Shown here piece by piece: positions 1 to 64,000 of a DNA stretch of 64,000 nucleotides. The position numbers were made by a program, and so were the translations under genes. This DNA is from a virus. Taxonomy: Duplodnaviria; Heunggongvirae; Uroviricota; Caudoviricetes. The notes under the pieces were generated by a model. The model ran no database searches. It had not been told where the DNA came from and saw only the letters and a list, made by a program, of their open reading frames with translations. The DNA lies in IMG/VR virus record IMGVR_UViG_3300009093_000042, positions 1 to 64,000 of that record; one strand, given 5' to 3'. Positions within the stretch are counted from its first letter, which is position 1; the number at the start of each line of letters is the position of its first letter.

Positions 1-311
1 CCGCCGCCTCGATAGGTAATCGCCAGCTTGGCCTGTTCGGCCAGAGGCTCCCAGTCGAGGATGGTGAATTCCTGCGGGGCCTTGCTCCGGTGAAGGGCGA
101 CGATCTGCGCGCAGATTTTCATCATTGCGTCGATGCTGTTGGCCGGGCACATGAGCCATTCTTCGAACTGCTTCCAGCACTCCGCGCAGATGTGCTTCTT
201 CTTGACGTTGGGGTCAGCGGAGCCGTCCGGCAGCTCAGCGGGCGGCGAGAACGCCAGCCCGCCGTAGGTCATCAGTTCACGCCCGCAGTGATCGCACTTG
301 GGTTTGATCAT
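1..311 (-). CDS. partial CDS, 3' end beyond window start; zinc-ribbon protein (CDHCGRE...CAECWKQF)
   Basis: Minus-frame translation from ATG at 311 (MIKPKCDHCGREL...) runs open to position 1. ATGA overlap with stop of upstream gene 308..874. Confidence 0.5.
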   Translation of the reverse strand, partial: MIKPKCDHCGRELMTYGGLAFSPPAELPDGSADPNVKKKHICAECWKQFEEWLMCPANSIDAMMKICAQIVALHRSKAPQEFTILDWEPLAEQAKLAITYRGG

Positions 312-874
312 GCGCGTCCGGGGATGGAGCGTTCATGGCGTTCGAAGGACATTGGACTGGGCTTGTCCTCCATGTCCTTTTTCTTCTGCGCTTCGGTCAT
401 CTTTTTGATGGCCGGTCCGGTGAGACGGCGGATGTCAAAATCATGGCAGCGGACCATGCCGCCGCTTTTATCGCGCTCGCCCTGGGGTTGAACGTTGACG
501 TGTAGGCATCCGCTCATGAAAAGGACGAGGCCAATCGCGGTGCCCTTAAATCCGGTCGCGGTGTCTTCGACCTGCGTGCCGAGAATGTGCAGAGGGAGGT
601 CACTGGGAAGTGGAATAACTTCACCGCCCTTGATGCGCGTGGGCACGATCCAGTGCATCTTGATCGGTTCGCGTGTTTCTCTGTCCAGGCCCTTCGGCTG
701 GAAGCAATAGCTGTGGGTGAAGTCCATTCCGATTTCCATCAGCGTGATCATGCCTTTCATGTCGCTGGCGGTATCGGTGACCATGCCGCCGAGTTTGAAC
801 ATCGTGGCAGGAGTGACTGTGACTGGAGTTTCAGGAGTTTTAGGAGTTTTGGTGGTTGATGGTTTTGGAGGCAT
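308..874 (-). CDS. hypothetical protein (188 aa)
   Basis: Long minus ORF. Conserved TGTTTACA promoter-like motif abuts its ATG at 875-892. Overlapping plus ORF 90..491 looks antisense (R/A/L-rich). Confidence 0.55.
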   Translation of the reverse strand: MPPKPSTTKTPKTPETPVTVTPATMFKLGGMVTDTASDMKGMITLMEIGMDFTHSYCFQPKGLDRETREPIKMHWIVPTRIKGGEVIPLPSDLPLHILGTQVEDTATGFKGTAIGLVLFMSGCLHVNVQPQGERDKSGGMVRCHDFDIRRLTGPAIKKMTEAQKKKDMEDKPSPMSFERHERSIPGRA

Positions 875-892
875 AATGTTTACAATTTTGAG
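875..892 (-). promoter_or_regulatory. conserved TGTTTACA/TGTAAACA promoter-like element abutting ATG of 308..874
   Basis: Minus strand reads CTCAAAATTGTAAACATT directly before the ATG. Confidence 0.5.
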
Positions 893-932
893 ATGCTGTT
901 ATTGGCTTTATAGATTTGATTGTCAACAATTT

Positions 933-1343
933 TTATTTGGACTTCTTCACCGGAGTTTTTGGATCAGGCGCTGTCAATTTGAACGCCGGTGAGCGAATGC
1001 ACAGATTCTGAATCTGGTGGCTGCTGTAATTGCCGTAGAAGACCGAGACTTCATATCCAGGAACACGGCCATGGAGGACATTGAAGATCGTAGTCAATTC
1101 TTCGGTCGGGTCCGTGCTGATCGCCTGGATGTAGCCCTCCTGGTGACTGGAGGCCACAGTATTGATCCCGGCGTTGCGGAGCATACGGACCCATTCTCGT
1201 ACTCCTTCTTCCATCTTGCCGTAGAAGCTATTGTTTGCTTCCAGGCCGAAGCTGATGCTCGCACCGGCTTCATGGGCGGCGCGAACCATGGTTTCCAATG
1301 TAAGGTTTGGTTTTTGCTTTTGTTTAGTTGGTGGCTTTTTCAT
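933..1343 (-). CDS. hypothetical protein (~136 aa, trimmed from ORF 933..1577)
   Basis: ORF 933..1577 overlaps the upstream gene by 185 nt and has a low-complexity N-terminus. Internal ATG at 1343 follows a GGGAAAGGGAAA SD-like stretch and a GC hairpin after the stop of gene 1393..2052. Confidence 0.45.
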   Translation of the reverse strand: MKKPPTKQKQKPNLTLETMVRAAHEAGASISFGLEANNSFYGKMEEGVREWVRMLRNAGINTVASSHQEGYIQAISTDPTEELTTIFNVLHGRVPGYEVSVFYGNYSSHQIQNLCIRSPAFKLTAPDPKTPVKKSK

Positions 1344-1392
1344 TTTCCCTTTCCCGTGCGCGGTCGCTTCCCGTCCGGCGACCGCGTTGAAA

Positions 1393-2052
1393 TCAAGCAG
1401 CTTTTTGGAGCCGTGCCAGGCGCTTTTCCTCGTGCTGAGCGCAGATGGACTCTGGCTTGGGTTTGTCCATGCGGATGACGGCCCAGAAGTGGGTGAGGTA
1501 GCGTTTGGCATCAGCTTCGGTCCAAGCGTGGATGTAAACGCTATTGCTGTCCTGTTCGCCTTTGGTGACATTCTCATCTTTTACTTTTTCTAAGAACGTG
1601 TCGATCTGCTCACGTCGGAGATCGTGCAGGCTCATGTGATAAACTCGCTTGCGACTGCCGACTTTAAGCTTTGGAACGTAACCCAGGTAGTTGATGAAGT
1701 ACCAGTCAGTGCCCCAGGCCCCGCCGTACTCGTTGGGAATCTTTTTCCAGTCGAAGGGAATCATGTCTTCCGGCTCGGTCATTAGCAGGTACCACATGCC
1801 GGTTTCCTTCATGGAGAGATGACCTTCGTAACAGGTCTTATGGACCCACTCGTCGAGCATTCGCACCATGTACTGGTTGCGGAAAGATTCGGCGGTTACG
1901 TCCCATCCCTTTTTACAGATGGGGCATGTTTGACCACGCATGTCGGAGATGATCGTGGAGACAGTTCTCCCGTGTTCGTCCCAACACACGTTTAATTGTC
2001 CGTAGTCATCGAACCCGAGATTGTGAGCGAGGGGTCTTACGATTTGGTTCAT
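1393..2052 (-). CDS. hypothetical protein (219 aa), Cys/His-containing
   Basis: Long ORF with non-repetitive composition (CPICKKGW..HKTCYEGH). Confidence 0.55.
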   Translation of the reverse strand: MNQIVRPLAHNLGFDDYGQLNVCWDEHGRTVSTIISDMRGQTCPICKKGWDVTAESFRNQYMVRMLDEWVHKTCYEGHLSMKETGMWYLLMTEPEDMIPFDWKKIPNEYGGAWGTDWYFINYLGYVPKLKVGSRKRVYHMSLHDLRREQIDTFLEKVKDENVTKGEQDSNSVYIHAWTEADAKRYLTHFWAVIRMDKPKPESICAQHEEKRLARLQKAA

Positions 2053-2272
2053 GTTTGGTGGTTTTAGGTTTGGTAAAATAGCCGAAGCCCTTGGCGCGAA
2101 GCGTGGCCATGGGTGCGCCTTTTGGTTTCACGCTGGCTGAGCCGCCACGCACGAAAAAGTCATGCAGCGCGGTCAGAAACTTCTGTTGCTCCGGGTCATC
2201 GGTTTTGATTTCGAGCAGGCGGCAGCCGTCACTCATGCAGCCCTTGCGGGGCGCTTTGGCGTAAATTTCCAT
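2006..2272 (-). CDS. hypothetical small basic protein
   Basis: 88-aa ORF filling the gap between flanking genes. Overlaps the downstream gene by 47 nt. Confidence 0.3.
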   Translation of the reverse strand: MEIYAKAPRKGCMSDGCRLLEIKTDDPEQQKFLTALHDFFVRGGSASVKPKGAPMATLRAKGFGYFTKPKTTKHEPNRKTPRSQSRVR

Positions 2273-2274
2273 AA

Positions 2275-2730
2275 TTAGAAAGGGATAGGGACTTTGAAAT
2301 TCGCGAGCGTGAACATCACCAGGGCCAGCGGGATGGTTTCGTAGTGGTCCTTCTGAGGATCGCCGTAGCAGTAGCCGTCTTCGAACTTCCAGAGCTGAAG
2401 CGGGTGCTGGTCATCGACCGTAAGCGACATCTCCATGATCTCAACCACGTAATCGTCATCCTTGTGGTAGGCCGGGATGTCAGCGTCGATTTCGTCGTCC
2501 GGGTGCGGGTGGTCCACGCGGATCATGCCGTGACGCTTCTGGTGCTCTGCGGGCACCTGGAGGGAACAGAATGGCTTCACGGCTGGCCGCCAGTTCTTGT
2601 CGCCCTTGGGAATGCCTTTCGTTTCCTCCTGGCCGGGGAAGTAAAACCAAGCGTAGCCAAACAGGTGAATGGCCACTAACTTGTCGATCTCTTTTAGCTG
2701 CTCGTCCGTGAACTTCTTTATGGCTTGCAT
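2275..2730 (-). CDS. hypothetical protein (151 aa)
   Basis: Uninterrupted minus ORF, acidic and non-repetitive. Confidence 0.5.
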   Translation of the reverse strand: MQAIKKFTDEQLKEIDKLVAIHLFGYAWFYFPGQEETKGIPKGDKNWRPAVKPFCSLQVPAEHQKRHGMIRVDHPHPDDEIDADIPAYHKDDDYVVEIMEMSLTVDDQHPLQLWKFEDGYCYGDPQKDHYETIPLALVMFTLANFKVPIPF

Positions 2731-2924
2731 CTTATTTCAGGCCCAACGTTCAGCCCGGCAAATGCCCACTGTGGCGGATTCTTGACTTCGTGCATCACCG
2801 CACGCGCTTCTGCTTCGCGACGGTCTTCGCACTCGGCCACTCGTCTCCAAACCGTCTCGGTAACATCCGAGGGTTTGGTGACCAGGGTCGCGTACACAGC
2901 CCAGGGCAACGGTTCAGCCTTCAC
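2718..2924 (-). CDS. hypothetical small protein
   Basis: 68-aa ORF in gene-dense minus array with 13-nt overlap to the next gene. Confidence 0.3.
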   Translation of the reverse strand: MKAEPLPWAVYATLVTKPSDVTETVWRRVAECEDRREAEARAVMHEVKNPPQWAFAGLNVGPEIRCKP

Positions 2925-3304
2925 GCTACTTCGAGATCAAATAGTGTAACGGCAAATCTGCTTATGGCGTAATTGATATTCCGGTCGATCACGAGGAGGC
3001 GCTTGGCCACCGGGTGATGCCCGTTTATGTGAACTCTGTTTTGGTCGTCCAACTCCATCGCGAGTTCGTATCCCATCTCGCGAGCTTTTTCCATGCACCG
3101 GAGCCACACCATCTGGGAGGCAATCGGGTTGGCAGTCGGATAAAAAAGTTTTACGTGTTGAAATTTCCAGCCGCTGTCAACGCGGCTGTACCAGTCGTCA
3201 TTCCACAAGGTCCAGCCCATGACCTTTTCAGCAATCACTTTGTCCATTTTTCGATTAGGGCTGTCTTCCACAGGCTTGCTAAAATCTAAGGTCAAAACTG
3301 GCAT
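2921..3304 (-). CDS. hypothetical protein (trimmed; ORF-track start at 3343 is TTG inside the promoter motif)
   Basis: Codon at 3343 is TTG lying within the TTGTTTACAA motif. First ATG is at 3304 (MPVLTLDF...). Confidence 0.45.
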   Translation of the reverse strand: MPVLTLDFSKPVEDSPNRKMDKVIAEKVMGWTLWNDDWYSRVDSGWKFQHVKLFYPTANPIASQMVWLRCMEKAREMGYELAMELDDQNRVHINGHHPVAKRLLVIDRNINYAISRFAVTLFDLEVA

Positions 3305-3330
3305 GTCAGAGATATTTACCTGACGTGACG

Positions 3331-3348
3331 AAATTGTAAACAATTTTT
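3331..3348 (-). promoter_or_regulatory. conserved palindromic promoter-like element
   Basis: AAATTGTAAACAATTTTT. It overlaps the TAA stop of the upstream gene. Confidence 0.5.
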
Positions 3349-3811
3349 ATTTAACTTCGCGATATTCTTTTACCTTAACAAAGGCAAGGACTTCCGAGTC
3401 GTCATTGAAATCGCTTAAGTTGCCGTTGCTACCTGGCAGCTTCTCCCAGATATTACCGTCCTTTTCGAACAGTCCGCCATCAGGAATATCACGGACGGCA
3501 CAAACGCGTCCGGTCGGCACGCATTTCAAGGGCGAACCATCCGGCAGCGTGATCAGACGCATTTCTTTTTTGTTTTTGCGTGCCGCCTGCCTGAGCGTGA
3601 TCGGCACGTAGCAAAACTGATTCGGATCATCGGTGACTGGATCAAACTTCTGCTTCGTGAATCTGCCGTGCCAGGTGCCGGTGTGGCACTCCGAACACAG
3701 GATCATGCCGCTGCTTTTCTTCTTACCGGAGTCAACCAGGCGCGTCCAGTAGTTGCCGTGGAGCGCGGTGTTGTCGATACCGTGGCATTTGTCGCAAACG
3801 AACAGTGGCAT
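3347..3811 (-). CDS. Cys-rich putative zinc-binding protein
   Basis: CDKCHG...CSECHTG...FCY pattern. Ends with TAA overlapping the promoter motif at 3331-3348. Confidence 0.5.
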   Translation of the reverse strand: MPLFVCDKCHGIDNTALHGNYWTRLVDSGKKKSSGMILCSECHTGTWHGRFTKQKFDPVTDDPNQFCYVPITLRQAARKNKKEMRLITLPDGSPLKCVPTGRVCAVRDIPDGGLFEKDGNIWEKLPGSNGNLSDFNDDSEVLAFVKVKEYREVK

Positions 3812-4131
3812 TAGTCAACAATCAGAGTTTTTGAAACAGCGTATTCTCGAAAATCCGGTTTTGGTCGCTTCAGCACCATCTTGCGAAAATTGTCACCGTA
3901 CTCGCCTTCCTCCTCCCATTTCATGGTGCCTTCGGCCAGGCCGACGACGTTCCTGAAAAAGTCGATACCGTGCGTGGTGGACGTGGTCAGTCCGCGTGAA
4001 TACTTCTTCGAGAACCACATCTTCAGGTCCACGAACAGATCGGGGAAGCGCCACGGTGGGGCCAGGTTGAGGATGTGCTCGCACGCTTTTGCGCATTCGA
4101 GCATCGGGTCTGGCGGGGTGGATTCAGTCAT
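3811..4131 (-). CDS. hypothetical protein (trimmed to ATG at 4131)
   Basis: ATG at 4131 forms ATGA overlap with the stop of 4128..4355. GTAAACAT motif lies 4 nt upstream of the ATG. Confidence 0.4.
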   Translation of the reverse strand: MTESTPPDPMLECAKACEHILNLAPPWRFPDLFVDLKMWFSKKYSRGLTTSTTHGIDFFRNVVGLAEGTMKWEEEGEYGDNFRKMVLKRPKPDFREYAVSKTLIVD

Positions 4132-4355
4132 AAGATGTTTACGCTTTGAGCGAAGGTCAGCCTGCCCTTGGAGCGCCCGGTGATCTGGCGTGCGAATGCT
4201 TTTGTTACCAGGCCCTTCGACGTACGATCGAGAGCGATCCATTTCACTTCATTACGCACGTCGGTCATTGTGGGACATTGAAAAGCGCGCACCTGGTTGC
4301 GCTCGCCCGTTACCACAACGGACCAGTGCCCGACCTTATCGCTGTTGTCGATCAT
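4128..4355 (-). CDS. hypothetical small protein
   Basis: 75-aa ORF coupled by ATGA to the downstream gene. Confidence 0.4.
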   Translation of the reverse strand: MIDNSDKVGHWSVVVTGERNQVRAFQCPTMTDVRNEVKWIALDRTSKGLVTKAFARQITGRSKGRLTFAQSVNIL

Positions 4356-4786
4356 GCGCGCTCAAATGCGTGCCAGACGAGCCGACCGCCGAGCTGTTGA
4401 AATGTTCCGATGTAGCGACGATTGGCTTCTTCCGTAGGATTGCCTGTGCCGATGATCTCAATCTCCCGGCGCTGTTTCGGCGCTTTGGGATTAACCATTG
4501 CCCAGATGGCCGGGGTTTCGCCCTGTACTTGAACGGTCAGGATTTTTGCCCCCTCCGGCATCATCACGTTTTGGATGCCTGTTATTTCAAGAGGAAATTT
4601 CCAGATGGTTTTCGCATCGCCTGCGGGCGATTCTTCTTCCTGGTTCCAGAAATCACTGAGCCATTGCATCTCCTTGGAGTACATGTCGGCCCAAGTAGAA
4701 AGACCCGGCTGAGCGTCATCAAGCAGTGATTTGAGCCGGTTTACGTGCTCACGTATGGTATCGAGGTTTGGGGTGGATGAGTTCAT
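4352..4786 (-). CDS. hypothetical protein (144 aa)
   Basis: Minus ORF with 4-nt overlap to the next gene. Confidence 0.5.
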   Translation of the reverse strand: MNSSTPNLDTIREHVNRLKSLLDDAQPGLSTWADMYSKEMQWLSDFWNQEEESPAGDAKTIWKFPLEITGIQNVMMPEGAKILTVQVQGETPAIWAMVNPKAPKQRREIEIIGTGNPTEEANRRYIGTFQQLGGRLVWHAFERA

Positions 4787-4788
4787 AG

Positions 4789-5058
4789 TTAGGTTTCTTC
4801 AGTTTCTTCAGTTTTCATGGAAACGTCGGTTGGCGTTTCTTTTTCTTCGTGCTTGAGATCGCGGGCGTAGATCGCGTAATCGACACCTTGTTGCAGACCG
4901 ACGTGGTTGATGAACCCAGTCAGCACGGCGTCCACGATTTCCTGGGAAGGCGCTTCTTTCAGGTCGTGCATGTGGGAATTGCGCTGGTAGTGGTCTGCGT
5001 CCTTGCGGAATTGACGGGCGTTCTTCGTCAGCATCTCAAGCAGTTCTATCTTTGTCAT
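4789..5058 (-). CDS. hypothetical small acidic protein
   Basis: 89-aa ORF. Confidence 0.4.
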   Translation of the reverse strand: MTKIELLEMLTKNARQFRKDADHYQRNSHMHDLKEAPSQEIVDAVLTGFINHVGLQQGVDYAIYARDLKHEEKETPTDVSMKTEETEET

Positions 5059-5302
5059 GGTGTTCCTGGGCTTTCTGTTTTAGTTCCTTCACTGTTTTGG
5101 CGTGGGCCTTGAACCGGCCCTTCCAGAAAAGATCATATCCGTGCTCCGGCTTATGGATGCCGCGAAACGGTCGGCAATCCATGATCACGTACAAGCGGGC
5201 GAACCGCTTGCCGTAATACTGGCCGTCCTCCACCCAGTGGCGGTGCTGGTTCCGGCTGTAGCGCCAGTCCAGGGGTTTACTGCTTGGCGCGGTCTTCGAC
5301 AT
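5036..5302 (-). CDS. hypothetical basic protein (trimmed from ORF 5036..5569)
   Basis: Only the C-terminal 88 aa from ATG at 5302 look protein-like. The upstream part is low-complexity S/K/R and overlaps the ACP gene in another frame. Confidence 0.3.
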
Positions 5303-5531
5303 ACTTTTGGAGCTTCCCGAACGTCTGGAGCTTTTCCGCGTCCTCGTCCGAGATTTCGAAACCAAATTCTTCCTCAATGGCCATGAGGACTTCAACGGCG
5401 TCGAGGGAGTCCGCTCCGAGATCGTCAATGAAGTTGGTTTCGGGTTTGAGCTGCGATTCATCGACGCTAAGCTGCTCGACGATGACTTCTTTAAGGCGCT
5501 GTTCGACAGTTTTATTAGTAGAATTTGACAT
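5277..5531 (-). CDS. acpP: acyl carrier protein
   Basis: [22 protein letters not shown] is the canonical ACP phosphopantetheine-attachment motif (DSL). 84 aa and acidic. Promoter motif lies 9 nt upstream. Confidence 0.8.
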
Positions 5532-5535
5532 AGGT

Positions 5536-5553
5536 GAAAATGTTTACGTTTTG
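5536..5553 (-). promoter_or_regulatory. promoter-like element upstream of ACP gene
   Basis: Minus strand reads TTGACC-N17-CGTAAACATTTTCACCT-ATG. Confidence 0.5.
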
Positions 5554-5573
5554 TCTTTCGGTTGGTCAAGCGC

Positions 5574-5975
5574 TCATTGACGGGGTGGCCTCATTTTCTT
5601 TTCGGTCCACGCGGCGTGCATCCCGTCAACGTCCTTTTTCATTCTTTCCACGGTCTCATTGAGCGAGTCCATGGCGGCCTTCTGTGCTTTAGCGCGGTCG
5701 CCTTCAAGGAAATAAACGTTCCGTCCGACTTCATCTGGGCGATCGTACATGCGGACTCGGCGCACCTGCATGATCTCGTCCGCTTTCACGCGTTCGTGCA
5801 GGCCGACAGAAAATCCCTGCTGACGCAGCTCGTGCGTGACCATCTGCGGAAGGTAGTTTTTACCTGTGAACTTGACCGCGTACTTGCGGATGCTGGCTGC
5901 GATGCCAGTCGGATCGACCGCGACGACAAACTCGTACAGGGTGATGATTTCAGTTTTTGGCGCGGCGGTTTTCAT
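5574..5975 (-). CDS. hypothetical protein (133 aa)
   Basis: Minus ORF. Confidence 0.5.
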   Translation of the reverse strand: MKTAAPKTEIITLYEFVVAVDPTGIAASIRKYAVKFTGKNYLPQMVTHELRQQGFSVGLHERVKADEIMQVRRVRMYDRPDEVGRNVYFLEGDRAKAQKAAMDSLNETVERMKKDVDGMHAAWTEKKMRPPRQ

Positions 5976-6240
5976 CTTTCCATTTCAGGTATTTTTCCAA
6001 GTTTGCGATCCCGTCCAGCATGGCTTCACGGATCATCGTGTCATCACATCGACTGGCATCCCATTTCCATTTGGTTATGACGTGAGCCACATCTTCCAGG
6101 GGCTGAGTCTTGATCCAAGCCACGGCGCGCTTCACGTTGTGCATCGCCCACCAGAGGCGGACGCGCAGCACCGTGTAAGTCCAGAACCACACCAGGTGGT
6201 CACTCAACGACTTCCGCTTGTTCGATTTGCTTTTTATCAT
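5950..6240 (-). CDS. hypothetical basic protein
   Basis: 96-aa ORF overlapping both neighbours by 26 and 41 nt. Confidence 0.35.
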   Translation of the reverse strand: MIKSKSNKRKSLSDHLVWFWTYTVLRVRLWWAMHNVKRAVAWIKTQPLEDVAHVITKWKWDASRCDDTMIREAMLDGIANLEKYLKWKDENRRAKN

Positions 6241-6982
6241 TTTTCGGTACGGGTGGCAGCAGGGCGACTCCAGCCAGATTAGTAAGCGTCTGCATGATTC
6301 TCTCTGGCGTCAGGAACTCCGCCAGGCGCTTGCGCAGCTCGTCGATGCGCTTGGAAAATTCATCCAGGGCAGCACGATTCATCTCATTATCTTCGATGCA
6401 CGCGATGATTTTGCCGCCGCTATCCGTAAACGCGCCCGGCCAGACCTTGATTTTCATCTCGTGGCCGGACCATTCCTTCATGAGGAATTTTCCGTCCCAG
6501 GTGGTGCCGCGATAAACGCCCTTGTAGCTGAAGATGAGGCCGGTGCCGTCTCCGCCGCCCCAGGGGCGCTGCTGATCAATTTCTACCAGGAAGAAGTGTT
6601 CCCACTTCACTTCGAATTTTTTATCGAGCGCGCCCCACATTGCCTGGCGCAGGACTTCGATGTCAGTCCCCTCCATCTTGATGTCCAGTTCCTGGCAGAC
6701 CAGCTCAAAGCTCACGTTCCTGGTCGGATGCGGTGGTTCTTCAGACTGTTCAGTCTGTTTTTCCATGCGCAGCTCGATCTTGACGATTTTATTTTTGATG
6801 CGTTCTTTCCGGCGCTCATGCCGGTCGATGTGTTTGCGCTGGTCGCGTCCGCGCTCATCTTTGTCCTCGTCCTCGGGTGAGACGTAGTCCAGGCGCTCGA
6901 TCTCAACATCCTTGACTTTGTAAACCCAGGTGTCGATGAGCTTGTACGGGTTGTGACGAGACGATCCTAGTTCGCGTGGCAT
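6200..6982 (-). CDS. hypothetical protein (260 aa) with charged coiled-coil-like segment
   Basis: Long ORF containing a KDERGRDQRKHIDRHERRKERIK segment. Confidence 0.5.
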   Translation of the reverse strand: MPRELGSSRHNPYKLIDTWVYKVKDVEIERLDYVSPEDEDKDERGRDQRKHIDRHERRKERIKNKIVKIELRMEKQTEQSEEPPHPTRNVSFELVCQELDIKMEGTDIEVLRQAMWGALDKKFEVKWEHFFLVEIDQQRPWGGGDGTGLIFSYKGVYRGTTWDGKFLMKEWSGHEMKIKVWPGAFTDSGGKIIACIEDNEMNRAALDEFSKRIDELRKRLAEFLTPERIMQTLTNLAGVALLPPVPKNDKKQIEQAEVVE

Positions 6983-6985
6983 AAA

Positions 6986-7309
6986 TTAGCTTTTAGGGGT
7001 GAAGAACTGAGTCTGGGAAAAGTGGCAATGGCCGATGCGCCCTGGCCTGCCGACCGGACAGCCGAGCGTCCGGGCATGGTGTTCGCCCTTTACCTTTTTG
7101 CAGTGTTTGCACTTCACTGGCTTCGGGGCCAGGACACGAGGCTGAACGAGCGCGGTAGTGACTTCCTCAGCATCGCCGTAGTCGCCATTCTCTACAAATC
7201 TGACGAAGCAGTTGGTGCGTCCCATGCGGTAACTGACGAAAACACCGTTGCCACGGTTGGCGTGGGTGACGAGGTCGCCCGTCACGAATTGATGCTTCTT
7301 TTTTGCCAT
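6986..7309 (-). CDS. hypothetical protein (trimmed; ORF-track start 7315 is TTG)
   Basis: ATG at 7309 (MAKKKHQF...). Upstream intergenic carries the promoter motif and a terminator for the preceding gene. Confidence 0.45.
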   Translation of the reverse strand: MAKKKHQFVTGDLVTHANRGNGVFVSYRMGRTNCFVRFVENGDYGDAEEVTTALVQPRVLAPKPVKCKHCKKVKGEHHARTLGCPVGRPGRIGHCHFSQTQFFTPKS

Positions 7310-7335
7310 GCACAATACACTTACACTATTGACGT

Positions 7336-7354
7336 AAAATTGTAAACATTTTTT
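7336..7354 (-). promoter_or_regulatory. conserved palindromic promoter-like element
   Basis: AAAATTGTAAACATTTTTT, between the terminator of 7412..8431 and gene 6986..7309. Confidence 0.5.
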
Positions 7355-7360
7355 ATTACG

Positions 7361-7392
7361 AAAAAAGCGGCCTGGAATTGCTCCCAGGCCGC
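7361..7392 (-). terminator. rho-independent terminator after 7412..8431
   Basis: Minus strand GCGGCCTGG-GAGCAATT-CCAGGCCGC followed by TTTTTTCG. Confidence 0.7.
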
Positions 7393-7411
7393 TTGGTTTA
7401 ATCGAGTGATT

Positions 7412-8431
7412 TTAAGGAGCCGGATGGCCCGTCATCAGATCATTGGTGGTCATGCCGAACGCTTTCATCTGGTCTGCATCCATTTCCACCCACGGCTGGA
7501 CGGTGAAGGCTTTCTTGTTTACGAGCTGGCCAGCAATGTGCGGGCTAATGTCGTTGGTAGGTTGGAGGTAATTGCGGAAGTACAGCGGATACGGTTGATT
7601 GGTCGGGTAGGTCTTGAAGAAGACCGAGAAGCGCGCTCGCGTACCGTACAGCGGCGGATTGAGCGACGGATCATTCGTCCAGTTCACCGTATTTGTATTG
7701 CAGACGACATAACCGTAGTCGGTGAACAATTCCAAATGATTGGTCGGCTCCAACAGGTCTGTCGCGAGATGGTCGGTCGTGTTGGTGTTTGGTGTCAGGC
7801 CCCAGGTTGGCAGCGGCCAGGCCCAGTTGACGTAACCGTGGTACGTGCCGGGACAACCGCCAGAAGTGCCACCAATGAAACCGTTCGTGGCCGCGTGTAC
7901 CCACGCAACAAATCCCGGCTGCTGGACTGCCCGCCAGAATAAGTTTACGCCGGGGATGTTGGGGCCACCGACCATCTGCACGGTGTACTCGCTGTCGTTA
8001 GTCGTGCCGATGAAGATGCCGCCGAGATCATTCCAGTTGGTTGAACCGAGATCGGTTGTCCACTGAACGGTGTAGGCTCTCGTGGGGTCTGTGTTGGTTA
8101 CCGCGATGTTGTAGTAGAGATTTCCGTACGGGGCAGCCGTAGCAGCATCAAAGGGACTCGCGCCCGCGCTCACCAGTAGGTTGTTGCTGTCCACCATCCA
8201 GCCGTAGTTGGTGTACACCTGAACGAAGCCCGGTGTCAGAACGCTGGCCACGCGCACCAGCACGGCATCCAGCGGATACTCCTGAATGACTGGCGGTGGA
8301 TTGGTGTAAGGCGGACAATTCGTGCATGGTGGACAGTCCGGGCACGGTACCGGCTGAGCAGATGCGTTGATAGAAGTTACGGCGATCAGGGTAGCGACCG
8401 CCCCGGCAAATAGGTTTCGTAATTTAGTCAT
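7412..8431 (-). CDS. secreted Cys/Pro-rich protein with N-terminal signal peptide
   Basis: N-terminus MTKLRNLFAGAVATLIAVTSINASA, then PCPDCPPCTNCPPYTNPPP. Followed by a rho-independent terminator on the minus strand. Confidence 0.55.
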   Translation of the reverse strand: MTKLRNLFAGAVATLIAVTSINASAQPVPCPDCPPCTNCPPYTNPPPVIQEYPLDAVLVRVASVLTPGFVQVYTNYGWMVDSNNLLVSAGASPFDAATAAPYGNLYYNIAVTNTDPTRAYTVQWTTDLGSTNWNDLGGIFIGTTNDSEYTVQMVGGPNIPGVNLFWRAVQQPGFVAWVHAATNGFIGGTSGGCPGTYHGYVNWAWPLPTWGLTPNTNTTDHLATDLLEPTNHLELFTDYGYVVCNTNTVNWTNDPSLNPPLYGTRARFSVFFKTYPTNQPYPLYFRNYLQPTNDISPHIAGQLVNKKAFTVQPWVEMDADQMKAFGMTTNDLMTGHPAP

Positions 8432-8467
8432 CCACCAAAGAACGAAACCCGCAGAAAGGGAATTTGT

Positions 8468-8692
8468 TTACGCGGCGAAGGACTGTTCTTCGTGCTTCGG
8501 CTCTTTTGTCTTTTCGGATTTCGGGGGTTGACCAAGCGCGGAAAGCGGAATCGCGACCATTCCCAGGAGCTTCATCTGATGCTCGCTCATGGGCTTGCCG
8601 CAGGCTCCGCATTTTTCGTTTTTGGCACCGGTTCCAATGGTGAGCGTTTTGATTTTATCAATGAACGCCTTGTTAGCTGATTTCTTGCTCAT
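8468..8692 (-). CDS. hypothetical small protein with CxxC
   Basis: 74-aa ORF containing CGACGK. Confidence 0.4.
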   Translation of the reverse strand: MSKKSANKAFIDKIKTLTIGTGAKNEKCGACGKPMSEHQMKLLGMVAIPLSALGQPPKSEKTKEPKHEEQSFAA

Positions 8693-8736
8693 ACGGTTGG
8701 ACTTAACTATGACTTCAGTTTTTCCAAAAGCAAGTC

Positions 8737-8976
8737 TTAGCCTGCTTGTTTGAGGATTTTCTCTAGCGCGAGAAACCGGTTTAAGAGAGCGTCGCGGATC
8801 ACCGTGGCTTCGCGCCCGAGAGCTTCCTGGCCCAAGGAATGAGAGAGCTGTGCCAGTTCATGCAAAGACTTCGCTGCTGTTTCCATGGCATGACCCAGGA
8901 CAACAGCTTTAGCGGCAGGCGTTAGGTGCCTGCCGCTAAGTACGATCGGTCTTTCTGGCTTCTTCCTGGAGGCCAT
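8737..8976 (-). CDS. hypothetical small protein
   Basis: 79-aa ORF. Confidence 0.35.
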   Translation of the reverse strand: MASRKKPERPIVLSGRHLTPAAKAVVLGHAMETAAKSLHELAQLSHSLGQEALGREATVIRDALLNRFLALEKILKQAG

Positions 8977-8981
8977 CCGAT

Positions 8982-10187
8982 TTATTTGAGGACGGGTGCC
9001 GGAGTGGTTGCCGGAGTAACCGCAGGCGTGGTCTTGACGCCGACCATCATCTGTTCGACGGAGTCCATGAAGCTGGACGTGAGCAGGTTCACTTTCATGT
9101 CCTGCGGCAGCCAGCCCTTCACGCCCGAGAACGCGGGTGCGACCTGCTTGGCGATCTCGATGCGGGCGAACACGTCGGCACCGGCCACGGCGTAGGATTC
9201 GAGCTTCAGCTTGTTGGCTTGGGCTTCGGCTTCACCACGGGCGAGAATACCCTTGGATTCGGCGATGTCGGCATCACGTTTGCCTTCGGCTTCCAGCACG
9301 CGTTTCTGCTGCTCGGCTTTGGCGGCGATGATTGCCTTTTCGTTGTCGGCTTCCGCTTTCAAGATGGTGACCTGCTTGTCCCGGTCAGCCCCCACGATCT
9401 GGGTGTTGGCGTCGGCCTGGGCTTTGGCTTTGGCCACCAGCGCTTCTGCTTCAGCGGCCTTCTGCTCCTCCACGGCGCGCAACTGGCGCTGCACCGCGAC
9501 CTGTTTGCCTTTGATTTCCTCGATGTATTTCGGGTCCAGGGCAATGTGCTCGACCACGAAATTTTCCACGATGATGCCGCGCTGAGGCAGCTCCGCGCTG
9601 GCCTGGTCCTGGCCTTTGCCTTGCAGCGCGTTCTGGATGTTCTGCTGGAGCGTCACGAGGCCGGAGCCGGAGTAGGCGTCAAGAGCTTTCATCTTGGTGG
9701 CTTCGTCTTTGACGACGCGCATCACGACCGGGCGAATCAGCTTTTCCTCAATGTCCGTGCGGACGGTTTTGTGGATGCTGACCAGGTTGGTCGGATTCAG
9801 CCGCCAGCGGATGTTCATCGAGATCGTCATGTCTTGGCCCTCCTGGGACTGCACCAGGTAGGCGTCAGTGGCGCGGCCTTCGCCCTTTTCTTCAGGCGTG
9901 GTGTTGTTATTCATCACGAAGATGCGCGAGGAGGCGTCGTACGTGATGATCTTCTGGCTCCAGGCAGGGATCAGAACTTGCAGGCCGGGCTGATAGACTT
10001 TGTCTTCGACGCCGTCGTGCCAGGTTTCCTTGATGCCGAGTTCATTGCCTTTGATCATCTTGTAGTTCACGCACTGCAAAAGCAGGAACATTACGATGAT
10101 GACGGCGATAGCGCCGCCGATTAGTTTTCGTGGATTCATATTGGATTCTTCTGTTTTTGGTTTGGTGGTCCTTCGTCGTGCTGTCAT
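8982..10187 (-). CDS. SPFH/band-7 (stomatin/prohibitin/HflK-like) membrane protein
   Basis: N-terminal TM anchor, then a band-7-like core (IRPVVMRVVKDEATK...GIIVENFVVEHIALDP) and an Ala/Glu/Lys-rich coiled-coil tail. ATGA coupling to the upstream small membrane gene. Confidence 0.65.
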   Translation of the reverse strand: MTARRRTTKPKTEESNMNPRKLIGGAIAVIIVMFLLLQCVNYKMIKGNELGIKETWHDGVEDKVYQPGLQVLIPAWSQKIITYDASSRIFVMNNNTTPEEKGEGRATDAYLVQSQEGQDMTISMNIRWRLNPTNLVSIHKTVRTDIEEKLIRPVVMRVVKDEATKMKALDAYSGSGLVTLQQNIQNALQGKGQDQASAELPQRGIIVENFVVEHIALDPKYIEEIKGKQVAVQRQLRAVEEQKAAEAEALVAKAKAQADANTQIVGADRDKQVTILKAEADNEKAIIAAKAEQQKRVLEAEGKRDADIAESKGILARGEAEAQANKLKLESYAVAGADVFARIEIAKQVAPAFSGVKGWLPQDMKVNLLTSSFMDSVEQMMVGVKTTPAVTPATTPAPVLK

Positions 10188-10408
10188 AGCCGTTTCCAGA
10201 GAACGGAAAGCGTGGCGTAAATGAGGTAGCCGATGAAAATAAAGGTCACGAAGGGAAGCGCCACCCGCACTTCAGCTTCTCTTTCGATCACCATTACGAG
10301 AAACAACGCCACCCAGATCACGCCAATGATCGCCAGGATTTTAATGTGGCGTTTGAATTTTGGATCGGTTTCCTTGGGAGCGCCGTTTTTAGAGGGTTCT
10401 TTGGCCAT
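10184..10408 (-). CDS. small two-TM membrane protein, putative SPFH partner (NfeD-like role)
   Basis: 74 aa with two hydrophobic helices. Translationally coupled (ATGA) to the SPFH gene. Promoter motif upstream. Confidence 0.5.
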   Translation of the reverse strand: MAKEPSKNGAPKETDPKFKRHIKILAIIGVIWVALFLVMVIEREAEVRVALPFVTFIFIGYLIYATLSVLWKRL

Positions 10409-10429
10409 AATGGTGCAGTGTCAGTTTGG

Positions 10430-10470
10430 TTAATGTAAACAAAAGGACTTTAGCGCGGACAGCGCTGTCG
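10430..10470 (-). promoter_or_regulatory. promoter-like element plus small hairpin upstream of the SPFH operon
   Basis: AATGTAAACAAAAGG, then an AGCGCggacaGCGCT hairpin. Confidence 0.4.
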
Positions 10471-10495
10471 TCAGTTACAATCTGAGAACGATTTT

Positions 10496-10852
10496 CTACC
10501 GGCCCGGAATGTTCGGTCTCTGCTCCGTCAGGTAGCGGGTCATCGCAGGCCGATTCTTCGCGTTGAGAAAGCACATGGCGACCACGGTAATGACGAAAAC
10601 GATTGCCATCACCAGGAAGCCAGTTTCGAGGCGAGTCATCTTCTGCTGAAGTACATCGGTTCGAGCACGCTCGTCGTTCAGGCTGGCGCGCAGCGCACCG
10701 ATGGAACTCGCCAGGCTGTTGATTTGCAGCGTGCTGGAATTGGTCGTGTAGTCGGTGTTGGTGCTATTGGGCACAACCGGGGGCGTGACGATCTGGGCTT
10801 TCAGGTGGAAGGCCGCGAACAGCAGGAGCAGTGTAATGATAGTGGTTTTCAT
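10496..10852 (-). CDS. membrane protein with signal peptide and C-terminal TM helix
   Basis: N-terminus MKTTIITLLLLFAAFHLKAQ and a C-terminal FLVMAIVFVITVVAMCF stretch. Confidence 0.5.
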   Translation of the reverse strand: MKTTIITLLLLFAAFHLKAQIVTPPVVPNSTNTDYTTNSSTLQINSLASSIGALRASLNDERARTDVLQQKMTRLETGFLVMAIVFVITVVAMCFLNAKNRPAMTRYLTEQRPNIPGR

Positions 10853-10908
10853 GTGAGATCATGTTTGGGTTTAATGTTACCGCTCGGACTGTGGTAGCAG
10901 GCCAGCCG

Positions 10909-10926
10909 GAAAATGTAAACAATTTA
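10909..10926 (-). promoter_or_regulatory. conserved palindromic promoter-like element
   Basis: AAAATGTAAACAATTTAC in the intergenic region between 10948..11244 and 10496..10852. Confidence 0.45.
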
Positions 10927-10947
10927 CTGCTTCCCAGTCGAGAAAGC

Positions 10948-11244
10948 TCATATAAATTTCAGCTCGTGCGCGTAGGCCCCGCCGCGATCAACCTTCAATG
11001 GAAACTGCGGCTTCTCAATCAGGGCGTAGTGATTCGCGTGACAGCAAGGTTCGAACGTGGTCGGGCCGCCCTCTGGGGGAGACACGCGCCCCACTCGCTC
11101 GCCATTCCAGGTGTGGACGATGATGTCGAGGGAGACTCCGTGCTCATCGGACCAGACATCTTTGATAATGCCGAGGAGCGGACGCCGAGTGTCCTTTTCT
11201 GCGACCCACTTGCCTTTTTCAAATTTTACAGCACCAGCTTCCAT
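10948..11244 (-). CDS. hypothetical protein
   Basis: 98-aa ORF. Confidence 0.4.
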   Translation of the reverse strand: MEAGAVKFEKGKWVAEKDTRRPLLGIIKDVWSDEHGVSLDIIVHTWNGERVGRVSPPEGGPTTFEPCCHANHYALIEKPQFPLKVDRGGAYAHELKFI

Positions 11245-11471
11245 TTGGCCTTTTCGTGTTTGACCGGCACCAGGTTGTCGAGAATCGCCTGGGTGATCGG
11301 CACGTTCTCCCCGCGATCCTTCGGCTTTTTGGTGCGGTCGGATAGTTCCAGGGAGTGATTTTCACCGTTGATAAAATGTACGATCGTGTAAAGGAATTCC
11401 TCGCCGTCGATGACAACGAGAACCATGTCCCCCTGGAGCTGGCGCAGTGTGTTTTTGTCCGTGAGTTTCAT
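11226..11471 (-). CDS. hypothetical small protein (trimmed to ATG at 11471)
   Basis: TAATG overlap with the upstream gene stop. Confidence 0.35.
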   Translation of the reverse strand: MKLTDKNTLRQLQGDMVLVVIDGEEFLYTIVHFINGENHSLELSDRTKKPKDRGENVPITQAILDNLVPVKHEKAKWKLVL

Positions 11472-11570
11472 TAAAACATTGAGACTATTGGGTTGCGCGC
11501 CCGTTGCTGCTTCCACGTGCTCTTTATGTGAGCCATCACCTTATCGAATTGTTCCTCAGTTACGCCGTCT

Positions 11571-11933
11571 CTAAGCGCTAGGTCCTTCGCCTGCATCATC
11601 GACAGCTCCATCACGTCCGGTGACAGCGTGTGGTAGAACAGACTGAACAGCATGGCCGACATCACCGTTACGTTTTCTCTTGAGCAGTTCAGCTCGGTCG
11701 GGATTTCCGGGCGAGCAACACCCCGCTCCGAAGGCTGGAGCTGCCCACCACTCGGGGACGGGACGAGCGAGGATGTCGTTGTAGATTCCGCATTTGTTTT
11801 CATGAGTCAGATATTTGCAGGCTCGATTGGTTGGCGACGTGACTTCGCCGAACGGGCACGGAGCCTGTCGGCAGCAATAACCGGAGTTGATGCACATCCG
11901 AGCGCCAGGATGGAGAGGGAGAGGTTCATTCAT
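11571..11933 (-). CDS. Cys-rich small protein (7 Cys), possible metal-binding
   Basis: ATGA coupling with 11930..12307 supports this frame over the overlapping ORF 11471..11803. Confidence 0.4.
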   Translation of the reverse strand: MNEPLPLHPGARMCINSGYCCRQAPCPFGEVTSPTNRACKYLTHENKCGIYNDILARPVPEWWAAPAFGAGCCSPGNPDRAELLKRKRNGDVGHAVQSVLPHAVTGRDGAVDDAGEGPSA

Positions 11934-12307
11934 CCTACCAGAACCGCCCAGGCGGTGTGCAATCGTTCTTTCAGCCTTTTGACTGTCAGTTCGAGCCGTT
12001 CCAAATTATCAGACACGCGAGAAATTTCTTCCACGGCCTGGGCTTCGGTCATCGTGGACTGTTTTCTACCTGCAAGCGGGGTTGCCTTCTGAACGGCCAG
12101 GGCGTCCTTGCGGATAATCTCCCGGCACTTGCTGCACTCCACGTAGCTGTAATTCAGTCCGCTGCAACAGAATTGATATTCCGCCTTCGGATGGAACTTG
12201 GCTCCGCAAATCGGCTTTTGATCGCAGACCGCGTGAACCTTAGCCGTGGGGTTGTTCTGCCCCGGCATTCCCCACCAGCCCGTTGATGTGACGCGCAGCT
12301 TGCTCAT
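11930..12307 (-). CDS. Cys-rich zinc-finger-like protein
   Basis: CDQKPICG...CCSGLNYSYVECSKC pattern. Confidence 0.45.
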   Translation of the reverse strand: MSKLRVTSTGWWGMPGQNNPTAKVHAVCDQKPICGAKFHPKAEYQFCCSGLNYSYVECSKCREIIRKDALAVQKATPLAGRKQSTMTEAQAVEEISRVSDNLERLELTVKRLKERLHTAWAVLVG

Positions 12308-12660
12308 TAAAATGCTCGTTTCACTTTCAGTTTATCCTCGCCATCCTGGACGAAGAAGGCCACGTCAGCCGGGATGTCCTCACCGTCCCAGGGCAGGTCG
12401 TATTCGGGTTTGAGTGAGAGCTTGCACTCCGTCCACATGCCCTGTTCGACGATCTGCTTGGCGATCTTCTCAGCCTCGGCCACGGCGTCTTCGCGCTTCT
12501 CGAATCCCGTGGTGTGGTGGCCTTTCGATTTATGGCGCACCGGCTTGCTGTCCGATTCCGGGCCTGGCAGCGGCGACTCGTAATAAATGACTGGATGCCA
12601 GCGTTTCAGCTTCGCGTTGAAGATCATCGCGACAACAGGATTGACAAGAAGTGCGTTCAT
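12307..12660 (-). CDS. hypothetical protein (117 aa)
   Basis: Minus ORF. Confidence 0.5.
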   Translation of the reverse strand: MNALLVNPVVAMIFNAKLKRWHPVIYYESPLPGPESDSKPVRHKSKGHHTTGFEKREDAVAEAEKIAKQIVEQGMWTECKLSLKPEYDLPWDGEDIPADVAFFVQDGEDKLKVKRAF

Positions 12661-12703
12661 TGTAATGTGGATGGGTTCCTTGTAATGGTGGTTAGTTAGG
12701 TTC

Positions 12704-12734
12704 GGCGGCCCTGAGTGGGGCCGCCATTTTTATT
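12704..12734. terminator. GC hairpin plus T-run oriented on the plus strand inside a minus-strand gene array
   Basis: GGCGGCCC-tgagtg-GGGCCGCC followed by ATTTTTATT. May act bidirectionally or on antisense transcripts. Confidence 0.4.
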
Positions 12735-12960
12735 GCTCTCGCATCAAAGTTTCTACGCGTTCCATGAATTTGGCTTCGTTGGCGGCAGCTTCCATGTGAT
12801 CACGCCGGGTGAAAAAATCCATGCCGAAAATCTGGGTCATCGCTGATTTATCCGAACCCTCTCCTTCCAGGGATTCACGTTTGGCTTTCCAGTAGGCGTA
12901 GTCCTCGCGGGCCTTCCTGAGCTGGCGGGCTTTGAGCCATTTGACGAATCTTTCGATCAT
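12730..12960 (-). CDS. hypothetical small protein
   Basis: ATG at 12960 lies 8 nt downstream of a TTGACA-N16-TACATT promoter. Confidence 0.45.
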   Translation of the reverse strand: MIERFVKWLKARQLRKAREDYAYWKAKRESLEGEGSDKSAMTQIFGMDFFTRRDHMEAAANEAKFMERVETLMREQ

Positions 12961-12995
12961 GTGAAAAATGTAAACAATTTATTGTTGGTGTCAAT
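12961..12995 (-). promoter_or_regulatory. sigma70-like promoter with -35 TTGACA
   Basis: Minus strand TTGACA-N16-TACATT-TTTCAC-ATG. The core is AAATTGTTTACATTTTTCAC. Confidence 0.55.
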
Positions 12996-13000
12996 GCCTA

Positions 13001-13786
13001 TCAATCACGTTCAGCTCTTTCGTGATCATCCATCGCCCGATCCACCACGTAGCCCATCATCTCGTGCTCTTTGTCCATGTCCGCCTGGATGGTGTTGCGC
13101 AGGTGCTCGCGAAACTCCAGCGGGTTCATCGGGAGTTTGAGCTGCATCACCACGCTGATCGGTAGCAGCCGGGTGATCTCCCGGTGATACGACATCAGAT
13201 TGCTGTATTTTCGGTCGAGCCACTTGTCATAATGACGGATCGGCCAGAGTGCTTGCTCAGCTTCACGCCGCGATTTGAAAAAGTCTGCCAGCCAGAAAAG
13301 GATGCCATCTGAACCTTGCTCCATGTCCCAGTAGTAGAGAATTCCCCACGCGTGCGACCGTGGATTGTACGCCGGTTCGACGAACTCACAGCTTCCCCGG
13401 CTGCCATAATCCGGCTCCTGGCGCGCATACTCCTGGCAGGCGAGGCAGGTCTGGTGATAGCTGCGAGAGCCGAAATAGGCATCCATTTTCCTGATGCCGC
13501 AGCACATGCAGATGGCATCCAGTTCCAGGGGCTTTTTGGCCGCGTGAAAGAGGGCCAGGCGCAGGCACTGCTGATCCACCCAGTGCTCGTGCTCACGAAT
13601 GTCAGCTTCCACTAGCGGCTCGTAAGCCTTCAGCTTTTCCAAGGCACTCGCCTTCGTAATGACGCCCGAAGTCACGTCGCTGCGGATTTTATCCCAGTCG
13701 GTGGCGATGGGTTCGCGGTCAAAAAAGATGTCGGCCCTGATCTTATTCTCATCCAGCAGTTGAATATCAGTAGTCATCTTCGACAC
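13001..13786 (-). CDS. hypothetical protein (261 aa), Cys-containing
   Basis: Long ORF. Confidence 0.55.
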   Translation of the reverse strand: MSKMTTDIQLLDENKIRADIFFDREPIATDWDKIRSDVTSGVITKASALEKLKAYEPLVEADIREHEHWVDQQCLRLALFHAAKKPLELDAICMCCGIRKMDAYFGSRSYHQTCLACQEYARQEPDYGSRGSCEFVEPAYNPRSHAWGILYYWDMEQGSDGILFWLADFFKSRREAEQALWPIRHYDKWLDRKYSNLMSYHREITRLLPISVVMQLKLPMNPLEFREHLRNTIQADMDKEHEMMGYVVDRAMDDHERAERD

Positions 13787-15638
13787 CTTTCCATTCGACG
13801 AACGTGAAATTTTTCTTCTCCATGAAAGCCTTCAGCACGGCTTTATAGTTGACCATGAGCGGGACCGCCCACTGGTACTTCGACTTCCAATCCCGGTCGT
13901 CCAGAATCTCCTCCGACAGCGACGGCGGGAGCGGCATTCGCATGAAGTCTGAGTTTTTCAACACGAGCTTGATCGGCTCCTTTCGGCGCTGGCGGCTTCC
14001 CCAATCTGCTCCTGCGGCGCGGCGCTTCATCCAGGGGTAATAATTCACGACCGGCTTGCCGTCCTCGATGCTGAGCACTTCGAAGATGATGGGCTTTGAA
14101 TCCTTGTAGGTCGTACCGTTGCTGAAGGACGTAGGACCGGCGACCCATTCGTCCACGTAGGCCACGATCCAGTCTCCCCGGTGCGCTTTGCCATCCATGT
14201 AAGGTTCGATCTTCTTCGAAACGCCGTGCCACGGCAGCGCCTGGCGGTAGTCGTAGATGAGGTTGAAATACTTATCCACGTTCTCCCAGTTGAACAGATC
14301 GGTGCCCCTGGGAATGTTCAGCAGCTCGGTGTTATCGACGATGCCCTGGAGCAGCACAGCGAAAATCATCTGCTTCTTATTCACTTTGGTCAGATAATCT
14401 TGCACGGCCTGCCTGAGCTGTTTGTCCAGCAATTCCGGGTAGGAGGAACTGTCGAGCCACTTTTCAATAGTGGCGAAGCGCTCATGCACGATCTGGCGCG
14501 TGAAGTAAGGCTCCTCCTCTTTCAGTGGGCCATGCTTCAGTTCACCCATCACGTCGTCCTCGGCTTTGTCGCCGATGGTCTTCTCCCGTTTTTCCTTGAT
14601 GGCAAAGGAGCTTTCCCAGACGTGATTCTGGACCACGCGCACGGTACGATCGAACTGTTCCCGATCCGGGAACACCGCGTTTTGGAAGGTAAATTCCACG
14701 TCCACGTGGAATACGTTCTCGCCGTCGCGCACCCAGATCATGTTCTGCATGTTCAACATGTTGTTGTACAGATTCACGAAGGCGTCGCGCCCGTAGTCCT
14801 TGTCCTCTTTGCGAATGCGCGTCGCCAGGATGCAGCGTTCGAAAGGCAGGAATTTCCAAATCCGGCCTGACTTCACGAGCCACTTCTCCAGGGCCTCCAT
14901 GTTTTTGAAATCGAAGTCCTTGAAGTTGGCCAGGAGCGCGATCTCCTCGGACAGGTAAACCCTGTTTTGAAAGACTGCGTACTTGCCGGTGCCTTTGTTG
15001 CCCGAACAAATCTGTGTGCGATGACGCGTGCCGTGAAGGTAAGCGTCCAGGATGCTGAGCTTCTGCTTCATGTCCCGGACTTTTGCGCTGAGGTCCCCGC
15101 TCAGGCGCGACATCTCCCACTTCCGGCGCATCAGGCCCATCTGTTCGGCCTGGATTTCCATCTGCATGTCATGCCTGCGCGCCTGGAAATCCACCAGGCT
15201 CGCGCCCATCGGGCTGAGCACCACGTCGGTCGTCTCGTTCGTATTGGCCGGGGCTGCGATCTGCTTGTGCTCGGGATGAAGGTACTTGTTGATGTCAGTG
15301 ACTTTGATCTCCAGGTGCAGCCCAAAGTCCCGACCGTTTCCATTGTGCAGGCCGCCCTCCGCGTAGTGGCGATTCAGGAGTTTGCGTGTGCGCGCAACGA
15401 CTTCTGGCTCGTCGCTCCAGACCTGGATGACTTCGTAAGCTGAGACACCAGGGAGACTGACGGTGTCCAGGAAGAACTTTCTGCCGACCGGCTCAGCCGG
15501 AAAGGCCATCGCACCGAAAATGATCTTGAGGGCGTCCTCAACATTCTGGGCGGTAGCGTGCCAGTCGCCGTTGCCGTCGCGCTCTTTGTGGGAATTTTCG
15601 TACGGATTGACTCCGATGACGTACAGAAAAGCCTTCAT
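13767..15638 (-). CDS. large hypothetical protein (623 aa)
   Basis: Long uninterrupted ORF. No recognisable catalytic motif by eye. Confidence 0.6.
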   Translation of the reverse strand: MKAFLYVIGVNPYENSHKERDGNGDWHATAQNVEDALKIIFGAMAFPAEPVGRKFFLDTVSLPGVSAYEVIQVWSDEPEVVARTRKLLNRHYAEGGLHNGNGRDFGLHLEIKVTDINKYLHPEHKQIAAPANTNETTDVVLSPMGASLVDFQARRHDMQMEIQAEQMGLMRRKWEMSRLSGDLSAKVRDMKQKLSILDAYLHGTRHRTQICSGNKGTGKYAVFQNRVYLSEEIALLANFKDFDFKNMEALEKWLVKSGRIWKFLPFERCILATRIRKEDKDYGRDAFVNLYNNMLNMQNMIWVRDGENVFHVDVEFTFQNAVFPDREQFDRTVRVVQNHVWESSFAIKEKREKTIGDKAEDDVMGELKHGPLKEEEPYFTRQIVHERFATIEKWLDSSSYPELLDKQLRQAVQDYLTKVNKKQMIFAVLLQGIVDNTELLNIPRGTDLFNWENVDKYFNLIYDYRQALPWHGVSKKIEPYMDGKAHRGDWIVAYVDEWVAGPTSFSNGTTYKDSKPIIFEVLSIEDGKPVVNYYPWMKRRAAGADWGSRQRRKEPIKLVLKNSDFMRMPLPPSLSEEILDDRDWKSKYQWAVPLMVNYKAVLKAFMEKKNFTFVEWKGVEDDY

Positions 15639-16066
15639 TCCTTTTCTCCCTTGATCACCGAGTCATTGAATTCGTTCGTCGTCAGCGCACCTTTGGCAAG
15701 CTGCACCAGGAGCGACTTGCCGCGCTCAATGCCTGCTTCGTGCGACAGTTGGATCGCCTCCTGGATGGCCTTAAAGAGATCGTTGAGCGCCTGGCGTTGT
15801 TCCGGCGTGGCAATGCGGATGGCCGCGTCCAAGCCGCGTGGGTAAAAGGTCCCGTAATCCGGGACGATGGGACTCACGTCACGTTCAGCGTTGGCTGAAA
15901 GCGTGCGCTTATCCACCTGGGGGAACATCAGCTCGATGATGCGGTAGTAGGCCGCCGTCGCTTTCGGGTAAAGCGTGCCGTCGCCAGAGATAAACCTGGG
16001 ACGGAAGTGCGCCTGGGCAACCCAGAAGGAGTTTTCAGGAGCTTTTGGTTTGCGACGAGTGCCCAT
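15635..16066 (-). CDS. hypothetical protein (143 aa)
   Basis: ATGA coupling with the downstream gene. Promoter motif upstream. Confidence 0.5.
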   Translation of the reverse strand: MGTRRKPKAPENSFWVAQAHFRPRFISGDGTLYPKATAAYYRIIELMFPQVDKRTLSANAERDVSPIVPDYGTFYPRGLDAAIRIATPEQRQALNDLFKAIQEAIQLSHEAGIERGKSLLVQLAKGALTTNEFNDSVIKGEKE

Positions 16067-16070
16067 AATC

Positions 16071-16087
16071 GAAAATGTTTACAAATT
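16071..16087 (-). promoter_or_regulatory. conserved palindromic promoter-like element
   Basis: GAAAATGTTTACAAATT, 4 nt upstream of the ATG of 15635..16066. Confidence 0.45.
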
Positions 16088-16100
16088 CTGTCAGACTCAA

Positions 16101-16616
16101 TCAATGAAAATATCCGATATTAGAAATTCTCCTGCCGCCTTTCGGGGTGCGCCCGAAACGACTGAGGAATTCGAACTTGATGCTGTCTGACTCTGCCCTG
16201 TCCATCTCTGGCGTGGATCGGCTGCCGAGTGCTTCGAACACGGCGCACTGCGCCTGCATGTCTCGCACTTCGTCCCGGCCATCCACCTGAAATTTATCAG
16301 AAGGTTTCTGCGCGTAGCACTTGGGATCAGAGCAACCGGAGCTGAAGAAGTATTCGAAAGCCACGAGGAACGATGTCGCGCTGAGATCAGTCAGGTTCTC
16401 GACAAATTCCAGGAAGCAGGCTGCGTGCTCCGGGCTGTAATCCTTTTTGATGCCGTCATGGATCATCTCCAGGTGGGTTGGACCGAGGTCGCCGCGCTTG
16501 GGTCCCCGCCCGGCGTAATAGCCAGAGCGCGCCAGCAACCGGCCAGAGCACCAGGCGTCAATGGCTTCGTAAAAGCTGGCCGGTGGATTCGTGGGTTTGG
16601 GTAGTTCTTTTTTCAT
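16101..16616 (-). CDS. hypothetical protein (171 aa)
   Basis: Minus ORF. Confidence 0.5.
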   Translation of the reverse strand: MKKELPKPTNPPASFYEAIDAWCSGRLLARSGYYAGRGPKRGDLGPTHLEMIHDGIKKDYSPEHAACFLEFVENLTDLSATSFLVAFEYFFSSGCSDPKCYAQKPSDKFQVDGRDEVRDMQAQCAVFEALGSRSTPEMDRAESDSIKFEFLSRFGRTPKGGRRISNIGYFH

Positions 16617-16837
16617 TATGGGTATTGGGTGAGGGAGTCCCAGGTCGGCAGGTTATACTGCGCGTCCGCGCTGAGACGTTTGTTTTCTTCTTTCCGCCAC
16701 GCGATTTCATGGTAGTAGCACGCGTGACAAATAATCAGATTGCCGTGGTGCGGATTCTTGCCGAGGGGCAGAACTCGCACTTCGCCGGTCGCGCTTTGGC
16801 AATGAGACCCGTCGCAGTTGGGATTCAGGTTTGCCAT
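16616..16837 (-). CDS. Cys/His-rich zinc-finger-like small protein (trimmed)
   Basis: CDGSHCQ...CHACYYHE pattern. TGAtATG junction with the upstream GHKL gene. Confidence 0.4.
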   Translation of the reverse strand: MANLNPNCDGSHCQSATGEVRVLPLGKNPHHGNLIICHACYYHEIAWRKEENKRLSADAQYNLPTWDSLTQYP

Positions 16838-16838
16838 A

Positions 16839-18299
16839 TCACAGCTTTCGGTCGCGGATCGCCTGGGCCAGTTTGGAACCAATCATGGTCAGTGCCTTGT
16901 AGTACTCCTCGCTCAGGTGATTCTCGCTGTACTCGTGGCCGAACTCGTGGATGATCAGGTCATCAATTTCCTGCTGGTTCGTCTCACGATTGAACCAGTC
17001 GTAGCCGAGCCGACCGACGTTGAACACCAGGGTCCCGCTCGGGCCGTAAGTGGCACCGTAGGGCCAGGTTGCTTCCGCCGCAAAGACCACGCTGATACTT
17101 TTGCCGAGCACGATCCGGGCGAACGCTTTGGCGTAAGTTTCCACGTGCTGCATCCCGACCGTTACTTCCTTGACCAGCTTCAATGGCGCGCCGTCCGGGC
17201 TGTAGGGCTTGGGTGAAGGCGTGACCTGACCGGCAGGCAGCATCGCGCCCACGCTCTTGACGTTACTCCAGGCGGCCTTGCTGAGCTGATTGCCGGTGAC
17301 CACCGTGAAGCCAGCGGCAGCGGCACGGCTGTTGGATTCGATGTCGGACGGATCGTAGATGACGCGTTTCTCACCGAAGCGCTGAGTCATGCACGCCTCG
17401 ACCGCTGCGGGTGCGATGTCCGGTGAAGTCAAAGCTTCAGCGGCCCAGGACGTGTTGGCATCCTCGCTGTCGATGATTGTTGACATGTTATTCACAGCGG
17501 CTACTGCGAGCTGTTTTCGGAAGGAAGGCAGGACTTCTTCACGGTCCATCGTGAGCGGAACTTTCTGACCCACGTTGAAGATGTATTTGCCGTCGATCTC
17601 GCACACGGGTATCCCCATCTCGTAGATGGCAGCCGGGCAGCCTTCGCCGGGAACAGCGCGGTAAACTTCCACATTCGTCAGCCGGGTGGTTTTGACCATG
17701 TTGCCTTCACCGTCAGCGACCTCAGTGGCCAGGGCAGCTTTGAATCGCGTCATGCCCGGCGCACTGACGAGGGCTTTGCCGTTGATAGTCGTGATGATGG
17801 TCTTTTCGCCAACCGGAGGAATCAGCCGAGCGCAGGCATTTACAATCTGGTCGATCTCGTCCTTTTTCACGCGAATCATCATTGAGATCACCGAACCCTT
17901 TTCCCGCTTCAATCCTGGCGACCGTTGCCTGCCGTGTTTGGTAAAATTGACGGTGCCGGTGGTTGTGGAGACGCAGGCTTCTGAAGCGAGGGCCAGCACC
18001 AGCTTCTCGCCGAGGTTGAACCGACCGCGCTTTTCCGGGTTGGCCTTTTTCTTGGACTCAGCGAACAAGGTGTAGGCGTGCGTGAGGTCAGAGAATCCAT
18101 CCGGCGCATCGTCCGTCACACGCAGCATCGCCTGGCCAGGATACCCCGGCACCGACTCAAGCGTGACATCGACCTGAGTGACGCCTTCTTCGTCCCAGGC
18201 ATTCTGGATCAGTTCAAAGATAATGAACTCCTTGCCCTTGCGCTGGAGGATTTTCGCCAGCCCGTCTTTGTCTATTTCAAACCATGATGAAGTTTTCAT
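16839..18299 (-). CDS. GHKL (Bergerat-fold) ATPase fused to a C-terminal HExxH zincin-like motif
   Basis: N-box FELIQNAWDE, G1-like VTDDAPDGF, G2-like RGRFNLGEK, then IIHEFGHEYSENH near the C-terminus. ORF-track start 18317 is TTG inside the promoter. First ATG at 18299 sits 7 nt from a TACAAT -10 box. Confidence 0.6.
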   Translation of the reverse strand: MKTSSWFEIDKDGLAKILQRKGKEFIIFELIQNAWDEEGVTQVDVTLESVPGYPGQAMLRVTDDAPDGFSDLTHAYTLFAESKKKANPEKRGRFNLGEKLVLALASEACVSTTTGTVNFTKHGRQRSPGLKREKGSVISMMIRVKKDEIDQIVNACARLIPPVGEKTIITTINGKALVSAPGMTRFKAALATEVADGEGNMVKTTRLTNVEVYRAVPGEGCPAAIYEMGIPVCEIDGKYIFNVGQKVPLTMDREEVLPSFRKQLAVAAVNNMSTIIDSEDANTSWAAEALTSPDIAPAAVEACMTQRFGEKRVIYDPSDIESNSRAAAAGFTVVTGNQLSKAAWSNVKSVGAMLPAGQVTPSPKPYSPDGAPLKLVKEVTVGMQHVETYAKAFARIVLGKSISVVFAAEATWPYGATYGPSGTLVFNVGRLGYDWFNRETNQQEIDDLIIHEFGHEYSENHLSEEYYKALTMIGSKLAQAIRDRKL

Positions 18300-18349
18300 A
18301 CTCAGGATTGTAAACAATTACAGTCCAATGTCAATACACAAAGTGTATT
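18300..18349 (-). promoter_or_regulatory. promoter with -35 TTGACA, -10 TACAAT, near-leaderless start, plus upstream ATACAC-AAA-GTGTAT palindrome
   Basis: Minus strand CACTTTGTGTATTGACA-N16-TACAAT-CCTGAGT-ATG. Perfect 6-bp inverted repeat at 18335-18349. Confidence 0.55.
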
Positions 18350-18360
18350 TATTTTACCCT

Positions 18361-18699
18361 TTATTTAATAGGCTTTAATGCGTCATCGTGCGATTTGACT
18401 AGGCGCTTTAGTTTCAAGCTGAAGGGCGTATCACCGGAGCGTAGAGGCGGTAATTCCTCTGTCGTTTTCCTGTTCCTGGCCAGCGCCACGGCGGTCTTAA
18501 ATGGGTTGGGCAGCTTGAATCCGCCCACCCGGTTCAAGTGGACCCAGATCGCGGCCCAGTAGCCGAACATCTGGAACTTGTAGCGGGCCAGGGCGTCCCA
18601 GGCTTTCTTCTCCGCTTCTTCCAGGTCGGCTCGAAGGCGCGCCTCGATGTCGGTTACAGCGCTGCCACTTCGAATCTGCTTTTTTGTATCGGTTTCCAT
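18361..18699 (-). CDS. hypothetical protein (trimmed to internal ATG)
   Basis: The full ORF overlaps the UDG-like gene by 163 nt. An internal start reduces the overlap. Confidence 0.3.
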   Translation of the reverse strand: METDTKKQIRSGSAVTDIEARLRADLEEAEKKAWDALARYKFQMFGYWAAIWVHLNRVGGFKLPNPFKTAVALARNRKTTEELPPLRSGDTPFSLKLKRLVKSHDDALKPIK

Positions 18700-19103
18700 A
18701 CGATTGTTTTTCGGTCCTGGTATCCGGGCACCAGGAGCTTTTTGAATTCCATGTAGAGGTTGTTGCTGACACCGCGTGCAGCCGGGTGCGGCACTGACAG
18801 CATGGGTCCGCTCCATATCCAGGCCAGGGCGTTCTCGGCCTGCTTGCCGCAGGTGATCACGATCTCGGGGGCGCGCTCGGCCAGGACGTTGAGGATGTGC
18901 CCGTTGTCCGGCGCTACGACGCTGTTGGGAGCCTCGCCCACTATGGGGGTGGTGTTCTCGCAGATGGACAGGTCATCCACCAGGTAAATCAGGCGCTGAC
19001 CGGAGCGAGATCGGGCCAGAGCGCGCAGCCAGGACTCACGCGGCCAGCGGCGTCCGGCATAGACCGGCGACCAGGCGTTCTGGAGGAAGACTACGGCTTT
19101 CAT
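18654..19103 (-). CDS. uracil-DNA glycosylase superfamily protein (family 4-like)
   Basis: GEAPN (motif A-like) and HPAARG (motif B-like). Start trimmed to MKAVVFLQNAW, which gives ATGA coupling with 19100..19621. Confidence 0.45.
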   Translation of the reverse strand: MKAVVFLQNAWSPVYAGRRWPRESWLRALARSRSGQRLIYLVDDLSICENTTPIVGEAPNSVVAPDNGHILNVLAERAPEIVITCGKQAENALAWIWSGPMLSVPHPAARGVSNNLYMEFKKLLVPGYQDRKTIVWKPIQKSRFEVAAL

Positions 19104-19621
19104 ATCGCTTCTTTCGCTAGAACCAGCTCCACTTTCTCGACGCCGATTTTGCGTTGATCTCTCCACCAGCTTTCACGCCCCCAGTTGATGGCTAGGAGCT
19201 GCGCTTTCGCGGGGTCGTTGGCATACACTCCAATGCTGACTTTGGGAGCGGAGTCGCCCCACAGCGTGACATGATAGTCAAACGCACCGGACCCGATATG
19301 AAGCAGGTCGCGGCGTTCGGCTTCCTCCGCTGTGATCGTCGGGAAATCGGTAGGCGCTGGAATTGTGCTCCAGGACTGTGAGGTCGGGAGCGACTTGATT
19401 CCCTGCGGGCGCTTCCGACTGCAATACTTTCCATCCTTGGCGACCATTTTACCGGAGAGCAGATCAATCACGACGCCTTTGAATTTAGCCGTGTATTCGC
19501 ACGCTGATTTTATATCAAAGTGCCGGTCGCGGGCGACCCAGTGATTGAATCGTCCGATCCAGGAGAAGACGAGATAGTTGCAGGGGCGTTTGTCGGTGAT
19601 GGTTTGGGTGATAGTGTTCAT
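19100..19621 (-). CDS. hypothetical protein (173 aa)
   Basis: Minus ORF coupled to both neighbours. Confidence 0.5.
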   Translation of the reverse strand: MNTITQTITDKRPCNYLVFSWIGRFNHWVARDRHFDIKSACEYTAKFKGVVIDLLSGKMVAKDGKYCSRKRPQGIKSLPTSQSWSTIPAPTDFPTITAEEAERRDLLHIGSGAFDYHVTLWGDSAPKVSIGVYANDPAKAQLLAINWGRESWWRDQRKIGVEKVELVLAKEAI

Positions 19622-20622
19622 TATGCTGGCGGGTTGAAGTTTTCGTAAACAAATCGTTCAGTGTCGTCCACAGATAGTCCGGCTGCGGTAGCTGCTTTCC
19701 AGAGAGCCGAGCTGCGTTGGTCTTCTGCGCTGATGTCGCGGCGTTCGCGGAGACCTGGATTGGCTGCGAAGATCGCTTCCCATCTGGCAACGTCTTCGGG
19801 GTTGTGCTTCGTAATGGTGAATTTGGCCGGGCGTTTCCAGAAGCCGAATAGCTCGTCGTTTTTGCTTGGCTCGAACGTGGCGGTAAATTCCACTTCATCA
19901 CCCTTGCGCGGGAACATCACCTGGCCAGCGGCGTTGTATTCAGGAGCATTGCCGAAGGCGCGCACACCGTTGCCGAAGTCGATGGTGAGCTTGGTGACCA
20001 TTTTCCGAGGATCGAAGCCAGGAATAGTTTTGGTGGACAGGACAGTGCCTTTGACTGTGTGGCGGCCACTGAGAGCTTTGCCGGTCGCGGAGGCACGGCG
20101 CGCTTCGTCTTTTTCGCGGATGCTTTCGAGGGTGGTGATCTGCTTCTCGGACAGCTCACCGAAACGGCGCATCTTTTCCAGCATGTCCTTGGCGATCTTG
20201 GGAGCACGGGCCAGGCGGCACCAGCCGATGATGCTCATCGCCTCGGGGTGCGCGGTCAAGAAATCAGCTTCGCGCTTATTGCAAGCCAGGCGCTCGGCGA
20301 GGGCCACAGTGTGCTGTGCGATCATTCTGTCGAACCGGCGCAGATTTTCCACCTTGGCGGCACAGTCACGGCCAACCCAGTAGCCGGTGCCCGTGGGCGC
20401 GTGGACAATGGCGCAGGCGTACTTGAGAGTGTGGCCGCAACAGCCGCAGCGATTGGGTTGGTTTTGAGCTTTGAAAGTCTGCCAGAGCGGTTCGTCGATG
20501 ACATCCATCTCAGCCTCGACTGATCCATTTTCTCCTGCGTCCGGGTTGAAGCCGAGGACCACGCAGACAGCAACGAGCCGGAGTTCGTTCACCGGCAGTC
20601 CTTTAATAGATTCGTTTGTCAT
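19621..20622 (-). CDS. hypothetical protein (333 aa)
   Basis: Leaderless-type promoter (TTGACA-N16-TACATT-N6-ATG) upstream. Confidence 0.55.
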   Translation of the reverse strand: MTNESIKGLPVNELRLVAVCVVLGFNPDAGENGSVEAEMDVIDEPLWQTFKAQNQPNRCGCCGHTLKYACAIVHAPTGTGYWVGRDCAAKVENLRRFDRMIAQHTVALAERLACNKREADFLTAHPEAMSIIGWCRLARAPKIAKDMLEKMRRFGELSEKQITTLESIREKDEARRASATGKALSGRHTVKGTVLSTKTIPGFDPRKMVTKLTIDFGNGVRAFGNAPEYNAAGQVMFPRKGDEVEFTATFEPSKNDELFGFWKRPAKFTITKHNPEDVARWEAIFAANPGLRERRDISAEDQRSSALWKAATAAGLSVDDTERFVYENFNPPA

Positions 20623-20675
20623 GCCAGAAATGTAAACGAAATAGAATTGTTGTCAATACCCAAAGTGTAAATAGT
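20623..20675 (-). promoter_or_regulatory. promoter with -35 TTGACA, -10 TACATT, near-leaderless start
   Basis: Minus strand CACTTTGGGTATTGACA-N16-TACATT-TCTGGC-ATG. Shares GTATTGACA upstream context with the promoter at 18300-18349. Confidence 0.55.
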
Positions 20676-20744
20676 GAGAAATTTAATACCTCGTTGTAAG
20701 TGGCCTAACGACCGTAGTTAATGCGTGGTAATAGTGGATCGGGT

Positions 20745-20782
20745 GGGTGCCCGGCCCTCTTAGGGTTGGAGGGCCGGGTTTG
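20745..20782. other. strong GC hairpin (CCCGGCCCTC-ttagggttg-GAGGGCCGGG) followed by TTTGTTGG
   Basis: 10-bp perfect stem. Its role as a terminator versus a leader structure of the small plus ORF is unclear. Confidence 0.4.
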
Positions 20783-20793
20783 TTGGAGTGCGT

Positions 20794-20988
20794 ATGAAAT
20801 TTCGCTTAATAGCAGCACCGGTTGAGCGAGGGGACCTAAACAGGATTTTCTCTCTGTTCGAAGTCGCGCAATTCCTCGAAATAGCTGTTGAAGACCTGGC
20901 CCTGCGCGGAAAACTCTCGGGAAACGTCAGCCTGGATGGCTATACTTTCGAGGTTGTTCGCAGCGTGCAGGGTTCAAGTTTCAAATAG
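20794..20988 (+). CDS. hypothetical small protein (plus strand)
   Basis: GGAG sits 5 nt upstream of the ATG. Preceded by a strong GC hairpin. Convergent with the HerA-like gene. Confidence 0.25.
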   Translation: MKFRLIAAPVERGDLNRIFSLFEVAQFLEIAVEDLALRGKLSGNVSLDGYTFEVVRSVQGSSFK

Positions 20989-22734
20989 CGTTGCGCTGGC
21001 TCGGATTCTCAGCTCGCGATCCTGTTCCATCAGGTCGGGAGCGCGCAGGGCTGTTAGCGCGTTTCCAAACGTGCTGGAGTTCACGCTGTATCCCGTCGCG
21101 TCTGAAATCTCCTGGCGCGTGGCAAACTCCGGGAAGCGCGTCAGCAGGTAACTGAAAATCTTTCCCGCTGCGCCGCTCAGCTTATTCACCCAGAGATTTC
21201 TCAGAGCTTCACCTTTTGGCAACGGTTCAAAGTTTTTCAACAGGGCGCGAGCCTCGGGTATTGCAGTCAGCGTGTCGCCGCTGCGGATGATCGCGTTGTT
21301 TTTGGAAAGCTCGGTCAGCCCGTTGCCGAACGTGCTTGAAGTCACGCTGTAGCCGGATAGAAGCGCGGCCTGGCTGCGGGTCCGCCCTTCGGGATAACTG
21401 AGCAGCACGGTCAGAATCGCTGACGCACACTTGGAAAGTCCACCCGAGGATGGATCATGCACCGGCGATGAAAAATCGTGCCGAGTGGCGACAACTGGAG
21501 CCGGGATCGCCTTGGGTGCTACCGGTGTCGCAACCGCCATACTCGTCTTCTGGATCACGATCAATTTGTTTACAATATCGGTGCGTAGCGCTACCGCCTG
21601 ATTGGCCAGCTCAGAGAAGTTCACCACCGTCTTGCTGAAAGTAGTGCAGGCTTCCTCGATTCGCTTCAGAGTTTTTTCCTGCTCGGGCGTTAGCACGGGA
21701 ACTTCGACCTTTTCGATTCGCGTGTCCACGACCGTCACCGGCCTGGGCGCGACAGCGGCCTGTTCCGCTTTTACCAGCTTTTGTTTCAAAACAGCCACTT
21801 GTTGTTTCAAATGGGCCGGATCATTCTCGTTGGCGCGCTCAATCGTTTCACGAATCTCATTTCCCAGGCGCACGAGATCGACCTTGGCCAGCTTTTGCGG
21901 GATGATGACTTTTTCACCTGCCTTGGGCGTGGCTGATGAGTTGAAGGTCCGGCGCTGCCGGATGGTGATCCGTTGAAAGATGCGCAGCCAGCCGGGCGAC
22001 CATATCCAGCCCTCGCCGGTGTGAAGCGATGCCAGGGACTGCATCATGATGTCGCGCTGTTCCTTCGTGCCGTTGCGCTTCACCCAATCGTCGATGGCGT
22101 CCTGGTCCTGGGGCGAGTTGAGCTGAAGTACGATCAACAGTTCGGTCTGAGTGAAGACATTCTTATTGAGCACAGCCGGGCGCTGCGTGATCAGCGTCGT
22201 GCCAATCCCACGGATGCCTCCCCGGCGCACCAGGGCTTCGAAGGCTCCGAGCATTCGCTGCTGGCCGTCCTGGGGTTTCTGGGGAGCGAAAGAGTCGGCT
22301 TCGTCCACGAACAGGTGCAGCGGATTGCGGTTTTGATTTTTACGCCGGTAGAGGCGTTCGGCAAAGTCAGTGGCGAAGCGATCCTGCTGTGCGTTGCTTT
22401 CGGTCGAGGAGAGGTCGATGACGTAGTAGCCAGGATGGTCAACCACCATGTCGGCGATGACCCGGCCTGCCGTATATTCCAGTGGAACGTCCGCGTGCTC
22501 ACCGCCGATGATCACCACTGGCAAACCTTCGCGCAGACCGTTTGCTGATGAACGCAGGCCCCACCAGGCACCGGTCGGATCGAGCACGGCAAACGGCTGT
22601 GACGCCGCCACCAGCTCCTCGGCGATCACCGATCCTGTGTAGGTCTTACCGACCCGGCGCATGGCCATGATGGAACACGTCTGGGTGACGAAATCCAACG
22701 GCAGCGTCAGTTCCTTTGAGATTTTGAGGCTCAT
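20974..22734 (-). CDS. HerA/FtsK-superfamily P-loop NTPase (DUF87-like) with tandem C-terminal winged-helix-like repeats
   Basis: Walker A MAMRRVGKTY, AVLDPTGAWWGL, Walker B LHLFVDEADSF, and GIRGIGTTLITQRP. Two C-terminal repeats GYSV(T/N)SSTFGN(G/A)LT. Confidence 0.6.
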   Translation of the reverse strand: MSLKISKELTLPLDFVTQTCSIMAMRRVGKTYTGSVIAEELVAASQPFAVLDPTGAWWGLRSSANGLREGLPVVIIGGEHADVPLEYTAGRVIADMVVDHPGYYVIDLSSTESNAQQDRFATDFAERLYRRKNQNRNPLHLFVDEADSFAPQKPQDGQQRMLGAFEALVRRGGIRGIGTTLITQRPAVLNKNVFTQTELLIVLQLNSPQDQDAIDDWVKRNGTKEQRDIMMQSLASLHTGEGWIWSPGWLRIFQRITIRQRRTFNSSATPKAGEKVIIPQKLAKVDLVRLGNEIRETIERANENDPAHLKQQVAVLKQKLVKAEQAAVAPRPVTVVDTRIEKVEVPVLTPEQEKTLKRIEEACTTFSKTVVNFSELANQAVALRTDIVNKLIVIQKTSMAVATPVAPKAIPAPVVATRHDFSSPVHDPSSGGLSKCASAILTVLLSYPEGRTRSQAALLSGYSVTSSTFGNGLTELSKNNAIIRSGDTLTAIPEARALLKNFEPLPKGEALRNLWVNKLSGAAGKIFSYLLTRFPEFATRQEISDATGYSVNSSTFGNALTALRAPDLMEQDRELRIRASATLFET

Positions 22735-22754
22735 GCCTCAAAGAACGGAATCGT

Positions 22755-22994
22755 TTACTTTACTTCCAGGACGACGCGAAATTGGGCCAGACCACAGTTG
22801 GTGCAGCGCCGGAACTGGATGAATTGAGCGTTTTTGCCGTTGTTCTCGTCCGGGTCAGGATCGCCCCATTGACCCCATTCGTGGGTGTGGACGACTTCAG
22901 GATTTGCGGGGTGGACGTGGACGGCGAGGAGCGCGGTTCCTCCGACCACCAGGATTAGGGCCGCCAGAAGCGGCAGAAAGACTTTTTTCTTCAT
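22755..22994 (-). CDS. small membrane-anchored protein with CxxC
   Basis: N-terminus MKKKVFLPLLAALILVVGG and a CTNCG motif. Confidence 0.4.
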   Translation of the reverse strand: MKKKVFLPLLAALILVVGGTALLAVHVHPANPEVVHTHEWGQWGDPDPDENNGKNAQFIQFRRCTNCGLAQFRVVLEVK

Positions 22995-23403
22995 TTTTAC
23001 GTTTGCCCGTAGCTGCTGCGATTATGGGCAGAAGCTCGTCATGATATTTTAGAACGTAATCACGATGCTTTTGATCCAATTTTTCGGCGCGCCCACGCAT
23101 GTAGCCCAGTATCCAGAGGACAAAATCAATCTGTTCCTTGGTTAAACTTACGTTGGGGTGCTCGTGGCGAAGATCGCGGTCAATACCCAAGCTCTCAATT
23201 CCCAGATTCTTCGCCAGGATGTCGCGCATTCGAACGGCGGCATCGGCATAGACGAAGTCTGATCCAACAGTGGTGAAGTTAAAAACGCCATCGCGGTGCC
23301 AGGTCACCAGCACGGTTACGTCCTGACCGTGCTTTGCGGCGAGGGCGCGCAGTGTTTCAATGGGTACCGGTACCGGCGTCTTTTTCCATTTTGGAATCGG
23401 CAT
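22897..23403 (-). CDS. hypothetical protein (trimmed); C-terminus overlaps the next gene by about 98 nt
   Basis: The C-terminal 30 aa are low-complexity (GGRRNRAPRRPRPPRKS), so the true extent is uncertain. Confidence 0.35.
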   Translation of the reverse strand: MPIPKWKKTPVPVPIETLRALAAKHGQDVTVLVTWHRDGVFNFTTVGSDFVYADAAVRMRDILAKNLGIESLGIDRDLRHEHPNVSLTKEQIDFVLWILGYMRGRAEKLDQKHRDYVLKYHDELLPIIAAATGKRKNEEKSLSAASGGPNPGGRRNRAPRRPRPPRKS

Positions 23404-23662
23404 AAACTTGAGCGAGTTGTCGGTTGGCTTCTTCAATAGTTTTTCGAGTCGCGGGGGTCTCATGCTCCGGGTAGCAGTTCACGTAGATGCGGTCGTAAAC
23501 GCGCCAGAATTTTCCACCGAAACCAAGCGTGCCGATGAAGCGCCACTCGGTCGGGTGATTCCTCTTGCTCTGATTGTACACAAAGCTGTCGCGATCACCT
23601 TCAGAGGCCCCGCAGACCTTTACCAGGATGTCGTAGATGCGGTTGAGAGTGGCTTCTGACAC
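23357..23662 (-). CDS. hypothetical protein (101 aa)
   Basis: Globular-looking sequence (FIGTLGFGGKFWRVYD). Confidence 0.4.
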   Translation of the reverse strand: MSEATLNRIYDILVKVCGASEGDRDSFVYNQSKRNHPTEWRFIGTLGFGGKFWRVYDRIYVNCYPEHETPATRKTIEEANRQLAQVYADSKMEKDAGTGTH

Positions 23663-23663
23663 G

Positions 23664-24371
23664 TTATCCCCAGTAAACCAGCGGGTCTCTCCAGCTCGGG
23701 AACTTCTGGGTCAGCCACACATTGGCCGCTTCTTTGGCCTCATCAATGGCTTTGGATCGCGCCATAGCTTCTTCGCGTTTGTCCCAGTTCGCTTCCGGCA
23801 ATGGGTCGGATGAGTGCAGGACTTCTTTAGTAGCGGTGTCGATGACATCCACTCGCACGAATTTTGAGCTGACGCCCATTTTGTCTGCTTTATGCTCGCC
23901 GGTGGCGCGGTCGTAAATCTCCTCCTTCTTTTCGTCGAGGTAGGTGCTTCTGAAAGTGTAGCGCGGATTGAGACCGATGTGTGCGTTGTAATCGTAAAAA
24001 GCGGCTTTGAAGAAAATGCTACCGCGTTTGCGACCTTTGTCGTCCAGCAGATCACTCCACATGGAATGGCCGCTCGGACGTTTGGTCCAGCCTTTTGGGA
24101 AACTGCATTTCCAGAAAATACGGTCGGTCTTTTCGCCGAAGGTGAAGCCCAGTTTTTCGAAGTCCTTCACGGTGCAACCCTGCATGTCGATGGGCAGTGT
24201 CTCAAGCTTGGCCTGGGCCTGCTGGCCTTCCCGCTCCTGGGCTTCGATGCCGCCCGGCGTGGCAGCACGAATAGAGTTTGGTATATCTCCGACAGCGGCG
24301 GCGGCCATGGACGCCATGTTCGGTCCGCCCCGATGGACGTGGGTGAATCCTCGTTCTTTGCGTGTTTTCAT
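23664..24371 (-). CDS. hypothetical protein (235 aa)
   Basis: Minus ORF. Confidence 0.5.
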   Translation of the reverse strand: MKTRKERGFTHVHRGGPNMASMAAAAVGDIPNSIRAATPGGIEAQEREGQQAQAKLETLPIDMQGCTVKDFEKLGFTFGEKTDRIFWKCSFPKGWTKRPSGHSMWSDLLDDKGRKRGSIFFKAAFYDYNAHIGLNPRYTFRSTYLDEKKEEIYDRATGEHKADKMGVSSKFVRVDVIDTATKEVLHSSDPLPEANWDKREEAMARSKAIDEAKEAANVWLTQKFPSWRDPLVYWG

Positions 24372-24405
24372 TGATTGGTTGGTTAGGTGGTTAGGTGGTT
24401 AATTC

Positions 24406-24834
24406 TTACTCAAACGCGCCGCTGGCCTGTAATTGCAGGGCGGCAGCAGCTCCTCTCATGAGCATGTCCACATCTTCGGCGGTGGCTTTGCCGTTTGTCC
24501 ATTCGGACAGATTGACCAGCATTTTGCGATACTGGCGATCACTGTAATCCTTGCACCACTTCTCGAAGACTTCCTGGAAGTTGGCGCTGGTACGCAATGG
24601 CGTGAAGTGTTCGCCGAGGTCGGCGGCCATCAAATCGAGTTTTGTCTTGTAGTCGGTGTCGGGCAGCAAGAGAGTTTTTGTCTCCCGCGCCATGACCTCA
24701 TCCAGGACATCTTGCGGGTCTCGCGACGGGTCTTTTGCTTTGGCAGTTTCCAGGAAGATGTCATTTATTTTTCCGGCCTTCTCCATCACTTCTTCCAACT
24801 GCCTCATTGCTTTGAGTTTATTTAGTGCGCTCAT
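24406..24834 (-). CDS. hypothetical protein (142 aa)
   Basis: Minus ORF. Confidence 0.5.
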   Translation of the reverse strand: MSALNKLKAMRQLEEVMEKAGKINDIFLETAKAKDPSRDPQDVLDEVMARETKTLLLPDTDYKTKLDLMAADLGEHFTPLRTSANFQEVFEKWCKDYSDRQYRKMLVNLSEWTNGKATAEDVDMLMRGAAAALQLQASGAFE

Positions 24835-25127
24835 GGTTTGTTTAATCGGTCAACTCGCCAGACTTGGTCCTGTCCACAATAGAAAGTCCAGTCATTGGCT
24901 CCTACATAAGAACCGTGATCGTCGCGGCCTATAACCACCACGGCGATATGCGTCTTCCAGGCGTTGCTTGGGACAGGCAGCGTCTGACCTGGAGGTAAAT
25001 TGAGGCAGAGGAGCTGATTCTCTGAAATGACATCGAGATTAGCGGTCGTGTTATTGACCACGGTCAACTGCTGCGAGGCACAGCCGCACAACAGGGACAA
25101 GAAGATGACCATCTTCACCAGCTTCAT
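24831..25127 (-). CDS. putative lipoprotein
   Basis: N-terminus MKLVKMVIFLSLLCGCAS, a signal peptide with a lipobox-like LLCGC. Confidence 0.5.
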   Translation of the reverse strand: MKLVKMVIFLSLLCGCASQQLTVVNNTTANLDVISENQLLCLNLPPGQTLPVPSNAWKTHIAVVVIGRDDHGSYVGANDWTFYCGQDQVWRVDRLNKP

Positions 25128-25188
25128 TGAGTGAAAAATGTAAACAATTTTTTGCTTACGTCAACGACGAAGTTCGTTCTTTAAGGAT
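25128..25188. promoter_or_regulatory. divergent intergenic region with a single palindromic motif serving the minus lipoprotein gene and the plus gene 25189..25449
   Basis: GAAAAATGTAAACAATTTTTT. Minus strand reads TTGACG-N16-TACATT-TTTCACTCA-ATG. The plus gene has an AAGGA SD. Confidence 0.5.
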
Positions 25189-25449
25189 ATGGCACTGAAT
25201 AAAGCACAAAAGTTTACGAAAACATCGTTCAAGGCGCAGGCGGATGCGATTGGAAATATCCTCCGTACCAATACCCTCCTGAGCGATGAGGAGAAGGCGT
25301 CCCTGAATGAAACGTTTGGCGTTCTGACCTGGATGAACCAGTACCAGTTGCACCAGGAAGCAGGCAACAAGGACATCCCGGAAAATATCCGGGCGCAGAT
25401 TTTCGATGGTCGCCCCGGCGTGAAGCCGGTGCCTCCGACCGTCGATTAA
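25189..25449 (+). CDS. hypothetical protein (plus strand, 86 aa)
   Basis: AAGGA SD sits 4 nt before the ATG. It shares a 61-nt divergent intergenic region with one palindromic promoter motif. The minus-strand ORFs overlapping it are antisense. Confidence 0.5.
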   Translation: MALNKAQKFTKTSFKAQADAIGNILRTNTLLSDEEKASLNETFGVLTWMNQYQLHQEAGNKDIPENIRAQIFDGRPGVKPVPPTVD

Positions 25450-25817
25450 CCTTCGCAGAGCGGCAGCAGCTCGTCAGCGCGCTGCTGCACCCATACCGAT
25501 TCCATTTGGCCCATCAGCTCCATCGCCTCGCGTTTCAGTGAGGCGATCCGGGCTTGATTTTGTTTGTGGGGTGGCTGTTCTTCTTCCGCTCGAATGCGGG
25601 CAATCAAAGCGTCGAGGTCCTGCTGCGTGGCGTACGCTACGTCCGGCTGCTCGGTCTTGGCGAAGGAGAAACGCGATGTGTTGTTCTTCTTGATCGGAAC
25701 GGCGTTCGGCTCCTCCGGGTTCCAGCCCATGCGCTGCGCCCCTGGTCCAACGGGCCTGCGCTGCTGCGGCTCCGGGAAGTCGTTGCTCAAAATTTCGTTG
25801 ATACGCCGTGTTGCCAT
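25446..25817 (-). CDS. hypothetical protein (123 aa)
   Basis: Convergent 4-nt overlap with the plus-strand gene. Confidence 0.45.
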   Translation of the reverse strand: MATRRINEILSNDFPEPQQRRPVGPGAQRMGWNPEEPNAVPIKKNNTSRFSFAKTEQPDVAYATQQDLDALIARIRAEEEQPPHKQNQARIASLKREAMELMGQMESVWVQQRADELLPLCEG

Positions 25818-25824
25818 ATTTTAA

Positions 25825-26517
25825 CTACGCGAACTGCACGACGGCGATGTCGCTGATCTTGAAAACCGGATTCGTATGGTTCCAGTTGATGTTCAGGTGA
25901 TCGAGCACGCCATAGGTGCTTTCTCGCATAATTCCCCAGTCATTTAATGGGGTAAAGCTGTGGCCTGCCAACGAGGCTATTTCATTCACCACTTGGGCGT
26001 CAAAAGTGGCCTTATCAACATCAGTGCAGGCGGTGTCGGTATTTCTGAAAAGCTGGATGTGCCAGTCAGGATTGCCTTTGATGATGTCCACGAAGAACAG
26101 TGTGCGGTTAGCATCTGTTGCTCCGATGTTCCACGTGCTCGGCTCCAAATCTCCGCCGCCGCCCGTTCCGGCCAGTAGAACACCGTTCCCCCATTCTTCA
26201 GCCGCTCCAAAGGAACAGCCGTAGCGTGTCGGCCCGGTGGCCCGAACGAACGTGTTGAAATTGCCCACCATGTTTGCTCCAAAAAAGTGCGTCGGAGCTA
26301 AGCCGGAATCACCAAAGATGCTGGTATCTCCGGTGCAGATGCCTACGTGAAGACTGCACGAACTTACATCTGCGCCCGAGTCAGCCATGCACAAGCGCAT
26401 TCCGATCCGCAGCTTTTGCCACGTGCTGTTGAGCATGAAAAACGGCTGGCGAGCGAACCGACTGGCATCAAGAATGAGCCGATTCTCGCCGCTAATGCTG
26501 GAAATGATGGCGGACAT
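25825..26517 (-). CDS. virion-associated protein, tandem paralog A
   Basis: About 60% identical to 26521..27207 (MSAIISS.GENRLILD.SRFARQPFFM ... KISD.AVVQ.A). Confidence 0.55.
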   Translation of the reverse strand: MSAIISSISGENRLILDASRFARQPFFMLNSTWQKLRIGMRLCMADSGADVSSCSLHVGICTGDTSIFGDSGLAPTHFFGANMVGNFNTFVRATGPTRYGCSFGAAEEWGNGVLLAGTGGGGDLEPSTWNIGATDANRTLFFVDIIKGNPDWHIQLFRNTDTACTDVDKATFDAQVVNEIASLAGHSFTPLNDWGIMRESTYGVLDHLNINWNHTNPVFKISDIAVVQFA

Positions 26518-26520
26518 GAC

Positions 26521-27207
26521 TTAGGCGAGTTGAACCACCGCGAGATCGCTGATCTTGAAAACCGGAACGCCAAAGTTCCAACTGACGTTGATGTGGTCCA
26601 TGATTCCATTGGCAGCTTCGTTCACCAGCAGGTTTCCTGGCGTCTGAAAGCCGTGACCCGCGATAACGGGATTACCACTGACCACCTGGGCGTCAAAAGT
26701 AGCTTTGCTAACATCGACGCAGTTGTTGTCAGTGTTTCTGAAATAGCTCAGCGTCCACTGCGTGGGTCCCTTCTGGATGTCCACGAACAGCACCGTTCGA
26801 TTATTATCAGTCGCACCGATGCACCAGGTCGAAGGCTCCATATCGACGCCGACGCTGGAAACGTTCACGCCGTTGACAAAGCAGCTTCCTGATGAGAAGG
26901 AGCACCCGTACTGAGTGACGGGACTTGTCGCTCGGATAAACGTTGCGAAGTTCCCGACCCAGTTCATGCCCACAGCGTGGTGCGGGGCGGCTCCAGGATC
27001 ACCCCAGATGCTCGTATCGCCATTGCACGCTAGAACATTGAAACTGGCCGGGTTTATATTTCCTCCTGAGTCAGACATGCAAAGCCGCATCCCGATGCGC
27101 AATTTCTGCCACGCTTGGCCGACCATGAAAAAGGGTTGCCGAGCAAAACGACTGCTATCGAGGATGAGCCGATTTTCTCCGCCGACACTTGAGATAATTG
27201 CTGACAT
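26521..27207 (-). CDS. virion-associated protein, tandem paralog B
   Basis: Paralog of 25825..26517. Confidence 0.55.
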   Translation of the reverse strand: MSAIISSVGGENRLILDSSRFARQPFFMVGQAWQKLRIGMRLCMSDSGGNINPASFNVLACNGDTSIWGDPGAAPHHAVGMNWVGNFATFIRATSPVTQYGCSFSSGSCFVNGVNVSSVGVDMEPSTWCIGATDNNRTVLFVDIQKGPTQWTLSYFRNTDNNCVDVSKATFDAQVVSGNPVIAGHGFQTPGNLLVNEAANGIMDHINVSWNFGVPVFKISDLAVVQLA

Positions 27208-27211
27208 AGTA

Positions 27212-30190
27212 TTATGGTCTGCTGACGTAGTTGCTGGACCAGCCGCTGCCTCCGCTTAAGCCGTCCAAGGCCGATCCAGGGGTGTAAGATTCAAAACTGT
27301 CCGTAGCCACAGTATTTCCGCTGCGCGCTGCATAGGCGGCTTTCCAGATGCTGCCGCCGTTCAGGCCGTCCAGGAAAGCGTTATTCGCGTACGTTTCAAA
27401 GTCATCGAAGGCAAAACCTGTATTTGGCAGGTCAGGGACCGGATTCTCAAGGCCGCCAGGAGGGATGAAATTTCCGTCTGGCGAGTCAAAGTCGTTGGCA
27501 GCCGCGTAAAATCCTTGTTCGATCATCCACGGCTGGATGGCTTGATGGGTCGGATATGACGCATAAGATGGGTACCATCCGTGGACCGTGCCGGTACCCG
27601 CCACGCGAATGTATTCTATGCCAGCCGGGATTAAGCCGGTTTTGCCGACATCACCTGGCTGCGAAAGACGGTAGGCTCCGACCTGCGTGACAATCGGGTT
27701 GCCGCTTTGGGAAAAGCTTTGAGTGCCGCTGATGCCATAGAATGTTTGGCCGTTGGCAAAAGTGCCGTTGCTGTAAATGACATAGCCTCCGTTCGGTGTT
27801 GCCACCTTGTACTGACGACCGGGCAGGATACCGCCGCTAAAGACCTGGCCGGTCTGCCGTAGGCGCGGAGAAAAAACCTCCATGAACGACATCCATGACC
27901 CAGTGGATGCCATCGTCCATGAATCATTTGCGTCGCGAAATTCCGGCAGGATAGTGCCGTTGCGAGAGAGCGCCAGAGTGTAGGCGTCTTCAGTAGTGCG
28001 CAGAGCACGTTCCAGCATGTCTTGCCGGAATCCTTGGAATCCGACCGCGTCCGGCGTGGGCGCGGTGGCAATCAGTTTCATGAGCTGAACCTGTTCGAAG
28101 ACGAGAGGAATCTGTGGCTCAGAGCCGAGCTGGAACCAGGCTGAAGATTGACCGGGGATGTCGGTCGCGGCAGTGATAATGCTGGCCTGCCAGTAGATCA
28201 AATTGTAGATCACCTGGTCACCAGGGTTATAGGATTTTGCCTGCCAGGCTGAAGCCGCCTTCGGAAGCCACGAGATGTTGATCACGGGCGCGAGGTCCTG
28301 CTTCACGAGATTGAAGACGAACGGCATTACATCCGGCTGGTTGGCCTGACCGATCACGTCCAGGCTGGAATGAGCGTCGAGATTGGTTCCCGCTGCGCCA
28401 ATCCATGTTGCCTGCATGATGTAGTGGCTGGTGTCCGGTCCGTTGACCTGAACGAAGCGCAGCTTGCGCACATGGAACTGCCCGTTGCCTGCCGTCCATT
28501 GAACGCTGAAATTGTACACCTGGCCGGTGGACTGGATGTCAATGCCAGGGCTTTCAATCACTGTGTTTTCAGGAAGGGCGTTGCCGTTGCTGTCGGTGTA
28601 ATAGAGCGGCAGCGTGTTTGCGAGAATGGAAACGCTCCCCTGGCTCGCTTTGATACCGAAGGAGGTTGTCGGCGTCGCTGAGATGTTCGCGAAGTCGATG
28701 AACATTTTCCAGCCGCCCGCAGGCAGTGGAATTTCCCAGTTCCGCACGTCGCCGATCGTACTGTAGTCGGTTCCACCGTTATCCGGGTCTAGCGAGCCTT
28801 GGTCATTATCTCCGCCTGCGACCTCGACCGAAGGGGAAGGGCGAATCAGGCAGTTGAGTGCGTACGTGCCTGAATTACAGATTAGGCGCTCCAGATTAAA
28901 TGTGATTGAGTCTGGCATCATCAGCGTCACGTCTTTACCGTTTGGAGCCAGGGTGCTGATGCCTCCGTTGACAAAGGTGGTAAAGGACGAGCTATCCCGG
29001 TTACCCGTGGGTGCGAACACCTGCTGGCTGGAATACGTGCCTTCGGAAATGCAGAGGCGCGCCGCTTTCTGGCGGAAAAATTGCGCGTCCTTCTGCTCCG
29101 GTACCGCAGGCACCGTCTGGATGGTCTGGCCGGGCAGGATGCCGGGAATCAGGAAGCCCACGATCTGCGGCACGTGAATGGTGTCGAGCGTTTCCTTAAA
29201 CCATTGAAGCGTTTTTGCCTGAGTGTCGTAGATGATCCGGTTACGGGAATCCAGCGACGGCTCGGCCAGAAATTGAAGTTTCGTCGGAGCCGGGATGGAA
29301 TTCCAATTCGTGGACGGCGGAATGTCTGAAGTCGTGTTGATGGCCGTGTACCACACACCCTGGTACAAAACTTCGTCGCCTGCGGCGTACACCGCGCCTT
29401 GAACAAAAACATTGTTCGTCAGGACGTAGGTGTCGCTCTCACGGGTGTTGCCACTGCTGTCCGAATCGACTTGAACATAAATGCGACTGGCGTATGCGAA
29501 CGGGTTCTTCAACGCCTGGACCACACGCGAAACGTAACCGGCCACCTGGTTGTCGCGGTCGGCGAGATAGAGGTCAGGGTCTTTTAGGGTCGCTTGGCTC
29601 AACGGCTCGGAGGCGTTCGGCAGCTTAGGCCGATTCGTTCCTTGCGCTGTAGCCCAGACCGAGGTTGAACCTATGTAATTGCCTGCCGGATCGAGTTGGT
29701 TGATGGGCGCGTTGTCACTGAAAATGGATGCCGCTCTCGCCAGTGTTTCGTACAAAAGCAGGTCGCGGTTGTAGAGATTGACATCCGTCACTTTGACGGC
29801 GGCGTAGGGAATATCTGAATTCAGCACGTACTGAACAGCGGTGCTGTTATTCGGCAGGCTGGCTCCGACCTGGCTTGGGTCGAGCGGCATGAAGATGTTC
29901 GTGCCCGATTGATCCGTGACGGCGGTAACGCCCTGCAAGACTGGCTGCACGACGGTTCCGTTCCAGACCGTGCGAGAATGAATTGCCACTTTGGCAACAG
30001 CGGCGGCGGCCACCATGTCGCGGTGCTGGAACTCACGGTCTCGCCGGGCATAGGTGGTGATGTCCAGAGGTTTCCCTGGATCAACGGCGGTCAGCGTGCC
30101 CGAGAATTCGTTGACTGGAGGCAGCGCGGCACTCCAGTTCAGCGTTCCGGCCAACTGAATAATCAGGGCTGATTCTAAGGAATCGGGCAT
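27212..30190 (-). CDS. large structural protein (992 aa) with carbohydrate-binding-like W-rich repeats; tail or baseplate-fibre candidate
   Basis: Repeated GDxV.YQGVWYTA..TTSDIPPSTNW and GDQVIYNLIYWQA..ATDIPGQSSAW modules. Confidence 0.6.
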   Translation of the reverse strand: MPDSLESALIIQLAGTLNWSAALPPVNEFSGTLTAVDPGKPLDITTYARRDREFQHRDMVAAAAVAKVAIHSRTVWNGTVVQPVLQGVTAVTDQSGTNIFMPLDPSQVGASLPNNSTAVQYVLNSDIPYAAVKVTDVNLYNRDLLLYETLARAASIFSDNAPINQLDPAGNYIGSTSVWATAQGTNRPKLPNASEPLSQATLKDPDLYLADRDNQVAGYVSRVVQALKNPFAYASRIYVQVDSDSSGNTRESDTYVLTNNVFVQGAVYAAGDEVLYQGVWYTAINTTSDIPPSTNWNSIPAPTKLQFLAEPSLDSRNRIIYDTQAKTLQWFKETLDTIHVPQIVGFLIPGILPGQTIQTVPAVPEQKDAQFFRQKAARLCISEGTYSSQQVFAPTGNRDSSSFTTFVNGGISTLAPNGKDVTLMMPDSITFNLERLICNSGTYALNCLIRPSPSVEVAGGDNDQGSLDPDNGGTDYSTIGDVRNWEIPLPAGGWKMFIDFANISATPTTSFGIKASQGSVSILANTLPLYYTDSNGNALPENTVIESPGIDIQSTGQVYNFSVQWTAGNGQFHVRKLRFVQVNGPDTSHYIMQATWIGAAGTNLDAHSSLDVIGQANQPDVMPFVFNLVKQDLAPVINISWLPKAASAWQAKSYNPGDQVIYNLIYWQASIITAATDIPGQSSAWFQLGSEPQIPLVFEQVQLMKLIATAPTPDAVGFQGFRQDMLERALRTTEDAYTLALSRNGTILPEFRDANDSWTMASTGSWMSFMEVFSPRLRQTGQVFSGGILPGRQYKVATPNGGYVIYSNGTFANGQTFYGISGTQSFSQSGNPIVTQVGAYRLSQPGDVGKTGLIPAGIEYIRVAGTGTVHGWYPSYASYPTHQAIQPWMIEQGFYAAANDFDSPDGNFIPPGGLENPVPDLPNTGFAFDDFETYANNAFLDGLNGGSIWKAAYAARSGNTVATDSFESYTPGSALDGLSGGSGWSSNYVSRP

Positions 30191-30193
30191 ACG

Positions 30194-30802
30194 TTAAATC
30201 TGTTCTCCGCGCTTGCTGGCTTTTATTCTTGCGATTACTTTTTCGACTTCGGCCACGATCTCATTAGCGTGGTCTTCGAGACCGAACTGTTCTGCGTACG
30301 CCGCAATTTTAGCCAAACGCTCTTGTGGCGGCATGTTTTCCCACTCTGGTATCCATTCCCGTCCAAGCTCATTGTCTATGAAGCCTGCGGCAGCGCTTGC
30401 GGAATTGTTTGGATCGCCTTCACCAAACTCAAATGCTTCAGAACCGGTTTCCCAGGGGTTCTCTGTTATGAAATATCCCATCCGATTCACAAAGTGAAAT
30501 CCAGCCACGATAATATCTTGATTGTCGTCGCCGGTCACGTACGTCCAGACGTATTTTTCATTCGTGTTCTGAACGCGTTGCAGCTCCGGTCCGTAGGTCT
30601 CGAACATGGTGCCGTTAAACGGGGCGTCTTCCCCTTCGTTCGTGACATCGTTTTGGATCGGCTTGTACTTTTCCCACCATATCTCGTACGGGTCCTCAAC
30701 GGATGGTTCCGGGAAATCGGCAGAAGTAAGCCCCTTCAGATCGAGATCATCATCTTCAGGTGACTCGTTCAGAACGAATTTGATGATTTTTTCAGCGCTC
30801 AT
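30194..30802 (-). CDS. acidic hypothetical protein (202 aa)
   Basis: Minus ORF rich in D/E. Confidence 0.5.
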   Translation of the reverse strand: MSAEKIIKFVLNESPEDDDLDLKGLTSADFPEPSVEDPYEIWWEKYKPIQNDVTNEGEDAPFNGTMFETYGPELQRVQNTNEKYVWTYVTGDDNQDIIVAGFHFVNRMGYFITENPWETGSEAFEFGEGDPNNSASAAAGFIDNELGREWIPEWENMPPQERLAKIAAYAEQFGLEDHANEIVAEVEKVIARIKASKRGEQI

Positions 30803-31221
30803 CCGTTGATAATTTTGGCGACGCCAGTCATGGCCACCGTCACGTCCACATTCCGTGTATTGTTGCTAACTCCGAAATAGTAGGTGCCGGGCACGGCGAA
30901 GTCCCGGTACTGAAAGTTGTTGAATCCGACTACGCCAGGTGATGAGCACTTCATCAGCACGCCTGCTGAGCACAGCATGGGGCTGGTGAACACTCCGGCG
31001 CTGACCAGACCGAGAGACGTGCTGAAAATGTTGGGCGTGTTTTCCGGCGTAATGATGTTGATCAGGTGAAGGTTGAAGCACCGGACCCGGAGGATTTGCC
31101 CCAGGACGATGCTGATCGCACCAGAAACGATATAACGACCGCGCCTCAACTCCGTCTGCGGGAGCTGGATCGGCAGATCGTAAATCGTCTGAAATCGCTC
31201 GTTGGTTACGAAACCCTTCAT
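30799..31221 (-). CDS. small virion-module protein, paralog of 33899..34381
   Basis: Shared motifs YDLPIQLPQTELRRGRYIV versus LDIPINLPTTEIKMGDWIV, and VPGTYYFGVSNN versus APGTYSWLAVNN. Confidence 0.5.
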   Translation of the reverse strand: MKGFVTNERFQTIYDLPIQLPQTELRRGRYIVSGAISIVLGQILRVRCFNLHLINIITPENTPNIFSTSLGLVSAGVFTSPMLCSAGVLMKCSSPGVVGFNNFQYRDFAVPGTYYFGVSNNTRNVDVTVAMTGVAKIING

Positions 31222-31233
31222 GCTTTACATACG

Positions 31234-33564
31234 TTAATCTTCGTCCCAACCCATTTCCCGGCGAATCTCTCGATAGCCCTCGTCGGGAGGGATATAATCG
31301 TTATCTTTGTCCCAGAACCCGAGGTCAAGGATGTCAACGCGATCTCCGTCTTCGATGACGCGATTGGGGTAGTAGCGCCGCCATTCACCCAGATCGAATT
31401 TAGCAATCTGGCTCAGTGGCAGCGTGTCTTCTTCTGGCGGCGCGGGCGGCGGGTCTTTGAGCGTAACAGACAGGACCATCCCGTCGTCCGTGCGCGCCGT
31501 AAGCTCTCCCCAGGAGGAAGTGATCGTGAAGACCGCATCGGGTGGCGGGGTGCCGTGGACTTCTTTGAAGTCGTCATCCTCAGACTCACCAAGCCCAAGC
31601 TCCTTTTTGCTGTCCCCGATCTTCATCATGGTCATGTCGTCGAGCGCCCCGTAGTTGGCGTAGTACATGCAGTCCGAACAAATCTTATAGTCTTGTACTT
31701 CACGCGTGGTCGGATTGAATCCGTCTGCGTAGTAGCGCTCTCCGCCCAGGGCACGATGGCAGCAGTCACACGGGGTCCAGCTAAATCCAAGCTCATCGCC
31801 CGTGCTGAGATTGTTAATGCCTTCACGTTCCATGAATTCCTGAAAGCGGGCCTCGAACTCAGCGTAGTCATGAGCATTATCAATGTGCTTGAGGGATTGA
31901 CGGTTGGTGCCGTACACGTCCTTGGCGTCCTGGGCCTCGTCTTCCTCCGACTCGTGAACTGGATTGTTTTCCTCGCCGTAGAAAAGGCAGTCGCGCCTGA
32001 ATTCAGCGACCGGAGGCTCATAGCTGCCGTTCTTGTTCCAACACCCAAAATCCAGTATGTCCAGGTCAGTGCCTGGTTTTATGTCCTCTTTCCAGTACGA
32101 TCGCCACTCATTCACGTCAAATCGGTCGATATTTTTGAGATTTTCGCCGTCTGCGTCCACCGGAGGATAGATTTCTGTCTTGAGCACTTGTCCGTCTTCA
32201 ACGCGAACCACGAACTCACCGAGTGATGACATCACCTTAAAAGTTTCAGCGGGCGGCGGTTCTCCCAGGACATCCTTAAAATCAGAATCTTCCACGGCTT
32301 CGTCGATCTGCTCGCGATCCGTTTCAGGAAATTCCAGCGGGTCAGGGAACTTCTTGAAGCGAGTAAAATCAAATGAGTCGGCGGTGAAGGAAGCACCATC
32401 GCCCTGGCTTGAGAAGCCGCTCCAGCTAATATCCGCGTCGTCAAAACCCTTATTCTTCAGCAGCCACTTCCATTCGGCCACGACCGGCTCCGCGTAGTAG
32501 TTCTGGCCCATGGCGTCTTCGCCCTGGACCCACCATTCACGCGCTTTCTGTTTCGCACGGTCGTTGAGCTGGCTGTACAGCAGATTGCCTTCATCATACT
32601 CGCCGTCTTCACTGAACCGGTAGTCGTTGGACTCGATGGTCTCGGCTACGACCTCCTCACTGACGGACCAGTCGTAGGCAGCTTCCAGCTCTTTGTAAAT
32701 TTTTCTGTTCCAATCAACCATGCGCTCGTCGATGTCTTTTTCGAGCCGGTCGAGCAACTTTCCAATTCTCAGCTCAATTTCCTGCTGCTCATCGCGGGGA
32801 ATTTCATCCGTCCAATACCACTCATCTCGGAGAGTAAAAGTTGTGCTGCGCTCGTGAACATAGTGGTGGTCAGTGCGCTTGACGTTTCCGTAGAGACTCA
32901 GAATACCACGCTCAACGTAATTCCCGATGTCATCCAGATAGTCACCGGCATAAACTTCTTTGCTATCGAAGTCGTCCTCCATGCCTTCCTTGACCGGTTT
33001 TTCACCGAGTTCGTTCAGAACCTCAATGAGTCCATTTTCATCAACGTCCTGCTTCGAAACGCATTTCCAAGCATTATCGACCAGGTCCCAAAAACGAACC
33101 GCGAACTGACGCTCCCCGAAACCTTCGATGCTGACGGCGAGTTTTCCCATCCGCTTTTCCCACGGGAACGGGGCCAGTGTGGACTGTCTGAAGCCGTACC
33201 TTTTGAGGAAGTCGAGTGTCATGTCACCTGCCACTTCCTTGGTGTCAAAGTCTTCGGACTCCTGCACAGGAACAGCGGCGTAGTCTCTCAGCATACGCCT
33301 GACAGCGTTTTCGCCTCCTTCAGTCCGGTGATCAGGTATCCACCCGGTTTGACCCCTTTTATGAAATCCGATGGAATAAAAATCGTTCGGGATGCGGGCT
33401 ACGGTTACGGCTTCGTTGGCCATTCGTTTGATCCAAACGCCTTCTTCGGTCGCGAAACCGGCAGCACTGAGCGCCGCGTCCAGAGGTTCACCGGAGACTT
33501 CTTTGGTATCGAAGTCATCAGCTTCCAGAACGGCTTCAACCAGTTGATTTACTTCGTCGCTCAT
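31234..33564 (-). CDS. large acidic protein (~777 aa) with five internal (E/D)DFD(T/S)KEV repeats
   Basis: Repeats such as EDFDTKEVAGD and DDDFKEVHGTPPP. ORF-track start 33579 is GTG. The ATG at 33564 gives ATGA coupling. Confidence 0.6.
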   Translation of the reverse strand: MSDEVNQLVEAVLEADDFDTKEVSGEPLDAALSAAGFATEEGVWIKRMANEAVTVARIPNDFYSIGFHKRGQTGWIPDHRTEGGENAVRRMLRDYAAVPVQESEDFDTKEVAGDMTLDFLKRYGFRQSTLAPFPWEKRMGKLAVSIEGFGERQFAVRFWDLVDNAWKCVSKQDVDENGLIEVLNELGEKPVKEGMEDDFDSKEVYAGDYLDDIGNYVERGILSLYGNVKRTDHHYVHERSTTFTLRDEWYWTDEIPRDEQQEIELRIGKLLDRLEKDIDERMVDWNRKIYKELEAAYDWSVSEEVVAETIESNDYRFSEDGEYDEGNLLYSQLNDRAKQKAREWWVQGEDAMGQNYYAEPVVAEWKWLLKNKGFDDADISWSGFSSQGDGASFTADSFDFTRFKKFPDPLEFPETDREQIDEAVEDSDFKDVLGEPPPAETFKVMSSLGEFVVRVEDGQVLKTEIYPPVDADGENLKNIDRFDVNEWRSYWKEDIKPGTDLDILDFGCWNKNGSYEPPVAEFRRDCLFYGEENNPVHESEEDEAQDAKDVYGTNRQSLKHIDNAHDYAEFEARFQEFMEREGINNLSTGDELGFSWTPCDCCHRALGGERYYADGFNPTTREVQDYKICSDCMYYANYGALDDMTMMKIGDSKKELGLGESEDDDFKEVHGTPPPDAVFTITSSWGELTARTDDGMVLSVTLKDPPPAPPEEDTLPLSQIAKFDLGEWRRYYPNRVIEDGDRVDILDLGFWDKDNDYIPPDEGYREIRREMGWDED

Positions 33565-33902
33565 CGGATGATTCCCCACGTTCTCAACTGCGCCAGCACT
33601 TCGTCCCCGTATTCAGCGGTCACGCTTGTTTCCTGCTGCCACCGACCGGTGGAGGTACGCCGGTAAAGCACCAAAAGTCCTTTTCCCTGGGTGGTGGATG
33701 CGCCCACGGATGCCATCCTGCTCCCGACAGACTTCTCCCACCCACGACAGCCCATTTCCCGGTATTTGAAACCGAGAGGCTTAAGCGTGTGCTCCGTCCA
33801 GCTATCGCCTTCCGTCCAGTGATTCGAGTGAACAACATCCTTCCAATCGGAGTCATCCTCCTCGGTCACAAACGCCACGATCTTGTTGATTGCTTCGATC
33901 AT
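33561..33902 (-). CDS. hypothetical protein (trimmed)
   Basis: ATGA coupling at both ends. Confidence 0.4.
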   Translation of the reverse strand: MIEAINKIVAFVTEEDDSDWKDVVHSNHWTEGDSWTEHTLKPLGFKYREMGCRGWEKSVGSRMASVGASTTQGKGLLVLYRRTSTGRWQQETSVTAEYGDEVLAQLRTWGIIR

Positions 33903-34381
33903 TGAAGGTCGAGTTCCAGGCGCGCCTGGCCCACACAGTTTAGCGTGAAGTCGGCACTGTCTCCGGTAGTCAGCAGCACGTTCTGGTCGCTGAACTGGAT
34001 GTTGTTCACGGCCAGCCACGAATATGTTCCCGGCGCTACCGTCACGATGGGAGTCGCGGTGCGTGCGACGATGCCAAAGCTGGTTGCCTGCACCACATCC
34101 AGAGCCGGGAGTGCGCTCGGGTCACCGGACGTGTAATTGAAAAACAGGCCCACGTAGCACATGCCGAAGTTCGGCACGATGCGGTTGTCGGGTGTGATGT
34201 TGCTCAGAGCAATCGTGGAGCTGACGAAATCCAGGTTGAGCATCCGGTAAGTCAAGCGCGTCGGTGTTTCGATTTTCACGGTGGCCACGACAATCCAATC
34301 TCCCATTTTGATCTCGGTCGTCGGGAGGTTGATCGGGATGTCCAGCGTGTTCGATAATTTACGTTCGGTTAGGTAGGCCAT
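33899..34381 (-). CDS. small virion-module protein, paralog of 30799..31221 (trimmed)
   Basis: See the paralog entry. TGAtATG junction upstream. Confidence 0.5.
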   Translation of the reverse strand: MAYLTERKLSNTLDIPINLPTTEIKMGDWIVVATVKIETPTRLTYRMLNLDFVSSTIALSNITPDNRIVPNFGMCYVGLFFNYTSGDPSALPALDVVQATSFGIVARTATPIVTVAPGTYSWLAVNNIQFSDQNVLLTTGDSADFTLNCVGQARLELDLQ

Positions 34382-34382
34382 A

Positions 34383-35030
34383 TCAAATTTTGGTGACGAC
34401 CATGCTGGCGGTCCGGTTTTGCCGGGCGACGTGCCCGACATACTTCGACGGCAGCGCTGATTCCAGGATTTGTTTTACCCTGGTCACGCCAGAGTGCAAC
34501 ACATTCATGCTATCCGCAGGCCAGCTTACGGTCATGGAATCAGCCTGGTTCTCCACGCAGAATCCAGCGCTGGTCAGCGCGTTGACAGCTTCTTCGAATT
34601 CATTAACTGTCTGAGCCACTTCCACGTCGTCGTTCTCAACCACGAGATCGACAAGCGCGGCGGCCTTCTGACGGATGCTCTCGTAGTGATCCGGGTCGTC
34701 GGGAGGCGCAACAAGCGGGTCGTACTGGTGGGGAAGTTCAGGGATTTCGATTTGGCCCTCATGCGACTGCCACAGCATCTCTGCACCCTGCTGCTGGCTT
34801 TCCACGGGAACGTAGGTGTGCATACTGCGCCCGGCGACGTACGCGATAAACCACTTCTCCTCCGCCCACTCTGATCCCGGAGAGGCAACCATCTTCTTCA
34901 GCAAAGTGCCGATAAATTCCCCGTTCACGGAGACGACGAAAAAATGGCTGCCGTTGGCCGAACCAAAGCGTTCGATCTTGAATTCCGGGTACGTGTCGCC
35001 GATGTCTTTGGTCATAAAATCATCAGACAT
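34383..35030 (-). CDS. hypothetical protein (215 aa)
   Basis: Minus ORF. Confidence 0.5.
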   Translation of the reverse strand: MSDDFMTKDIGDTYPEFKIERFGSANGSHFFVVSVNGEFIGTLLKKMVASPGSEWAEEKWFIAYVAGRSMHTYVPVESQQQGAEMLWQSHEGQIEIPELPHQYDPLVAPPDDPDHYESIRQKAAALVDLVVENDDVEVAQTVNEFEEAVNALTSAGFCVENQADSMTVSWPADSMNVLHSGVTRVKQILESALPSKYVGHVARQNRTASMVVTKI

Positions 35031-35376
35031 TTAAGATGCCGAGGCTGGCAAGGCGAAGTTTTGTAGGCACCTGGATCACGTCGGCGATATTCGGTCCGAC
35101 CATCGGGTCCATGCCGGGATTACAGTCTGCGATGGCCCACCACAATTCAGGTGTTCCGTAAAGCTTCTGGGAAATGAGATCGAGGCGTCCCTCGCCGCCT
35201 GTCGGCACTGTAAACAAAGTGTCGCTTGGGTCGGGGACGACCACGTTACGTTTCAAGCCGAAGACAGCAACGTTTTGTTCGCTGCCATCTACTTCGGCCT
35301 GAATCTGATACGCCGGTGTTCCCGCAAACTTGCTGTACGGGACCAACTGGACGCGGATTGATGCGGCGTCTGCCAT
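35023..35376 (-). CDS. hypothetical protein (117 aa)
   Basis: Minus ORF. Confidence 0.45.
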   Translation of the reverse strand: MADAASIRVQLVPYSKFAGTPAYQIQAEVDGSEQNVAVFGLKRNVVVPDPSDTLFTVPTGGEGRLDLISQKLYGTPELWWAIADCNPGMDPMVGPNIADVIQVPTKLRLASLGILNV

Positions 35377-35410
35377 GCCCTAACTACAGACTCCGGCTTA
35401 GCCGTTTACT

Positions 35411-35917
35411 TCAGCTTGGGGAGGCTGGTGAGGTTGATGCGACCGGTGGCGGTAATTCGCCCGGTTGGTCTTCCGGTAAGGGCATAGCCGCCATTACTGC
35501 CACCTGCCGCCGCGTGACTCCCTGGCGCGCCCAGATTGCCGTGGCCAGGAGATTGTTGATGGCGATGGTCTGTTCCTTGCCTTCCGGCACTTCCTCCGCG
35601 ATGGCGAGCGCCAGTTCGCGGCAGGCGTTTTGGATTCGTTCGCATGATGCTAGGGTTTGACTGGACATCGGGGCGTTGAAAACGAAAACGTCGTTTACTT
35701 CGGCTTTGATGTCTTCCGGGGTTATGGGTGTTCGGGCGGTTTCAGTATTCATATTGGATAGAACCATTTTCAATCCGAAAAAGTTCTCCAGGTGGATGAT
35801 TTTTTCAGTTTTCGTGTCCGCGATGACCAGGTGGATGCTTTCGAAGGCTCCTTCTCCGATGGAAAGGAAGCTGGCTTCAACTGTTTCTGACAGAGGAATT
35901 TTTCCAATGAGTTTCAT
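35411..35917 (-). CDS. hypothetical protein (168 aa)
   Basis: 4-nt overlap with the terminase gene. Confidence 0.5.
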   Translation of the reverse strand: MKLIGKIPLSETVEASFLSIGEGAFESIHLVIADTKTEKIIHLENFFGLKMVLSNMNTETARTPITPEDIKAEVNDVFVFNAPMSSQTLASCERIQNACRELALAIAEEVPEGKEQTIAINNLLATAIWARQGVTRRQVAVMAAMPLPEDQPGELPPPVASTSPASPS

Positions 35918-37986
35918 GTGACTTTGAAGGTTTTGATGCGTTCGTAGCCGGGCGGCAGGTTAATTTCGACGGGCGGTTTTTCCAGGATAATAGATTCGAA
36001 CTCGCGGTTGAGATGCACGCGAGGGTTGTTCGACGCCATCATCGTCGCCTTTTCCTCAGAATTGATGGCGTTGTAATAAGAACCAGCGCAGGCGTCGGTC
36101 GTGTCTTTGCTGCCCTTGTCCGGGTGATCCACCTTTTTGTCGCCATCGAGCAGCTTTTCCGCTTCCTGCATCATGTGCCGGTGAGCGTAGGGGCGCAGGC
36201 GGTGTTCTTCAATGGCCATTCTCCAGGCGATGTACGCGTCTTTATTGCGGTCCACGCTCTGCTTGTCCACTTTGAACCCACGCGCTTCAAGCATCTGGAG
36301 CTGTTGATCGCTCTGGTATTGATCGTACGTGATCAGGCCAAAGTTGTAGCCACATTCGTCGCGCAACCAGATCAGGAAATTCTGGACCTTTTCCAGCGAT
36401 ATGGGCTTTACCTGACCGGCGATGACCGTGAGGATGAAATCGTATTCCACGATCAGTCGATACTCGGAATAGGGCATCACGTCGCCGGGCCGGATGGTGT
36501 TCTCGATGAGCTGCGTCCCTACCAGATGAGAGATGGCGATACCGGCCATGCTGGTGGTCGCCAAGTCGATGTGTGCGTAGCGAAGCTGGCCGGGGTGGCG
36601 CTTGGGCATCGTCTGGGAGGCGATGCGGTGGCAGAAGGCGCGGTGCTCCAGGTAATGCCAGAGCTGCTTGGTGTCCTCGGTCGAGAGCGGTAGGAGTTCC
36701 ATTCCGTTTTCGCCCTTTTCCACTGGGTTTACGACGCCGTCCTTTTCGGCCAACTCCACGCACATTTCAAAATCGACCATGGACGCAAACCAGCGGTTGG
36801 TGCCTCCGGTTGAGATTCCGCACACATCCCGCAAGGCGTTTAGCGGTCGTCGCTTGAACTCATCCAGGTACATGACTGGCACCAATTCAACAGACGCGCC
36901 ACGCGGCGGGTCTTCCCACGGGCCTTCACCGATCTGTTTGGCATCCTCGTTGTAGTATCCCTTGAGGATCATCGGGATCATGTTCTTGAGGCCGTAGCTG
37001 ACCTTGAACCATTTCGGACCAAGCTGAAGGGTGTGCCGCTTAATTTTGTAAACAGAATTGCGATAGACCTTCTGGCAAGAGGGATCGTTCGCTTTGTTGA
37101 TTTCGGTGATGACGGTTTCCGTGAAGGAGGACTCGTCCTTCGCCGACGATGCCAGGATCGAGATCGCGGGCAGGTAACCGGCGACCTTACGAAAGCGGTT
37201 ATTGATACGATTGCGGACTTCGTTGAAAAGCTCGTATGCCTTGTTGTCCGGCTCCGCTTCCAAGCGCCAGTTACCTTCGTCCAGTCCGACGCCGATGATG
37301 TTACGACCGAGCAAGTGCTGGCCCCGCGAACCTGCGGTCAAGATGATAGACCCTTTCAGCGGGATGCGAAATCCGCTGTACTGCGAATCAGGGTTGTACT
37401 TGCACTGTTCCAGAAAGTACGGCGAGTTGGCCATGAAATTCATGGCATCACCAAATGCTGTTTCAGTCACGGCGGCCTTCGTGACAGACAGAAGGTTGAA
37501 AATGATCTTGGTGCCTTTGGTGAGGCCGAAGAAATTGTGCGGGTTGCGCAGCAGCGTGGCGATCAGCACCCGGTAAAGGAGGATGGTCACCATGATGAAC
37601 GTTTTGCCGATACCCAGTGATCCAGTGATGACGCAGTTGTGGATGGCACTGTCGTAATTGAAATCGCGGCAAAGGATTTCTTTCCAGGCCGGGAACATGC
37701 CTTCGCTGTCCTGGCTCTTGGTCATCAGGCTCCCGAGATAGTACGGGTCGTCGAGGAACTGCTGCATGGTGGGAGGAATCTCAGTGTAGTCCACCATCTT
37801 GAGCTGGTCATTGATCTCCGACTTGCCGGACGCCCGATACTGATTGAGCATGTCTTCCCACACCTGACGTGCGTACGGCGACAATGACGAAAGCATCGGG
37901 TCAATGTTTTCCCCCTCAAGTCCGCGAGAGAGAATATCTTCCAACGTTTCCGTCAACGTTTTTTTGTTTACATTTACTTCAGGCAT
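35914..37986 (-). CDS. terL: terminase large subunit
   Basis: Walker A GSLGIGKT and Walker B IIGVGLDEGNW in the N-terminal half. RNaseH-like nuclease half (YAHIDLATTSMAGIA ... YDFILTV). 690 aa. Confidence 0.65.
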   Translation of the reverse strand: MPEVNVNKKTLTETLEDILSRGLEGENIDPMLSSLSPYARQVWEDMLNQYRASGKSEINDQLKMVDYTEIPPTMQQFLDDPYYLGSLMTKSQDSEGMFPAWKEILCRDFNYDSAIHNCVITGSLGIGKTFIMVTILLYRVLIATLLRNPHNFFGLTKGTKIIFNLLSVTKAAVTETAFGDAMNFMANSPYFLEQCKYNPDSQYSGFRIPLKGSIILTAGSRGQHLLGRNIIGVGLDEGNWRLEAEPDNKAYELFNEVRNRINNRFRKVAGYLPAISILASSAKDESSFTETVITEINKANDPSCQKVYRNSVYKIKRHTLQLGPKWFKVSYGLKNMIPMILKGYYNEDAKQIGEGPWEDPPRGASVELVPVMYLDEFKRRPLNALRDVCGISTGGTNRWFASMVDFEMCVELAEKDGVVNPVEKGENGMELLPLSTEDTKQLWHYLEHRAFCHRIASQTMPKRHPGQLRYAHIDLATTSMAGIAISHLVGTQLIENTIRPGDVMPYSEYRLIVEYDFILTVIAGQVKPISLEKVQNFLIWLRDECGYNFGLITYDQYQSDQQLQMLEARGFKVDKQSVDRNKDAYIAWRMAIEEHRLRPYAHRHMMQEAEKLLDGDKKVDHPDKGSKDTTDACAGSYYNAINSEEKATMMASNNPRVHLNREFESIILEKPPVEINLPPGYERIKTFKVT

Positions 37987-38028
37987 TTCCTCTAAAAAGA
38001 ACCGGTACCGCTGTGTTCTTAGTTAGGA

Positions 38029-38592
38029 ATGTATCGCTGGAAGAAACGAACACGGGTAGCGCCCAAGGCACGAAGCAAGGAAGAAAAGTGCATCAGTCCG
38101 CGCTGCCGTAATCGTAAGGCGGAGAAGTACACCTACTATAAAAGTCCCCGAACCGGCCTGGTCATAAAGTACGTCAACTACCTCAGCCACTGCTGGAAAT
38201 GCCGGGCCAGGATGCTCAAAGCGCGGCAGCCTGCCACGTACGTTCTCAACGCTGTTCGCCAGCGCGCCAAGGCACGCAAACTTCCGTTTACAATCACGCT
38301 TGAGGAGTTCAAAAAGTGGTGCGAAGACACCGGTTATTTGGAGAAGCGCGGGCGTGACCCGGACAGTTACACCATCGACCGGATCGACCACGACAAGGGT
38401 TACCACATCTGGAACATCCAGATCAAAACGTTTCTGGAAAACTGCACCAGCGGCCACACGGTGCCTGGGCGTGAAACCATGCAGAATGAGCGCAAGCCTG
38501 AGTCGTTCGATTATGATTTCAACGGACCCGCACCGGCAGATAGTTCGGAGCCAGAGTCTGTCGCTCCAGTAGAAGAAGGCGATCCGTTTTAA
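38029..38592 (+). CDS. HNH endonuclease with N-terminal Cys cluster
   Basis: DRIDHDKGYHIWNIQI..ENCTSGH His-Asn-His motif. CISPRC...CWKC zinc finger. Divergent from terL. Confidence 0.55.
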   Translation: MYRWKKRTRVAPKARSKEEKCISPRCRNRKAEKYTYYKSPRTGLVIKYVNYLSHCWKCRARMLKARQPATYVLNAVRQRAKARKLPFTITLEEFKKWCEDTGYLEKRGRDPDSYTIDRIDHDKGYHIWNIQIKTFLENCTSGHTVPGRETMQNERKPESFDYDFNGPAPADSSEPESVAPVEEGDPF

Positions 38593-39032
38593 GTGAGACT
38601 TTTCCAGCGCCCGGCGCGCCAGCAGGGAATTCTCCGGTCGAACCGAGCGTGAAGGTGAGGAAGCGTTTCAATCCGGCTCAGCGCTCGATTGTGCCTTTCC
38701 TGACAGGCTTCTTTTCCTTCCCGTGTCGGCTGAGCGTTGATCTCGCGCAGGAACGCTTTCTCACTGGGCGTCAGGAGCCTTCCGTAAGTGCGCGCCAAAG
38801 TGTAGGCGCAGTGGCGTTTGGCCTGGCGAAAATAGTTGGTGCTACAGTTGGTGAAATAGGGGTAGTTGTTATCGAATCCGGTCGTGGTGCCTGGACGATA
38901 ATTCGCGTAGCCGATGACTCCCATAGTGGACTGGGACATCGCTGCCGCAACAACAGCGGTGCTGTCGTCGTGACCATAGTCGTACCCAACGACGAGGATG
39001 TTCGGTCCTTTAACTTGGCGGGATGGTACCAT
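38589..39032 (-). CDS. hypothetical protein (147 aa)
   Basis: Convergent 4-nt overlap with the HNH gene. Confidence 0.35.
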   Translation of the reverse strand: MVPSRQVKGPNILVVGYDYGHDDSTAVVAAAMSQSTMGVIGYANYRPGTTTGFDNNYPYFTNCSTNYFRQAKRHCAYTLARTYGRLLTPSEKAFLREINAQPTREGKEACQERHNRALSRIETLPHLHARFDRRIPCWRAGRWKSLT

Positions 39033-40071
39033 CGGGTGCCTGCACGATTTCCACCGTCTCGGTGGTGGTCTTGGTTATCCTGGCAGCCAGGGCGCGCTCC
39101 ATCTTGAATCCTAGTTTGCGAAGAATTTCACGTTCCTGCGGCGTGGCAAGATCGAATTTACGCTGAAGCTCTTTCTGTTGGAGCTGCGTCGGCACGTTGA
39201 TCTTCGAGACCAAATCCAGCGGATCACGTCCAGAAGATGGCTCGCCTTTGGCCTGCTTGCGTTCAATGCGACCGAAAATTCTTTCGAGCTGACTGTTGAA
39301 ATATCCGGTGAGCGCCATGCCTTCGATAATGTTCAAGTCCGACCGGCGCATACACCCGTGCCAGAAGTCTTCCATCTTCGAGCGGGATTTTAGAATCTCG
39401 TTGGCGCGCTCGCGGTCCACAGAGTCATGCAGGCGCATCAGCAGCTCGTTGTGCTCGTCACCGCTCATGATGTGAACAGCGATCTGGTTGGCCAGCGAAG
39501 TCACGTCTTCACCGTTTTTAATGCCCTGCTCGATCTTGTCGATCATGGCGACGGCACCGCTGCTCGTGTCCGGCATGGGGCCTTCCATGTCGTGAAGCTG
39601 GCGCAGCATCACCGTGGCGACGGCGGGGTTGGCAGACGAAAGCGCAGTCAGGACATCGACCGGCTGAAAAACGGGAGGTATTCCGTCAATCTTTTCGGCT
39701 TCATCTGGCAACGGAAGATGCTGTCTTTTTCGCGCTTCATTTCTGGGCGGAACATTGATTTCCTCAGCTTTAGCGGTCTTTTCGGCGGTTCTTCCTGGTT
39801 TCGTTTCCGTTTCATTTCCACCTGGTTTTCCAACCAGCTCTTTGACCTTGGTAGGGAGAGAGGAAGAAGGAACTTGCACCAGGGGCTTCAAGTCCGCTTT
39901 CTTCTTGCGCGGAAATGGCCCTATCTTCGGCTCGGGGATTGCCCTTAACGCCATCTTATCCAAGGAGATTCTGGACAACCTTGGGTTCCGGCTGACTGGC
40001 CTGACCCTCTTGTACGGGGCGCGCCTGCTTGGCTTTGTCAGCCTCGGCTTGCGCACCGGCCTGCGTTTCAT
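39010..40071 (-). CDS. basic hypothetical protein (353 aa); small-terminase role possible by position only
   Basis: Lys/Arg-rich N-terminus. Lies upstream of terL in the transcription direction. No diagnostic motif. Confidence 0.45.
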   Translation of the reverse strand: MKRRPVRKPRLTKPSRRAPYKRVRPVSRNPRLSRISLDKMALRAIPEPKIGPFPRKKKADLKPLVQVPSSSLPTKVKELVGKPGGNETETKPGRTAEKTAKAEEINVPPRNEARKRQHLPLPDEAEKIDGIPPVFQPVDVLTALSSANPAVATVMLRQLHDMEGPMPDTSSGAVAMIDKIEQGIKNGEDVTSLANQIAVHIMSGDEHNELLMRLHDSVDRERANEILKSRSKMEDFWHGCMRRSDLNIIEGMALTGYFNSQLERIFGRIERKQAKGEPSSGRDPLDLVSKINVPTQLQQKELQRKFDLATPQEREILRKLGFKMERALAARITKTTTETVEIVQAPDGTIPPS

Positions 40072-40164
40072 GCAGGTTGCTGGACACCCGCTGGTTGCCC
40101 TGAACCGCTACGAATTTTCCATCTTCAGGATGTTTCATAAACACTAGAACTGAATTTAACTGAT

Positions 40165-40896
40165 TTAACTATCCACGTCGAGAGCATCGGTCAACACGGC
40201 CTGGATGATGGCGTCAATATCCTCCTGTACGTCGCCTTGGCGCTTCAGCTCGTTGAAACGGTCCCAGTACTCTGAAGAATACGCTTCGCGCTTTTTATCA
40301 TCGAAACGGTCGCGAAGATATTGCGCGGCTTCTTCCTTCGTGCGGTGTCTGCCTGCTCGGTCGGAATGCGCAGGCATGGTCACCCATGGAAACTCGATTG
40401 ATAGCGTTCTCAGCGTCGTGGAGCTGGTCTTCGTGTTAGGAACGTCTTTGTAGATGGAGCCAAGAAACCGGCCATCCAGATCGACGTGGTAGTAGTCGGC
40501 CATCCCGTGCCCCTTTTGAAGCACCACGTTAGGCTCCAGGTCTTTGAAATCGGAATCGTCATCCATCTCACGCAGTATGGGACGGCGACGGCGTTTAGTG
40601 GTGCGCCTCAAAATAGCCATTTCCTCCGGGCTGAGACGCTGTTCCTGAATAGATTCGGCCTGTGAGCGCATCTGCGCATCCCATGGAACTTTTGATACAC
40701 CGTCAGGATCGCGGCGCTGCATCAAGGCGCGAAGTTTCTCATGACGCTTTTTAAGACGCTCGTTGTACTTGTAATCGGGCACTCCCACAGTCGTCCCGGT
40801 GTCACCGACCGCCCGGCCTGGCGCGCTCGGTTCACCGTTGGTGCCGTCCGAGAAATCCGACGTGCAGTTCGAAAGATATTCTTCGAGACGTTTCAT
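40165..40896 (-). CDS. hypothetical protein (243 aa)
   Basis: Minus ORF. Confidence 0.5.
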   Translation of the reverse strand: MKRLEEYLSNCTSDFSDGTNGEPSAPGRAVGDTGTTVGVPDYKYNERLKKRHEKLRALMQRRDPDGVSKVPWDAQMRSQAESIQEQRLSPEEMAILRRTTKRRRRPILREMDDDSDFKDLEPNVVLQKGHGMADYYHVDLDGRFLGSIYKDVPNTKTSSTTLRTLSIEFPWVTMPAHSDRAGRHRTKEEAAQYLRDRFDDKKREAYSSEYWDRFNELKRQGDVQEDIDAIIQAVLTDALDVDS

Positions 40897-41591
40897 GGCG
40901 TCAGCCTGGTGGGAGGAATGGGCACTGGGTGATCGGTTGGGATGGGAATCTGAGGAATCACTGGCGAGGGTGAAGGCGTAACCACCGGCGCGGTCGTCAT
41001 CAGCTCGTTGATATTGTCGATCATCCCGCGCACGGTCTGAAGTTTACCCTGCATCTGCTGCGTCAATACCTGACCATTGGATGCTACGTAACCGCGTCGG
41101 AACAAGTCCAGTTGCTGTTGAAAGTTGGTGCCGAGCACAACGCCCACCGTGCTGGAACACGCCTGCTCCAGGCATTGCACGAATTCATTTCCGGTGTTGA
41201 GAATGTCGTTCACACTGGCCTGCACTTTGTTCATTTGCGCCTGGAGCGCGCCGAGACGAATGAACGGGTGCAGATTGAGTTTTTGAATCAGCCTGGCGTA
41301 CGCCGATGAAACCATCGCCTGAAGTTCTGCCGTGCTGGTGTTGCTCGGAGTCTTGGGAAGATTCAAAAAGGGACATGCGTTTACCAGATCGGTGTAAACG
41401 TCCAGATTGATGGCGTATAGCGGGATCAATGCCGATGGGTTGATACCTTCCAGTAGCGCGCTCACGTCGCCAAGCTGCTCCAGGAGTTCAGCCAGTCTTT
41501 GGAGAGCGTTGAACTTGCGGTTGACCGCTGTCACCGCATTCTGGTAATCGGCGGCCAAAACACCGGTCACATCACATGCGCTGGCGCTCAT
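40893..41591 (-). CDS. hypothetical protein (232 aa)
   Basis: The promoter motif occupies the entire 13-nt gap before its ATG. Confidence 0.5.
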   Translation of the reverse strand: MSASACDVTGVLAADYQNAVTAVNRKFNALQRLAELLEQLGDVSALLEGINPSALIPLYAINLDVYTDLVNACPFLNLPKTPSNTSTAELQAMVSSAYARLIQKLNLHPFIRLGALQAQMNKVQASVNDILNTGNEFVQCLEQACSSTVGVVLGTNFQQQLDLFRRGYVASNGQVLTQQMQGKLQTVRGMIDNINELMTTAPVVTPSPSPVIPQIPIPTDHPVPIPPTRLTP

Positions 41592-41604
41592 AAATGTTTA
41601 CAAA
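41592..41604 (-). promoter_or_regulatory. promoter-like motif filling the 13-nt gap between stop and start
   Basis: Minus strand TAA-TTTGTAAACATTT-ATG. Confidence 0.4.
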
Positions 41605-41916
41605 TTATTTCCACCGACCGGGGTTTTCGCTCGCCATTTGGTCGATCTGGGCGACTACCGCAACTGGGTCAGCCGTCAGGCCGTACTTCGTCAGGTACTG
41701 TTGAACCATGGCAACCACGTCGCGTTTTCCTCGGACAACTGACCAGTTATTCACCCAGTCGAAGCGACCGATCTCATTTTCCACGAAATCAGCCGCAATA
41801 TCTGCGACATCTTCGGTATCATCCAGAACGACTTCCACGATCAGGGCAGCCGCTTTTTGAAGGCCGGGATCATTCACGGCTTCCTCAATTCGGGACCTTT
41901 TTTCGTTCTGTTCCAT
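41605..41916 (-). CDS. hypothetical acidic protein (trimmed to avoid the plus-strand lipoprotein gene)
   Basis: Starts at internal ATG MEQNEKRS. The longer ORF would overlap the signal-peptide gene on the plus strand. Confidence 0.4.
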   Translation of the reverse strand: MEQNEKRSRIEEAVNDPGLQKAAALIVEVVLDDTEDVADIAADFVENEIGRFDWVNNWSVVRGKRDVVAMVQQYLTKYGLTADPVAVVAQIDQMASENPGRWK

Positions 41917-41947
41917 CGTAGATAGATACTGAACAGCAAAACAACCT

Positions 41948-42550
41948 ATGAAAAACATCAAAAAGTTCACGACATGGGTCACTGCCGGTCTTTTGGCCGT
42001 CTCGACCCCTCTTATCATCGCCCTTTGCGTCAGCGCGCCTGTTGCCTTTACCGGCTGCGGAGCACTCTCTGGCGGGGGAACCGGCACAAATAACCAGGCT
42101 CAAATCGACGCCACGGCGTTGATCCTGCAAAACAGCGCACGCGTCGGGGCTATTGCCGCCATCACGCCTCCGACCGGCGATACCAACAACGCTGCTTATT
42201 TCAAGCTGGCGTCTCAATCCATCGGCGCGTTCCTGACCGGCACGAACTACAGCCCGGCTGCGTTCCAGCAGGCGCTCCTTCAGATCAATGTGCCGCAGGC
42301 CAAGAACGTCTGGGTACAGCTCGGCATTGGCGCTGTGATCGACCTTTACCAGGTCTATTTCTCACAGTATGTCCAGGGCCAGCTCAACGGCAACATGGCG
42401 GCAGGAACGTTCCTACTCGCGGTCCAGAATGGGTTTAACCAGGCCCTCGGACAGCCGGTCGCTCCGACGCCGCCTGAATTCGCCCACCAGAATCTTCAAC
42501 TGGGACACGGAGTTAGTTCGTCAGTGCTGCCACGGCCTCTGAAGAAGTAG
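41948..42550 (+). CDS. putative lipoprotein (plus strand)
   Basis: N-terminus MKNIKKFTTWVTAGLLAVSTPLIIALCVSAPVAFTGCG, a signal peptide with a lipobox. Confidence 0.5.
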   Translation: MKNIKKFTTWVTAGLLAVSTPLIIALCVSAPVAFTGCGALSGGGTGTNNQAQIDATALILQNSARVGAIAAITPPTGDTNNAAYFKLASQSIGAFLTGTNYSPAAFQQALLQINVPQAKNVWVQLGIGAVIDLYQVYFSQYVQGQLNGNMAAGTFLLAVQNGFNQALGQPVAPTPPEFAHQNLQLGHGVSSSVLPRPLKK

Positions 42551-42578
42551 TTAGTCTGCCCAAACCGGGCTAACAACT

Positions 42579-43016
42579 ATGAAAACATTCAGAAAAATCG
42601 CGGTAATCGTGCTGGTCGCTGCGGCCTTTGTGTCCTTGTCCCTCGTGGCCATGGCTCAAGCCACCAATGCTCCGGCTGGTAATACCGGTGGTTCGACGGC
42701 CCCGATCACTGATCCGACGCCTTTGTGGAACGCGCTCATCGCAGTCCTGGTGCCGGTCGCGGTCTGGGGGATTAAGAAGATCGTGCCCAGGATTCCGCCT
42801 GTGCTGCTGCCTATTGGGGCTACGGCGCTCGGTGTTCTGTCCAACTATCTTTTGACGCTGGCACACGCGTTGCCTCACACGTCATTGATGCTTGGCGCGC
42901 TCGCGGGTGCAGCAGGTGTCGGTGTTCGTGAAATCACGGACCAGGTGAAGCAAGTGACGGCAGGGCCTACCCCGCCTCCGATGCCACCGACTCCTCCGAC
43001 TCCTCCTGCATCGTAA
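42579..43016 (+). CDS. multi-TM membrane protein (holin-like or superinfection-exclusion candidate) with Pro-rich tail
   Basis: Three or four hydrophobic helices. Followed by a strong intrinsic terminator. Confidence 0.5.
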   Translation: MKTFRKIAVIVLVAAAFVSLSLVAMAQATNAPAGNTGGSTAPITDPTPLWNALIAVLVPVAVWGIKKIVPRIPPVLLPIGATALGVLSNYLLTLAHALPHTSLMLGALAGAAGVGVREITDQVKQVTAGPTPPPMPPTPPTPPAS

Positions 43017-43042
43017 TGAATTGCGGTATCGGTTCGGTAGAA

Positions 43043-43075
43043 GCGCCGGGGTGACTCCCCGGCGCTTTCTTTTAT
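43043..43075 (+). terminator. rho-independent terminator after plus-strand membrane-protein gene
   Basis: GCGCCGGGG-tgac-TCCCCGGCGC followed by TTTCTTTTAT. Confidence 0.7.
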
Positions 43076-43297
43076 ATGCTTCCTAAAAAGGTTTTTGACG
43101 AACGGATGCAGAAGTGTCTCGGCTGCTCCGAGTGGAATAAAACCTATGCCGTGTGTCTGCGTGGCCACAAAGGAAACAGCCCCACAGGGTGCCCGCTTAA
43201 GAGATTTCCTCCGATCTTCAATGCGGCGTATGACGCTGATGCTGGAAGGGTTCTCTTTCTTCGTGACCTTCCCGCGTGCGACGGATGTGGAAAATGA
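43076..43297 (+). CDS. Cys-rich small protein
   Basis: CLGCSEW...CLRGH...CPLK...CDGCGK pattern. Confidence 0.3.
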   Translation: MLPKKVFDERMQKCLGCSEWNKTYAVCLRGHKGNSPTGCPLKRFPPIFNAAYDADAGRVLFLRDLPACDGCGK

Positions 43298-45112
43298 TCA
43301 AGGCACTTTGACGCCGTATTTGAACTTCAAATAGTTCTCGACGTTGGTGATCTGCACAGTGGTCAGATTGCTGTGGTAAACGAGGAGTTCAGCGAGGTAC
43401 CCGAACCCTTCAAAATTCGCTCCGTTGTAGTCTGAACCAACTACCCACCGTGTCGGAGCTTGAGTTCCGGCGTTTCCTTGTACGGCCAAAACTCCGTTTG
43501 TTCTTATGATCGAGGTCGTGCTGTTTTCACAAAATGAGAATATGCGCCATTCGTAAATGGGAGATTGGGGCGTAGGGGCGTTCAAGCTTGTTCCTGCGTA
43601 TATTTGAGTAACGATACCGCCTTCGCCCAGAGCGCAGCCAAAGCGGTTACCTTCTGCGTTACCATCCAGAAACACGAATCGGCCAGGTCTCCCGTACCAG
43701 ACAATGAAAGCCCAGTTTGGCTGCGCTACAACAGAAAATGTTGGTGACGATAGAGTGTCTGCACCCGTGGCGGGTGAAGGTGTCCAATTCAAAGAAGGAA
43801 TGTTTCCAGGAACGTTATTTGGGTTTGCGTTGTAAATTGCGCTAGAAAGCCCGGCGTTCGTCATGCGCGGTACAAACAGTGATAGATCATTCCACCATCG
43901 AACCGGCTGTCCAAAAGGCGCAGGAGTGGTGTTCGTCAGTTCTTCGGAGTATTTTCCGTTGGAGCCTTCAAGCCACAGCACGCATCCTCCCTGGCTATTT
44001 GTTGGATTGAACCCTCCCACGGTAAGAGTGTAGTTGGTGCTGATCGGGTAATCGTCAACACGCGCAGTGAAAACCACGTTGCTGTCGCCCTGACCAAAAA
44101 CTTGAAAATAAAATTTAGCTCCGTATCCGGTTGGTATTCCGCTGATCGACTGGTGGGCCTCTTGCCAGTTTGTAGAGGTTCCGATGTAATAAACATGCCG
44201 GTAATAATTGGTCGCAGGAACCCATACGTTCACAACCCGGCTGGTATTAGCTAATCCCCAGTTTGTGGCGTAGTTGAAGTAAATCGCACCGGTCGGATTA
44301 AACACTTGAGCCGGGTACGTGAAATCGACGTAATAGTTGGTTGCTCCGTCGAAGGGAGCCACATTGGTCTGGCTTAAATCAATGCCGCTGGCTCCGCCAC
44401 CACTGTTCGCGGCTGAAATTGTAACGCTCGTGCCATTGTCAGTCAGCGTCACGTTTCCACCTGCACGCAAGCCTTTAATACCTGCGATTGGTGCATTTGA
44501 TGATCCGACCATGGAAATATCGGTGGGAGTTGTTGCCCAAGCTGAGTTAGTAATGCTCAGCAAGTACTGACTCAAAGTGGGGATGTCGCCTGCAACCAGG
44601 CTCCGAAAGGTTGGCAGCCCGCTTCCTGATGTCGGCCCGGCGAATACGGCATTTTGACTTTGAGAGGACAGCGTGTAAGAAAGCGCGGGCGTGGTTGTGG
44701 GAGTGCCGACTGAGGTCGTAAATAGCGGTGAAAGGTTACCTGACGAAAAACTGGTAACTGTGCCACCACTCCCTGCGGGCAGATCAGAAGACACGAGCGC
44801 ACGAAAAGAGGGCGGTCCCGTGCCGCCGACCGGACTGGCGAACACGAGGCCCGGCGATTGCAGTTGAAGCTGGAAGCTCAAGTGAGGCGTGGTCGTAGGC
44901 GTTGTCACCGTGACGCCAAACAGTCCGGCAAGCGGGTCCGCTGAAAAAGAGCTGACGCCTCCGCCGTTCGTATTGATCTCAAGGTAAGCTCTGGCGGAGG
45001 CGGAGTTCACTGACTTGTTAAATCCCTGTGCCCAGGTGCTCATCTGCTGAGCGCGCAGTGAAAGCGGGAGGGTGGCCAGGAGTGCAGCGAGGATCAGGCG
45101 CAGGATTTTCAT
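43298..45112 (-). CDS. tail fibre protein with signal-peptide-like N-terminus and Phage_fiber_2-like repeats
   Basis: Repeats VFASPVGGTGPPSFRALVSSDLP and VFAGPTSGSGLPTFRSLVAGDIP. Confidence 0.55.
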   Translation of the reverse strand: MKILRLILAALLATLPLSLRAQQMSTWAQGFNKSVNSASARAYLEINTNGGGVSSFSADPLAGLFGVTVTTPTTTPHLSFQLQLQSPGLVFASPVGGTGPPSFRALVSSDLPAGSGGTVTSFSSGNLSPLFTTSVGTPTTTPALSYTLSSQSQNAVFAGPTSGSGLPTFRSLVAGDIPTLSQYLLSITNSAWATTPTDISMVGSSNAPIAGIKGLRAGGNVTLTDNGTSVTISAANSGGGASGIDLSQTNVAPFDGATNYYVDFTYPAQVFNPTGAIYFNYATNWGLANTSRVVNVWVPATNYYRHVYYIGTSTNWQEAHQSISGIPTGYGAKFYFQVFGQGDSNVVFTARVDDYPISTNYTLTVGGFNPTNSQGGCVLWLEGSNGKYSEELTNTTPAPFGQPVRWWNDLSLFVPRMTNAGLSSAIYNANPNNVPGNIPSLNWTPSPATGADTLSSPTFSVVAQPNWAFIVWYGRPGRFVFLDGNAEGNRFGCALGEGGIVTQIYAGTSLNAPTPQSPIYEWRIFSFCENSTTSIIRTNGVLAVQGNAGTQAPTRWVVGSDYNGANFEGFGYLAELLVYHSNLTTVQITNVENYLKFKYGVKVP

Positions 45113-45113
45113 A

Positions 45114-46685
45114 TTAGCTCAGTGTGATTTGCATCAGTCCCGTCAAAGGAACTGAGGACCGATAGACGTTGTACAGAACCGAATTAAATTCCTGGACCGT
45201 AAGCAGCCAGTCGGTGGACACGACGCCGTCTGTGACGATGTTGATGACTGCCGTTCCGAACGAAGCCGGATAAACGAAATAGATGTAGGATGCGGTCGGG
45301 ATGAACTGCTCGCTGATGTTGCGCGAGCTGGAAAAATCGCTCGTAAACAATAGCAGATCGTCGCTTGAGATCGCCTGGTTGAGCGAGGTTCCCCAGTAGC
45401 GCTTCTGAAGCGTCGTGGAGCCGGTGCCGCTGGTCTGCGGGCTGACCTGGGTATTCGGCCAGACCAGCGTCGTGATGAACTGTTGAAGCGACACAGACGT
45501 TGTTTTGCCAAAGCGGTCGGAGGCGGTCACCTGGCCAGTGATCGGTAGCGGGCCGGTACCGGGGTCAGTGCCGTTGCCTTCCAGGACCGTCTCATCGAAC
45601 ACCGAGTAGTCTGACGGTCTCAGCATCACTTCGCGACCGTAAAGCGTCACCAGCGGCTGACTGAAGTCCCACCGGTAATTGAGCAACGCGTTGTTCGGGT
45701 CGGCTGCCGTGGCTGAGAAATGGACAAAGCCAGCCTGGCTGACGGCATATCCGCCATTGATGACCGGAGCATCGGCGCTGATCGAGTTAATGACGGGTGT
45801 CTCTGCGCTGACCAGGGTGACCGTCGTATCGAAACCGATCGTACCGTTGGTGGTCAGGTTCGTGACTGTGCAAAGGACCGATTTCAGCCCTGGTGTCTCT
45901 GCGCTGACATCACGGGTGATCTGGCTCTTGTAAAGCCCGTTGGGAAGCTGGCTCGGCGTCTGGGTGATGACCGTGCCGGTGCTCCATCCGTTCAGCGTAC
46001 CGGCGCTCCAGAGGAATTGAAGCTGGCCGGGAGTCGTATCTTGGGCGTAAGCCGTGAACGTCGCGTGCTGGCCAGGGCCGATGATGATCTGCGAGAGGTT
46101 GTTCGCCGAGCTGACCAGGGAATTTCCGACCGATGAGCTGGAACCTTGCAGGCCGGACGGCGTGAACCCACGAATCGAGTAGTTGAACGAAAGGGAGCTG
46201 TTTGACGTGTCGGTGATGACCTGTGTCAGCGTTTCATTCGCAGTCACTCCGTTCACGTTCAGAAAATTCTGGTAGGTGCCGGTGCTGACCACGACGGTCG
46301 TTCCCGCGCCAATTAGCGTCGGTCCGTTATACCAGGCGAAACTCAGTTCTGTGCCGCCTGGATGGTCAGGATCGTAGGAGATTGACGAGAGCACCGTGTT
46401 GAAAGGAAAGGCAGCGTCATTCTGGCTGATGGTCGGCGACCCGATGATCGTCGGAGGGAAGTTGACGACAATCGTGTCAGTGTACTCGTGGCTGCGGCCA
46501 TAGGCGTCTGTTTGCAGGAGCGTGTAGCTCAGCGTGCCGCCTACGTTCAGCGTTTTATTCACCGTGGGCACGCTGGTCACGTCCACGGTGCCGTCCCACC
46601 ATTTCCAGACGTACACGTATCCGCCTCCGTCCGCTGGCGCGTTCTGGAGCGTAAACGTCTCTGTGTCGCCTACATTACAGGGCAT
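45114..46685 (-). CDS. structural protein (523 aa), Thr/Ser-rich beta-type
   Basis: Long ORF with fibre-like composition. Confidence 0.5.
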   Translation of the reverse strand: MPCNVGDTETFTLQNAPADGGGYVYVWKWWDGTVDVTSVPTVNKTLNVGGTLSYTLLQTDAYGRSHEYTDTIVVNFPPTIIGSPTISQNDAAFPFNTVLSSISYDPDHPGGTELSFAWYNGPTLIGAGTTVVVSTGTYQNFLNVNGVTANETLTQVITDTSNSSLSFNYSIRGFTPSGLQGSSSSVGNSLVSSANNLSQIIIGPGQHATFTAYAQDTTPGQLQFLWSAGTLNGWSTGTVITQTPSQLPNGLYKSQITRDVSAETPGLKSVLCTVTNLTTNGTIGFDTTVTLVSAETPVINSISADAPVINGGYAVSQAGFVHFSATAADPNNALLNYRWDFSQPLVTLYGREVMLRPSDYSVFDETVLEGNGTDPGTGPLPITGQVTASDRFGKTTSVSLQQFITTLVWPNTQVSPQTSGTGSTTLQKRYWGTSLNQAISSDDLLLFTSDFSSSRNISEQFIPTASYIYFVYPASFGTAVINIVTDGVVSTDWLLTVQEFNSVLYNVYRSSVPLTGLMQITLS

Positions 46686-46688
46686 AAA

Positions 46689-49600
46689 TCAGTGATATAC
46701 CAAAAATGGATTCGTGACGAAATCGCGCTGGAGGAAGTAAATGTCCCCGCTCGAATAGTCGATGGCGATGGAGCTGATATTCGCTCCCGTCGTGAACTCA
46801 CACACAATGGTTTTTCCGACCGGGTCGATCACCGTGACTTCGCCATTCTGGGCCGCTGCAATGATCAGTCCCGACACCGGGTTGTACTTGACATAAACTT
46901 TGTTGAAGACGTTGGAGACGTTCGTGAACGTGTCCACCACAGCGTAGGTGTTGGGATCGAACGAAACAATCGGGTTCGTTGATCCGTCCACCAGGCAGAA
47001 GTAAACCAGCCCTGTCGCCGGGACATAATCCACTTCAAAGTTCGAGTTGACCAGGAAGCTGTTGTTGTTGAGGGTCAGCGCAGGGAGCGCATAAAACAAC
47101 GTGGAGTTGGTCGGCTTCAGGATCAACTGACCAGGCAATCCGAATACGCCGGGCGTTGTTGCAGCAGAAATGGTCGTGGCAACGTCGTTGGTGATCGTGT
47201 TAGTGTGCGGGTCGATCTCGATGATGTGGATTTTGTGATCGCTGTTATTTCCCGCCACGCCGTATATCTTGTCCTGCGCCGCGCTGTAGTAGTAATTCGT
47301 GAGGAAGAACGAGTTGACTGGTTGACCGATCTCAGTGACCACGTTTCCACTGGTGTCGAATACCAACACACCTGCGGACCCGGTGACGAAGAACGTTTGG
47401 GTCGTCGGTGCAAAGGCGCTTCCATCACCGTCCATGTCCCATTCCACGTCGCACGCTGTTTGGGCGAGGACAGTGTTGGTCGATGAGTCGATGAACGTCA
47501 TGATTCCATCATTGGACCGCGTGACGCCGATGATTCTCACTGCGGCATTACGGCTCATCAGGATTTCGCCGTCAACGTTTCCAGTATTATCGAATTGTGT
47601 CACGAACACCGGACACGTCGGCGTGGGCGGAGCGGGCGAGGAGGAGCATGGACTCATAATGGTTCCGTAGGTTACGAAAGCAGGCAGCGTTCCGTCAGAC
47701 ACGGTGAACGATCCATTGAGGATAATGTCTTCGGTCCGATAGGACGTGGTTGCGGTTAGTTTGTTTGAAAACGGCTGAGGATTGCTCAGCGTGTCGTTGG
47801 AGCTGTAAATCTGTGACTCGTGCTGATAGCCGTAGGCCGTTCCCCAACTGCTCATGGTCGCCATCCAGCCGCCCGGAGTGGTTGGATAATCGGTGCCGGA
47901 GGTACCGAACTTCGTGGTCACGACGGAGCCTGCGCCGACTGTCAAACGATACAGTGACGTGTGGAATCGAGTGAGATTCACTTCGCTGATGAACAACTGG
48001 CGCGCCGTTCCCTTCTGGTTGTCACGGATGGCATTGCTCCAGTCAAACAGCAACAGCCAGGAACTCGGGCTGCCGGGCAGTGTGTGCGGCAGATAGAAAT
48101 CGAACGTGTCGGTCTGGCTGAAGTTCGCGCCGGTCTGGTCTGCACAGAGCTTGCCCTGGAAGACGATGTCGCCAACCGTGATGACCACGTTGAACCCAAC
48201 GAAGCTCGTATCGACTTTGCCGATGTTGCCAGACGTGACGCTCAATCGGTAAAAGCCGGGGAGCATCTGGTTGTTGATCTCGAACGCGATTTGGCCGTTG
48301 TTCTTCAGCGCCACCACTGGAGGCGTCTGGGCCAGGCCGAACGTGTTGGGCTGCACCCACGCGTTCACCGTGTTCGTCCCGGACAGGTCAATCACCGTTT
48401 CCTCATTTGCGTAAAGATAGATCGGCGCTGAGGTCGCGGTGCCGGTGTAGGTGCCTGAGTAAACCACGCCGCTGGTATTGACCGAGAGCTGTTTGTGCAG
48501 CGTTGCATCGCTTAGTTCCACTTCCGCGCCAGTCGGCTGGTACGACCCGTTCAAGCTGAAAATCTTTTCCGTGACGAAGGACACGTTTCCGGCCTCGGTG
48601 TTGGCCAAACTGATCTGCCAGACAAAGCCGTCGTCCCCCTTTCTCCAGATGCGATCTCGGCAGGGGTTGGTGGCTTGCAGGGGATTGGGCCACGGAGAGC
48701 CAGTGCCGGTCGAGGCGAGGGTGCCTGCGATGCCAGAGATGGTGCTGCCACTTTCGATCAGCGTCAGCACAAAGCCTGACGGATTGTCAAAGAGCCAGAC
48801 CTTGTTGACGCCAGGATAGTTTCCCTGCCAGGTGGACACTGCCACCGTCCCGTCCGCCGTGAGGGTGTCCCAGACACTTCCCAGAACTTGTTTTGGAGGC
48901 AGCGTGTTGCCGCCGCCTACGCCGGTTTCTTTGTAGCGTGATTGCGCGTCGTAGCGCGCCAGGTAATCGTAGCGCTGAACCCACGCGAGATTGTCCGTAA
49001 TGATCGAAGTGGGCAGTTGGTCAGGGATCACGTAACCGCTCGGCAGCACTTTGACTGCGTAGTGATCGTACGTGTTGACCGATTGCAACCACGTGGGCCG
49101 GTAAAGGCAGGCGGTTGGGCTTGGATTGTGATAGCGCGCCAGCGTCAATTCGTCCTGGGCTTTCGTCACATTCCACAGGCGCAGGTCCTGGATGTCAAAA
49201 GGCGAATTCTGGCAGCTCACTGTCAGATGGTACGGCGTTTCAAAGTCGATCAAGCTGGTCACTGAGATCGTTTGCACCGTGAGGCTGCCGGTCGAGTTCC
49301 AGTAATAAACCGTGAGCGTTTGAACGCCGTCGAATGACCACGCGAAGTAGCTCCATTTCTGGTCGAACACCTGGAACGCTTTGAGATTCACCGTCCCATC
49401 AGAGTAGGTCAGATAGAAATTCAAACGAGGCGTCGTGATTGCTCCCGAGAGTGTGATCTTCAGCGGGCCGGACAAAAGGATGGTCTGTTCGCTGGTGTAG
49501 CTGTTCAAGCCGCGAATCCAGAAACCACCGGAGAACATTTGGCCGAAGCCACGGGCCACCGGGCTGTTCAATAGCAATCCCGGTTGAGCTGCGAGATAAT

Positions 49601-51989
49601 TGCCGCGAACCGGATCAAACTTACGGTCGCCCGAAGCCAGCCCGTCGATGAAAGCGTTTCCAGCGTAGATCGAGTGATCTTCCACCAGAATGGCGTCGAG
49701 CGGCTGCTCATTGAAAGGATACCAGAGCGCCAGACCGTTGCGGTGATGTTTTCCAAAGAACTTCGGAGCGTCCGCCACCAGAACGCCTTGAACCAATCCG
49801 AAATGGTAAAGCTGCCAGCCCGGCTGCATCACACCGTCGAGACCGCCCTGTAATGTGCCGCTGGACGGACGAGTACCGGCGAGATTCAAAAATGTGCCGC
49901 TGAAGGCGATAGCGCGTTGGCCGGGAACGTAATCGTCCAGACTGCGCTCGGCAGTGACAAAGCGAGGAGGATAAGGTCCAGGTACCACGACCTGCACGTC
50001 GTACTGCGCGCCGGTCTGACTGACGACCGAAGCCGTCTGACCCAACCGAATGGTTTCCAGGTCCGGCACTGCCGGGCTGTAGTCGTTCAGGTCAACCAGC
50101 TCGCCGCCGCCCACCAGGCTGCGTCGCCATGGATACTCGTCCGGCATATCCATGGCTGGATCATCCAGAAAATCTTCCGGGCGCTCCTGATAACCGATCT
50201 GGATGCAGTTGGTTCCCGGATTCGAGCGAACGACTTCGGTCGAAGTCGGTTCGAAGACGACGTTGACGATGGTGCCTGTCTGAACCGTGCCGGGGAATCG
50301 AAGTATCCAGCTCGCGTTGCGATAGTCGAATGTGCCGGAAGCCAGCAGGTCGCTGGTCTTCAGCGTCAGGAAGCCGGAGTTCGTGATCGACTGTTCCTGA
50401 TACATGTCAATCGTCCCGGTCTGGAATTGGACGCTGTACGGAGGCGTCGGAAAGTCCGTGATCGTACCGCTGTAAATCGAAGTGCCGCTGTGGGTGATGA
50501 ACAGTTGATCCTTCTCGCAGAAGGCAGCGTAGCCGACCTGGTCTTCGATGAGATAGCCGACGTTGACTTGGCGCGGCGTACGGGTCGCGGGCCGGACTTC
50601 TTCCATCGCGGCCACCACTTGCGCGCCTGCCGCGCTGAGCGCGTCCTGGTCAAATTGACGGCTGGTCAGGTCGGCCTGCACGCGGGGAGAAACAATCGTC
50701 AGGTTGCCGTTCGTGTTGGTGCGCGTGATCCAATCGGCGGTGATCAGTTCCTGTCTGATGGACCCGGACATCCACGGACGAAACGGAGAAACGGCGGTTG
50801 CGCCGAAGTTCGCCGAGGTCGGGTTGTTCACCAGGTCCTTGTTGGCCGTGGCCACGACCGTTCCGAACTGCTCCAGCGCGTGGTCGAAATCCATCGTCAA
50901 CCCGAGATCGAAATAGCTGGTGCGGTATTTGATTGCCGAGAGCCGGTCGGTGATGGAGATGATGCGCGACGTGCCATTGTCGATGGACGTGAAGTTGATT
51001 TCCAGGCCGTTGAAGCTCGACCCAGACGAGATTGCCTTGAACAGCAGCCCGCTGCCGGGCGGTTCAACTGACGCCTGCTTTTCCGGGCCGCCGCCCACCA
51101 GGATGTAAGGCGCGCCTGCCGGATCGGGATCGGTTGGTGCCGTTCCCACCACGCTGACACTGACAAACGGATTGAACCCGTTCACAATATCGGTGTAAAA
51201 ACGCGTGTCGCTTTGTCCAAAGCGCGCTGAGGCAGTGCCGGTCCAAGTGAAAAAGGGACCGTCGTTCAGTACCCACGGATCGTAAAAGTTGTCGCGGGCC
51301 TGCTTCGGGAAATAGTCAGGAATCGTGGCGAAGTCCTGGTTGTTTCGCGGATCACCGATGTCGTTGGCGATACGCGGGCTGAGTCGCCCCCAAAGCGGAC
51401 TCATTCGCACGTCGTCAAAACCCAGAAGCCTGCCGAGCGTTTCGAAGGATTGCGCCGTGCCTTTGAACTGCAAACGCGGGAACCAGGTCGCCAGGAGACG
51501 GCGCGCATCACTCTGCGCGTTGTCCGGGTCCATCGCGGCTGTCTGGTAAAGCACCGCGCCAACGGTTTCAGCCAAGTAACCCAGGATGTTGGCGTCAACC
51601 AGCCGGAGCATGTCCACTCCGTACGCTGCCGAGATCAGGACGTGGTTTTCGTCAAGCTGGAGCTGGTCGGCAGCCCAGGTGAGAAGTGCTGGATCGTTCG
51701 CAGCCGGAGTATCGCTCTGGAAATCCAGCGAGCGGTTGTAAACTTTTCCCTGCGGCGACTGCACCTGGCAGAGGACCACGTTGTTGACGGGAGTACCGGA
51801 ATTGTCAGTCTCCGGCAGTCCGTTTGCCGTGACCAGAAGTTCGAGCTTGGAGACGTACGATCGCGTGTCGTCGATGCGATCCTGATAGCCGCCAATGACC
51901 GCCTGAATCAACCCTTGTTCATCAAGGTCGATTATGCCTTCGGGCAGAAGGTCATACAGGTAATCCTCAATTAGATTCTGCAAGCTCAC
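46689..51989 (-). CDS. giant virion protein (1766 aa); internal-core or baseplate-fibre candidate
   Basis: Uninterrupted 5.3-kb ORF. Its position before the fibre genes resembles T7 gp16-gp17 order. Confidence 0.65.
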   Translation of the reverse strand: MSLQNLIEDYLYDLLPEGIIDLDEQGLIQAVIGGYQDRIDDTRSYVSKLELLVTANGLPETDNSGTPVNNVVLCQVQSPQGKVYNRSLDFQSDTPAANDPALLTWAADQLQLDENHVLISAAYGVDMLRLVDANILGYLAETVGAVLYQTAAMDPDNAQSDARRLLATWFPRLQFKGTAQSFETLGRLLGFDDVRMSPLWGRLSPRIANDIGDPRNNQDFATIPDYFPKQARDNFYDPWVLNDGPFFTWTGTASARFGQSDTRFYTDIVNGFNPFVSVSVVGTAPTDPDPAGAPYILVGGGPEKQASVEPPGSGLLFKAISSGSSFNGLEINFTSIDNGTSRIISITDRLSAIKYRTSYFDLGLTMDFDHALEQFGTVVATANKDLVNNPTSANFGATAVSPFRPWMSGSIRQELITADWITRTNTNGNLTIVSPRVQADLTSRQFDQDALSAAGAQVVAAMEEVRPATRTPRQVNVGYLIEDQVGYAAFCEKDQLFITHSGTSIYSGTITDFPTPPYSVQFQTGTIDMYQEQSITNSGFLTLKTSDLLASGTFDYRNASWILRFPGTVQTGTIVNVVFEPTSTEVVRSNPGTNCIQIGYQERPEDFLDDPAMDMPDEYPWRRSLVGGGELVDLNDYSPAVPDLETIRLGQTASVVSQTGAQYDVQVVVPGPYPPRFVTAERSLDDYVPGQRAIAFSGTFLNLAGTRPSSGTLQGGLDGVMQPGWQLYHFGLVQGVLVADAPKFFGKHHRNGLALWYPFNEQPLDAILVEDHSIYAGNAFIDGLASGDRKFDPVRGNYLAAQPGLLLNSPVARGFGQMFSGGFWIRGLNSYTSEQTILLSGPLKITLSGAITTPRLNFYLTYSDGTVNLKAFQVFDQKWSYFAWSFDGVQTLTVYYWNSTGSLTVQTISVTSLIDFETPYHLTVSCQNSPFDIQDLRLWNVTKAQDELTLARYHNPSPTACLYRPTWLQSVNTYDHYAVKVLPSGYVIPDQLPTSIITDNLAWVQRYDYLARYDAQSRYKETGVGGGNTLPPKQVLGSVWDTLTADGTVAVSTWQGNYPGVNKVWLFDNPSGFVLTLIESGSTISGIAGTLASTGTGSPWPNPLQATNPCRDRIWRKGDDGFVWQISLANTEAGNVSFVTEKIFSLNGSYQPTGAEVELSDATLHKQLSVNTSGVVYSGTYTGTATSAPIYLYANEETVIDLSGTNTVNAWVQPNTFGLAQTPPVVALKNNGQIAFEINNQMLPGFYRLSVTSGNIGKVDTSFVGFNVVITVGDIVFQGKLCADQTGANFSQTDTFDFYLPHTLPGSPSSWLLLFDWSNAIRDNQKGTARQLFISEVNLTRFHTSLYRLTVGAGSVVTTKFGTSGTDYPTTPGGWMATMSSWGTAYGYQHESQIYSSNDTLSNPQPFSNKLTATTSYRTEDIILNGSFTVSDGTLPAFVTYGTIMSPCSSSPAPPTPTCPVFVTQFDNTGNVDGEILMSRNAAVRIIGVTRSNDGIMTFIDSSTNTVLAQTACDVEWDMDGDGSAFAPTTQTFFVTGSAGVLVFDTSGNVVTEIGQPVNSFFLTNYYYSAAQDKIYGVAGNNSDHKIHIIEIDPHTNTITNDVATTISAATTPGVFGLPGQLILKPTNSTLFYALPALTLNNNSFLVNSNFEVDYVPATGLVYFCLVDGSTNPIVSFDPNTYAVVDTFTNVSNVFNKVYVKYNPVSGLIIAAAQNGEVTVIDPVGKTIVCEFTTGANISSIAIDYSSGDIYFLQRDFVTNPFLVYH

Positions 51990-52009
51990 GCTTTAACTAC
52001 GCGACCGGC

Positions 52010-54598
52010 TTAACTGACATAGATTTTTCGACCTTTGGCGATGAACCAGGTCGAACCGGCGTTTCCGTAGGTGGTGGAGTAAAGCCGATAGAGCTTTCCG
52101 TTAAAAGCAATTCTGTAACCGGTGTTGAGTTTTGCCCCGTAACCGGTGGCCGTTTGCTGAAGTCCCCGTTTCTGCCATGGTGTCGGATCGTGAATCAATT
52201 CCTTTCGGTCCGCATAAATCCGTGGAAATTGACCGTTGGGAGAAGTTTCCACGTCCGCATCAGTAAAAAGCTTGTAACCATTTCCGTCGCTCGCAACGTC
52301 TTTGGCATCGTCAGCTTCCGCCTCCTCGTCGAACCCTTCCTGCACTTGAGCCAGCTTTCCGTGATACAGGCTGCCTTTGGGCAACGCGGTGGCTTCGTCA
52401 CTGTAGGCTTCTTCATCGAGCAACGGTTGAAGTCCCGAAAACCAGAATTCCACAATGTGGCCATCCGGCAGCACCGCATTGAACAAATCCTCGTCAGCCC
52501 GCCCCCACCACTTGCTGTTCTCGGCCAGGACGTGCATCGCGGCAGCAACGTTGTGACCGTCGCCCAGGGGCGTTAGGAGGATGTCGAGGTCTTTTTCTGA
52601 TTCACCGTGCCGATCCACACTTCCGACGATTTCTGCTTCATAGCCTACCGCTTCCAGCGCCGGGCGAACCATTTGAAGCCACGTTTCCGCCTGCTGGCGC
52701 GTCCACGGTGTAGCTTCATGCGTTCCCGGAGCTTTATTAGCCGTGTAGTCAGAAAGAGAGGACTCTCCAACAGATTTTGAAGCGTTCATCATGTACTGAT
52801 AAGCGTACTTCAAAAATTGCTTTTGGTTTTCCGGGGTTAAGCTATTCCAGAAAACTGGACGACTCGACGGTGACTGTAAAATTTTCATCGCTCCGTCAAA
52901 GCCGTGTTTTTCTATTTTTCTTGCAATAAAACCCTTGGCAAAAGCCATCACTTCATGAGGATCGTTGAAATAGCCTTTTTCGCGAAAATCCGGCTTCTGC
53001 TTTTGTTTATGATAGCTGGCCACCATCTTAGGAATGCTGCCCGGTCTCATGCGGCCCATCTGGCCTCGGTGTACAAGTTCATGCTGGATCATCCGCCGCA
53101 GATAGGATAGGAGGGTATCATCATTGCCTCGGGCCATCCATTGCGGCATACGGATGAGGATTCGGTTATGCACGAAGCCAAAAGCGGCGGCGGGAGAGCT
53201 GGACGGGAGAAAGCTTAATTCTTCCGTTTTCACTTTTTTCAGCGCACTCAGCCAGTTAATTTTTCCTTCGCTGTTATCAACTTCCTGCTGAGCTTTTTTA
53301 ATCTGCTGGAGAGCGAGCTGAGAAAGCCTTTCCACTTCTTCCTCTTTGGGTTCCACAACGTCTTCTGTGATCTGTTCCATCTCGATGTTTGGCTTACCGA
53401 GAAACAGTTTCGTTTTGGCTTTAGTTAGGCTGCTGAAGATCACAGACTTCACCAGGAATCGGGCATTGGTGTGCTCATCTGGTGCCATGAGGCGTTTGCC
53501 AACCAACTCGCGGCAGGTGCCCTTGGTCACGTAGGCCACGGTCATGTGCGGGTGGTATTCCGGGTACGTGTCCGTGCATTCCAGTTCCGCACTGATGCGA
53601 GCATTCAATTTGAAAAGCCCTTCGCCGGAGATGTCGAATTTCACCACATCGAACTTCTCATTTTCAAACAGCGAGATTGCTCCCACTTCGATCTCGAACG
53701 GCTCGGTTTGTTCGATGATCTTCAGAAGTTCCGGGCTTGGGTCTTTTTCGTGGAGTCCGAATTTAACCGTCACGTGGACTTCGTCCTCGCGCCCAAAACC
53801 CTCCGGGTCCTCCGGGTCGGTGTAGAGCTTATCGTCGGTGATGAACATCCGGCTGAACTGCTGCACTGCGTCCACGATGTCTGGCGACGCCGGGGCCATG
53901 ACACAGGAAAACTTCCGGGCCTCCATGATGCTCTCGATCTGCGCGTCCACGCCGCCCTGGTCGGGGTAAAGCCATTCGCTCAGCATCTCAGGAGTAATCC
54001 TTTCGACAATGCCGGAGGTATCGACCGCCTGATCAGCGCCAGTATCTTCAAACCATTCCGCGCCGCTCATATCGCGGGCGTCTTCAAACAGACCGCGCAA
54101 GCGCTCGTCTTCAATGAACTCCTCGTCGAGATCGGGAAACTTTTGCTTCAGGTTGACGAGGAATTCCTGGCGGTAGTGGTGCTTCCAGGCTTCGTCGCGT
54201 TTCAGCGATTCCACTGTGCGGTATTCTTCTTCGTCCAGCAGGCCGGAGGTTTTCAGCTTCTTGATCTGTTCGAACAGGCTGGCCGCCATGTCCGAATCCA
54301 ACTGGCCGAGTGACGATTCCGGTATGCCGACGATGACTGCGTTGAAGTTGGGGCCGGTGCTTGGGACGATGACGGGATAGTTCTTGATGAGGTAGCGGGC
54401 GTTGGCGCGGTCGGCGGTGTTGCCGGTATAGTCACTGAACTCGACGAGCTTCCAGACTTTGTGCTCGGGATCGTAAATCAGATTCTCATCCAGGAAGGCG
54501 CGCACTTTTTCCGGGTCCACGTCCCGAAGTTCACGCATGAAATCCGCGCTTTCTTGGTCGTCGCTTTCAATCAGTCGCCGCTTGGTAAGGTTTTTCAT
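52010..54598 (-). CDS. multidomain protein with 2H phosphoesterase (LigT-like) signature, HExxH motif and Pol-beta-type nucleotidyltransferase motif
   Basis: EVHVTVKFGLH and HPHMTVAYV form a pair of H-x-T-x motifs. MIQHELVHRGQ is the HExxH motif. IVGSVDRHGESEKDLDILL is a G[SG]..DhDh NTase motif. Confidence 0.6.
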   Translation of the reverse strand: MKNLTKRRLIESDDQESADFMRELRDVDPEKVRAFLDENLIYDPEHKVWKLVEFSDYTGNTADRANARYLIKNYPVIVPSTGPNFNAVIVGIPESSLGQLDSDMAASLFEQIKKLKTSGLLDEEEYRTVESLKRDEAWKHHYRQEFLVNLKQKFPDLDEEFIEDERLRGLFEDARDMSGAEWFEDTGADQAVDTSGIVERITPEMLSEWLYPDQGGVDAQIESIMEARKFSCVMAPASPDIVDAVQQFSRMFITDDKLYTDPEDPEGFGREDEVHVTVKFGLHEKDPSPELLKIIEQTEPFEIEVGAISLFENEKFDVVKFDISGEGLFKLNARISAELECTDTYPEYHPHMTVAYVTKGTCRELVGKRLMAPDEHTNARFLVKSVIFSSLTKAKTKLFLGKPNIEMEQITEDVVEPKEEEVERLSQLALQQIKKAQQEVDNSEGKINWLSALKKVKTEELSFLPSSSPAAAFGFVHNRILIRMPQWMARGNDDTLLSYLRRMIQHELVHRGQMGRMRPGSIPKMVASYHKQKQKPDFREKGYFNDPHEVMAFAKGFIARKIEKHGFDGAMKILQSPSSRPVFWNSLTPENQKQFLKYAYQYMMNASKSVGESSLSDYTANKAPGTHEATPWTRQQAETWLQMVRPALEAVGYEAEIVGSVDRHGESEKDLDILLTPLGDGHNVAAAMHVLAENSKWWGRADEDLFNAVLPDGHIVEFWFSGLQPLLDEEAYSDEATALPKGSLYHGKLAQVQEGFDEEAEADDAKDVASDGNGYKLFTDADVETSPNGQFPRIYADRKELIHDPTPWQKRGLQQTATGYGAKLNTGYRIAFNGKLYRLYSTTYGNAGSTWFIAKGRKIYVS

Positions 54599-55068
54599 GG
54601 CCAGTTAGTCCCCGGAGGCACGTACTGCGGCGGAACAGAGGTCACTGTCTCCGCGAAGTATTCGGGTCGGTTCACCGTGCCCCACATCGCTATAAAAGCA
54701 TTTCTCCACCGAATCACGTCGTTCGTCCCGATGTAAACGTATTCCGAAAAGGAATCAGGACCGCCCACGTCCACGGAGAATCGTCCCCATGGATATGCGT
54801 CCATGTACAACTGGATGGTATCAAGATCGGATACACCTTGACCAGCAAAGACGTTCGAATCGCCATCGCCCAACTCCGGTCCTAGTGGAGCCATCCGTAA
54901 CTCAGCGTTAATGATCCAGGAACCTCTCCCCACGAGGAAGTTGATCTGAGCGGTCGAGAGAGGTTTGTACTGTCCCGTCTGGATCAGCTTTTCAATGTAG
55001 CTGGCCGCGAGACCGAAAACTTGTAAATTGACTGCCATTATTGTTGTCCCAATATCCGCTGACGCCAC
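54595..55068 (-). CDS. hypothetical protein (157 aa)
   Basis: Minus ORF. Confidence 0.5.
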   Translation of the reverse strand: MASADIGTTIMAVNLQVFGLAASYIEKLIQTGQYKPLSTAQINFLVGRGSWIINAELRMAPLGPELGDGDSNVFAGQGVSDLDTIQLYMDAYPWGRFSVDVGGPDSFSEYVYIGTNDVIRWRNAFIAMWGTVNRPEYFAETVTSVPPQYVPPGTNWP

Positions 55069-55448
55069 GATCTGAAGTCCCTGCTCTTGATCATTTTCTT
55101 GGCATCGGCCAGCTCAGTGGTGTCCCCGCGTTTTACTAGCACTCCGTCCGGGCTGTCAGGAGTGACCTTAAATTCATAAATGACGTATTCATCCACGGTT
55201 GACTTCTGACCCCACCCAAGATGATGAACCTTGTGGTTGTAAACCACGATGAAGTTTCCGTATTTGTAGATTTTCTTGGTGCCGTGGAATCGCGTGGCCC
55301 TGCGGTTGAAGAAAAGAGGTTCGGCTGCCTTGATCTCATCCAGAGTGTAGATTCTGTCCTCTGGTTGAGCAGAGAGCATTTTCAAATCGTCTGAGCCAGA
55401 CATGTCATCGTCTGCTTCCGTGACGAACGCTAGAATTTCCCTTATCAC
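55038..55448 (-). CDS. hypothetical protein (136 aa)
   Basis: Minus ORF. Confidence 0.45.
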   Translation of the reverse strand: MIREILAFVTEADDDMSGSDDLKMLSAQPEDRIYTLDEIKAAEPLFFNRRATRFHGTKKIYKYGNFIVVYNHKVHHLGWGQKSTVDEYVIYEFKVTPDSPDGVLVKRGDTTELADAKKMIKSRDFRSWRQRILGQQ

Positions 55449-55456
55449 TGCCGTAA

Positions 55457-55699
55457 CTACGTTTCTCTGGAAGTCCGTGAGACCCTTGATCTCGCTAGGA
55501 GAGATTCAAAGAACTCCTGGGCCAGTCGGCAGGCGCAGGTAGGATGGTTCTTTTGAACTTCCTCTGCGCAGTCGATGCAGACCACCAGGACTGTTTCCAA
55601 ATCACTGAACTTGAGAGCGACCGCTTCTGACACTGGAACAGCGTTACGACATTTGTCGCATTTCAGCTCCGGTCTTCCGAATTCATTTTGCGTAAGCAT
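55457..55699 (-). CDS. zinc-ribbon small protein
   Basis: CDKC...CIDC...CAC pattern. A hairpin lies just upstream of its start. Confidence 0.45.
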   Translation of the reverse strand: MLTQNEFGRPELKCDKCRNAVPVSEAVALKFSDLETVLVVCIDCAEEVQKNHPTCACRLAQEFFESLLARSRVSRTSRET

Positions 55700-55705
55700 T
55701 TTACC

Positions 55706-55762
55706 AGCGACCGCCGTTAGGCGGTCCGCGAGACGCTTCGAGAATTTTGTTTTTCCAGGAAC
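55706..55762. promoter_or_regulatory. GC hairpin and AT-rich inverted repeat in the putative origin region
   Basis: GACCGCC-gtta-GGCGGTC hairpin, then TTTTGTT-tttccagg-AACAAAA inverted repeat. Confidence 0.4.
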
Positions 55763-55847
55763 AAAACTTTTCCCGTAACTGCGCTGTTAATACTGTTTCT
55801 AACTGACCAACTTCCAGAACAGCCTGAACGACTTAAGTATGAAAAGG

Positions 55848-55975
55848 CATCCGAGTTTGCAAATCAGCCATCCGACTTTGTAGTTCAACCATCCGACTTT
55901 GCGGATCAAGGGTCCGACTTTGCAGGTGAGCCATCCGAGTTTGCGGAACAAAGGTCCGAGTTTGCGGGTGACAGC
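55848..55975. repeat. six tandem 21-bp direct repeats (iteron-like), core TCCGA(G/C)TTTGC
   Basis: Core hexamer starts at about 55850, 55871, 55892, 55913, 55934 and 55955, an exact 21-bp period. The array abuts the stop of the winged-helix gene. Confidence 0.7.
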
Positions 55976-56695
55976 TCATACGTCTATGTCGTTGAGCACC
56001 TTAACGTCCGTGCATTGCCTCATATCCTGCTGAAGCACGGACTCAGGAAAGTAGGTCTCAGCGGTCACATCCAGGAGCCGATCCAAGGTGGATTTTGGTA
56101 AGCTCCAGACGGGAATCCGGCCACCTTTCCGACCGCATAAAATGATCTCTTTGGTGTCGATTAGGTGCTTGAACCCGCGCTCGACCGTCCACCGCGTCAG
56201 GTAATAGTGGCGTTCGGCCCATTTGCCCGGCGTGATGTAGTGGGTTGCTTTCTTGTTGGCATCCTCCAGGGATTCCTGCTTCTTCCAGTTTTCGATGATC
56301 CAGTGTGCCAGGTTGTGGTGGATGATTGCGGGGACTATGCCGTGAATCATGGTGAATTCGACCTCGAAGCAGAAGCGCGCCCCGTGGCTCACATCGTCCG
56401 GCAGGTTGAAGTCGGGGTTGTACTTGCCGATCATCCGGTAGGTGTAGTGCAACATCCCTCGTTGCTGCGACCGGGTAATGATGGGCAGTTCCTCGCCGTG
56501 GCCGCGCAAGAGCCGGTTGAGCGCGGAGCGCAGGCGCTGTTTGCCCATGTAGGGATAGCGCTTCAGGAGTTCGTCAAGGGTAATGGTCGTACTGCCGAAA
56601 TTTTCGTCGCGCCAGCTCAGGTAAGCGTACACGAGTGCGGCGTCGAGGCCATACAGCTTGGCCATCGCGGGTGAAAAGCGGTGAATTGTACTCAC
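55976..56695 (-). CDS. putative replication initiator or DNA-binding protein (winged-helix-like N-terminus)
   Basis: N-terminal LVYAYLSWRDENFGSTTITLDELLKRYPYMGKQRLRSALNRL resembles initiator winged-helix domains. The 21-bp iterons begin at its stop codon. A helicase gene is next upstream. Confidence 0.45.
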   Translation of the reverse strand: MSTIHRFSPAMAKLYGLDAALVYAYLSWRDENFGSTTITLDELLKRYPYMGKQRLRSALNRLLRGHGEELPIITRSQQRGMLHYTYRMIGKYNPDFNLPDDVSHGARFCFEVEFTMIHGIVPAIIHHNLAHWIIENWKKQESLEDANKKATHYITPGKWAERHYYLTRWTVERGFKHLIDTKEIILCGRKGGRIPVWSLPKSTLDRLLDVTAETYFPESVLQQDMRQCTDVKVLNDIDV

Positions 56696-56730
56696 TCAGT
56701 GCAGAACGGAAACCAGTTCTAAGCCGCTGG

Positions 56731-58542
56731 TCAGCCCAACTTTTCGTAAACTTTTGCTTGCGAAATACTGTCCGGTCCGAGCAGTGGATGGACGAAGGTG
56801 TAACCCCGGATGTTGAATAGTTTGTCGAAGACCCGTTTGCATCCGCGCCGGAGAATTTCGTGCTGGTTGTCGAAGAACCAGGTGATCTCCGCTTCATTGT
56901 TTACTTTTTTCTTACGAATGAAGCGACCGATAATCTGGTTGGCGCGCTCCCAGTCGCCAACGTAGTCAGCGATCACGCCGCCTCGAATTTCATTGATGGA
57001 AACGCCTTCCTGCACGAGTGGCGAGATCAGCACGCCGCCCGGTGTCTGCCGGAACCAATCGAAGCATTGGTCGCGCTGGCGTGGGCTGTGTTCACCGAGC
57101 AGTACCCGGACGTTGTGTTTGCCCACGGCGGCTTCAATCAGGCCCTGCAAGATGTAGATGTGGAGCGTGCGCGTGCAGACCACCAGCGTCGGATATTTCT
57201 TTTCGACGCTGTAGTAGCGCGTCCAATCCGTGATCATGTCATTGCGCTCGCCGAAGCGAATGAGCGCCCGGTCGTTGACTCGTTCCAGCAGGCAGTAAGT
57301 GGACTCGATTTCGTAAACAGATTCGTCACCGGGAAATTGGAACGTGTGAAAGCCGTCAATCGTCACCGGCACTTCCACGTCTTTCCAGCGCGCCGATTTC
57401 ACGGTCTCGGTGGCACCGTCTTCAGTCACCCTCTCACCTTCGTCCACGGTGTCTTCCAACACGCGTTTTTTCTGCGTCTTGATGTCGCCGTTTTTATCCA
57501 GCTCGTAAACCGGTCCAATGTAGGTTCCCTTTTTCCATTCGTTGCCGACGAGGGCGTAGCCGGGTGTGCCGGGAATGGCCTGGTGCGGCAGCGTCGAGAA
57601 GCGATTCCTCCAGGCCGGATTCTCGACAATGTAAATCTTGGGTTTGGCCGACCTGCCGATGTCGATGTAAACGCCGACCGGGACCGTGTAGCGGATCGGA
57701 CCGAGCAGCCCCTGGATGCGCGCCATGCTGTCAGGATCGTTGTCGCGCCGGGTGTCCGAGGCTCCCAGGCGAAAGAAGCACGGCAGCTTCATTAGGACCG
57801 CAGAGCTGGTCTTGGAGCAGGCGTGATGAGATTCGTCGTAGAGCACGCCGATAAACGAGCTGAACCAGTCTGTGCTCGCCAGTTTCGCGAAATGCTTCCA
57901 CAGCATCGCGGCGGTCGAGATGACCATGTCCTTTCCGGTGTTGTCCCCTTTACTTCCGCCGTACTGCGTGATGTCCCAGTCGGGCAGGAACTTCGTGATT
58001 TCCTGGTAAGCCTGGCGCACCAGGCGCTCTCGGTCGGCGATGTAGAGAAAGCGCGCTTCGTTGCCGTACCGGCGTTTGATCATGGCGGCAGCCGCTGCGA
58101 ACATGGCGGTTTTGCCACCGTTCACGGCGATTTTATTCACGCCCATGCCGCTGCGCAGCCAGAAGGCGATGGACTCGCGCTGATACTCATCGAGCGGGAA
58201 GTCAGCCTGGATGAGGTCATCAGGCAGGTCATCAGCGACGAGGCTGGCAAAAGGAGACTTAAGGCACTCTCTGGTATTGACCAGGAAGTTGAGGTTGCGC
58301 GCCGTCTGGATGACTTTGTCTTTGTGGCCGCGCAGGCAGTCGGCGCGCCCGATGTCGAGAATGCGGATCGGAGAAATGTAGCCGTCCCATCCTTCAGCTC
58401 CGTCCGTTAAGTCGTAAGCTTTGTAGCGAGGGGAATGGAAATAGCCCTTCGGATGATACCGAAGTTTGAAATGAATGGCCTTGATTTCGTTGTCTTCGCC
58501 GCTTAAGCGAAGGCGCGTTGGCCCCTCGACAATGTTTATCAT
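56731..58542 (-). CDS. SF2 DExH-box helicase
   Basis: Motif I AVNGGKTAMF, motif II VLYDESHH, motif III-like LGASDT. Promoter motif upstream. Confidence 0.6.
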   Translation of the reverse strand: MINIVEGPTRLRLSGEDNEIKAIHFKLRYHPKGYFHSPRYKAYDLTDGAEGWDGYISPIRILDIGRADCLRGHKDKVIQTARNLNFLVNTRECLKSPFASLVADDLPDDLIQADFPLDEYQRESIAFWLRSGMGVNKIAVNGGKTAMFAAAAAMIKRRYGNEARFLYIADRERLVRQAYQEITKFLPDWDITQYGGSKGDNTGKDMVISTAAMLWKHFAKLASTDWFSSFIGVLYDESHHACSKTSSAVLMKLPCFFRLGASDTRRDNDPDSMARIQGLLGPIRYTVPVGVYIDIGRSAKPKIYIVENPAWRNRFSTLPHQAIPGTPGYALVGNEWKKGTYIGPVYELDKNGDIKTQKKRVLEDTVDEGERVTEDGATETVKSARWKDVEVPVTIDGFHTFQFPGDESVYEIESTYCLLERVNDRALIRFGERNDMITDWTRYYSVEKKYPTLVVCTRTLHIYILQGLIEAAVGKHNVRVLLGEHSPRQRDQCFDWFRQTPGGVLISPLVQEGVSINEIRGGVIADYVGDWERANQIIGRFIRKKKVNNEAEITWFFDNQHEILRRGCKRVFDKLFNIRGYTFVHPLLGPDSISQAKVYEKLG

Positions 58543-58556
58543 CTCTGGAGAGAACC

Positions 58557-58576
58557 AAAAAAGTAAACAAATTATT
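58557..58576 (-). promoter_or_regulatory. conserved promoter-like element upstream of helicase gene
   Basis: Minus strand TAA-TTTGTTTACTTTTTTGG, then a 20-nt leader to the ATG. Confidence 0.45.
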
Positions 58577-59900
58577 TTGCTGGAGGCTCAGGAGTGGGGA
58601 TAATCTTTCTGAGCTGTTCGATCACATCCGCTGGACCGACAGCGCCCAGACACTCGCAAATTTGGCGGTCTTTGCGCGGCGGGCAGTATCTCGGGAACGT
58701 ACCCGCGTAAGCGAAGCACGGTGAAAATTGGCAGACTTCCTTTTTCCACACCGGGAAGTGATTTTTGTAGTACTTCACGCGGTTCATGGGATTGCACGGA
58801 CCCCAGAGGCCGACGCAAGGCGTTTCCAGCGACCCGGCGATGTGGACCATCATCGAGTCTGGACCGATCACGACCGCTGCCCGGCTGGCCACGGCCCATA
58901 GCTCGCGCAGGCTGGCCGCCTGGTAAATCTGGATGTTGTGCCGGAGGGTGCCGGAGCCTTTGCACTTGGGACAAATTTCTTGCTTTTTCCTGCCTGCTGC
59001 GGCGATGGACTCAGTGGCTTTCGTCACTTCGGCCAGGGCCTTGTCCGCTGATACGTTCGCCATGTCGTGTACGATCGGCACGGGCGGCGGTTCGACCACG
59101 TTGGATTCAAGGCGGCCCTTGCCGTTGCATTTCTGGCATTCGACGGCCTTTCGGTACTGTTCGGGAACGAACTTGTCGTAGAGTGCCAGCCAGTGAACGT
59201 TCGGGTAGGCTTCCGCGACTTTGCTCAGCAGGTAGGCGCTTTCGTTGGGCGGCATACAGCGCACCGGGTTGGCCGCTGAGAGTTGGTACATGCCGATGGG
59301 TTTTCCCTGGAACTGCATGGCGGCCTGCATCTCCAGGAAGGTGAAGTTCGGGTGATAGACTTTTAGTTTCGGGTCCACTGCGTCCGGGTTGATGCCGACG
59401 CGCCGGAGCATTTGGTCGAGCGGATGGAGCTGATCCACATGTTCTTCGGCATTGACGACAGTCTCGAAAATCACCCAGTAATCGTACATCTTAAACTGCT
59501 CGTACTGGATGGGGATGTTTTGGATGGACTTAACGAAAGGCATGTTCCACCAGCAGCTCACGTTGCCGGGATCGACCAGCACGTGGACTTCAAAGCCGTA
59601 GGACGCGAGGATGCGCGCAAACGGCCAGGTCATCACCTGGTCGCCGTAGCCGCCGCTGCCGTTGTAGAGTAGCAGCTTCTGGGTGCCGGGCTTCTTCGCG
59701 TTTGCGTTGAAATTGGGAATGCGGTTCTCGATGCGGCTCCACTTAAAGAGCCGGTCTTTCACTTCTTCCTTCGCGATCATGCGGTTGAAGTGAGATGCGG
59801 CGATCACGTAATCACGCCCGGCTTCGAAGACCATGTTGGTCGCGCCTGCGGATTTTTCCATCGTCAGTGAAACGTGTTCTGCAAAAGTGACAAGATTCAT
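58572..59900 (-). CDS. GT9-family (heptosyltransferase-like) glycosyltransferase with zinc-ribbon insertions
   Basis: IGPDSMMVHIAGSLETPCVGLWGPCNP matches the GT9 C-terminal D..H.A....P.V.LFGP motif. CQKCNGKG and CPKCKGSG inserts. ORF-track start 59906 is TTG, trimmed to ATG at 59900. Confidence 0.55.
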   Translation of the reverse strand: MNLVTFAEHVSLTMEKSAGATNMVFEAGRDYVIAASHFNRMIAKEEVKDRLFKWSRIENRIPNFNANAKKPGTQKLLLYNGSGGYGDQVMTWPFARILASYGFEVHVLVDPGNVSCWWNMPFVKSIQNIPIQYEQFKMYDYWVIFETVVNAEEHVDQLHPLDQMLRRVGINPDAVDPKLKVYHPNFTFLEMQAAMQFQGKPIGMYQLSAANPVRCMPPNESAYLLSKVAEAYPNVHWLALYDKFVPEQYRKAVECQKCNGKGRLESNVVEPPPVPIVHDMANVSADKALAEVTKATESIAAAGRKKQEICPKCKGSGTLRHNIQIYQAASLRELWAVASRAAVVIGPDSMMVHIAGSLETPCVGLWGPCNPMNRVKYYKNHFPVWKKEVCQFSPCFAYAGTFPRYCPPRKDRQICECLGAVGPADVIEQLRKIIPTPEPPAK

Positions 59901-59920
59901 GCCCAAAAGAACACGAACAA

Positions 59921-59939
59921 CTTTGTTTACAAATATGAG
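59921..59939. promoter_or_regulatory. single palindromic motif in divergent intergenic region (GT9 gene on minus, 59978..60388 on plus)
   Basis: CTTTGTTTACAAATATGAG, centred in the 77-nt gap. Confidence 0.45.
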
Positions 59940-59977
59940 ATCAGTCCGTTGGGTAGGTATTAGAAACGGCTTGAGCC

Positions 59978-60388
59978 ATGAGAATCCAAAAGATCAAAGA
60001 CACTTTTAACGATTATCGCGTGGAGCTGAGTTGGGGACAACTCAACGCGGTTTTCAAGGCGCTGGAGCAAGACCACGCCGATCCTCTTGCCGATGAGCTT
60101 TTTGCCGAGCTTGGCTGGTACCTTGAAAATGTGCCCGGCCCCGGCGAGGATGAAGACGAATATAAGGAAGCCAAGGAGGCTGAAAAGCAGTCCATTGAGG
60201 CCGGGGAGGAGGGCGCGGGCGGTGGAGCACCGAATCCCGACCTGGTCGGTCAGGAAGTCGGGCCTCCGGGAGAGCCGGAAGGTGCTGAGTCGCCGGTACC
60301 GCAAATGCAGCCGGGAGTTGAAGACGAAGCTGACCAGCACCTGGAACGTCCTCCTGGCCGCGAGGAGCAGGAGCCTCTGCCGGTTTAA
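59978..60388 (+). CDS. acidic hypothetical protein (plus-strand island)
   Basis: Glu/Asp-rich. Shares a divergent promoter region with the GT9 gene. Confidence 0.45.
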   Translation: MRIQKIKDTFNDYRVELSWGQLNAVFKALEQDHADPLADELFAELGWYLENVPGPGEDEDEYKEAKEAEKQSIEAGEEGAGGGAPNPDLVGQEVGPPGEPEGAESPVPQMQPGVEDEADQHLERPPGREEQEPLPV

Positions 60389-60404
60389 TTTGTTCTTTCC
60401 GTGA

Positions 60405-60932
60405 ATGAGCGCCAACACACCACTGCTCACCGATGCCTCTCGACTGGCATCGACGCAGAACGTGCAGAATTACAGCACGGGCGTTGCCGCGCACATCAAT
60501 GGTGACTGGGGACAGCACATTCAGATCGCTATCATCGACGAAAACTGGGTGGATTCTGCCGGGAACATTATCCCGAAAAGCAAACGTCTCCGGTTTCTGG
60601 CCAGCGTGGACGGCCAGGATGTGGCCTTGGTGATTCCGATCATTCCGTTCACTTCTGGTTCCCTTGGAAACGGACCTCAGATCACAAGCCAGCCGGTAAG
60701 CCAGTCGGTCAAAAAGGGAGGGTCGGTTACATTCTCGGTCACGGTCACCGGCGACCCAGTGCTGTCGTATCAGTGGCGACACAACAAGGTTGTCATTCCC
60801 GGTGCGATCTCGGCTCAGTTTGCCATCACCAACGTCCAGCAGATCAGTGGTGGAACATACGACTGTGTGGTGAGCAATCCTTTCGGTGTGGTGACGACGA
60901 ACGAGGTCAACTTGACCGTAACCTTGAAGTGA
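60405..60932 (+). CDS. Ig-like domain protein
   Basis: C-terminal PQITSQPVSQSVKKGGSVTFSVTV...YQWRHN...GTYDCVVSN is an I-set/Ig-like signature. Confidence 0.5.
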   Translation: MSANTPLLTDASRLASTQNVQNYSTGVAAHINGDWGQHIQIAIIDENWVDSAGNIIPKSKRLRFLASVDGQDVALVIPIIPFTSGSLGNGPQITSQPVSQSVKKGGSVTFSVTVTGDPVLSYQWRHNKVVIPGAISAQFAITNVQQISGGTYDCVVSNPFGVVTTNEVNLTVTLK

Positions 60933-60933
60933 T

Positions 60934-62568
60934 ATGGCGTCGAAAACCCTCGTAACCCAGGATGAGCTGAAGCAGACGATTGCCGGGCTGAACGCGCTGG
61001 CGGACAACCTGAACGAGCACGTCAATCAGTCGCTCTCTAAGGGACACGGGTGGAGCATCATAGACACCCCTTACCTGGATTCTGGCGGCATCTACCACAC
61101 GGATTTTGGCCAGTCTGGAGCGACGAGTATTCCTGGGATCGCCAATACCGGCGTGAATAACGACGGTACCTTGGCTTCGCCTGGAAGCATCGACCAGCAC
61201 TGGACCCTCATCCTCAGCCCTGATCCATCTTTCCCAGGTCCGAACGCTTTCGTCTCCAGCCCGAAAAAGGCTAATTGGTCGAGCAACGGTCCCATTTCAC
61301 AGTGGATTTCTCCAGCGGCGGACGCGACCAAAAACCGTAAAGGCGGCAGCTACAAGTACCGTCTTTCCTTCAATCTCTCTGGACTCAACCCGGCGTCGGC
61401 TGTCGTGAAGGGCAGTTGGGTCTCTGATAATAACACGACAGCGGTTTTGCTGAACGGCGTGACCACTGGGCTGACCGGACCAGCGAACTTCGGCAGCCAG
61501 CCCTCAGCCGGTTCGCAGTTTTATTTCAACAGTGGTTTCACCACTGGCGTCAACACGCTTGATTTCATTGTCAATAACGGTTCTGGCAGCCCTACCGGTA
61601 TCCGTGTGGAGATCACCGGCACTGCCTCAGCGGGTGGTGTCTTTGCGGTGCCGACCGTTTACGGAACAGGCTTGAATGACAATCGGACTCTCGCTACGCA
61701 AGGCGTGGCGGACCCGCACTGGACTCTCATTCTGAGCGCGTCCGGTTTGAATCCCGGCCCGACAGCGTACGTTCTTAAGGCTCCTCTTGATGGTTCGTGG
61801 CAGGGTAACACTTCGGCGTCACAGTGGATTGGCGTGCTGCCGAACGGCACCCAGTCTCCAGGTCTTGGTGCCTACGCATTTCGCACCACTTTTGATCTTA
61901 CTGGGTTCACTCCGAATACCGTTATTTTGAAGGGTCAGTTCAATGTGGACGATTCAGTGACGCAGGTCCTTTTGAATGGCATCGCGGTCGCCAGCTTTCC
62001 GAAGGGAAACAAGAAAACTATCAGCAGTTTTCTGATTAGTAGTGGCTTCGTTTCCGGTGTCAACACGCTCGATATTCATACCAAAAACACAGCCACTCAC
62101 ACGGGTCTTCGTGTGGATATGAGTGCGACCGGTTCCAAGAGTGGAAGCGGTCTCACCAGTCGGGTTCTGCGCTTGAACATCGGCGGGAACGTCTTCTATT
62201 TTCCGTGCCAGGCGTCAGGCGGGCTGGATGGAACGCCCGATCCGGCGATCCCAAGCTTCACCGGTATCATCTCACCACAGTCGGCTGATCCGGCGACCGA
62301 TCTCACCGTTGGTAGCCCCACGCCAGGGCAGTTGATAACGACTTTTTCTGACCAGTTGAATGCCATCTCCGGCGCGGCCAGTGACACGCTGGTTCAGCAC
62401 GCAGGTAGCGCGGCGGAGCACGTGCATGGCGGTTTGAGCTTCCAGCAGGACTCGGTTGTCACGTCGGCGGGTTACCTTGTCGGACGGCGCACCGTGAACA
62501 TTCTCATCGACGGTGTTCAGTACAAGATCGTTGGGGACTTCAATCCCAACGGCCCGATCAACTCTTAA
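60934..62568 (+). CDS. repeat-domain surface protein (three ~190-aa modules with D.HWTLILS motif)
   Basis: IDQHWTLILSPDPSFPGPNAFV and ADPHWTLILSASGLNPGPTAYV modules. Each module ends with NTLD(F/I) and a following hydrophobic stretch. Confidence 0.55.
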   Translation: MASKTLVTQDELKQTIAGLNALADNLNEHVNQSLSKGHGWSIIDTPYLDSGGIYHTDFGQSGATSIPGIANTGVNNDGTLASPGSIDQHWTLILSPDPSFPGPNAFVSSPKKANWSSNGPISQWISPAADATKNRKGGSYKYRLSFNLSGLNPASAVVKGSWVSDNNTTAVLLNGVTTGLTGPANFGSQPSAGSQFYFNSGFTTGVNTLDFIVNNGSGSPTGIRVEITGTASAGGVFAVPTVYGTGLNDNRTLATQGVADPHWTLILSASGLNPGPTAYVLKAPLDGSWQGNTSASQWIGVLPNGTQSPGLGAYAFRTTFDLTGFTPNTVILKGQFNVDDSVTQVLLNGIAVASFPKGNKKTISSFLISSGFVSGVNTLDIHTKNTATHTGLRVDMSATGSKSGSGLTSRVLRLNIGGNVFYFPCQASGGLDGTPDPAIPSFTGIISPQSADPATDLTVGSPTPGQLITTFSDQLNAISGAASDTLVQHAGSAAEHVHGGLSFQQDSVVTSAGYLVGRRTVNILIDGVQYKIVGDFNPNGPINS

Positions 62569-64000
62569 AACGATCGTACTCCAATGATCCCGACCGTCAC
62601 GCTGTTGGCGTCCGTGGTCGGTGCGTGAATGGTGATATTCGTTCCGTTTTGAATCGTCGCCAGGAAGTTTGCCACCACCGAGAAGGAGTAACCAGGCACC
62701 TTGGCCGGGCCACTGCTTTCCGTGACGAACGTTCCTGTGGTCGCGAATCCAGGAATAGTGCCGCTGCTGCTGATCAGCGTCGGAACGGTTCCATTGATGA
62801 CCTGTCCGGGCACCTGCACCGGTCCAGTAAACGAGGTTGGAATGCTTCCGTTGATGGTCAAAGCGCCTGCCGATTGGATCGACGTAACCACGTCAGTTCC
62901 GTTCCAGTTGAGCTGCGCGCCCTGGAGCTGCGAGGGCAGCGTCAAGGTGACATCCCCGATCCAGCGCGCCTGGAAGTTCGCCTTCAGGATGGCCATCCCG
63001 TGGCCGCTCGCTACGTCTTGAGAAATGATCTCCTGCAAACTGTAGGTCGTGGTGCCAGGGTAAGCCGGGATTCCGAGTGACGCGTATTGACCGCTGGTCG
63101 CCGCGAGCTGGTAGCTGGCTTCTGCGTAGATGTTGCTGGTGACTGAGTTGGTGCTGAACGCAGGCGACCCGGCGCTAAAGAGCTGGCTCCAGTCCGAGTT
63201 CGGCGGAGAGGTTGTTGGATTCGGCGGGTTCGCCGTTGCGATATAAGTCTGAGTGGCGGTTCCGTTGAACAGAATGTTGACCACGTCGTTTTGCAGATAG
63301 GAACCGAGGCCGTCCGCAGGAGGGTTGGCCCAGGGTCCGCGAAAACGAAAACCGGCACCGCTTTGAGCCACCAGAATCCAGGAGGAGGGGTTGCTCGGCG
63401 GAACCTTGTTGGTGTTCGTTGCCAGCGCACGGTAGGTGCTGCCCTGGTAGAGAACACCGTCGTCAAGAGCGTAGGTCTGCGCGCTGTTCCATGTGCCTTG
63501 CCATGTCACGCCTGCGTCACCCTTTTCAGCGACAAATTCCCAGAAGGCCGGGCTGATGTCGGGCTGATTGGCGGAGTTGGAATTCACCTTCGACTTGTAG
63601 GAAGACCCAAGCCAGAACACCACGTCAGTCGAGCTGTAGGTGCTGCCGATGTTCCAGGTGCTTTGCCACGTAAGGCCAGGGCTGCCGGGACCACCGGGAT
63701 TTCCTTGCGGACCCTGCTGGCCAGCCGGGCCTTGTGGTCCGGGAGGTCCAGGTTCGCCGACGATGGCAGAAGCGATCAAGATGCCAGCGGTCTCGGTCAA
63801 GGGGCGCATCGTGCTTTGGATCGACGCGATCATCTCGAACGTCGTGCCGCCGCGATTCTTCAGCGTGACGATGAATTCACCCTGGGAGAAAAATTCTGTG
63901 CCTGCGTTGAACTCGTCCGACGTGCTGACGATCAACTGGCCGGTGGAGTTGCCGTAGCCAGTGGAGTAATAGATGTCCAGTTCCGCGCTGGCTGACTGCG
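62565..64000 (-). CDS. collagen-like repeat fibre protein, 5' end beyond window
   Basis: GEPGPPGPQGPAGQQGPQGNPGGPGSPG forms nine or more Gly-X-Y triplets. The frame stays open upstream of the TTG at 63935 through to position 64000 (…YSTGYGNSTGQ). Confidence 0.55.
   Translation of the reverse strand, partial: QSASAELDIYYSTGYGNSTGQLIVSTSDEFNAGTEFFSQGEFIVTLKNRGGTTFEMIASIQSTMRPLTETAGILIASAIVGEPGPPGPQGPAGQQGPQGNPGGPGSPGLTWQSTWNIGSTYSSTDVVFWLGSSYKSKVNSNSANQPDISPAFWEFVAEKGDAGVTWQGTWNSAQTYALDDGVLYQGSTYRALATNTNKVPPSNPSSWILVAQSGAGFRFRGPWANPPADGLGSYLQNDVVNILFNGTATQTYIATANPPNPTTSPPNSDWSQLFSAGSPAFSTNSVTSNIYAEASYQLAATSGQYASLGIPAYPGTTTYSLQEIISQDVASGHGMAILKANFQARWIGDVTLTLPSQLQGAQLNWNGTDVVTSIQSAGALTINGSIPTSFTGPVQVPGQVINGTVPTLISSSGTIPGFATTGTFVTESSGPAKVPGYSFSVVANFLATIQNGTNITIHAPTTDANSVTVGIIGVRSF

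Follow-up and report, generated by a model that had tools for sequence, protein, structure and literature searches.

A widespread fusion of a GHKL ATPase and a zincin protease domain in phages, plasmids and integrated elements

The window analysed here, a 64,000-nt stretch of viral DNA, encodes a protein in which a GHKL ATPase is fused to a zincin-type protease domain (GHKL-zincin). Both domains belong to well-known superfamilies, and their fusion is new to Pfam, NCBIfam and the literature searched; no family in either database covers it, and that literature yielded no description of it. The original prediction, of a GHKL ATPase from the MORC/Hsp90/MutL group joined to a zincin, is borne out by Foldseek matches and residue conservation. 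Our preferred explanation, held with about even confidence, is that GHKL-zincin is a self-sufficient enzyme on a single polypeptide, in which a GHKL ATPase of Hsp90/sacsin type and the accompanying transducer are followed by a small acidic domain and a minimal Wss1/SprT-like protease, and which would cleave a host or DNA-associated protein early.

The three ORFs predicted here lie on the minus strand, which the prediction had not stated, with their coordinates unchanged. The features of the locus are as follows:

18307..18334 (-), near-consensus sigma-70-type promoter (TTGACA-16 nt-TACAAT, 11/12)
16839..18299 (-), GHKL-zincin gene, 486 aa plus stop; first in its transcription unit
17868..18299 (-), GHKL (Bergerat) ATP-binding domain of sacsin/Hsp90 type, residues 1-144
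18189..18215 (-), N-box ELIQNAWDE, residues 29-37
17475..17867 (-), beta-rich transducer (middle) domain, residues 145-275
17553..17567 (-), Q245-K246-V-P-L motif in the transducer domain
17175..17474 (-), small acidic alpha/beta middle domain, residues 276-375
16842..17174 (-), minimal zincin domain, residues 376-486
16917..16949 (-), HEFGHEYSENH, residues 451-461
16616..16837 (-), zinc-finger gene, encoding a 73-aa Cys/His-rich, putative small zinc-binding protein; probably translationally coupled
16101..16616 (-), 171-aa ORFan whose start overlaps the zinc-finger stop; no domain detected
13001..16066 (-), remainder of the GHKL-zincin transcription unit, reaching the next promoter copy at 12994
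15635..16066 (-), orf143, same transcription unit
13767..15638 (-), orf623, same transcription unit
13001..13777 (-), orf258, same transcription unit

We took the ATG at 18299 as the start of the GHKL-zincin gene because the N-termini of its homologues agree with it and because the alternative start, a TTG at 18317, falls within the promoter. The -10 hexamer of this promoter ends just 7 nt from the ATG, and the mRNA would therefore be leaderless or nearly so. Four copies of the extended motif of this promoter (TTGACA N11 TYGTTTACAWT) are present in the window against an expected 0.27, each of them on the coding strand and 6-9 nt 5' of a start codon. Judged on the promoter sequence only, the near-consensus, host-type match and the almost absent leader suggest that the gene may be expressed early by host RNA polymerase. 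The stop codon of the GHKL-zincin gene and the start of the zinc-finger gene are separated by 1 nt (...TGAtATG...), and the stop of the latter overlaps the start of the 171-aa gene (...TAATG...); these junctions support the predicted translational coupling. Pfam, PHROGs, NCBIfam and PADLOC gave almost no matches for the three ORFs or for seven neighbouring ones. No known domains were found in orf143, orf623 or orf258, and orf623 has neither a PDB nor a family match. As the original prediction held, the GHKL-zincin gene falls outside the standard replication and structural genes of phages.

The Bergerat N-box of the original prediction is confirmed by an alignment of 265 homologues (38-73% identical), in which E29, N33 and D36 (ExxxNxxD, with the catalytic Glu and the Mg-binding Asn) are kept in 265/265. 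Equally invariant are D63 and G68 of a variant G1 box (D63-D-A-P-D-G68), G92 and G97 of the G2/lid (G92-R-F-N-L-G97, within KRGRFNLGEK) and K99. As these ATP-site residues, like those of the zincin, are invariant or nearly so across the 265 homologues, the motifs are not a product of chance. The protein thus shows the three features of the GHKL superfamily that we looked for: the N-box, the G1 and G2 boxes and the Bergerat alpha/beta sandwich. Its AF2 model (pLDDT 88.8) matches TRAP1, GRP94, MutL, MORC2/3 and the Topo II ATPase with a Foldseek probability of 1.00. The top matches are to Hsp90/TRAP1 (TRAP1 E 4e-12), with weaker ones to the modules of MutL, MORC and type II topoisomerases (E 5e-7 to 1e-5).

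Sequence searches lead in the same direction as the structure. The G2/lid is of the same type as sacsin GRFGIG, and two sacsin-like motifs are present (ELIQNAxD and S-x-KK-x-DP-x-K-x-GRF-x-x-G). NCBIfam P_loop_sacsin matches at 24.4 bits (E 2.9e-5), below its curated cut-off of 50 bits, while Pfam HATPase_c_3 matches 30/37 family members and SACS 25/37 (best E 4.5e-6); a PDB match to sacsin in the profile search is weak (E 0.05). In both sequence and structure, the ATPase part is closest to sacsin and Hsp90. The original prediction had named a topoisomerase or gyrase B fragment as the identity that would speak against it. We examined and rejected this: no Toprim, DNA_gyraseB or topoisomerase match was found in Pfam, NCBIfam or PHROGs, and the Topo II ATPase is a distant fold match (E 2e-6) behind Hsp90, MutL and MORC.

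Like Hsp90 (HtpG, TRAP1, GRP94) and the SRR-SACS of sacsin, GHKL-zincin follows the Bergerat ATP site with a beta-rich middle (transducer) domain. The aligned residues of the model cover the N+M domains of Hsp90/TRAP1, the MutL N-terminal fragment and the MORC ATPase modules. The transducer has an invariant E227-x-G-x-P and the QKVPL motif, in which Q245 is found in 264/265 homologues and K/R246 in 263/265; this motif is the putative gamma-phosphate sensor. Three homologues carry an intein-like insert exactly before QKVPL, a call based on junction residues (C...SHN, then C) and a LAGLIDADG-like motif; Pfam at E<0.01 did not flag these inserts. Inteins typically occupy functionally critical motifs and are typical of DNA-metabolism proteins. 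The acidic middle domain that follows has an invariant W285, a D316-P-S-D319-P-E321 loop and a PAGQVTPSP motif. The protein as a whole is mildly acidic (pI about 6), its protease and middle domains being acidic and its GHKL domain alone basic, and it therefore has no obvious DNA-binding surface, an observation that weighs against our preferred explanation.

The C-terminal domain consists of a helix, a three-stranded sheet, the active-site helix with HEFGH, the third ligand H461 and a C-terminal helix, and the protein terminates about 25 residues past H461. It is a zincin: a mixed beta-sheet precedes the active-site helix that bears HExxH, and there is a third zinc ligand. E452, H455 and H461 are conserved in all 265 homologues and H451 in 264/265; in the alignment, the predicted catalytic motifs of both domains of the fusion are intact. 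The original prediction was right about the HEFGHEYSENH motif and the zincin, but wrong in calling it gluzincin-like with a downstream Glu. The candidate glutamates are poorly kept (E464 in 83/265 and E465 in 84/265, about 31%) and H461, five residues past HExxH, is invariant, so that the predicted third ligand is this histidine and the motif is HExxHx5H, with Wss1/metzincin spacing. Membership of the metzincins was rejected as well: the spacing agrees, but S or a variable residue occupies the Gly position and no conserved Met follows. The sole metzincin sequence match is a weak one to myroilysin (E 0.014-0.2), which, together with artefactual matches to designed TIM barrels, was all that came out of searching PDB sequences with a profile of the C-terminal part. 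Structurally, the protease domain is closest to Wss1, and Spartan is matched too. Wss1/WLM sequence scores are low (Pfam WLM in 2/37 members at E about 0.1; PDB Wss1 E 1.1).

The family is large and uniform. It comprises more than 2,900 clusters at 90% identity and about 1,200 (1,219) at 50% identity, the whole architecture being kept, with lengths of 470-520 aa. Its carriers are phages (contigs of 4-485 kb), megaplasmids and integrated elements, from many phyla; we found homologues on 232 IMG/VR contigs, on a 485-kb uncultured phage and on 130 genome or MAG contigs, also from many phyla. No cultured phage was found to carry the gene; orthologues on plasmids include those of Methylibium petroleiphilum PM1 and Bosea. 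Some members adjoin paralogous GHKL genes, which have no BLASTP-level similarity to the query. Mean column identity across phyla is 55%. This is unusually high for counter-defence proteins, which usually evolve fast, and tells against the host-takeover or counter-defence side of our preferred explanation; such conservation is easier to reconcile with a housekeeping-type enzyme whose substrate is universal.

To see what accompanies these genes, we surveyed 159 loci (+/-6 kb, BLASTP threshold 1e-4, crude ORF calling). No conserved partner gene was found within +/-6 kb; the best neighbour cluster was present at 14/159 loci, orf623-like proteins occurred at 8/159, and the associations are minority patterns of 5-9% of loci or fewer. 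The Methylibium RPME01 copy lies near orphan DNA methyltransferases, Gp37/Gp68, dUTPase, DUF4326 and NADAR, surroundings that are typical of establishment or anti-defence regions. Recurrent near divergent members, and likewise typical of such regions, are SNF2 helicases (at 8 loci, in several cases directly downstream), DUF932, recombinases and AAA+ ATPases. A sliding clamp, RNase HII, an HhH-GPD glycosylase, dUTPase, RNR and a Toprim-like protein are also found among the neighbours. On Picosynechococcus plasmids, a distant homologue that shares the architecture (26% identity) is flanked by genes for DisA_N/DAC and a 1,378-aa CHAT protease, beside a toxin-antitoxin pair. This is a cellular conflict-type locus, and it could point to defence rather than counter-defence.

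From this context, we infer a counter-defence or host-takeover role. GHKL-zincin would have both ATPase and protease activity, the one coupled to the other. ATP binding would close the lid and bring about N-terminal dimerisation, as in Hsp90, MutL, MORC and type II topoisomerases, with the QK loop of the transducer sensing the gamma-phosphate. The movement of the clamp may then capture a client protein, possibly a DNA-bound one, or unmask the protease, and proteolysis would thereby be gated by the ATPase cycle. The most likely target would be a conserved host or DNA-associated protein, cut while the invading element establishes itself.

Several known systems resemble parts of this protein. Identity to Hsp90 is only about 12%, and GHKL-zincin has no Pfam HSP90 match, no clear C-terminal dimerisation domain and no MEEVD tail; it is hence not a member of the Hsp90 family, which is defined by sequence match and by an N-M-C dimer with a C-terminal dimerisation domain. 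We know of no Hsp90 or sacsin that carries a zinc protease, as GHKL-zincin does. With MutL, MORC and type II topoisomerases it shares a two-domain ATPase module (GHKL plus S5-fold transducer) and a conserved basic residue on the transducer loop, QK here and a QTK loop in GyrB, but it lacks the MutL C-terminal endonuclease, the MORC coiled-coil or CW, and Toprim or DNA-gate domains. FtsH and Lon (AAA+) also combine ATPase and protease on one polypeptide, and FtsH is likewise an HExxH zinc protease; GHKL-zincin differs in having a GHKL clamp rather than a ring translocase, with no sign of hexamers or substrate threading. It has no significant sequence similarity to Wss1/WLM or SprT/Spartan and lacks SUMO/ubiquitin- or DNA-binding modules and the Zn-binding subdomain of Spartan, having a fused ATPase instead.

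Among mobile-element proteins, ArdC and the ArdC-like MPTases of polyvalent proteins also join an N-terminal targeting or binding module to a C-terminal Spartan-like metallopeptidase, and are set among orphan methyltransferases and other establishment genes. ArdC combines a DNA-binding domain with the metalloprotease and has an anti-restriction role (PMC7213743), and cleavage of host proteins has been proposed for phage SprT/ArdC-like peptidases (PMC7824862). The N-terminal part of ArdC is, however, an ssDNA-binding fold and not an ATPase, and its protease is a gluzincin, Glu being the third ligand; GHKL-zincin gave no match to ArdC-N. T4 rIIA-type proteins are GHKL ATPases from phages, too; their C-terminal part is variable and not an ATPase (PMC7824862), and they are believed to play a role in conflict between phage and host or phage and prophage. 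Structural matches to them in BFVD (E 1e-7 to 1e-5) are confined to the GHKL region (TM about 0.35), there is no PHROG or Pfam rIIA match, and rIIA proteins are 700-900 aa long and lack an HExxH domain.

The resemblance to Wss1 and Spartan raises another explanation, which we consider unlikely. The GHKL part could be an ATP-operated DNA clamp that places a Wss1/SPRTN-like protease on the DNA of the element, where it would clear away proteins that are covalently trapped or bind tightly, for example topoisomerase adducts, restriction or CRISPR complexes, or nucleoid proteins. The enzyme would then serve genome maintenance and not be a dedicated anti-defence factor. The structural matches of the protease domain and the identical HExxHx5H agree with this, as do the inteins, the nearby SNF2 helicases and DNA-metabolism genes, and an N+M module that MutL and MORC, both DNA-clamp ATPases, have in common with it; the high conservation from phylum to phylum is in keeping with a universal substrate. 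However, no DNA-binding domain or basic surface is recognisable, the nearest ATPase relatives are the chaperones sacsin and Hsp90 rather than MutL or MORC, and non-structural phage genes mostly adjoin DNA-metabolism genes anyway.

A distinctly unlikely explanation is that the gene is a single-gene module for defence or inter-element competition (superinfection exclusion or abortive infection), in which the GHKL part senses an invader and the protease is the effector. The Picosynechococcus locus speaks for it, as does a Rhodovastum copy with a SIR2-HerA defence pair and an integrase at a distance of about 3 kb, and many defence systems travel on mobile elements. PADLOC gave no significant match to known anti-phage defence-system models; weak matches to TmtA, the sacsin-like ATPase of Tiamat, could be counted in favour, but they are marginal (E 0.005-0.008, 12 bits) and involve the GHKL motifs only. 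The family is also abundant in large, apparently lytic phage genomes, its conservation is far above that usual for defence sensors, and within the phage/plasmid clade it is not consistently found in defence islands.

It is very unlikely that GHKL-zincin acts on the element's own proteins as an Hsp90-like chaperone-protease, serving quality control, maturation or processing in the assembly of very large virions. Hsp90/TRAP1 are the top structural matches and Hsp90-like proteins are encoded by giant viruses and some phages; lineage-specific zincins of jumbo phages have also been given a proposed role in maturation (PMC7824862). Yet the family is also found on megaplasmids and on small viral contigs (30-60 kb) with unrelated structural modules, no conserved substrate gene lies nearby, and the gene in the window sits among uncharacterised non-structural genes under an early-type promoter.

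Least credible, and in our view highly improbable, is the three-component counter-defence cassette of GHKL-protease, zinc-finger and 171-aa proteins put forward in the original prediction: these are adjacent same-strand genes with a shared promoter and coupled or overlapping stop and start codons, but against the more than 2,900 clusters of GHKL-zincin, the zinc-finger and 171-aa families, both clade-restricted, number 17 and 6 proteins. A zinc-finger gene 3' of the GHKL-zincin gene occurs only in the window's contig and in one 69%-identical relative, which keeps this order but has, at the 171-aa position, a 175-aa protein with no detectable similarity to the 171-aa ORF. In other phages, zinc-finger homologues adjoin other genes, in the absence of a GHKL-zincin gene. 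Neighbour clustering agrees, as neither small gene recurs across the 159 loci, bar one weak upstream match (L120). The Cys/His zinc finger itself was predicted correctly in that C8, C37 and C40 are kept; its second ligand position, however, varies among the 17 homologues (Cys or His, shifted). The two small genes are probably co-transcribed, clade-specific ORFans and not parts of a machine. A false lead is thus removed, and they need no joint study with GHKL-zincin.

To our knowledge, all characterised ATP-dependent proteases run on AAA+ motors. We tentatively raise the possibility, itself doubtful, of a new principle of ATP-dependent proteolysis, in which a GHKL dimerisation clamp rather than an AAA+ ring captures a client and gates a Wss1-like protease, and infection begins with the destruction of one universally conserved protein, of the host or bound to DNA. 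It would be contained in one 55-kDa polypeptide and be used by phages, plasmids and integrated elements across many bacterial, and possibly archaeal, phyla. If true, ATP would be coupled to proteolysis differently here, by a GHKL-gated metalloprotease. Given the unusual conservation of the family and its wide spread, with phages of 30-485 kb among its carriers, the target is probably something very general, and its identity could reveal a common bacterial vulnerability or a common obstacle to incoming DNA.

The three ORFs of the original prediction exist and lie on the minus strand, as do nearly all long ORFs of the window. They encode the GHKL-zincin (a GHKL ATPase with a C-terminal zincin), a 73-aa zinc-finger protein (16616..16837) and a 171-aa protein (16101..16616). 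Since the ORFs, motifs and stop/start junctions are borne out, that description of the sequence was correct: the GHKL-zincin stop and the 73-aa ATG lie 1 nt apart (TGAtATG), and the stop codon of the 73-aa ORF shares bases with the start codon of the 171-aa ORF (TAATG).

GHKL-zincin gene and motifs
18299→16839, minus strand: GHKL-zincin ORF, 486 aa, start at ATG 18299
residues 29-37, minus strand: N-box ELIQNAWDE
residues 451-461, minus strand: zinc motif HEFGHEYSENH

We chose ATG 18299 as the start because the N-termini of homologues (MKxxWF) correspond to it, whereas a longer TTG-initiated version would begin within the promoter. The protein had no significant assignment in Pfam, PHROG, NCBIfam or PADLOC; the NCBIfam sacsin ATP-binding-like domain matched below threshold (2.9e-5, 24 bits, cut-off 50), and PADLOC TmtA marginally.

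Relatives of the GHKL-zincin form more than 2,900 clusters at 90% identity. When 1.84 billion representatives were searched exhaustively with a profile, 1,219 clusters matched at E<=1e-30, a number that rose to 2,371 at E<=1e-3. Nearly all members are 470-520 aa long and alignable end to end, making the fusion itself the conserved unit. Among 265 homologues 38-73% identical to the window protein, E29, N33, D36, D63, G68, G92, G97, K99, E227, G229, P231, E452, H455 and H461 are 100% conserved, H451 and Q245 are each kept in 264, and position 246 is K/R in 263, while D316, D319 and E321 are kept in ~99%. The ATP site, transducer loop and zinc site are intact in every member, and the architecture is fixed. 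Three homologues (P0208, P0266 and P0280; 751-761 aa) carry intein-like insertions of ~270 aa directly before the invariant QKVPL transducer motif. Their first residue is Cys, another Cys comes right after their terminal ...SHN, and they contain a LAGLIDADG-like AAFDGEG motif, with no Pfam match at E<0.01.

The zinc site reads HExxHx5H with His as the third ligand, given that H461 is invariant and the following Glu residues (E464, E465) are kept in only ~31% of the homologues. The motif had been called gluzincin-like; it is a zincin, but not a gluzincin. Metzincin membership was also rejected, as the conserved Gly and the Met-turn are both absent. The AlphaFold2 model of the full-length protein (pLDDT 88.8) matched the N and M domains of TRAP1/Hsp90 best in Foldseek (E 4e-12), followed by GRP94, HtpG, MutL, MORC2/3 and Topo II ATPase modules, in agreement with the predicted GHKL ATPase of MORC, HSP90 or MutL type. 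By sequence, the ATP site is nearest to sacsin (ELIQNAxD, S-x-KK-x-DP-x-K-x-GRF). The protein can be ruled out as a fragment of gyrase or a topoisomerase, with Hsp90 and sacsin matching best and Topo II ATPase further down. Residues 145-275 form a beta-rich transducer with an invariant QK(V/I)P loop, whose place we take to correspond to that of the loop which senses the gamma-phosphate in GyrB or MutL.

The protein resembles a hybrid, with an ATPase as in Hsp90/sacsin and a protease as in Wss1/SprT. In logic it is like ArdC, a mobile-element protein made up of a binding module and a Spartan-like metallopeptidase (PMC7213743), and like phage rIIA, a GHKL protein whose C-terminal domain is variable (PMC7824862). 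It falls outside Hsp90, GyrB/Topo II, gluzincins, metzincins, rIIA, ArdC and the PADLOC defence proteins; it may or may not belong to the sacsin and WLM families. We found no description of the fusion in the literature searched. This fusion of two known domain types is real, well conserved, widespread and uncharacterised.

The window's contig is metagenomic and 245 kb long; this size, a tail-fibre-like gene and a terminase-like ATPase identify it as a huge phage.

Other features of the window
20974..22734, minus strand: HerA/FtsK-like, terminase-like ATPase, 586 aa (PHROG 'terminase large subunit' and PADLOC/NCBIfam HerA models)
52010..54598, minus strand: 862-aa protein; resembles RNA ligase in one region (PHROG 755) and has a HELVH motif elsewhere
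56731..58542: helicase
62565..63935: tail-fibre-like ORF

The HerA/FtsK-like ATPase extends far at its C-terminus and probably serves in packaging, though it is atypical. Among ten proteins encoded around the GHKL-zincin gene, it alone received a significant assignment from Pfam, PHROG, NCBIfam or PADLOC. The 1,766-aa ORF (46689..51989) adjoining the 862-aa protein gene had no matches at all, 22 of the 30 window ORFs submitted to PHROGs had none there, and no tRNA genes were found in the window. Its source is a very poorly charted huge-phage lineage.

Elsewhere, the GHKL-zincin occurs in one deposited phage record (uncultured, 485 kb), on 232 IMG/VR contigs (4 to 461 kb among the 80 matches listed), on three large plasmids (Methylibium, Rhodovastum and Bosea) and on 130 contigs of GTDB genomes or MAGs. 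The latter span Verrucomicrobiota, Planctomycetota, Acidobacteriota, Chloroflexota, Pseudomonadota and Actinomycetota, and several are archaeal-binned. The protein is carried by mobile elements. When every ORF up to 6 kb either side of the gene was included in a clustering across 159 loci, no neighbour family occurred in more than 14, so the GHKL-zincin has no obligatory partner. Minority associations are seen repeatedly in members that have diverged to 33-50% mutual identity.

Neighbour families within ±6 kb (number of the 159 loci)
Serine recombinases: 14
SNF2 helicases: 8, several immediately downstream
Integrases: 8
orf623-like proteins: 8 (window 13767..15638, minus strand; L001 11033..14332, L073, L141/L142 3532..5679, L149, L161)
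First other GHKL family: 7 (L099 7601..9058, L102, L103, L106, L108 7765..9210, L140, L028)
Second other GHKL family, likewise ending in HExxH: 5 (L105 4067..5383, L135, L152, L038, L128)
AAA+ ATPases: 5 + 5
DUF932: 5
Toprim-like protein: 5 (L099 4688..5653, L106, L108, L118 4356..5321)

The two other GHKL families (~480 aa, N-box ALREFISNAIDR; ~440 aa, ELVQNAVDA and C-terminal HEVAH...H) adjoin the GHKL-zincin, show no BLASTP similarity to it and may be tandem paralogues or partners. In five loci, the gene just upstream encodes a protein of ~320 aa that has no match in Pfam but carries GDHDPSG, a Toprim-like motif; the arrangement recalls topoisomerase VI A/B-type pairing. The orf623-like proteins share a central region (~residues 180-330) and vary in position and strand; orf623 itself (623 aa, in the same operon as the GHKL-zincin) has no known domain. 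On Methylibium plasmid RPME01, the orf623-like ORF was called here at 1,099 aa (annotated at 1,066 aa), and the GHKL-zincin is surrounded by two DNA methyltransferases, Gp37/Gp68, dUTPase, DUF4326, NADAR and DUF1064. Such gene sets are of a type found in mobile-element establishment or anti-defence regions (PMC11541004; PMC5512222).

Directly upstream of the window's GHKL-zincin gene is a promoter-like TTGACA-16 nt-TACAAT (18307..18334, minus strand; 11/12 matches), whose -10 hexamer ends 7 nt ahead of the ATG. Its position suggests that the gene heads a six-gene unit (18299→13001). An extended motif, TTGACA N11 TYGTTTACAWT (fuller form ACACTTTG.G.ATTGACA N11 TYGTTTACAWT), has four copies in the window against 0.27 expected:

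12967..12994, minus strand
18307..18334, minus strand
20629..20656, minus strand
25137..25164, minus strand

Every copy is on the coding strand and ends 6-9 nt ahead of a start codon. This spacing implies that the phage has transcription units with no leader or almost none. Judging from these consensus matches, host RNA polymerase probably transcribes the six-gene unit into an mRNA of that kind.

ATP-driven N-terminal dimerisation is the common mechanism of GHKL enzymes with this transducer; in the GHKL-zincin, it would control client access to the C-terminal protease. The most likely role, to which we give about an even chance, is that of a protease gated by ATP that works early in establishment and has a host or DNA-associated protein as its target. 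In the closest rival, the GHKL module would serve as a DNA clamp and the protein would clear away DNA-bound or crosslinked proteins in the manner of Wss1/SPRTN. This reading fits the family's high conservation, the inteins in its homologues, the match to Wss1 and the presence of SNF2 and DNA-metabolism genes nearby. However, the protein is acidic (pI ~6) and its ATPase affinities are of chaperone type, and we consider this rival unlikely.

A role in defence or exclusion seems more doubtful still. It is favoured by a distant homologue on Picosynechococcus plasmids (519 aa, 26% identical) with the same GHKL...HExxHx5H architecture and the zinc motif HEAAHAMNMHH. On pAQ6 of Picosynechococcus sp. 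PCC 7002 (L174 5400..11871), and also on PCC 7117 and PCC 7003 plasmids, this gene is flanked by one gene for a DisA_N/DAC nucleotide-cyclase domain and another for a 1,378-aa CHAT protease, and a DUF1778/GNAT toxin-antitoxin pair comes next. Possibly the locus is a cellular conflict system with the same ATPase-zincin protein at its core.

Two readings rank below these: processing of the phage's own proteins, which is improbable, and the proposed counter-defence cassette of GHKL-zincin, zinc-finger and 171-aa proteins as one functional unit, which is scarcely credible. The 73-aa protein is plausibly a small zinc-binding protein, as C8, C37 and C40 are conserved while its second ligand varies. 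A search of 5.8 billion clusters gave 17 homologues of it, and those in two other phages adjoin unrelated genes with no GHKL-zincin gene nearby. The 171-aa protein has six homologues, and a weak homologue lies upstream of the GHKL-zincin gene in another locus (L120). A 69%-identical GHKL-zincin relative keeps the local gene order, but the 175-aa protein in the 171-aa position has no detectable similarity to the 171-aa protein. Such small families, other contexts and unrelated replacement indicate synteny within one phage clade rather than a functional module, and the proposed operon-level reading is best abandoned. Should the protease prove to be gated by ATP, the GHKL-zincin would be a non-AAA+ ATP-dependent protease of mobile elements across many phyla.

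Follow-up and report, generated by a model that had tools for sequence, protein, structure and literature searches.

Tailed phages are thought to move DNA with a terminase and replication helicases only. The stretch of phage DNA that we analyzed (64 kb at its full length, hereafter the window) carries a large-terminase gene and, apart from it, a gene for a 586-aa protein that an earlier note on this DNA had taken for an ATPase with tandem winged-helix repeats at its C terminus. This raises the question of what a second DNA motor might do in a phage that already has a terminase. The open reading frame exactly matches the span given in the earlier note, an identical copy of the protein is present on a 245-kb contig, and full-length relatives share 45-80% identity with it.

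A compact motor core of the HerA clade

We found that the 586-aa protein is an ATPase of the FtsK-HerA superfamily, that it belongs to the HerA clade, and that its motifs are intact. It has the features by which the superfamily is recognized, namely an ASCE core, a Walker A motif, a Walker B motif of the hhhhDE form, and an (S/T)QRP motif, and these align residue by residue to solved HerA proteins. The earlier note had read the Walker A, Walker B, and TQRP motifs in the sequence, and all three hold, with key residues that are invariant across the 63-sequence family alignment (Table 1). It had placed the protein more broadly in the DUF87/HerA/FtsK/VirB4 clade, which our searches narrow to HerA. 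A profile search against the PDB matched the core to the HerA chains of 9x1l (E = 1e-17), 4d2i (5e-10), and 8xau (6e-9), and Foldseek matched the core of the AlphaFold model (overall pLDDT 89.5) to the HerA of HerA-NurA complexes (9x1m, 5e-14; 4d2i, 1e-12; probability 1.00) and further to Sir2-HerA, DUF4297-HerA, and STIV2 B204. Each of these proteins is either a ring-forming DNA translocase or a packaging NTPase. FtsK chains were absent both from the PDB profile matches and from the top 50 fold matches.

HerA in the strict sense (NF040819, or PF01935 with PF05872) requires an N-terminal HAS barrel, which is absent from the model. The chain enters the core sheet directly, with no N-terminal domain before it, and because Walker A begins at residue 24 we conclude that the ATPase has no HAS-barrel domain. 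The dedicated family models scored correspondingly: the NCBIfam equivalog helicase_HerA, with a cut-off of 970 bits, gave 47.4 and matched only aa 117-244, and Pfam HerA_C, with a cut-off of 22 bits, gave 14.4.

Directly after the core lies a conserved, family-specific segment (T263-P270) that is neither helix nor strand in the model and yet is confidently placed (pLDDT about 91-93); it was also selected as a peptide pattern that defines the family. The long-helix tether that comes next varies in sequence and length from member to member, and its alignment consensus consists mostly of "x."

Table 1. Positions of the ATPase gene, its parts, and nearby features in the 64-kb window.
Feature	Position	Strand	Basis and remarks
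Whole ATPase gene	20974..22734	-	586 aa; HerA-clade ATPase with predicted C-terminal tandem wHTH
Compact ASCE/RecA-like ATPase core, aa 1-260	21955..22734	-	AF2 model, pLDDT 94-98; no HAS barrel, no helix-bundle insert
Walker A, A24-MRRVGK-T31	22642..22665	-	Sequence reading; A24, G29, K30 invariant in 63-sequence alignment
Walker B, H140-LFVDE-A146	22297..22317	-	D144, E145 invariant (63 sequences); aligns to HerA Walker B of 9x1l, 8xau, 4d2i
TQRP sensor/arginine motif, T183-QRP186 (aa 183-186)	22177..22188	-	Q184, R185 invariant (63 sequences); aligns to SQRP of solved HerAs
Conserved extended segment, T263-FNSSAT-P270	21925..21948	-	T263, S266, T269, P270 invariant; F264, S267 nearly invariant
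Long-helix tether, aa 287-397	21544..21876	-	Model helices 287-303, 306-328, 350-397
Disordered linker, aa 398-429	21448..21543	-	pLDDT < 50 in model
Predicted wHTH module 1, aa 435-498; recognition segment 461-482	21241..21432	-	Three helices and beta hairpin, pLDDT 92-97
Predicted wHTH module 2, aa 509-584; recognition segment 548-569	20983..21210	-	Same fold and family evidence as module 1; internal repeat of module 1
Perfect 10-bp-stem hairpin 3' of ATPase gene, probable terminator	20750..20778	.	Inverted repeat, 100% complementary, 9-nt loop
Sigma-70-like promoter TTGACA-16-TACATT, before gene 19621..20622	20629..20656	-	10/12 consensus matches; consensus match only
Large terminase of the phage	35914..37986	-	690 aa; AF2 model pLDDT 78.5, Foldseek

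Paired C-terminal modules and the DNA around the gene

At the C terminus, the earlier note had described two repeats of about 45 aa and interpreted them as winged-helix DNA-binding modules. The repeat itself is real, with a local BLOSUM62 score of 86 versus 24.6 ± 5.1 in 1000 shuffles (z about 12), and it is found throughout the 63-sequence alignment. The winged-helix interpretation also agrees with the fold, since DSSP on the model gives the order H-H-H-E-E twice, and with Pfam; only the size needs correction, as each module measures about 65-75 aa (model elements 435-491 and 509-579), and the peptides that had been quoted are its residues 461-482 and 548-569. In family members these regions match MarR_2 (8 of 23 members, best 1e-5), HTH_45 (down to 1e-6), HrcA, and IclR, and the best PDB profile matches of the modules, though weak (E = 0.012), are MarR regulators. 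FtsK_gamma was absent among the Pfam families listed for the modules. Judged from the model and these matches, the C-terminal modules are MarR-like winged helix-turn-helix (wHTH) domains.

The recognition segments of the two modules are 68% identical within a protein versus 40-46% between proteins, and the best partner of a first repeat is its own second repeat in 44 of the 63 proteins. The ATPase core, in the same comparison, has a pairwise identity of 69%. By this comparison of sequences, the two wHTH heads co-evolve within each protein, and their similarity argues that they read element-specific DNA sites. Gene conversion between the repeats could partly account for the pattern, and wHTH domains are also able to make contacts with other proteins.

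We found no iteron-like repeats adjoining the ATPase gene and no over-represented or polar KOPS-like 8-10-mers in the 64-kb window (maximum z of 2.3). In the window and in two relatives (L002 and L006), the gene is followed by a gap of about 350-415 bp, and in most other relatives this gap is absent. We considered it as an origin, a binding-site array, or a noncoding RNA and rejected all three, as in the window it holds only the hairpin, the promoter-like site, and a nonconserved reverse ORF of 66 aa, with no iterons and no Rfam match. The hairpin was not picked up by a consensus terminator scan.

MarR-like wHTH modules are a usual feature of transcription factors, and the gene of compact relatives stands where early and late genes meet, so that the protein might be imagined as an ATP-dependent regulator of late genes, with the wHTH pair bound to promoters and the ATPase remodeling the complex. 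We regard this as the least probable of the roles that we weighed. To our knowledge, no FtsK-HerA ATPase is a transcription regulator, the window holds no repeated intergenic motif, and conservation is complete in the motor motifs, the inter-subunit arginine region among them, which points to ring translocase chemistry.

A genuine large terminase encoded elsewhere

The earlier note had left packaging to a terL gene at some distance from the ATPase, and it had named as the outcome that would overturn its view an alternative packaging ATPase accompanied by a terL that is something else. The product of that gene has no Pfam, PHROG, NCBIfam, or PDB sequence match (phmmer and profile search against the PDB), and its identity was resolved by fold search only. 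Foldseek placed the TerL of HK97 (2e-10) and T4 gp17 (5e-9) on top, with further matches to the TerLs of PhiV-1, Sf6, and D6E and to the nuclease domains of G20c and P22. The annotated terL thus folds as a genuine large terminase; its relatives carry inteins and sit on contigs of 200-255 kb. Because the phage has this TerL elsewhere, we conclude that the HerA-type ATPase is not its packaging motor.

It is also very improbable, in our judgment, that the ATPase is an alternative packaging component, acting either as a further packaging ATPase or as a functional stand-in for the small terminase, with the wHTH pair reading pac or cos. Such a role would fit the superposition of the core on packaging NTPases of membrane viruses (B204, TMt 0.69-0.76; PH1, 0.78) and the position of the gene in compact relatives, where it precedes TerL on the same strand by 2.2-8 kb. 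It would also fit a mild enrichment near contig ends, which is weak in numbers (9 versus 3.6 expected, p = 0.012; 7 versus 3.6, p = 0.08), and the best PHROG match, phrog_2666 (3.7e-15), which is labeled "terminase large subunit." However, the relatives also have standard TerL, portal, and TerS genes (phrog_83; L019 and L078 have their own), they coexist with TerLs of the GpA, TerL_ATPase, and Terminase_6 types, and in the complete phage MW202482.1 a relative occurs alongside an annotated terminase. The ATPase gene never adjoins TerL and does not have the marks of a TerS, its product has no nuclease domain in the model and so does not show the RNase-H-like nuclease fusion of a TerL, and relatives on plasmid regions have annotated flanks without packaging genes. 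Packaging NTPases of the PRD1/STIV/A32 type belong to viruses that have a double-jelly-roll capsid with an inner membrane and are without a terminase, whereas this phage and its relatives have TerL and the relatives a portal as well. The label of phrog_2666 is probably misleading for this family.

Gene neighborhood and the search for partner genes

Across the family, the ATPase gene usually lies between replication/recombination genes and genes for methylases, TerS, TerL, and portal. Its upstream neighbors in relatives include YqaJ, SF1 helicase, DnaB, ParB, and primase-helicase/SSB genes; downstream it is followed by methylase, TerL, and portal genes, and the strand is the same in every case. 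The jumbo phage differs, with the gene among tail-fiber-like and uncharacterized genes, downstream of TerL and away from this seam between replication and packaging, so that the argument from position comes from the smaller relatives.

We found no conserved partner gene at +1 or -1 in 76 loci, and again none in 146 loci. This bears on the main idea of the earlier note, in which the protein is a HerA-NurA-like helicase for end resection or recombination that works with a neighboring nuclease. The closest solved structures are indeed the HerA subunits of HerA-NurA complexes, and a YqaJ-type recombination exonuclease is often encoded upstream in relatives. In HerA, however, NurA docks on the HAS barrel, and this ATPase has no such domain. 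A NurA-like nuclease had been suggested for one or other flanking ORF, and neither gave a nuclease match: the 79-aa ORF (22755..22994) has only sub-threshold, unrelated Pfam matches, and the 333-aa ORF (19621..20622) has no match in Pfam, NCBIfam, PADLOC, or the PDB. Even the closest jumbo-phage relatives do not keep the latter beside the ATPase, and the +1 gene varies among them; the C-terminal domain of the 333-aa ORF is present in 276 cultured phages without this ATPase. We consider the HerA-NurA-like role improbable and already largely refuted.

The earlier note had also pointed to HerA ATPases as cores of Sir2-HerA and DUF4297-HerA defense systems. No Sir2, DUF4297, or nuclease effector is conserved next to the ATPase in the 146 loci, and the lack of any partner gene there argues against two-gene defense systems of this type. 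PADLOC returned nothing for the neighbors except two marginal TmtA matches (E = 0.005-0.008) in a 492-aa ORF.

A different connection to defense is that the motor might act for the element itself, as an establishment or counter-defense factor or in superinfection exclusion, by stripping, displacing, or blocking DNA-targeting proteins of the host or of rivals or by supporting adjacent modification enzymes. The recurrent neighbors (DNA methyltransferases of the C5, N6_N4, and D12 types, ParB-N proteins, DUF5131, and HNH) make up a typical anti-restriction and establishment gene set of phages and plasmids, and the ATPase has partial PADLOC matches to HerA models and to mad8 of the methylation-associated defense system (1e-16 to 4e-11). 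These matches, however, cover only the half from Walker B to the sensor, which is common to all HerA-like ATPases. In addition, the core is unusually conserved across hosts of many phyla, which is easier to reconcile with a universal DNA substrate than with an arms-race target, and such a factor would have no obvious need for sequence-specific heads. We find a role of this kind unlikely.

A large family carried by mobile elements

The family comprises 6,139 clusters at E ≤ 1e-30, and its architecture is constant in all diverged variants and in the best 150 of these clusters. The wHTH pair occurs only together with this ATPase. When we looked for other architectures bearing the same pair, the stand-alone matches proved to be fragments, either split copies adjoining an ATPase ORF or genes cut by contig ends. 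Carriers are mainly tailed phages, together with prophages of many phyla and actinobacterial plasmids, including large mycobacterial and Clavibacter plasmids, and we conclude that the family is specific to mobile elements (tailed phages, prophages, and large plasmids).

Members are now labeled generically as "DUF87" or "HerA-like," on plasmid records as elsewhere, and ten NCBI-sourced members have no protein name. Our literature search found no characterized member. Neither the Sam46 TerS-FtsK_gamma work, nor that on Thermus TdtA, nor the polyvalent-protein survey describes this family, and text matches to "HerA" in the Virtus paper turned out to be the word "Heraklion." As judged from the modeled architecture, this is a large family without prior study that joins a compact HerA-type motor to two matched, predicted DNA-binding heads.

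Its occurrence on plasmids and its position within replication/recombination modules, or at their end, suggest another role, that of an origin-binding replication initiator or helicase, or a partition-type NTPase, in which the wHTH pair would sit on an origin- or centromere-like site while the ring melts, unwinds, or moves DNA. The apparently element-specific reading of the heads would suit such a role; moreover, one relative (L035) has a PHROG "replication initiation protein" two genes downstream, and the wHTH of one member weakly matches Phage_rep_O (1.3e-3). Still, we think it rather unlikely. Replicative helicases of the DnaB-like, primase-helicase, or AAA_25 kinds are already nearby in relatives, no iterons or AT-rich repeat arrays adjoin the gene in the window, and we know of no replicative initiator in the FtsK-HerA superfamily. 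Partition, in turn, fits poorly with the conserved synteny of the probably lytic jumbo-phage clade.

Discussion

Our preferred reading, to which we would give not quite an even chance, is that the protein is a stand-alone, ring-forming translocase for double-stranded DNA (dsDNA) that is loaded at specific sites. By homology to solved hexamers, the core would assemble into a ring, probably a hexamer, and move along dsDNA with ATP. The tethered wHTH pair may read a DNA sequence that is particular to each element and is either repeated or made of two half-sites, and by this recognition the motor would be loaded or oriented on the DNA of its own element, following the logic of FtsK gamma at KOPS and Streptomyces TraB at clt repeats. 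With less weight, the position of the gene makes a replication- or recombination-associated role plausible, in which replicated phage DNA would be the substrate of the motor as replication and recombination give way to modification and packaging. At that stage it might clear, move, or resolve DNA before the terminase takes over.

Comparison with known systems shows both the kinship of this motor and its distinct design. Its clade, by profile and by fold, is that of the archaeal and bacterial HerA of HerA-NurA (4d2i, 9x1l/9x1m), with Walker A, Walker B, and (S/T)QRP aligned, and by analogy it probably works in the same mode, as a ring translocase on dsDNA. Unlike that HerA, it has no HAS barrel, no helix-bundle insert between Walker A and B, and no NurA, and it adds a tether and two predicted wHTH modules that HerA does not have. 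Defense HerAs (Sir2-HerA, 8wiv/8sub; DUF4297-HerA, 8ziq/9c1m; TdpA, 8wet) and mad8 have the RecA-like core in common with it. They function, however, only as two-gene systems in which an effector docks on the HerA ring, whereas the phage ATPase has no conserved effector or partner and is carried by phages and plasmids themselves. Against the packaging NTPases of membrane viruses (STIV2 B204, PH1, Corticoviridae, and A32-like), the phage core covers nearly all of their 200-240 aa or so (TMt 0.69-0.79). These NTPases are the sole packaging motors of tailless, terminase-free viruses, whereas the phage ATPase exists beside a TerL in a tailed phage and exceeds them by about 325 aa of tether and wHTH heads.

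The closest parallels in design come from other clades. In FtsK/SpoIIIE, a motor is joined by a flexible linker to a C-terminal winged helix that reads KOPS/SRS and thereby loads or orients the motor (PMC8190038). The phage ATPase appears to follow the same design logic (superfamily motor, linker, and DNA-reading winged helix), although it has neither a membrane anchor nor an alpha domain, its heads are MarR-like with two per subunit, and the window contains no dense polar KOPS-like motif. The conjugative TraB of Streptomyces, an FtsK-like motor with a C-terminal wHTH for clt repeats, is a single-protein dsDNA pump of a mobile element, whose C-terminal DNA-recognition domain directs it to the element that encodes it (PMC5365140), and the phage ATPase may be likened to it in each of these respects. 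TraB, however, is membrane-bound and of the FtsK clade, the phage family is mainly in tailed phages, and its gene in the window has no adjoining clt-like repeat array. Thermus TdtA, an ICE-encoded, HerA-like hexameric ATPase for DNA donation and a proposed dsDNA pump, is of the classical HerA type, having been identified via its HAS-barrel motif and having a NurA-family nuclease beside it (PMC5365140); the phage ATPase has neither.

It is possible, and we say this more tentatively than we do of the translocase itself, that these proteins form an overlooked class of sequence-reading DNA motor of phages and plasmids, in which a HAS-less HerA ring with twelve co-evolving wHTH heads would recognize element-specific sites and pump, orient, or clear the element's own genome, making it the viral equivalent of FtsK/KOPS or TraB/clt. 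A compact motor with swappable, co-evolving heads would offer a natural system for the study of site-specific loading of ring translocases, and experiments are feasible, since relatives have cultivable carriers (Mycolicibacterium, with M. rhodesiae JS60; Nocardia, with N. salmonicida NBRC 13393; Microbacterium; Leptospira, with L. ainazelensis; and Clavibacter, with plasmid pCSL1). Our results also allow a better annotation of a family that now bears generic labels. A second, highly conserved motor for dsDNA that appears to be targeted by sequence points to an unrecognized step of DNA transaction in mobile elements, and the lineages concerned are thousands of phages, prophages, and plasmids across many bacterial phyla. 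If the reading as an overlooked class of motor is true, thousands of tailed phages would share a widespread and overlooked step between replication and packaging, or in the establishment of their genomes.

A HerA-type core without the HAS barrel

The three ATPase motifs proposed in an earlier note from sequence alone were all present on direct reading, and their key residues (A24, G29, K30, D144, E145, Q184 and R185) were invariant in an alignment of 63 relatives. The same note's placement of the protein in the HerA/FtsK-type group also held, as the best profile and fold matches were HerA chains. In sequence libraries, recognition was confined to the half of the core that runs from Walker B to the sensor: Pfam HerA_C fell under its cut-off, NCBIfam HerA scored 47 bits (cut-off 970), and the PADLOC HerA and mad8 models matched at 1e-16 and 4e-11, respectively. 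Against the PDB, phmmer found HerA 9x1l at 3e-8, and a family profile found 9x1l at 1e-17, then 4d2i, 8xau, 9c1m, 8wiv, YjgR, 8ziq and 8j4u, with a faint match to STIV B204 and no FtsK, VirB4 or VirD4 chain. Among PHROGs the best match, at E 3.7e-15 over profile positions 312-505 of 555, was phrog_2666, a family labeled "terminase large subunit"; taken together, the results suggest that this name misleads, at least where proteins have this architecture.

We modeled the ATPase with AlphaFold2 from the family alignment (mean pLDDT 89.5). Foldseek ranked HerA-NurA (9x1m, 5e-14), Sulfolobus HerA (4d2i), Sir2-HerA and DUF4297-HerA highest in the PDB, and the minimal packaging NTPase B204 was almost wholly covered by the core (TMt 0.69-0.76). 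In a viral structure library the core alone found matches (PH1 ATPase, TMt 0.78; a Corticoviridae NTPase; A32-like ATPases), and no cultured-virus protein had the whole architecture. Walker A begins at residue 24, which leaves no HAS barrel ahead of it, and the roughly 110 residues from Walker A to Walker B are too few for HerA's helix-bundle insert; as modeled, the ATPase lacks both of these features, whereas HerA proper has them.

Features of the window and of related loci (L numbers)
Feature	Position	Strand	Remarks
ATPase gene	20974..22734	-	586 aa
Walker A	A24-MRRVGK-T31	-	Read directly from sequence
Walker B	H140-LFVDE-A146	-	Read directly from sequence
TQRP segment	Residues 183-186	-	Read directly from sequence
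Compact alpha/beta core	Residues 1-260		AlphaFold2 model
Conserved extended segment, invariant TFNSSATP motif			AlphaFold2 model
Long helices	Residues 287-328 and 350-397		AlphaFold2 model
Disordered stretch	Residues 398-429		AlphaFold2 model
Two modules, each three helices and a beta hairpin	Residues 435-491 and 509-579		AlphaFold2 model
Spacer after ATPase gene	20623..20973		351 bp
Perfect hairpin	20750-20778		10-bp stem; in spacer
Sigma-70-like promoter, TTGACA-16-TACATT	20656..20629	-	Consensus match, before next gene
Reverse 66-aa ORF	20788..20988	Opposite to ATPase	Non-conserved; not called on source contig
333-aa ORF	19621..20622		
79-aa ORF	22755..22994		Upstream of ATPase
TerL ORF	35914..37986	-	690 aa
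168-aa ORF	35411..35917	-	Directly downstream of TerL
Tandem paralogues, 230 and 228 aa	25825..26517 and 26521..27207	-	60% identical, E 2e-96
492-aa ORF	16839..18317	-	
SPFH/Band 7 protein, 401 aa	8982..10187	-	Pfam E 1.8e-19; phrog_200 "lipoprotein" 1.8e-34
Split family gene, L172	4719..6522		340-aa ATPase ORF, 260 bp, 173-aa wHTH-pair ORF
Split family gene, L173	4205..6015		Three consecutive overlapping ORFs (115, 255, 246 aa)
Homologue in L007 (MW202482.1)	19992..21860		622 aa; annotated "hera helicase"

Tandem winged-helix heads

Two C-terminal repeats of about 45 aa had also been described, from peptides that correspond to residues 461-482 and 548-569. Their existence was borne out: local alignment of the C-terminal halves scored 86, against 24.6 ± 5.1 in 1000 shuffles (z about 12), and both copies are kept family-wide with the consensus GYxxxSGGFxNxLxxLRxxGxI. 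Their size was not, as each measures about 65-75 aa. The modules are MarR-like winged helix-turn-helix (wHTH) domains. Pfam matched MarR_2 in 8 of 23 scanned members (best 1e-5), HrcA_DNA-bdg in 8, HTH_IclR in 7 and HTH_45 in 6 (1e-6), and the best PDB profile matches, weak at E 0.012, were MarR regulators. The wHTH pair ends every diverged variant, including those matched by BLAST over residues 1-320/380 only. Despite this kinship to regulators, an ATP-dependent transcription regulator was the least credible of the five rival explanations that we weighed.

Within a single protein, the 22-residue recognition segments of repeats 1 and 2 were 68% identical on average; between the 63 aligned proteins, equivalent segments were 40-46% identical, and the ATPase core showed 69% pairwise identity. 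In 44 of the 63, no other protein's repeat 2 matched repeat 1 better than the protein's own did. Such co-evolution would be expected of two heads that recognize one and the same, or a related, DNA half-site, with specificity tracking each element's sequence, and gene conversion between the repeats could contribute to it. A search with the wHTH pair alone returned only short proteins, and the three whose context we examined were family fragments (two adjoin an ATPase ORF, in L172 and L173, and one is clipped by a contig end); the pair therefore appears to be tied to the motor. The splits in L172 and L173 could reflect real fission of the gene, pseudogenes or frameshift errors.

A large family in phages and plasmids

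A word-indexed search gave about 2,000 family matches, with many full-length relatives at 45-80% identity, and an exhaustive profile search gave 14,678 cluster representatives (50% identity) at E <= 1e-3 and 6,139 at E <= 1e-30; among the best 150 clusters, nearly all had lengths of about 530-630 aa and aligned from one end to the other. The gene was confirmed on 195 IMG/VR stretches and found on 183 GTDB species-genome stretches, from Nitrospirota, Acidobacteriota, Planctomycetota, Verrucomicrobiota, Chloroflexota, Gemmatimonadota, Armatimonadota, Myxococcota, Actinomycetota (Mycolicibacterium, Nocardia, Microbacterium) and Leptospira. It also lies on 21 plasmids, mostly large mycobacterial ones plus Clavibacter pCSL1, where the only names given to it are "DUF87 domain-containing" and "helicase HerA-like domain-containing protein." Just 1 of 50,697 GenBank phage genomes carries it, the uncultured podovirus MW202482.1, in which a large terminase and a portal are annotated as well; this homologue has about 90 extra aa in the tether region, ahead of the wHTH pair. 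No characterized family member was found in the literature searched.

An identical ATPase lies on a 245-kb contig whose genes all share one strand, consistent with a jumbo phage. CAZSEL010000002.1 (157,878 bp, a "Chloracidobacterium" MAG; L089 and L093) holds two identical-scoring copies about 73.3 kb apart, and the same protein occurs on a 73,345-bp contig (L006); the MAG contig therefore probably represents a phage genome of roughly 73 kb that was assembled as a concatemer and binned with the bacterium.

Coexistence with a terminase

The earlier note had taken packaging to be covered by the TerL ORF. Neither sequence nor profile searches of Pfam, PHROGs, NCBIfam or the PDB matched this ORF, and it was the fold of its AlphaFold model (pLDDT 78.5) that bore the claim out. 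The first matches were HK97 TerL (2e-10) and T4 gp17 (5e-9), followed by the PhiV-1, Sf6 and D6E TerLs and the G20c and P22 nuclease domains, so the model indicates a bona fide TerL for the window phage, rather than something else under that annotation. That the ATPase is instead an alternative packaging or TerS-like factor ranked fourth among the rivals.

Relatives of this TerL sit on 200-255 kb contigs. Among those noted (P0124, P0128, P0140, P0144, P0147, P0163 and others), many are assigned to the newer Pfam family PF27249, and several, of 813-1100 aa, contain intein/homing-endonuclease domains (PF05203, PF05204, PF14528, PF14890). The 168-aa ORF has a below-threshold match to an Acb2/Tad1 hairpin domain (E 9e-4, 19.8 bits, cut-off 27) and a match to phrog_1454 (5e-8), and by sequence may be an anti-CBASS/Thoeris sponge-like protein.

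Gene neighborhood and candidate DNA targets

We predicted ORFs at every locus and grouped the neighbors into clusters, and in 146 non-redundant loci no conserved cluster occupied the +1 or -1 position. Recurrent but non-adjacent were DUF5131, tyrosine integrase, C5/N6_N4/D12 DNA methylases, ParB_N-HTH proteins, DnaB-like and SF1 helicases, YqaJ exonuclease, DUF2201/VWA proteins, three different TerL types and a portal. The order has a direction: upstream of the ATPase come genes of recombination and replication, and downstream of it methylases, TerL and portal; wherever recognizable (15 loci), TerL or portal was 2.2-8 kb downstream on the same strand, with TerS recognizable beside TerL in two of these phages. 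In L169 the ATPase gene is the last of an operon with primase-helicase, SSB, YqaJ, methylases and HIRAN. The most credible rival was an origin-binding initiator or partition-type NTPase, and the second an establishment or counter-defense factor tied to the methylase/ParB/DUF5131 neighborhood.

In the jumbo-phage clade the ATPase is syntenic, after a tail-fiber-like giant protein and before conserved 478-486-aa and 623-646-aa proteins, and the gene immediately 3' varies: 333 aa in the window, 293 aa in one relative, and 82 + 267 aa in a second. The 333-aa ORF, one of two neighbors that the earlier note wanted checked for a NurA-like nuclease, showed no NurA or other nuclease signature, and 276 cultured phages without the ATPase have a copy of this ORF's C-terminal domain. 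With neither a HAS barrel nor a conserved +1/-1 partner, the HerA-NurA-like role raised in that note is not supported, and a HerA-NurA-like resection helicase ranked third among the rivals. The 79-aa ORF starts with a hydrophobic signal- or membrane-like segment.

Among other genes nearby, the 492-aa ORF gave an under-cut-off match to a sacsin-type N-terminal ATP-binding (GHKL-like) domain (NF047352, E 3e-5) and faint PADLOC TmtA matches; in the jumbo-phage relatives a 478-486-aa protein occupies the same position downstream of the ATPase. The tandem paralogues, which closely follow a 992-aa protein with a weak CBM_5_12 match, had no family matches and may be duplicated tail-fiber/receptor-binding accessory proteins. 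On viral contigs (L008-L087, IMG/VR), the ATPase lay within 1.5 kb of the upstream end in 9 cases against 3.6 expected (p 0.012) and of the downstream end in 7 against 3.6 (p 0.08), which could reflect nearby genome termini, prophage borders or assembly breaks.

The spacer after the ATPase gene contained no iterons or Rfam matches; in L168, the closest relative with DNA, the corresponding gap measures only 107 bp. A conserved gap, seen in the window and two relatives, was rejected as coincidental, as most relatives lack it. No 8-10-mer was enriched across the 64 kb of the window (maximum z 2.3), which leaves no dense motif of the KOPS type; the heads might still have a rare loading site.

Placement and proposed role

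The ATPase is a member of the FtsK-HerA superfamily, branching with HerA. HerA proper is defined by its HAS barrel, NurA partner and curated cut-offs, and the ATPase fails on all three. It likewise failed the defining tests for FtsK, TerL, TerS, a sole-motor packaging NTPase and a defense HerA system, the last of which argues against the Sir2-HerA or DUF4297-HerA defense reading. We would classify it as a phage- and plasmid-specific motor of HerA type that lacks the HAS barrel and carries tandem wHTH heads.

This family combines an intact HerA-clade motor core with a tethered, co-evolving wHTH pair, is carried by mobile elements, and coexists with TerL and TerS without a partner gene. By analogy with solved relatives, the core would form a ring and translocate double-stranded DNA at the expense of ATP. 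The heads would load or orient the motor at specific sites, as heads do in FtsK gamma/KOPS and TraB/clt (PMC8190038, PMC5365140), and gene position hints that the ATPase might act on replicated element DNA, between replication/recombination and modification/packaging. Although the domain calls will not surprise a specialist, the size, conservation, head co-evolution and cultivable carriers of this entirely unstudied family mean that a concrete question can be put to the test.

Follow-up and report, generated by a model that had tools for sequence, protein, structure and literature searches.

A modular jumbo-phage protein that joins an Acb1-like 2H phosphoesterase domain to exchangeable cassettes is a probable variant of the polyvalent protein class

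Why should a single phage polypeptide carry the signatures of several different enzymes? The question is raised by an open reading frame of 862 codons plus stop (52010..54598, minus strand; ATG at 54598, stop codon at 52010-52012) in the window, the 64,000-nucleotide stretch of phage DNA analyzed here, within which an earlier note had recognized 2H phosphoesterase, HExxH, and nucleotidyltransferase (NTase) motifs. We found that the reading frame is indeed uninterrupted and that the identical 862-aa protein is called on three contigs, two of which (ENA ERZ27252312, 245 kb, and Logan SRR6056503) come from separate samples, which rules out an assembly fusion. The 245-kb source contig carries terminase, tail-fibre, helicase, and other phage genes, and the encoding phage is an uncultured jumbo phage, known from this contig of ~245 kb. 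Our search of IMG/VR found no sequence closely related to the protein as a whole, and PADLOC returned no match for it.

The 2H phosphoesterase domain occupies residues 222-412 (53363..53935, minus strand). It contains two HxT motifs, HVTV (residues 275-278, with H275 and T277; 53765-53776, minus strand) and HMTV (residues 351-354, with H351 and T353; 53537-53548, minus strand); both had been correctly reported, but they are 76 residues apart rather than about 85. Short motifs such as H-x-T-x arise by chance, and by our own estimate a protein as long as this one should contain about two H-x-[ST] patterns, so the weight of the assignments rests on the match to Pfam PF13563, on invariance across the family, and on the fold search with the NTase model. 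The PF13563 profile matches the whole protein with an E value of 2.3e-9 and the isolated domain with 41.7 bits (cut-off 27), and the LigT_PEase model gives 23.5 bits for the isolated domain against a cut-off of 23.3. Among 65 viral relatives, H275, T277, and H351 never vary, and T353 is conserved in 64. These results confirm, at the level of sequence, the proposed LigT/2H assignment: the protein contains a 2H-superfamily domain with intact catalytic residues.

When the 2H family profile was compared with PDB sequences, the best matches were structures of Acb1 (9q2g, E 2e-4; 7t26, E 2e-3; 9q2y, E 7e-3), with the LigT-like protein PH0099 ranking behind them at E 0.01, and both HxT motifs align with these closest solved relatives. 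The Pfam Acb1 model (PF23474) is matched at E<=1e-3 by 53 of the 65 viral relatives in the 2H clade; the domain studied here scores 18.8 bits on it (E 0.0014), below the curated cut-off of 27, and that of a relative, P0024, scores 37.5 bits. The sole NCBIfam match, to TIGR02258 (RNA 2',3'-cyclic phosphodiesterase), is sub-threshold (E 1e-6; 28 bits against a cut-off of 65.7). The domain of this clade also occurs alone and within ORFs of more than 3000 aa. The degradation of immune nucleotides by phage 2H domains was first predicted (Iyer et al., 2017; PMC5512222, section 20) and later demonstrated (Hobbs et al., 2022; PMC9117128). Signal degradation, one of the activities suggested in the earlier note, fits both the ranking of the solved relatives and the Acb1 matches across the clade.

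The NTase signature lies within residues 625-725 (52424..52726, minus strand), which by predicted fold and conserved triad correspond to a minimal NTase of the Pol-beta superfamily. The candidate catalytic residues are G659-S660 (52619-52624), D670 and D672 of a DLD motif (residues 670-672; 52583-52591), and a third carboxylate, E717 (52448-52450), all on the minus strand. We gathered the family by an exhaustive search of representatives; a word-indexed search with residues 430-760 gave one protein only. Every one of the 36 family members has G659, D670, and D672; at position 660 they show either Ser or Gly, and at position 717 all 36 carry an acidic residue, Asp or Glu. Structure prediction, which had been proposed as a check, returned a model with the NTase alpha/beta fold, and in a fold search with this model Pol X enzymes and TUTases ranked far above MenT-like toxins. 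Predicted fold and catalytic triad together thus confirm the module as an NTase. Its GS...DLDIL motif is present but is not C-terminal, as had been claimed, because ~140 further residues follow, comprising an acidic linker and a separate domain.

This mini-NTase matches no Pfam model, either with the query at E<=1 or with 33 family members at E<=0.01, and its profile finds only a weak match to Pol beta in the PDB (E 0.25), aligned at the catalytic motif. A tblastn search gave no match among 50,697 GenBank phage records, and the family has been seen in metagenomes only. The module also occurs as solo proteins of ~95-125 aa and, elsewhere, in proteins that carry ART-PolyVal plus NUDIX, MuF, or ddrB-ParB domains. 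No Pfam HEPN family was recorded in the surveyed loci, where the contigs with standalone NTase copies are very short.

Do the 2H and NTase domains act as a pair? The earlier note had read their fusion in this way and offered RNA end healing and sealing, or the synthesis and degradation of a nucleotide signal, as the joint function. We rejected an obligatory pair, because none of the 80 best viral loci with the 2H clade (0/80) holds the NTase module, most of them encoding standalone proteins of Acb1 size; the two domains are therefore not a fixed functional pair. Healing and sealing is poorly supported, as precomputed Pfam annotation lists no RNA-ligase or polynucleotide-kinase family within 8-10 kb of the gene in the source contig and its four syntenic relatives; a Pol-beta NTase is itself not a ligase. 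Signal synthesis has no support, the NTase being a bare palm of ~100 aa that lacks the helical domain of CD-NTases.

The 2H clade is nevertheless found fused to Pol-beta-type NTases of three kinds: the mini-NTase (in P0001-P0005 and P0007), a second type with a GS...DSDFD motif (in P0004, P0007, and P0020) that matches NTP_transf_2 weakly (E 0.003), and, in P0024, a true CCA-adding enzyme (PolyA_pol, E 2e-30). These fusions would suit a role in RNA 3'-end repair, in which the 2H domain opens the 2',3'-cyclic phosphate ends made by metal-independent host RNases, for example on tRNA, and the coupled NTase re-adds nucleotides in the manner of a CCA-adding enzyme. The TIGR02258 match points the same way, and RNA repair genes are common in jumbo phages (PMC7824862). 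We nonetheless consider RNA repair unlikely: the 8-10 kb around the five syntenic loci contain no Pfam 3'-phosphatase family either, the mini-NTase is missing from the 80 best 2H-clade loci and lacks an RNA-binding body or neck, the closest 2H structures are those of Acb1 rather than of the CPDases of tRNA ligases, and the 2H domains of polyvalent proteins are never joined to RNA ligases (Iyer et al., 2017; PMC5512222).

Between the 2H and NTase domains lies a 198-aa cassette (residues 413-610; 52769..53362, minus strand) that consists of a charged helical linker and the HExxH module. The module contains HELVH (residues 506-510, with H506, E507, and H510; 53069-53083, minus strand) and a candidate third ligand, E549 (52952-52954, minus strand). 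In the HExxH family the pattern HExxHxxQ, which includes H506, E507, H510, and Q513, is invariant, and 14 of 15 members retain a Glu 39 residues past the second His, equivalent to E549. In the AlphaFold model of the segment (pLDDT 84.9), three strands (11-17, 23-27, and 30-36 in segment numbering) precede the HExxH helix (44-67), and E549 lies in a helix at 98-126. Foldseek searches with this model gave a best E value of 1.0, but ~20 of the top 50 matches were zincins, drawn from seven families, and included ArdC, SPRTN, BlaR1, MATCAP, and minigluzincins. SprT-like (E 0.002) and eCIS_core (E 0.003) were each matched by one HExxH relative. The query region has no Pfam match, MPTase-PolyVal was unmatched by the query at E<=1 and by 13 family members at E<=0.01, and the module profile found nothing significant among PDB sequences. 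The zincin-like HELVH reported earlier is thus present and its reading as a zincin is plausible, although no match reaches significance; on the modelled fold and the conserved putative ligands, the module is a probable minimal gluzincin metallopeptidase with no significant known match.

The HExxH cassette has been gained or lost between close relatives. It is missing from the closest relatives, P0002 and P0003, and forms a clean 198-aa indel relative to an 87%-identical protein; no other part of the window has so low a GC content (0.47 against 0.553). Some relatives carry tandem HExxH modules, and tandem copies have been reported for the metallopeptidases of polyvalent proteins (PMC5512222).

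Two further modules, at the N and C termini, had been overlooked. Module A (residues 1-221; 53936..54598, minus strand) is a family-specific N-terminal domain shared by about 20 relatives, several of which have it in duplicate. Its invariant residues are mostly aromatic, with one Asn and one Asp (N66, D122, W182, W49, and W138); it shows no catalytic-looking motif and belongs to no known family. At the other end, an acidic linker (residues 726-769; 52292..52423, minus strand) is marked by a drop in model confidence (block-mean pLDDT about 60-67, and <50 at residues 751-756) and leads to a beta-rich C-terminal module (residues 770-862; 52013..52291, minus strand) that matches phrog_3436. This last domain exists as a standalone protein of ~87 aa in more than 700 clusters, is present in phages of the Vequintavirinae and Stephanstirmvirinae (rV5-like), and in its standalone form sits in arrays of small early-type genes. 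Profiles of module A and of the C-terminal module found nothing significant among PDB sequences, and together these modules make up roughly 35% of the protein, neither explained by known relatives.

Comparison of the relatives shows how the protein is built. The A-2H core is constant, and GNAT, second NTase, MPTase, and other modules are swapped around it; the synteny of the locus is kept in four other contigs of 80-250 kb. A phage and conjugative-element class with this kind of modular architecture, deployed by phages to counter the defences of their hosts, has been described under the name of polyvalent proteins (Iyer, Burroughs, Anand, de Souza, and Aravind, 2017; PMC5512222). Here, too, a phosphodiesterase, a peptidase-like module, and an NTase are combined in one phage polypeptide, and the domains are common to recognized polyvalent proteins and also found solo. 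We conclude that the 862-aa protein is a variant of this known class and not a new kind of enzyme; the earlier note had not recognized the class. On balance we favor the view that the gene encodes a phage-type polyvalent protein in which a conserved chassis of module A and an Acb1-like 2H domain bears exchangeable cassettes at a fixed genome position, in contigs of ~80-250 kb.

The position of the gene allows a different reading, in which the product is a structural protein associated with the tail or virion, its enzyme-like domains being either degenerate or directed at the cell envelope during entry. The start of the reading frame overlaps the stop of an upstream 157-aa ORF (54595-55068) by 4 nt, and a 1766-aa ORF begins 21 nt past its end; co-transcription with that ORF and with the PKD-domain protein directly downstream is probable. 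Tail-fibre-like genes are found elsewhere within the window, and the position is kept in the relatives. However, the 2H, NTase, and HExxH modules all retain intact, conserved catalytic residues, no domain corresponds to an enzyme known to act on the envelope, and the upstream neighbors are a helicase and a replication-initiator-like gene, so we regard a structural role as very improbable. Delivery with the virion would be a separate matter, for which the large unannotated ORFs and the PKD-domain protein beside the gene give indirect evidence only; it is unsupported because the family contains no fusion to MuF, portal, or any other virion-targeting domain. Nearly all neighboring genes are without annotation, and counts of promoter and terminator patterns around the gene did not exceed those in shuffled controls.

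The most likely function of the polyvalent protein is counter-defence, chiefly through the breakdown of cyclic-oligonucleotide signals. The HxT/HxT tetrad of the 2H domain would cleave, as in Acb1 and independently of metal, the cyclic oligonucleotide immune signals of CBASS and possibly of type III CRISPR; other 2',3'-cyclic or 2'-5' phosphodiesters are alternative substrates. In the present phage, the cassettes would be the zincin-like metallopeptidase, the Pol-X-like NTase of ~100 aa, and the small beta domain that elsewhere is a separate gene. The metallopeptidase may release the modules by cutting the charged linkers of the polyprotein, or it may attack a host protein; the NTase may transfer a nucleotide either to a protein of the host or to the 3' end of an RNA; and the C-terminal domain may act as an independent small effector.

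The same modules could instead form a set of host-shutoff toxins, with the 2H domain acting as a Usb1-like RNase on host RNA, the mini-NTase blocking tRNA or protein in the manner of MenT or NTox45, and the peptidase degrading host proteins. Iyer et al. (PMC5512222) proposed an RNase role for polyvalent 2H domains and related polyvalent NTases to the NTox45 toxin domain, and the arrays of early-type genes around standalone copies of the C-terminal module are consistent with such a role. Yet Acb1 is nearest to the 2H profile, MenT-like toxins rank well down the NTase fold search, and no immunity or antitoxin gene was recognized beside the ORF; we think host shutoff decidedly unlikely.

If counter-defence is the correct reading, the protein places an Acb1-like nuclease inside a multi-effector polyprotein, which suggests that some phages combine, within a single gene product, the breakdown of cyclic-nucleotide signals and further effector activities. 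Comparison with its close relatives documents the gain and loss of the effector cassettes. Three domain families without annotation also emerge from the analysis: module A, the mini-NTase, and phrog_3436. Tentatively, module A and the Acb1-like 2H domain may serve as an effector-cassette chassis across uncultured phages, mostly of jumbo size, with cassettes exchanged like the tips of polymorphic toxins, and the mini-NTase and phrog_3436 may be unrecognized families for anti-defence or takeover with targets of their own.

Among known systems, the 2H domain most resembles Acb1 (T4 gp57B and the enzyme of Erwinia phage FBB1; Hobbs et al., 2022; PMC9117128; PDB 7t26 and 9q2g), with which it shares the superfamily, the HxT/HxT tetrad, and the second motif '(Y)P(E/D)Y.PH.T.(A/S)Y'. 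Acb1, however, stands alone as an enzyme of ~150 aa and bears a lid at its C terminus, whereas this domain forms one part of a protein of 862 aa. The mini-NTase has in common with the palm of family X polymerases and with minimal NTases (MNT, LnuA, and NTox45-type) the pattern hG[GS]-x9-D-h-D, a third acidic residue on a later strand, and an alpha-beta-beta-alpha-beta core. In contrast to family X polymerases, its ~100 aa include no fingers, thumb, or 8-kDa domains, so that it cannot by itself be a polymerase; no HEPN partner was recognized in the surveyed loci, and unlike curated NTases it matches no Pfam NTP_transf_2 model (e.g., PF01909).

The closest parallel for the protein as a whole is with the polyvalent proteins. 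Those described so far differ in several respects: the present protein joins a 2H domain to a Pol-beta NTase, its family has no link to MuF, portal, or virion RNAP, its HExxH module is unmatched by Pfam MPTase-PolyVal, and module A and the C-terminal module are, as far as is testable, not among the described polyvalent domains. Pol-beta NTases had been reported only in the conjugative-element versions, and their occurrence in a phage-type protein extends the concept. The likeness is otherwise extensive. Both combine several unrelated catalytic domains in a phage polypeptide, both include a phage-type 2H domain, and the hub domain of the class, a metallopeptidase-type module with HExxH plus Glu, has a counterpart here; the NTase module is common to ART-PolyVal, MuF, and ddrB-ParB proteins, and in both cases the modules are exchanged among relatives and also exist as solo genes.

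The 862-aa protein is encoded by a single unbroken ORF on the minus strand (54598 to 52010), and gene calls on three contigs gave an identical protein. Two of these contigs, one of 245,196 bp, derive from separate samples, which rules out an assembly artefact as the source of the domain fusion. The four motifs that the earlier note had reported in this ORF were all found (HVTV at residue 275, HMTV at 351, HELVH at 506, and GS at 659 with DLD at 670–672), but HVTV and HMTV lie 76 residues apart rather than about 85. Because short motifs are weak evidence alone, they were checked against sequence profiles, conservation in the family, and structure predictions. When 23 relatives were compared by BLAST and phmmer, the protein could be divided into module A (residues 1–221), a 2H domain (222–412), a 198-aa cassette made up of a charged helical linker and an HExxH module (413–610), an NTase (approximately 625–725), an acidic linker (726–769), and a C-terminal module (770–862). 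Our reading, which we hold to be reasonably probable, is of a polyvalent protein of the phage type that acts in counter-defence.

The 2H domain matches PF13563 (E 2.3e-9); in isolation it scores 41.7 bits on this model (cut-off 27) and slightly over the cut-off on LigT_PEase. In a scan of IMG/VR with the family alignment, this 2H clade turned up at 499 viral loci at least. Among 65 non-identical domains drawn from the best 80 of these loci, the catalytic residues H275, T277, and H351 never vary, and 64 domains keep T353. Profile membership and catalytic conservation thus bear out the 2H assignment that had been proposed from the pair of H-x-T-x motifs. When the family profile was searched against all PDB sequences, Acb1 anti-CBASS proteins ranked first (9q2g, E 2e-4; 7t26, 2e-3; 9q2y, 7e-3), followed by LigT-like PH0099 (0.01) and B. 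subtilis YjcG (0.06), and both HxT motifs were aligned; the second reads (Y)PEYhPHlTvaY in the 2H family and YPDYRPHITLSY in Acb1. At E ≤ 1e-3, Pfam Acb1 matched 53 of the 65 viral domains (PF13563 matched all 65), but the query domain scored 18.8 bits on the Acb1 model, under its cut-off of 27, and so on sequence grounds we class it as Acb1-like: its 2H membership is confirmed, but it does not qualify as a certified member of Acb1. Acb1 cleaves 3'3'-cGAMP and related signals without metal, using the same HxT/HxT tetrad (PMC9117128), and Acb1-like cleavage of cyclic oligonucleotide signals is the best-supported activity predicted for the 862-aa protein. Of the best 80 IMG/VR loci, approximately 56 encode standalone proteins of 165–245 aa and approximately 24 carry the domain inside larger ORFs, the largest exceeding 3600 aa; two of the 80 are 2H-HExxH fusions, and none has the mini-NTase.

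An exhaustive HMMER search with residues 440–760 against 1.84 billion representatives returned 45 matches, about 30 of which cover residues ~629–721. These mini-NTase homologues (consensus WT..A..FL...P.L...GY.A.IVGSVA..G.S..DLDILLTP...LPDGR.VDF.F) are mostly standalone proteins of 93–125 aa, and the few copies in large proteins occur with ART-PolyVal and NUDIX (P0034), MuF (P0049), or ddrB-ParB (P0054). One standalone copy (L011, 2312–2596) lies directly downstream of a TnpB/Cas12f-like gene. An alignment of 36 sequences shows W632, G659, D670, and D672 to be invariant, has only Ser or Gly at position 660, and has an acidic residue (Asp or Glu) at 717 throughout; at the level of sequence, this is the Pol-beta superfamily signature hG[GS]...DhD...[DE]. 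DNA polymerase beta was the best PDB match to the mini-NTase profile, with the catalytic motif exactly aligned but an E of only 0.25. AlphaFold2 modeling of residues 605–862 with 46 aligned sequences gave an NTase core with pLDDT >90 and the order helix-strand-strand-helix-strand-strand-strand; with the conserved signature, this upholds the suggestion that the GS/DxD region has an NTase fold.

The mini-NTase is a bare palm of ~100 aa that alone can be neither a polymerase nor a CD-NTase-type cyclase, and it is not a ligase. This 2H clade is recurrently fused to three kinds of NTase, among them a genuine CCA-adding enzyme (P0024), which lends some support to RNA repair by the 862-aa protein. 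At the five syntenic loci, however, Pfam annotation shows no RNA ligase or polynucleotide kinase within 8–10 kb, and 2H and NTase do not generally co-occur among the best 80 IMG/VR loci; we regard RNA repair as unlikely. Both domains proposed by the earlier note are upheld, but its reading of them as RNA end-healing and sealing is poorly supported. In the counter-defence reading, the NTase might nucleotidylate a host protein or RNA. That the protein serves as a host-shutoff toxin seems to us quite improbable.

Within the cassette, H-E-x-x-H-x-x-Q is invariant across 15 related HExxH segments, 14 of which have a Glu 39 residues past the second His, within P.E.MA.A. The AlphaFold2 model (pLDDT 84.9) places three beta strands before the HELVH helix and then further helices, including that of E549, the order given for polyvalent-protein metallopeptidases (PMC5512222). 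Zincins make up about 20 of the 50 entries in its Foldseek list (MATCAP, BlaR1, M61 peptidase, jannalysin, selecase, SPRTN, PprI, and the ArdC metalloprotease), an enrichment for which the HExxH letters themselves may partly account. The module is a probable rather than a proven minimal gluzincin, and such a peptidase could self-process the polyprotein. The relatives P0027, P0030, and P0042 consist largely of tandem HExxH modules (two to four copies), an arrangement that matches published polyvalent proteins with several MPTase domains.

Compared with P0002 (87% identity over residues 1–412), the query has a single clean insertion of 198 aa, which is the HExxH cassette. The cassette (52769–53362) is the lowest-GC 615-bp stretch in the whole 64-kb window (47%, about 3 sd under the window mean of 55.3%; sd, 0.028 as a fraction), and together these features suggest its recent gain from a lower-GC source.

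The A-2H core does not change from relative to relative, unlike the remainder: N-terminal GNAT domains occur in P0012–P0014, a second MNT-like NTase in P0004, P0007, and P0020, the HExxH module in P0008, P0021, and P0023, the mini-NTase with the C-terminal module in P0002–P0005, and other unassigned segments elsewhere. The second MNT-like module (…TGSRVHG…EDSDFDVVVLY…VDMNPI…; residues ~440–540 in P0004) is distinct from the mini-NTase and matches NTP_transf_2 weakly (E 0.003); it lies between 2H and the mini-NTase in some proteins, and after 2H in P0020, which has no mini-NTase. A segment common to P0005 (N-terminal ~140 aa) and P0006 (residues ~430–550) has a Cys...His...Asp-like pattern (…C(D/G)…A..L…H(S/F)(Y/F)…YD(P/S)(T/Q)…) and, by eye, could be a papain- or transglutaminase-like peptidase.

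Module A, the hallmark of the family, is present twice in P0008, P0015, P0018, and P0019. It had no match in Pfam, PHROGs, NCBIfam, PADLOC, or a PDB profile search, and the few positions conserved throughout, several Trp and Phe plus one Asn and one Asp, do not resemble an active site. The C-terminal module (52013–52291) matches phrog_3436 (E 1.5e-17), has no Pfam family, and is predicted by AlphaFold2 with high confidence to be a four-stranded beta meander. As a standalone protein of ~87 aa, it forms at least 718 clusters and is found in cultured Vequintavirinae and Stephanstirmvirinae phages. Standalone copies in Cronobacter phage CR3, Klebsiella phage phi1_175008, and a metagenomic contig (L001, 2447–2686; L002, 2483–2725; L008, 5001–5252) sit amid small same-strand genes of early/accessory type.

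The window is phage-like (terminase large subunit, tail-fibre-like proteins, helicase, and a replication-initiator-like gene), is coded almost entirely on one strand, and has essentially no cultured relatives. Four other contigs (80–250 kb) carry a homologous gene at the same position, in the shared order Ig-domain protein, GT9 glycosyltransferase, helicase, ~230–370-aa protein (with an HTH or replication-initiator-like match in two cases), two smaller ORFs, and 2H protein, followed by a giant ORF of 1100–2000 aa (immediately after the 2H gene at four of five loci) and, at most loci, a ~520–540-aa protein. At one locus (L010, 2643–5498), the helicase upstream of the 2H gene holds an intein/homing-endonuclease insertion (Hom_end_hint, Hom_end, LAGLIDADG_3) and is 951 aa long compared with ~603. 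Upstream of the polyvalent gene, a 157-aa ORF (54595–55068, minus strand) overlaps its start by 4 nt and is preceded by a 136-aa ORF (55038–55448, minus strand); neither has a family match, and either might encode a functional partner. In the relatives, too, an ORF of ~140–150 aa overlaps the gene start, with another ORF, variable in size, ahead of it. Downstream, after a 21-nt gap, lies a 1766-aa ORF (46689–51989, minus strand) with no match in PHROGs, Pfam, or NCBIfam; that it encodes a baseplate or fibre component is only a guess. Every syntenic relative has a counterpart of this ORF (1138–1982 aa), which in most of them is the next one downstream. A structural role for the 862-aa protein itself is highly improbable. 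As a counter-defence protein, it might be delivered with the virion. A strong 12-bp GC-rich hairpin followed by a T-run (43040–43068) separates the convergent ORFs 42579–43016 (plus) and 43298–45112 (minus) and is probably the terminator of the long minus-strand block that includes the polyvalent gene.

The polyvalent class and the 2H and NTase superfamilies are already known. Four things are new here: a phage-type protein that combines 2H with a Pol-beta NTase; a Pol-X-like family of mini-NTases (P0025–P0066) that no Pfam model matches and for which tblastn gave nothing in the GenBank phage collection searched; the unassigned module A and C-terminal module; and direct evidence that close relatives differ by cassette indels. 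In the literature searched, no paper mentions Acb1 together with polyvalent proteins. The published description of polyvalent proteins (PMC5512222) names the zincin-like MPTase as the hub domain, gives 2H as specific to the phage type and predicts that it degrades immune nucleotides, and reports Pol-beta NTases from conjugative-element versions only. The 862-aa protein fits this class (Iyer et al., 2017) in its architecture, its exchange of modules, and the solo counterparts of its domains, and it shares modules with ART-PolyVal, MuF, and ddrB-ParB proteins.
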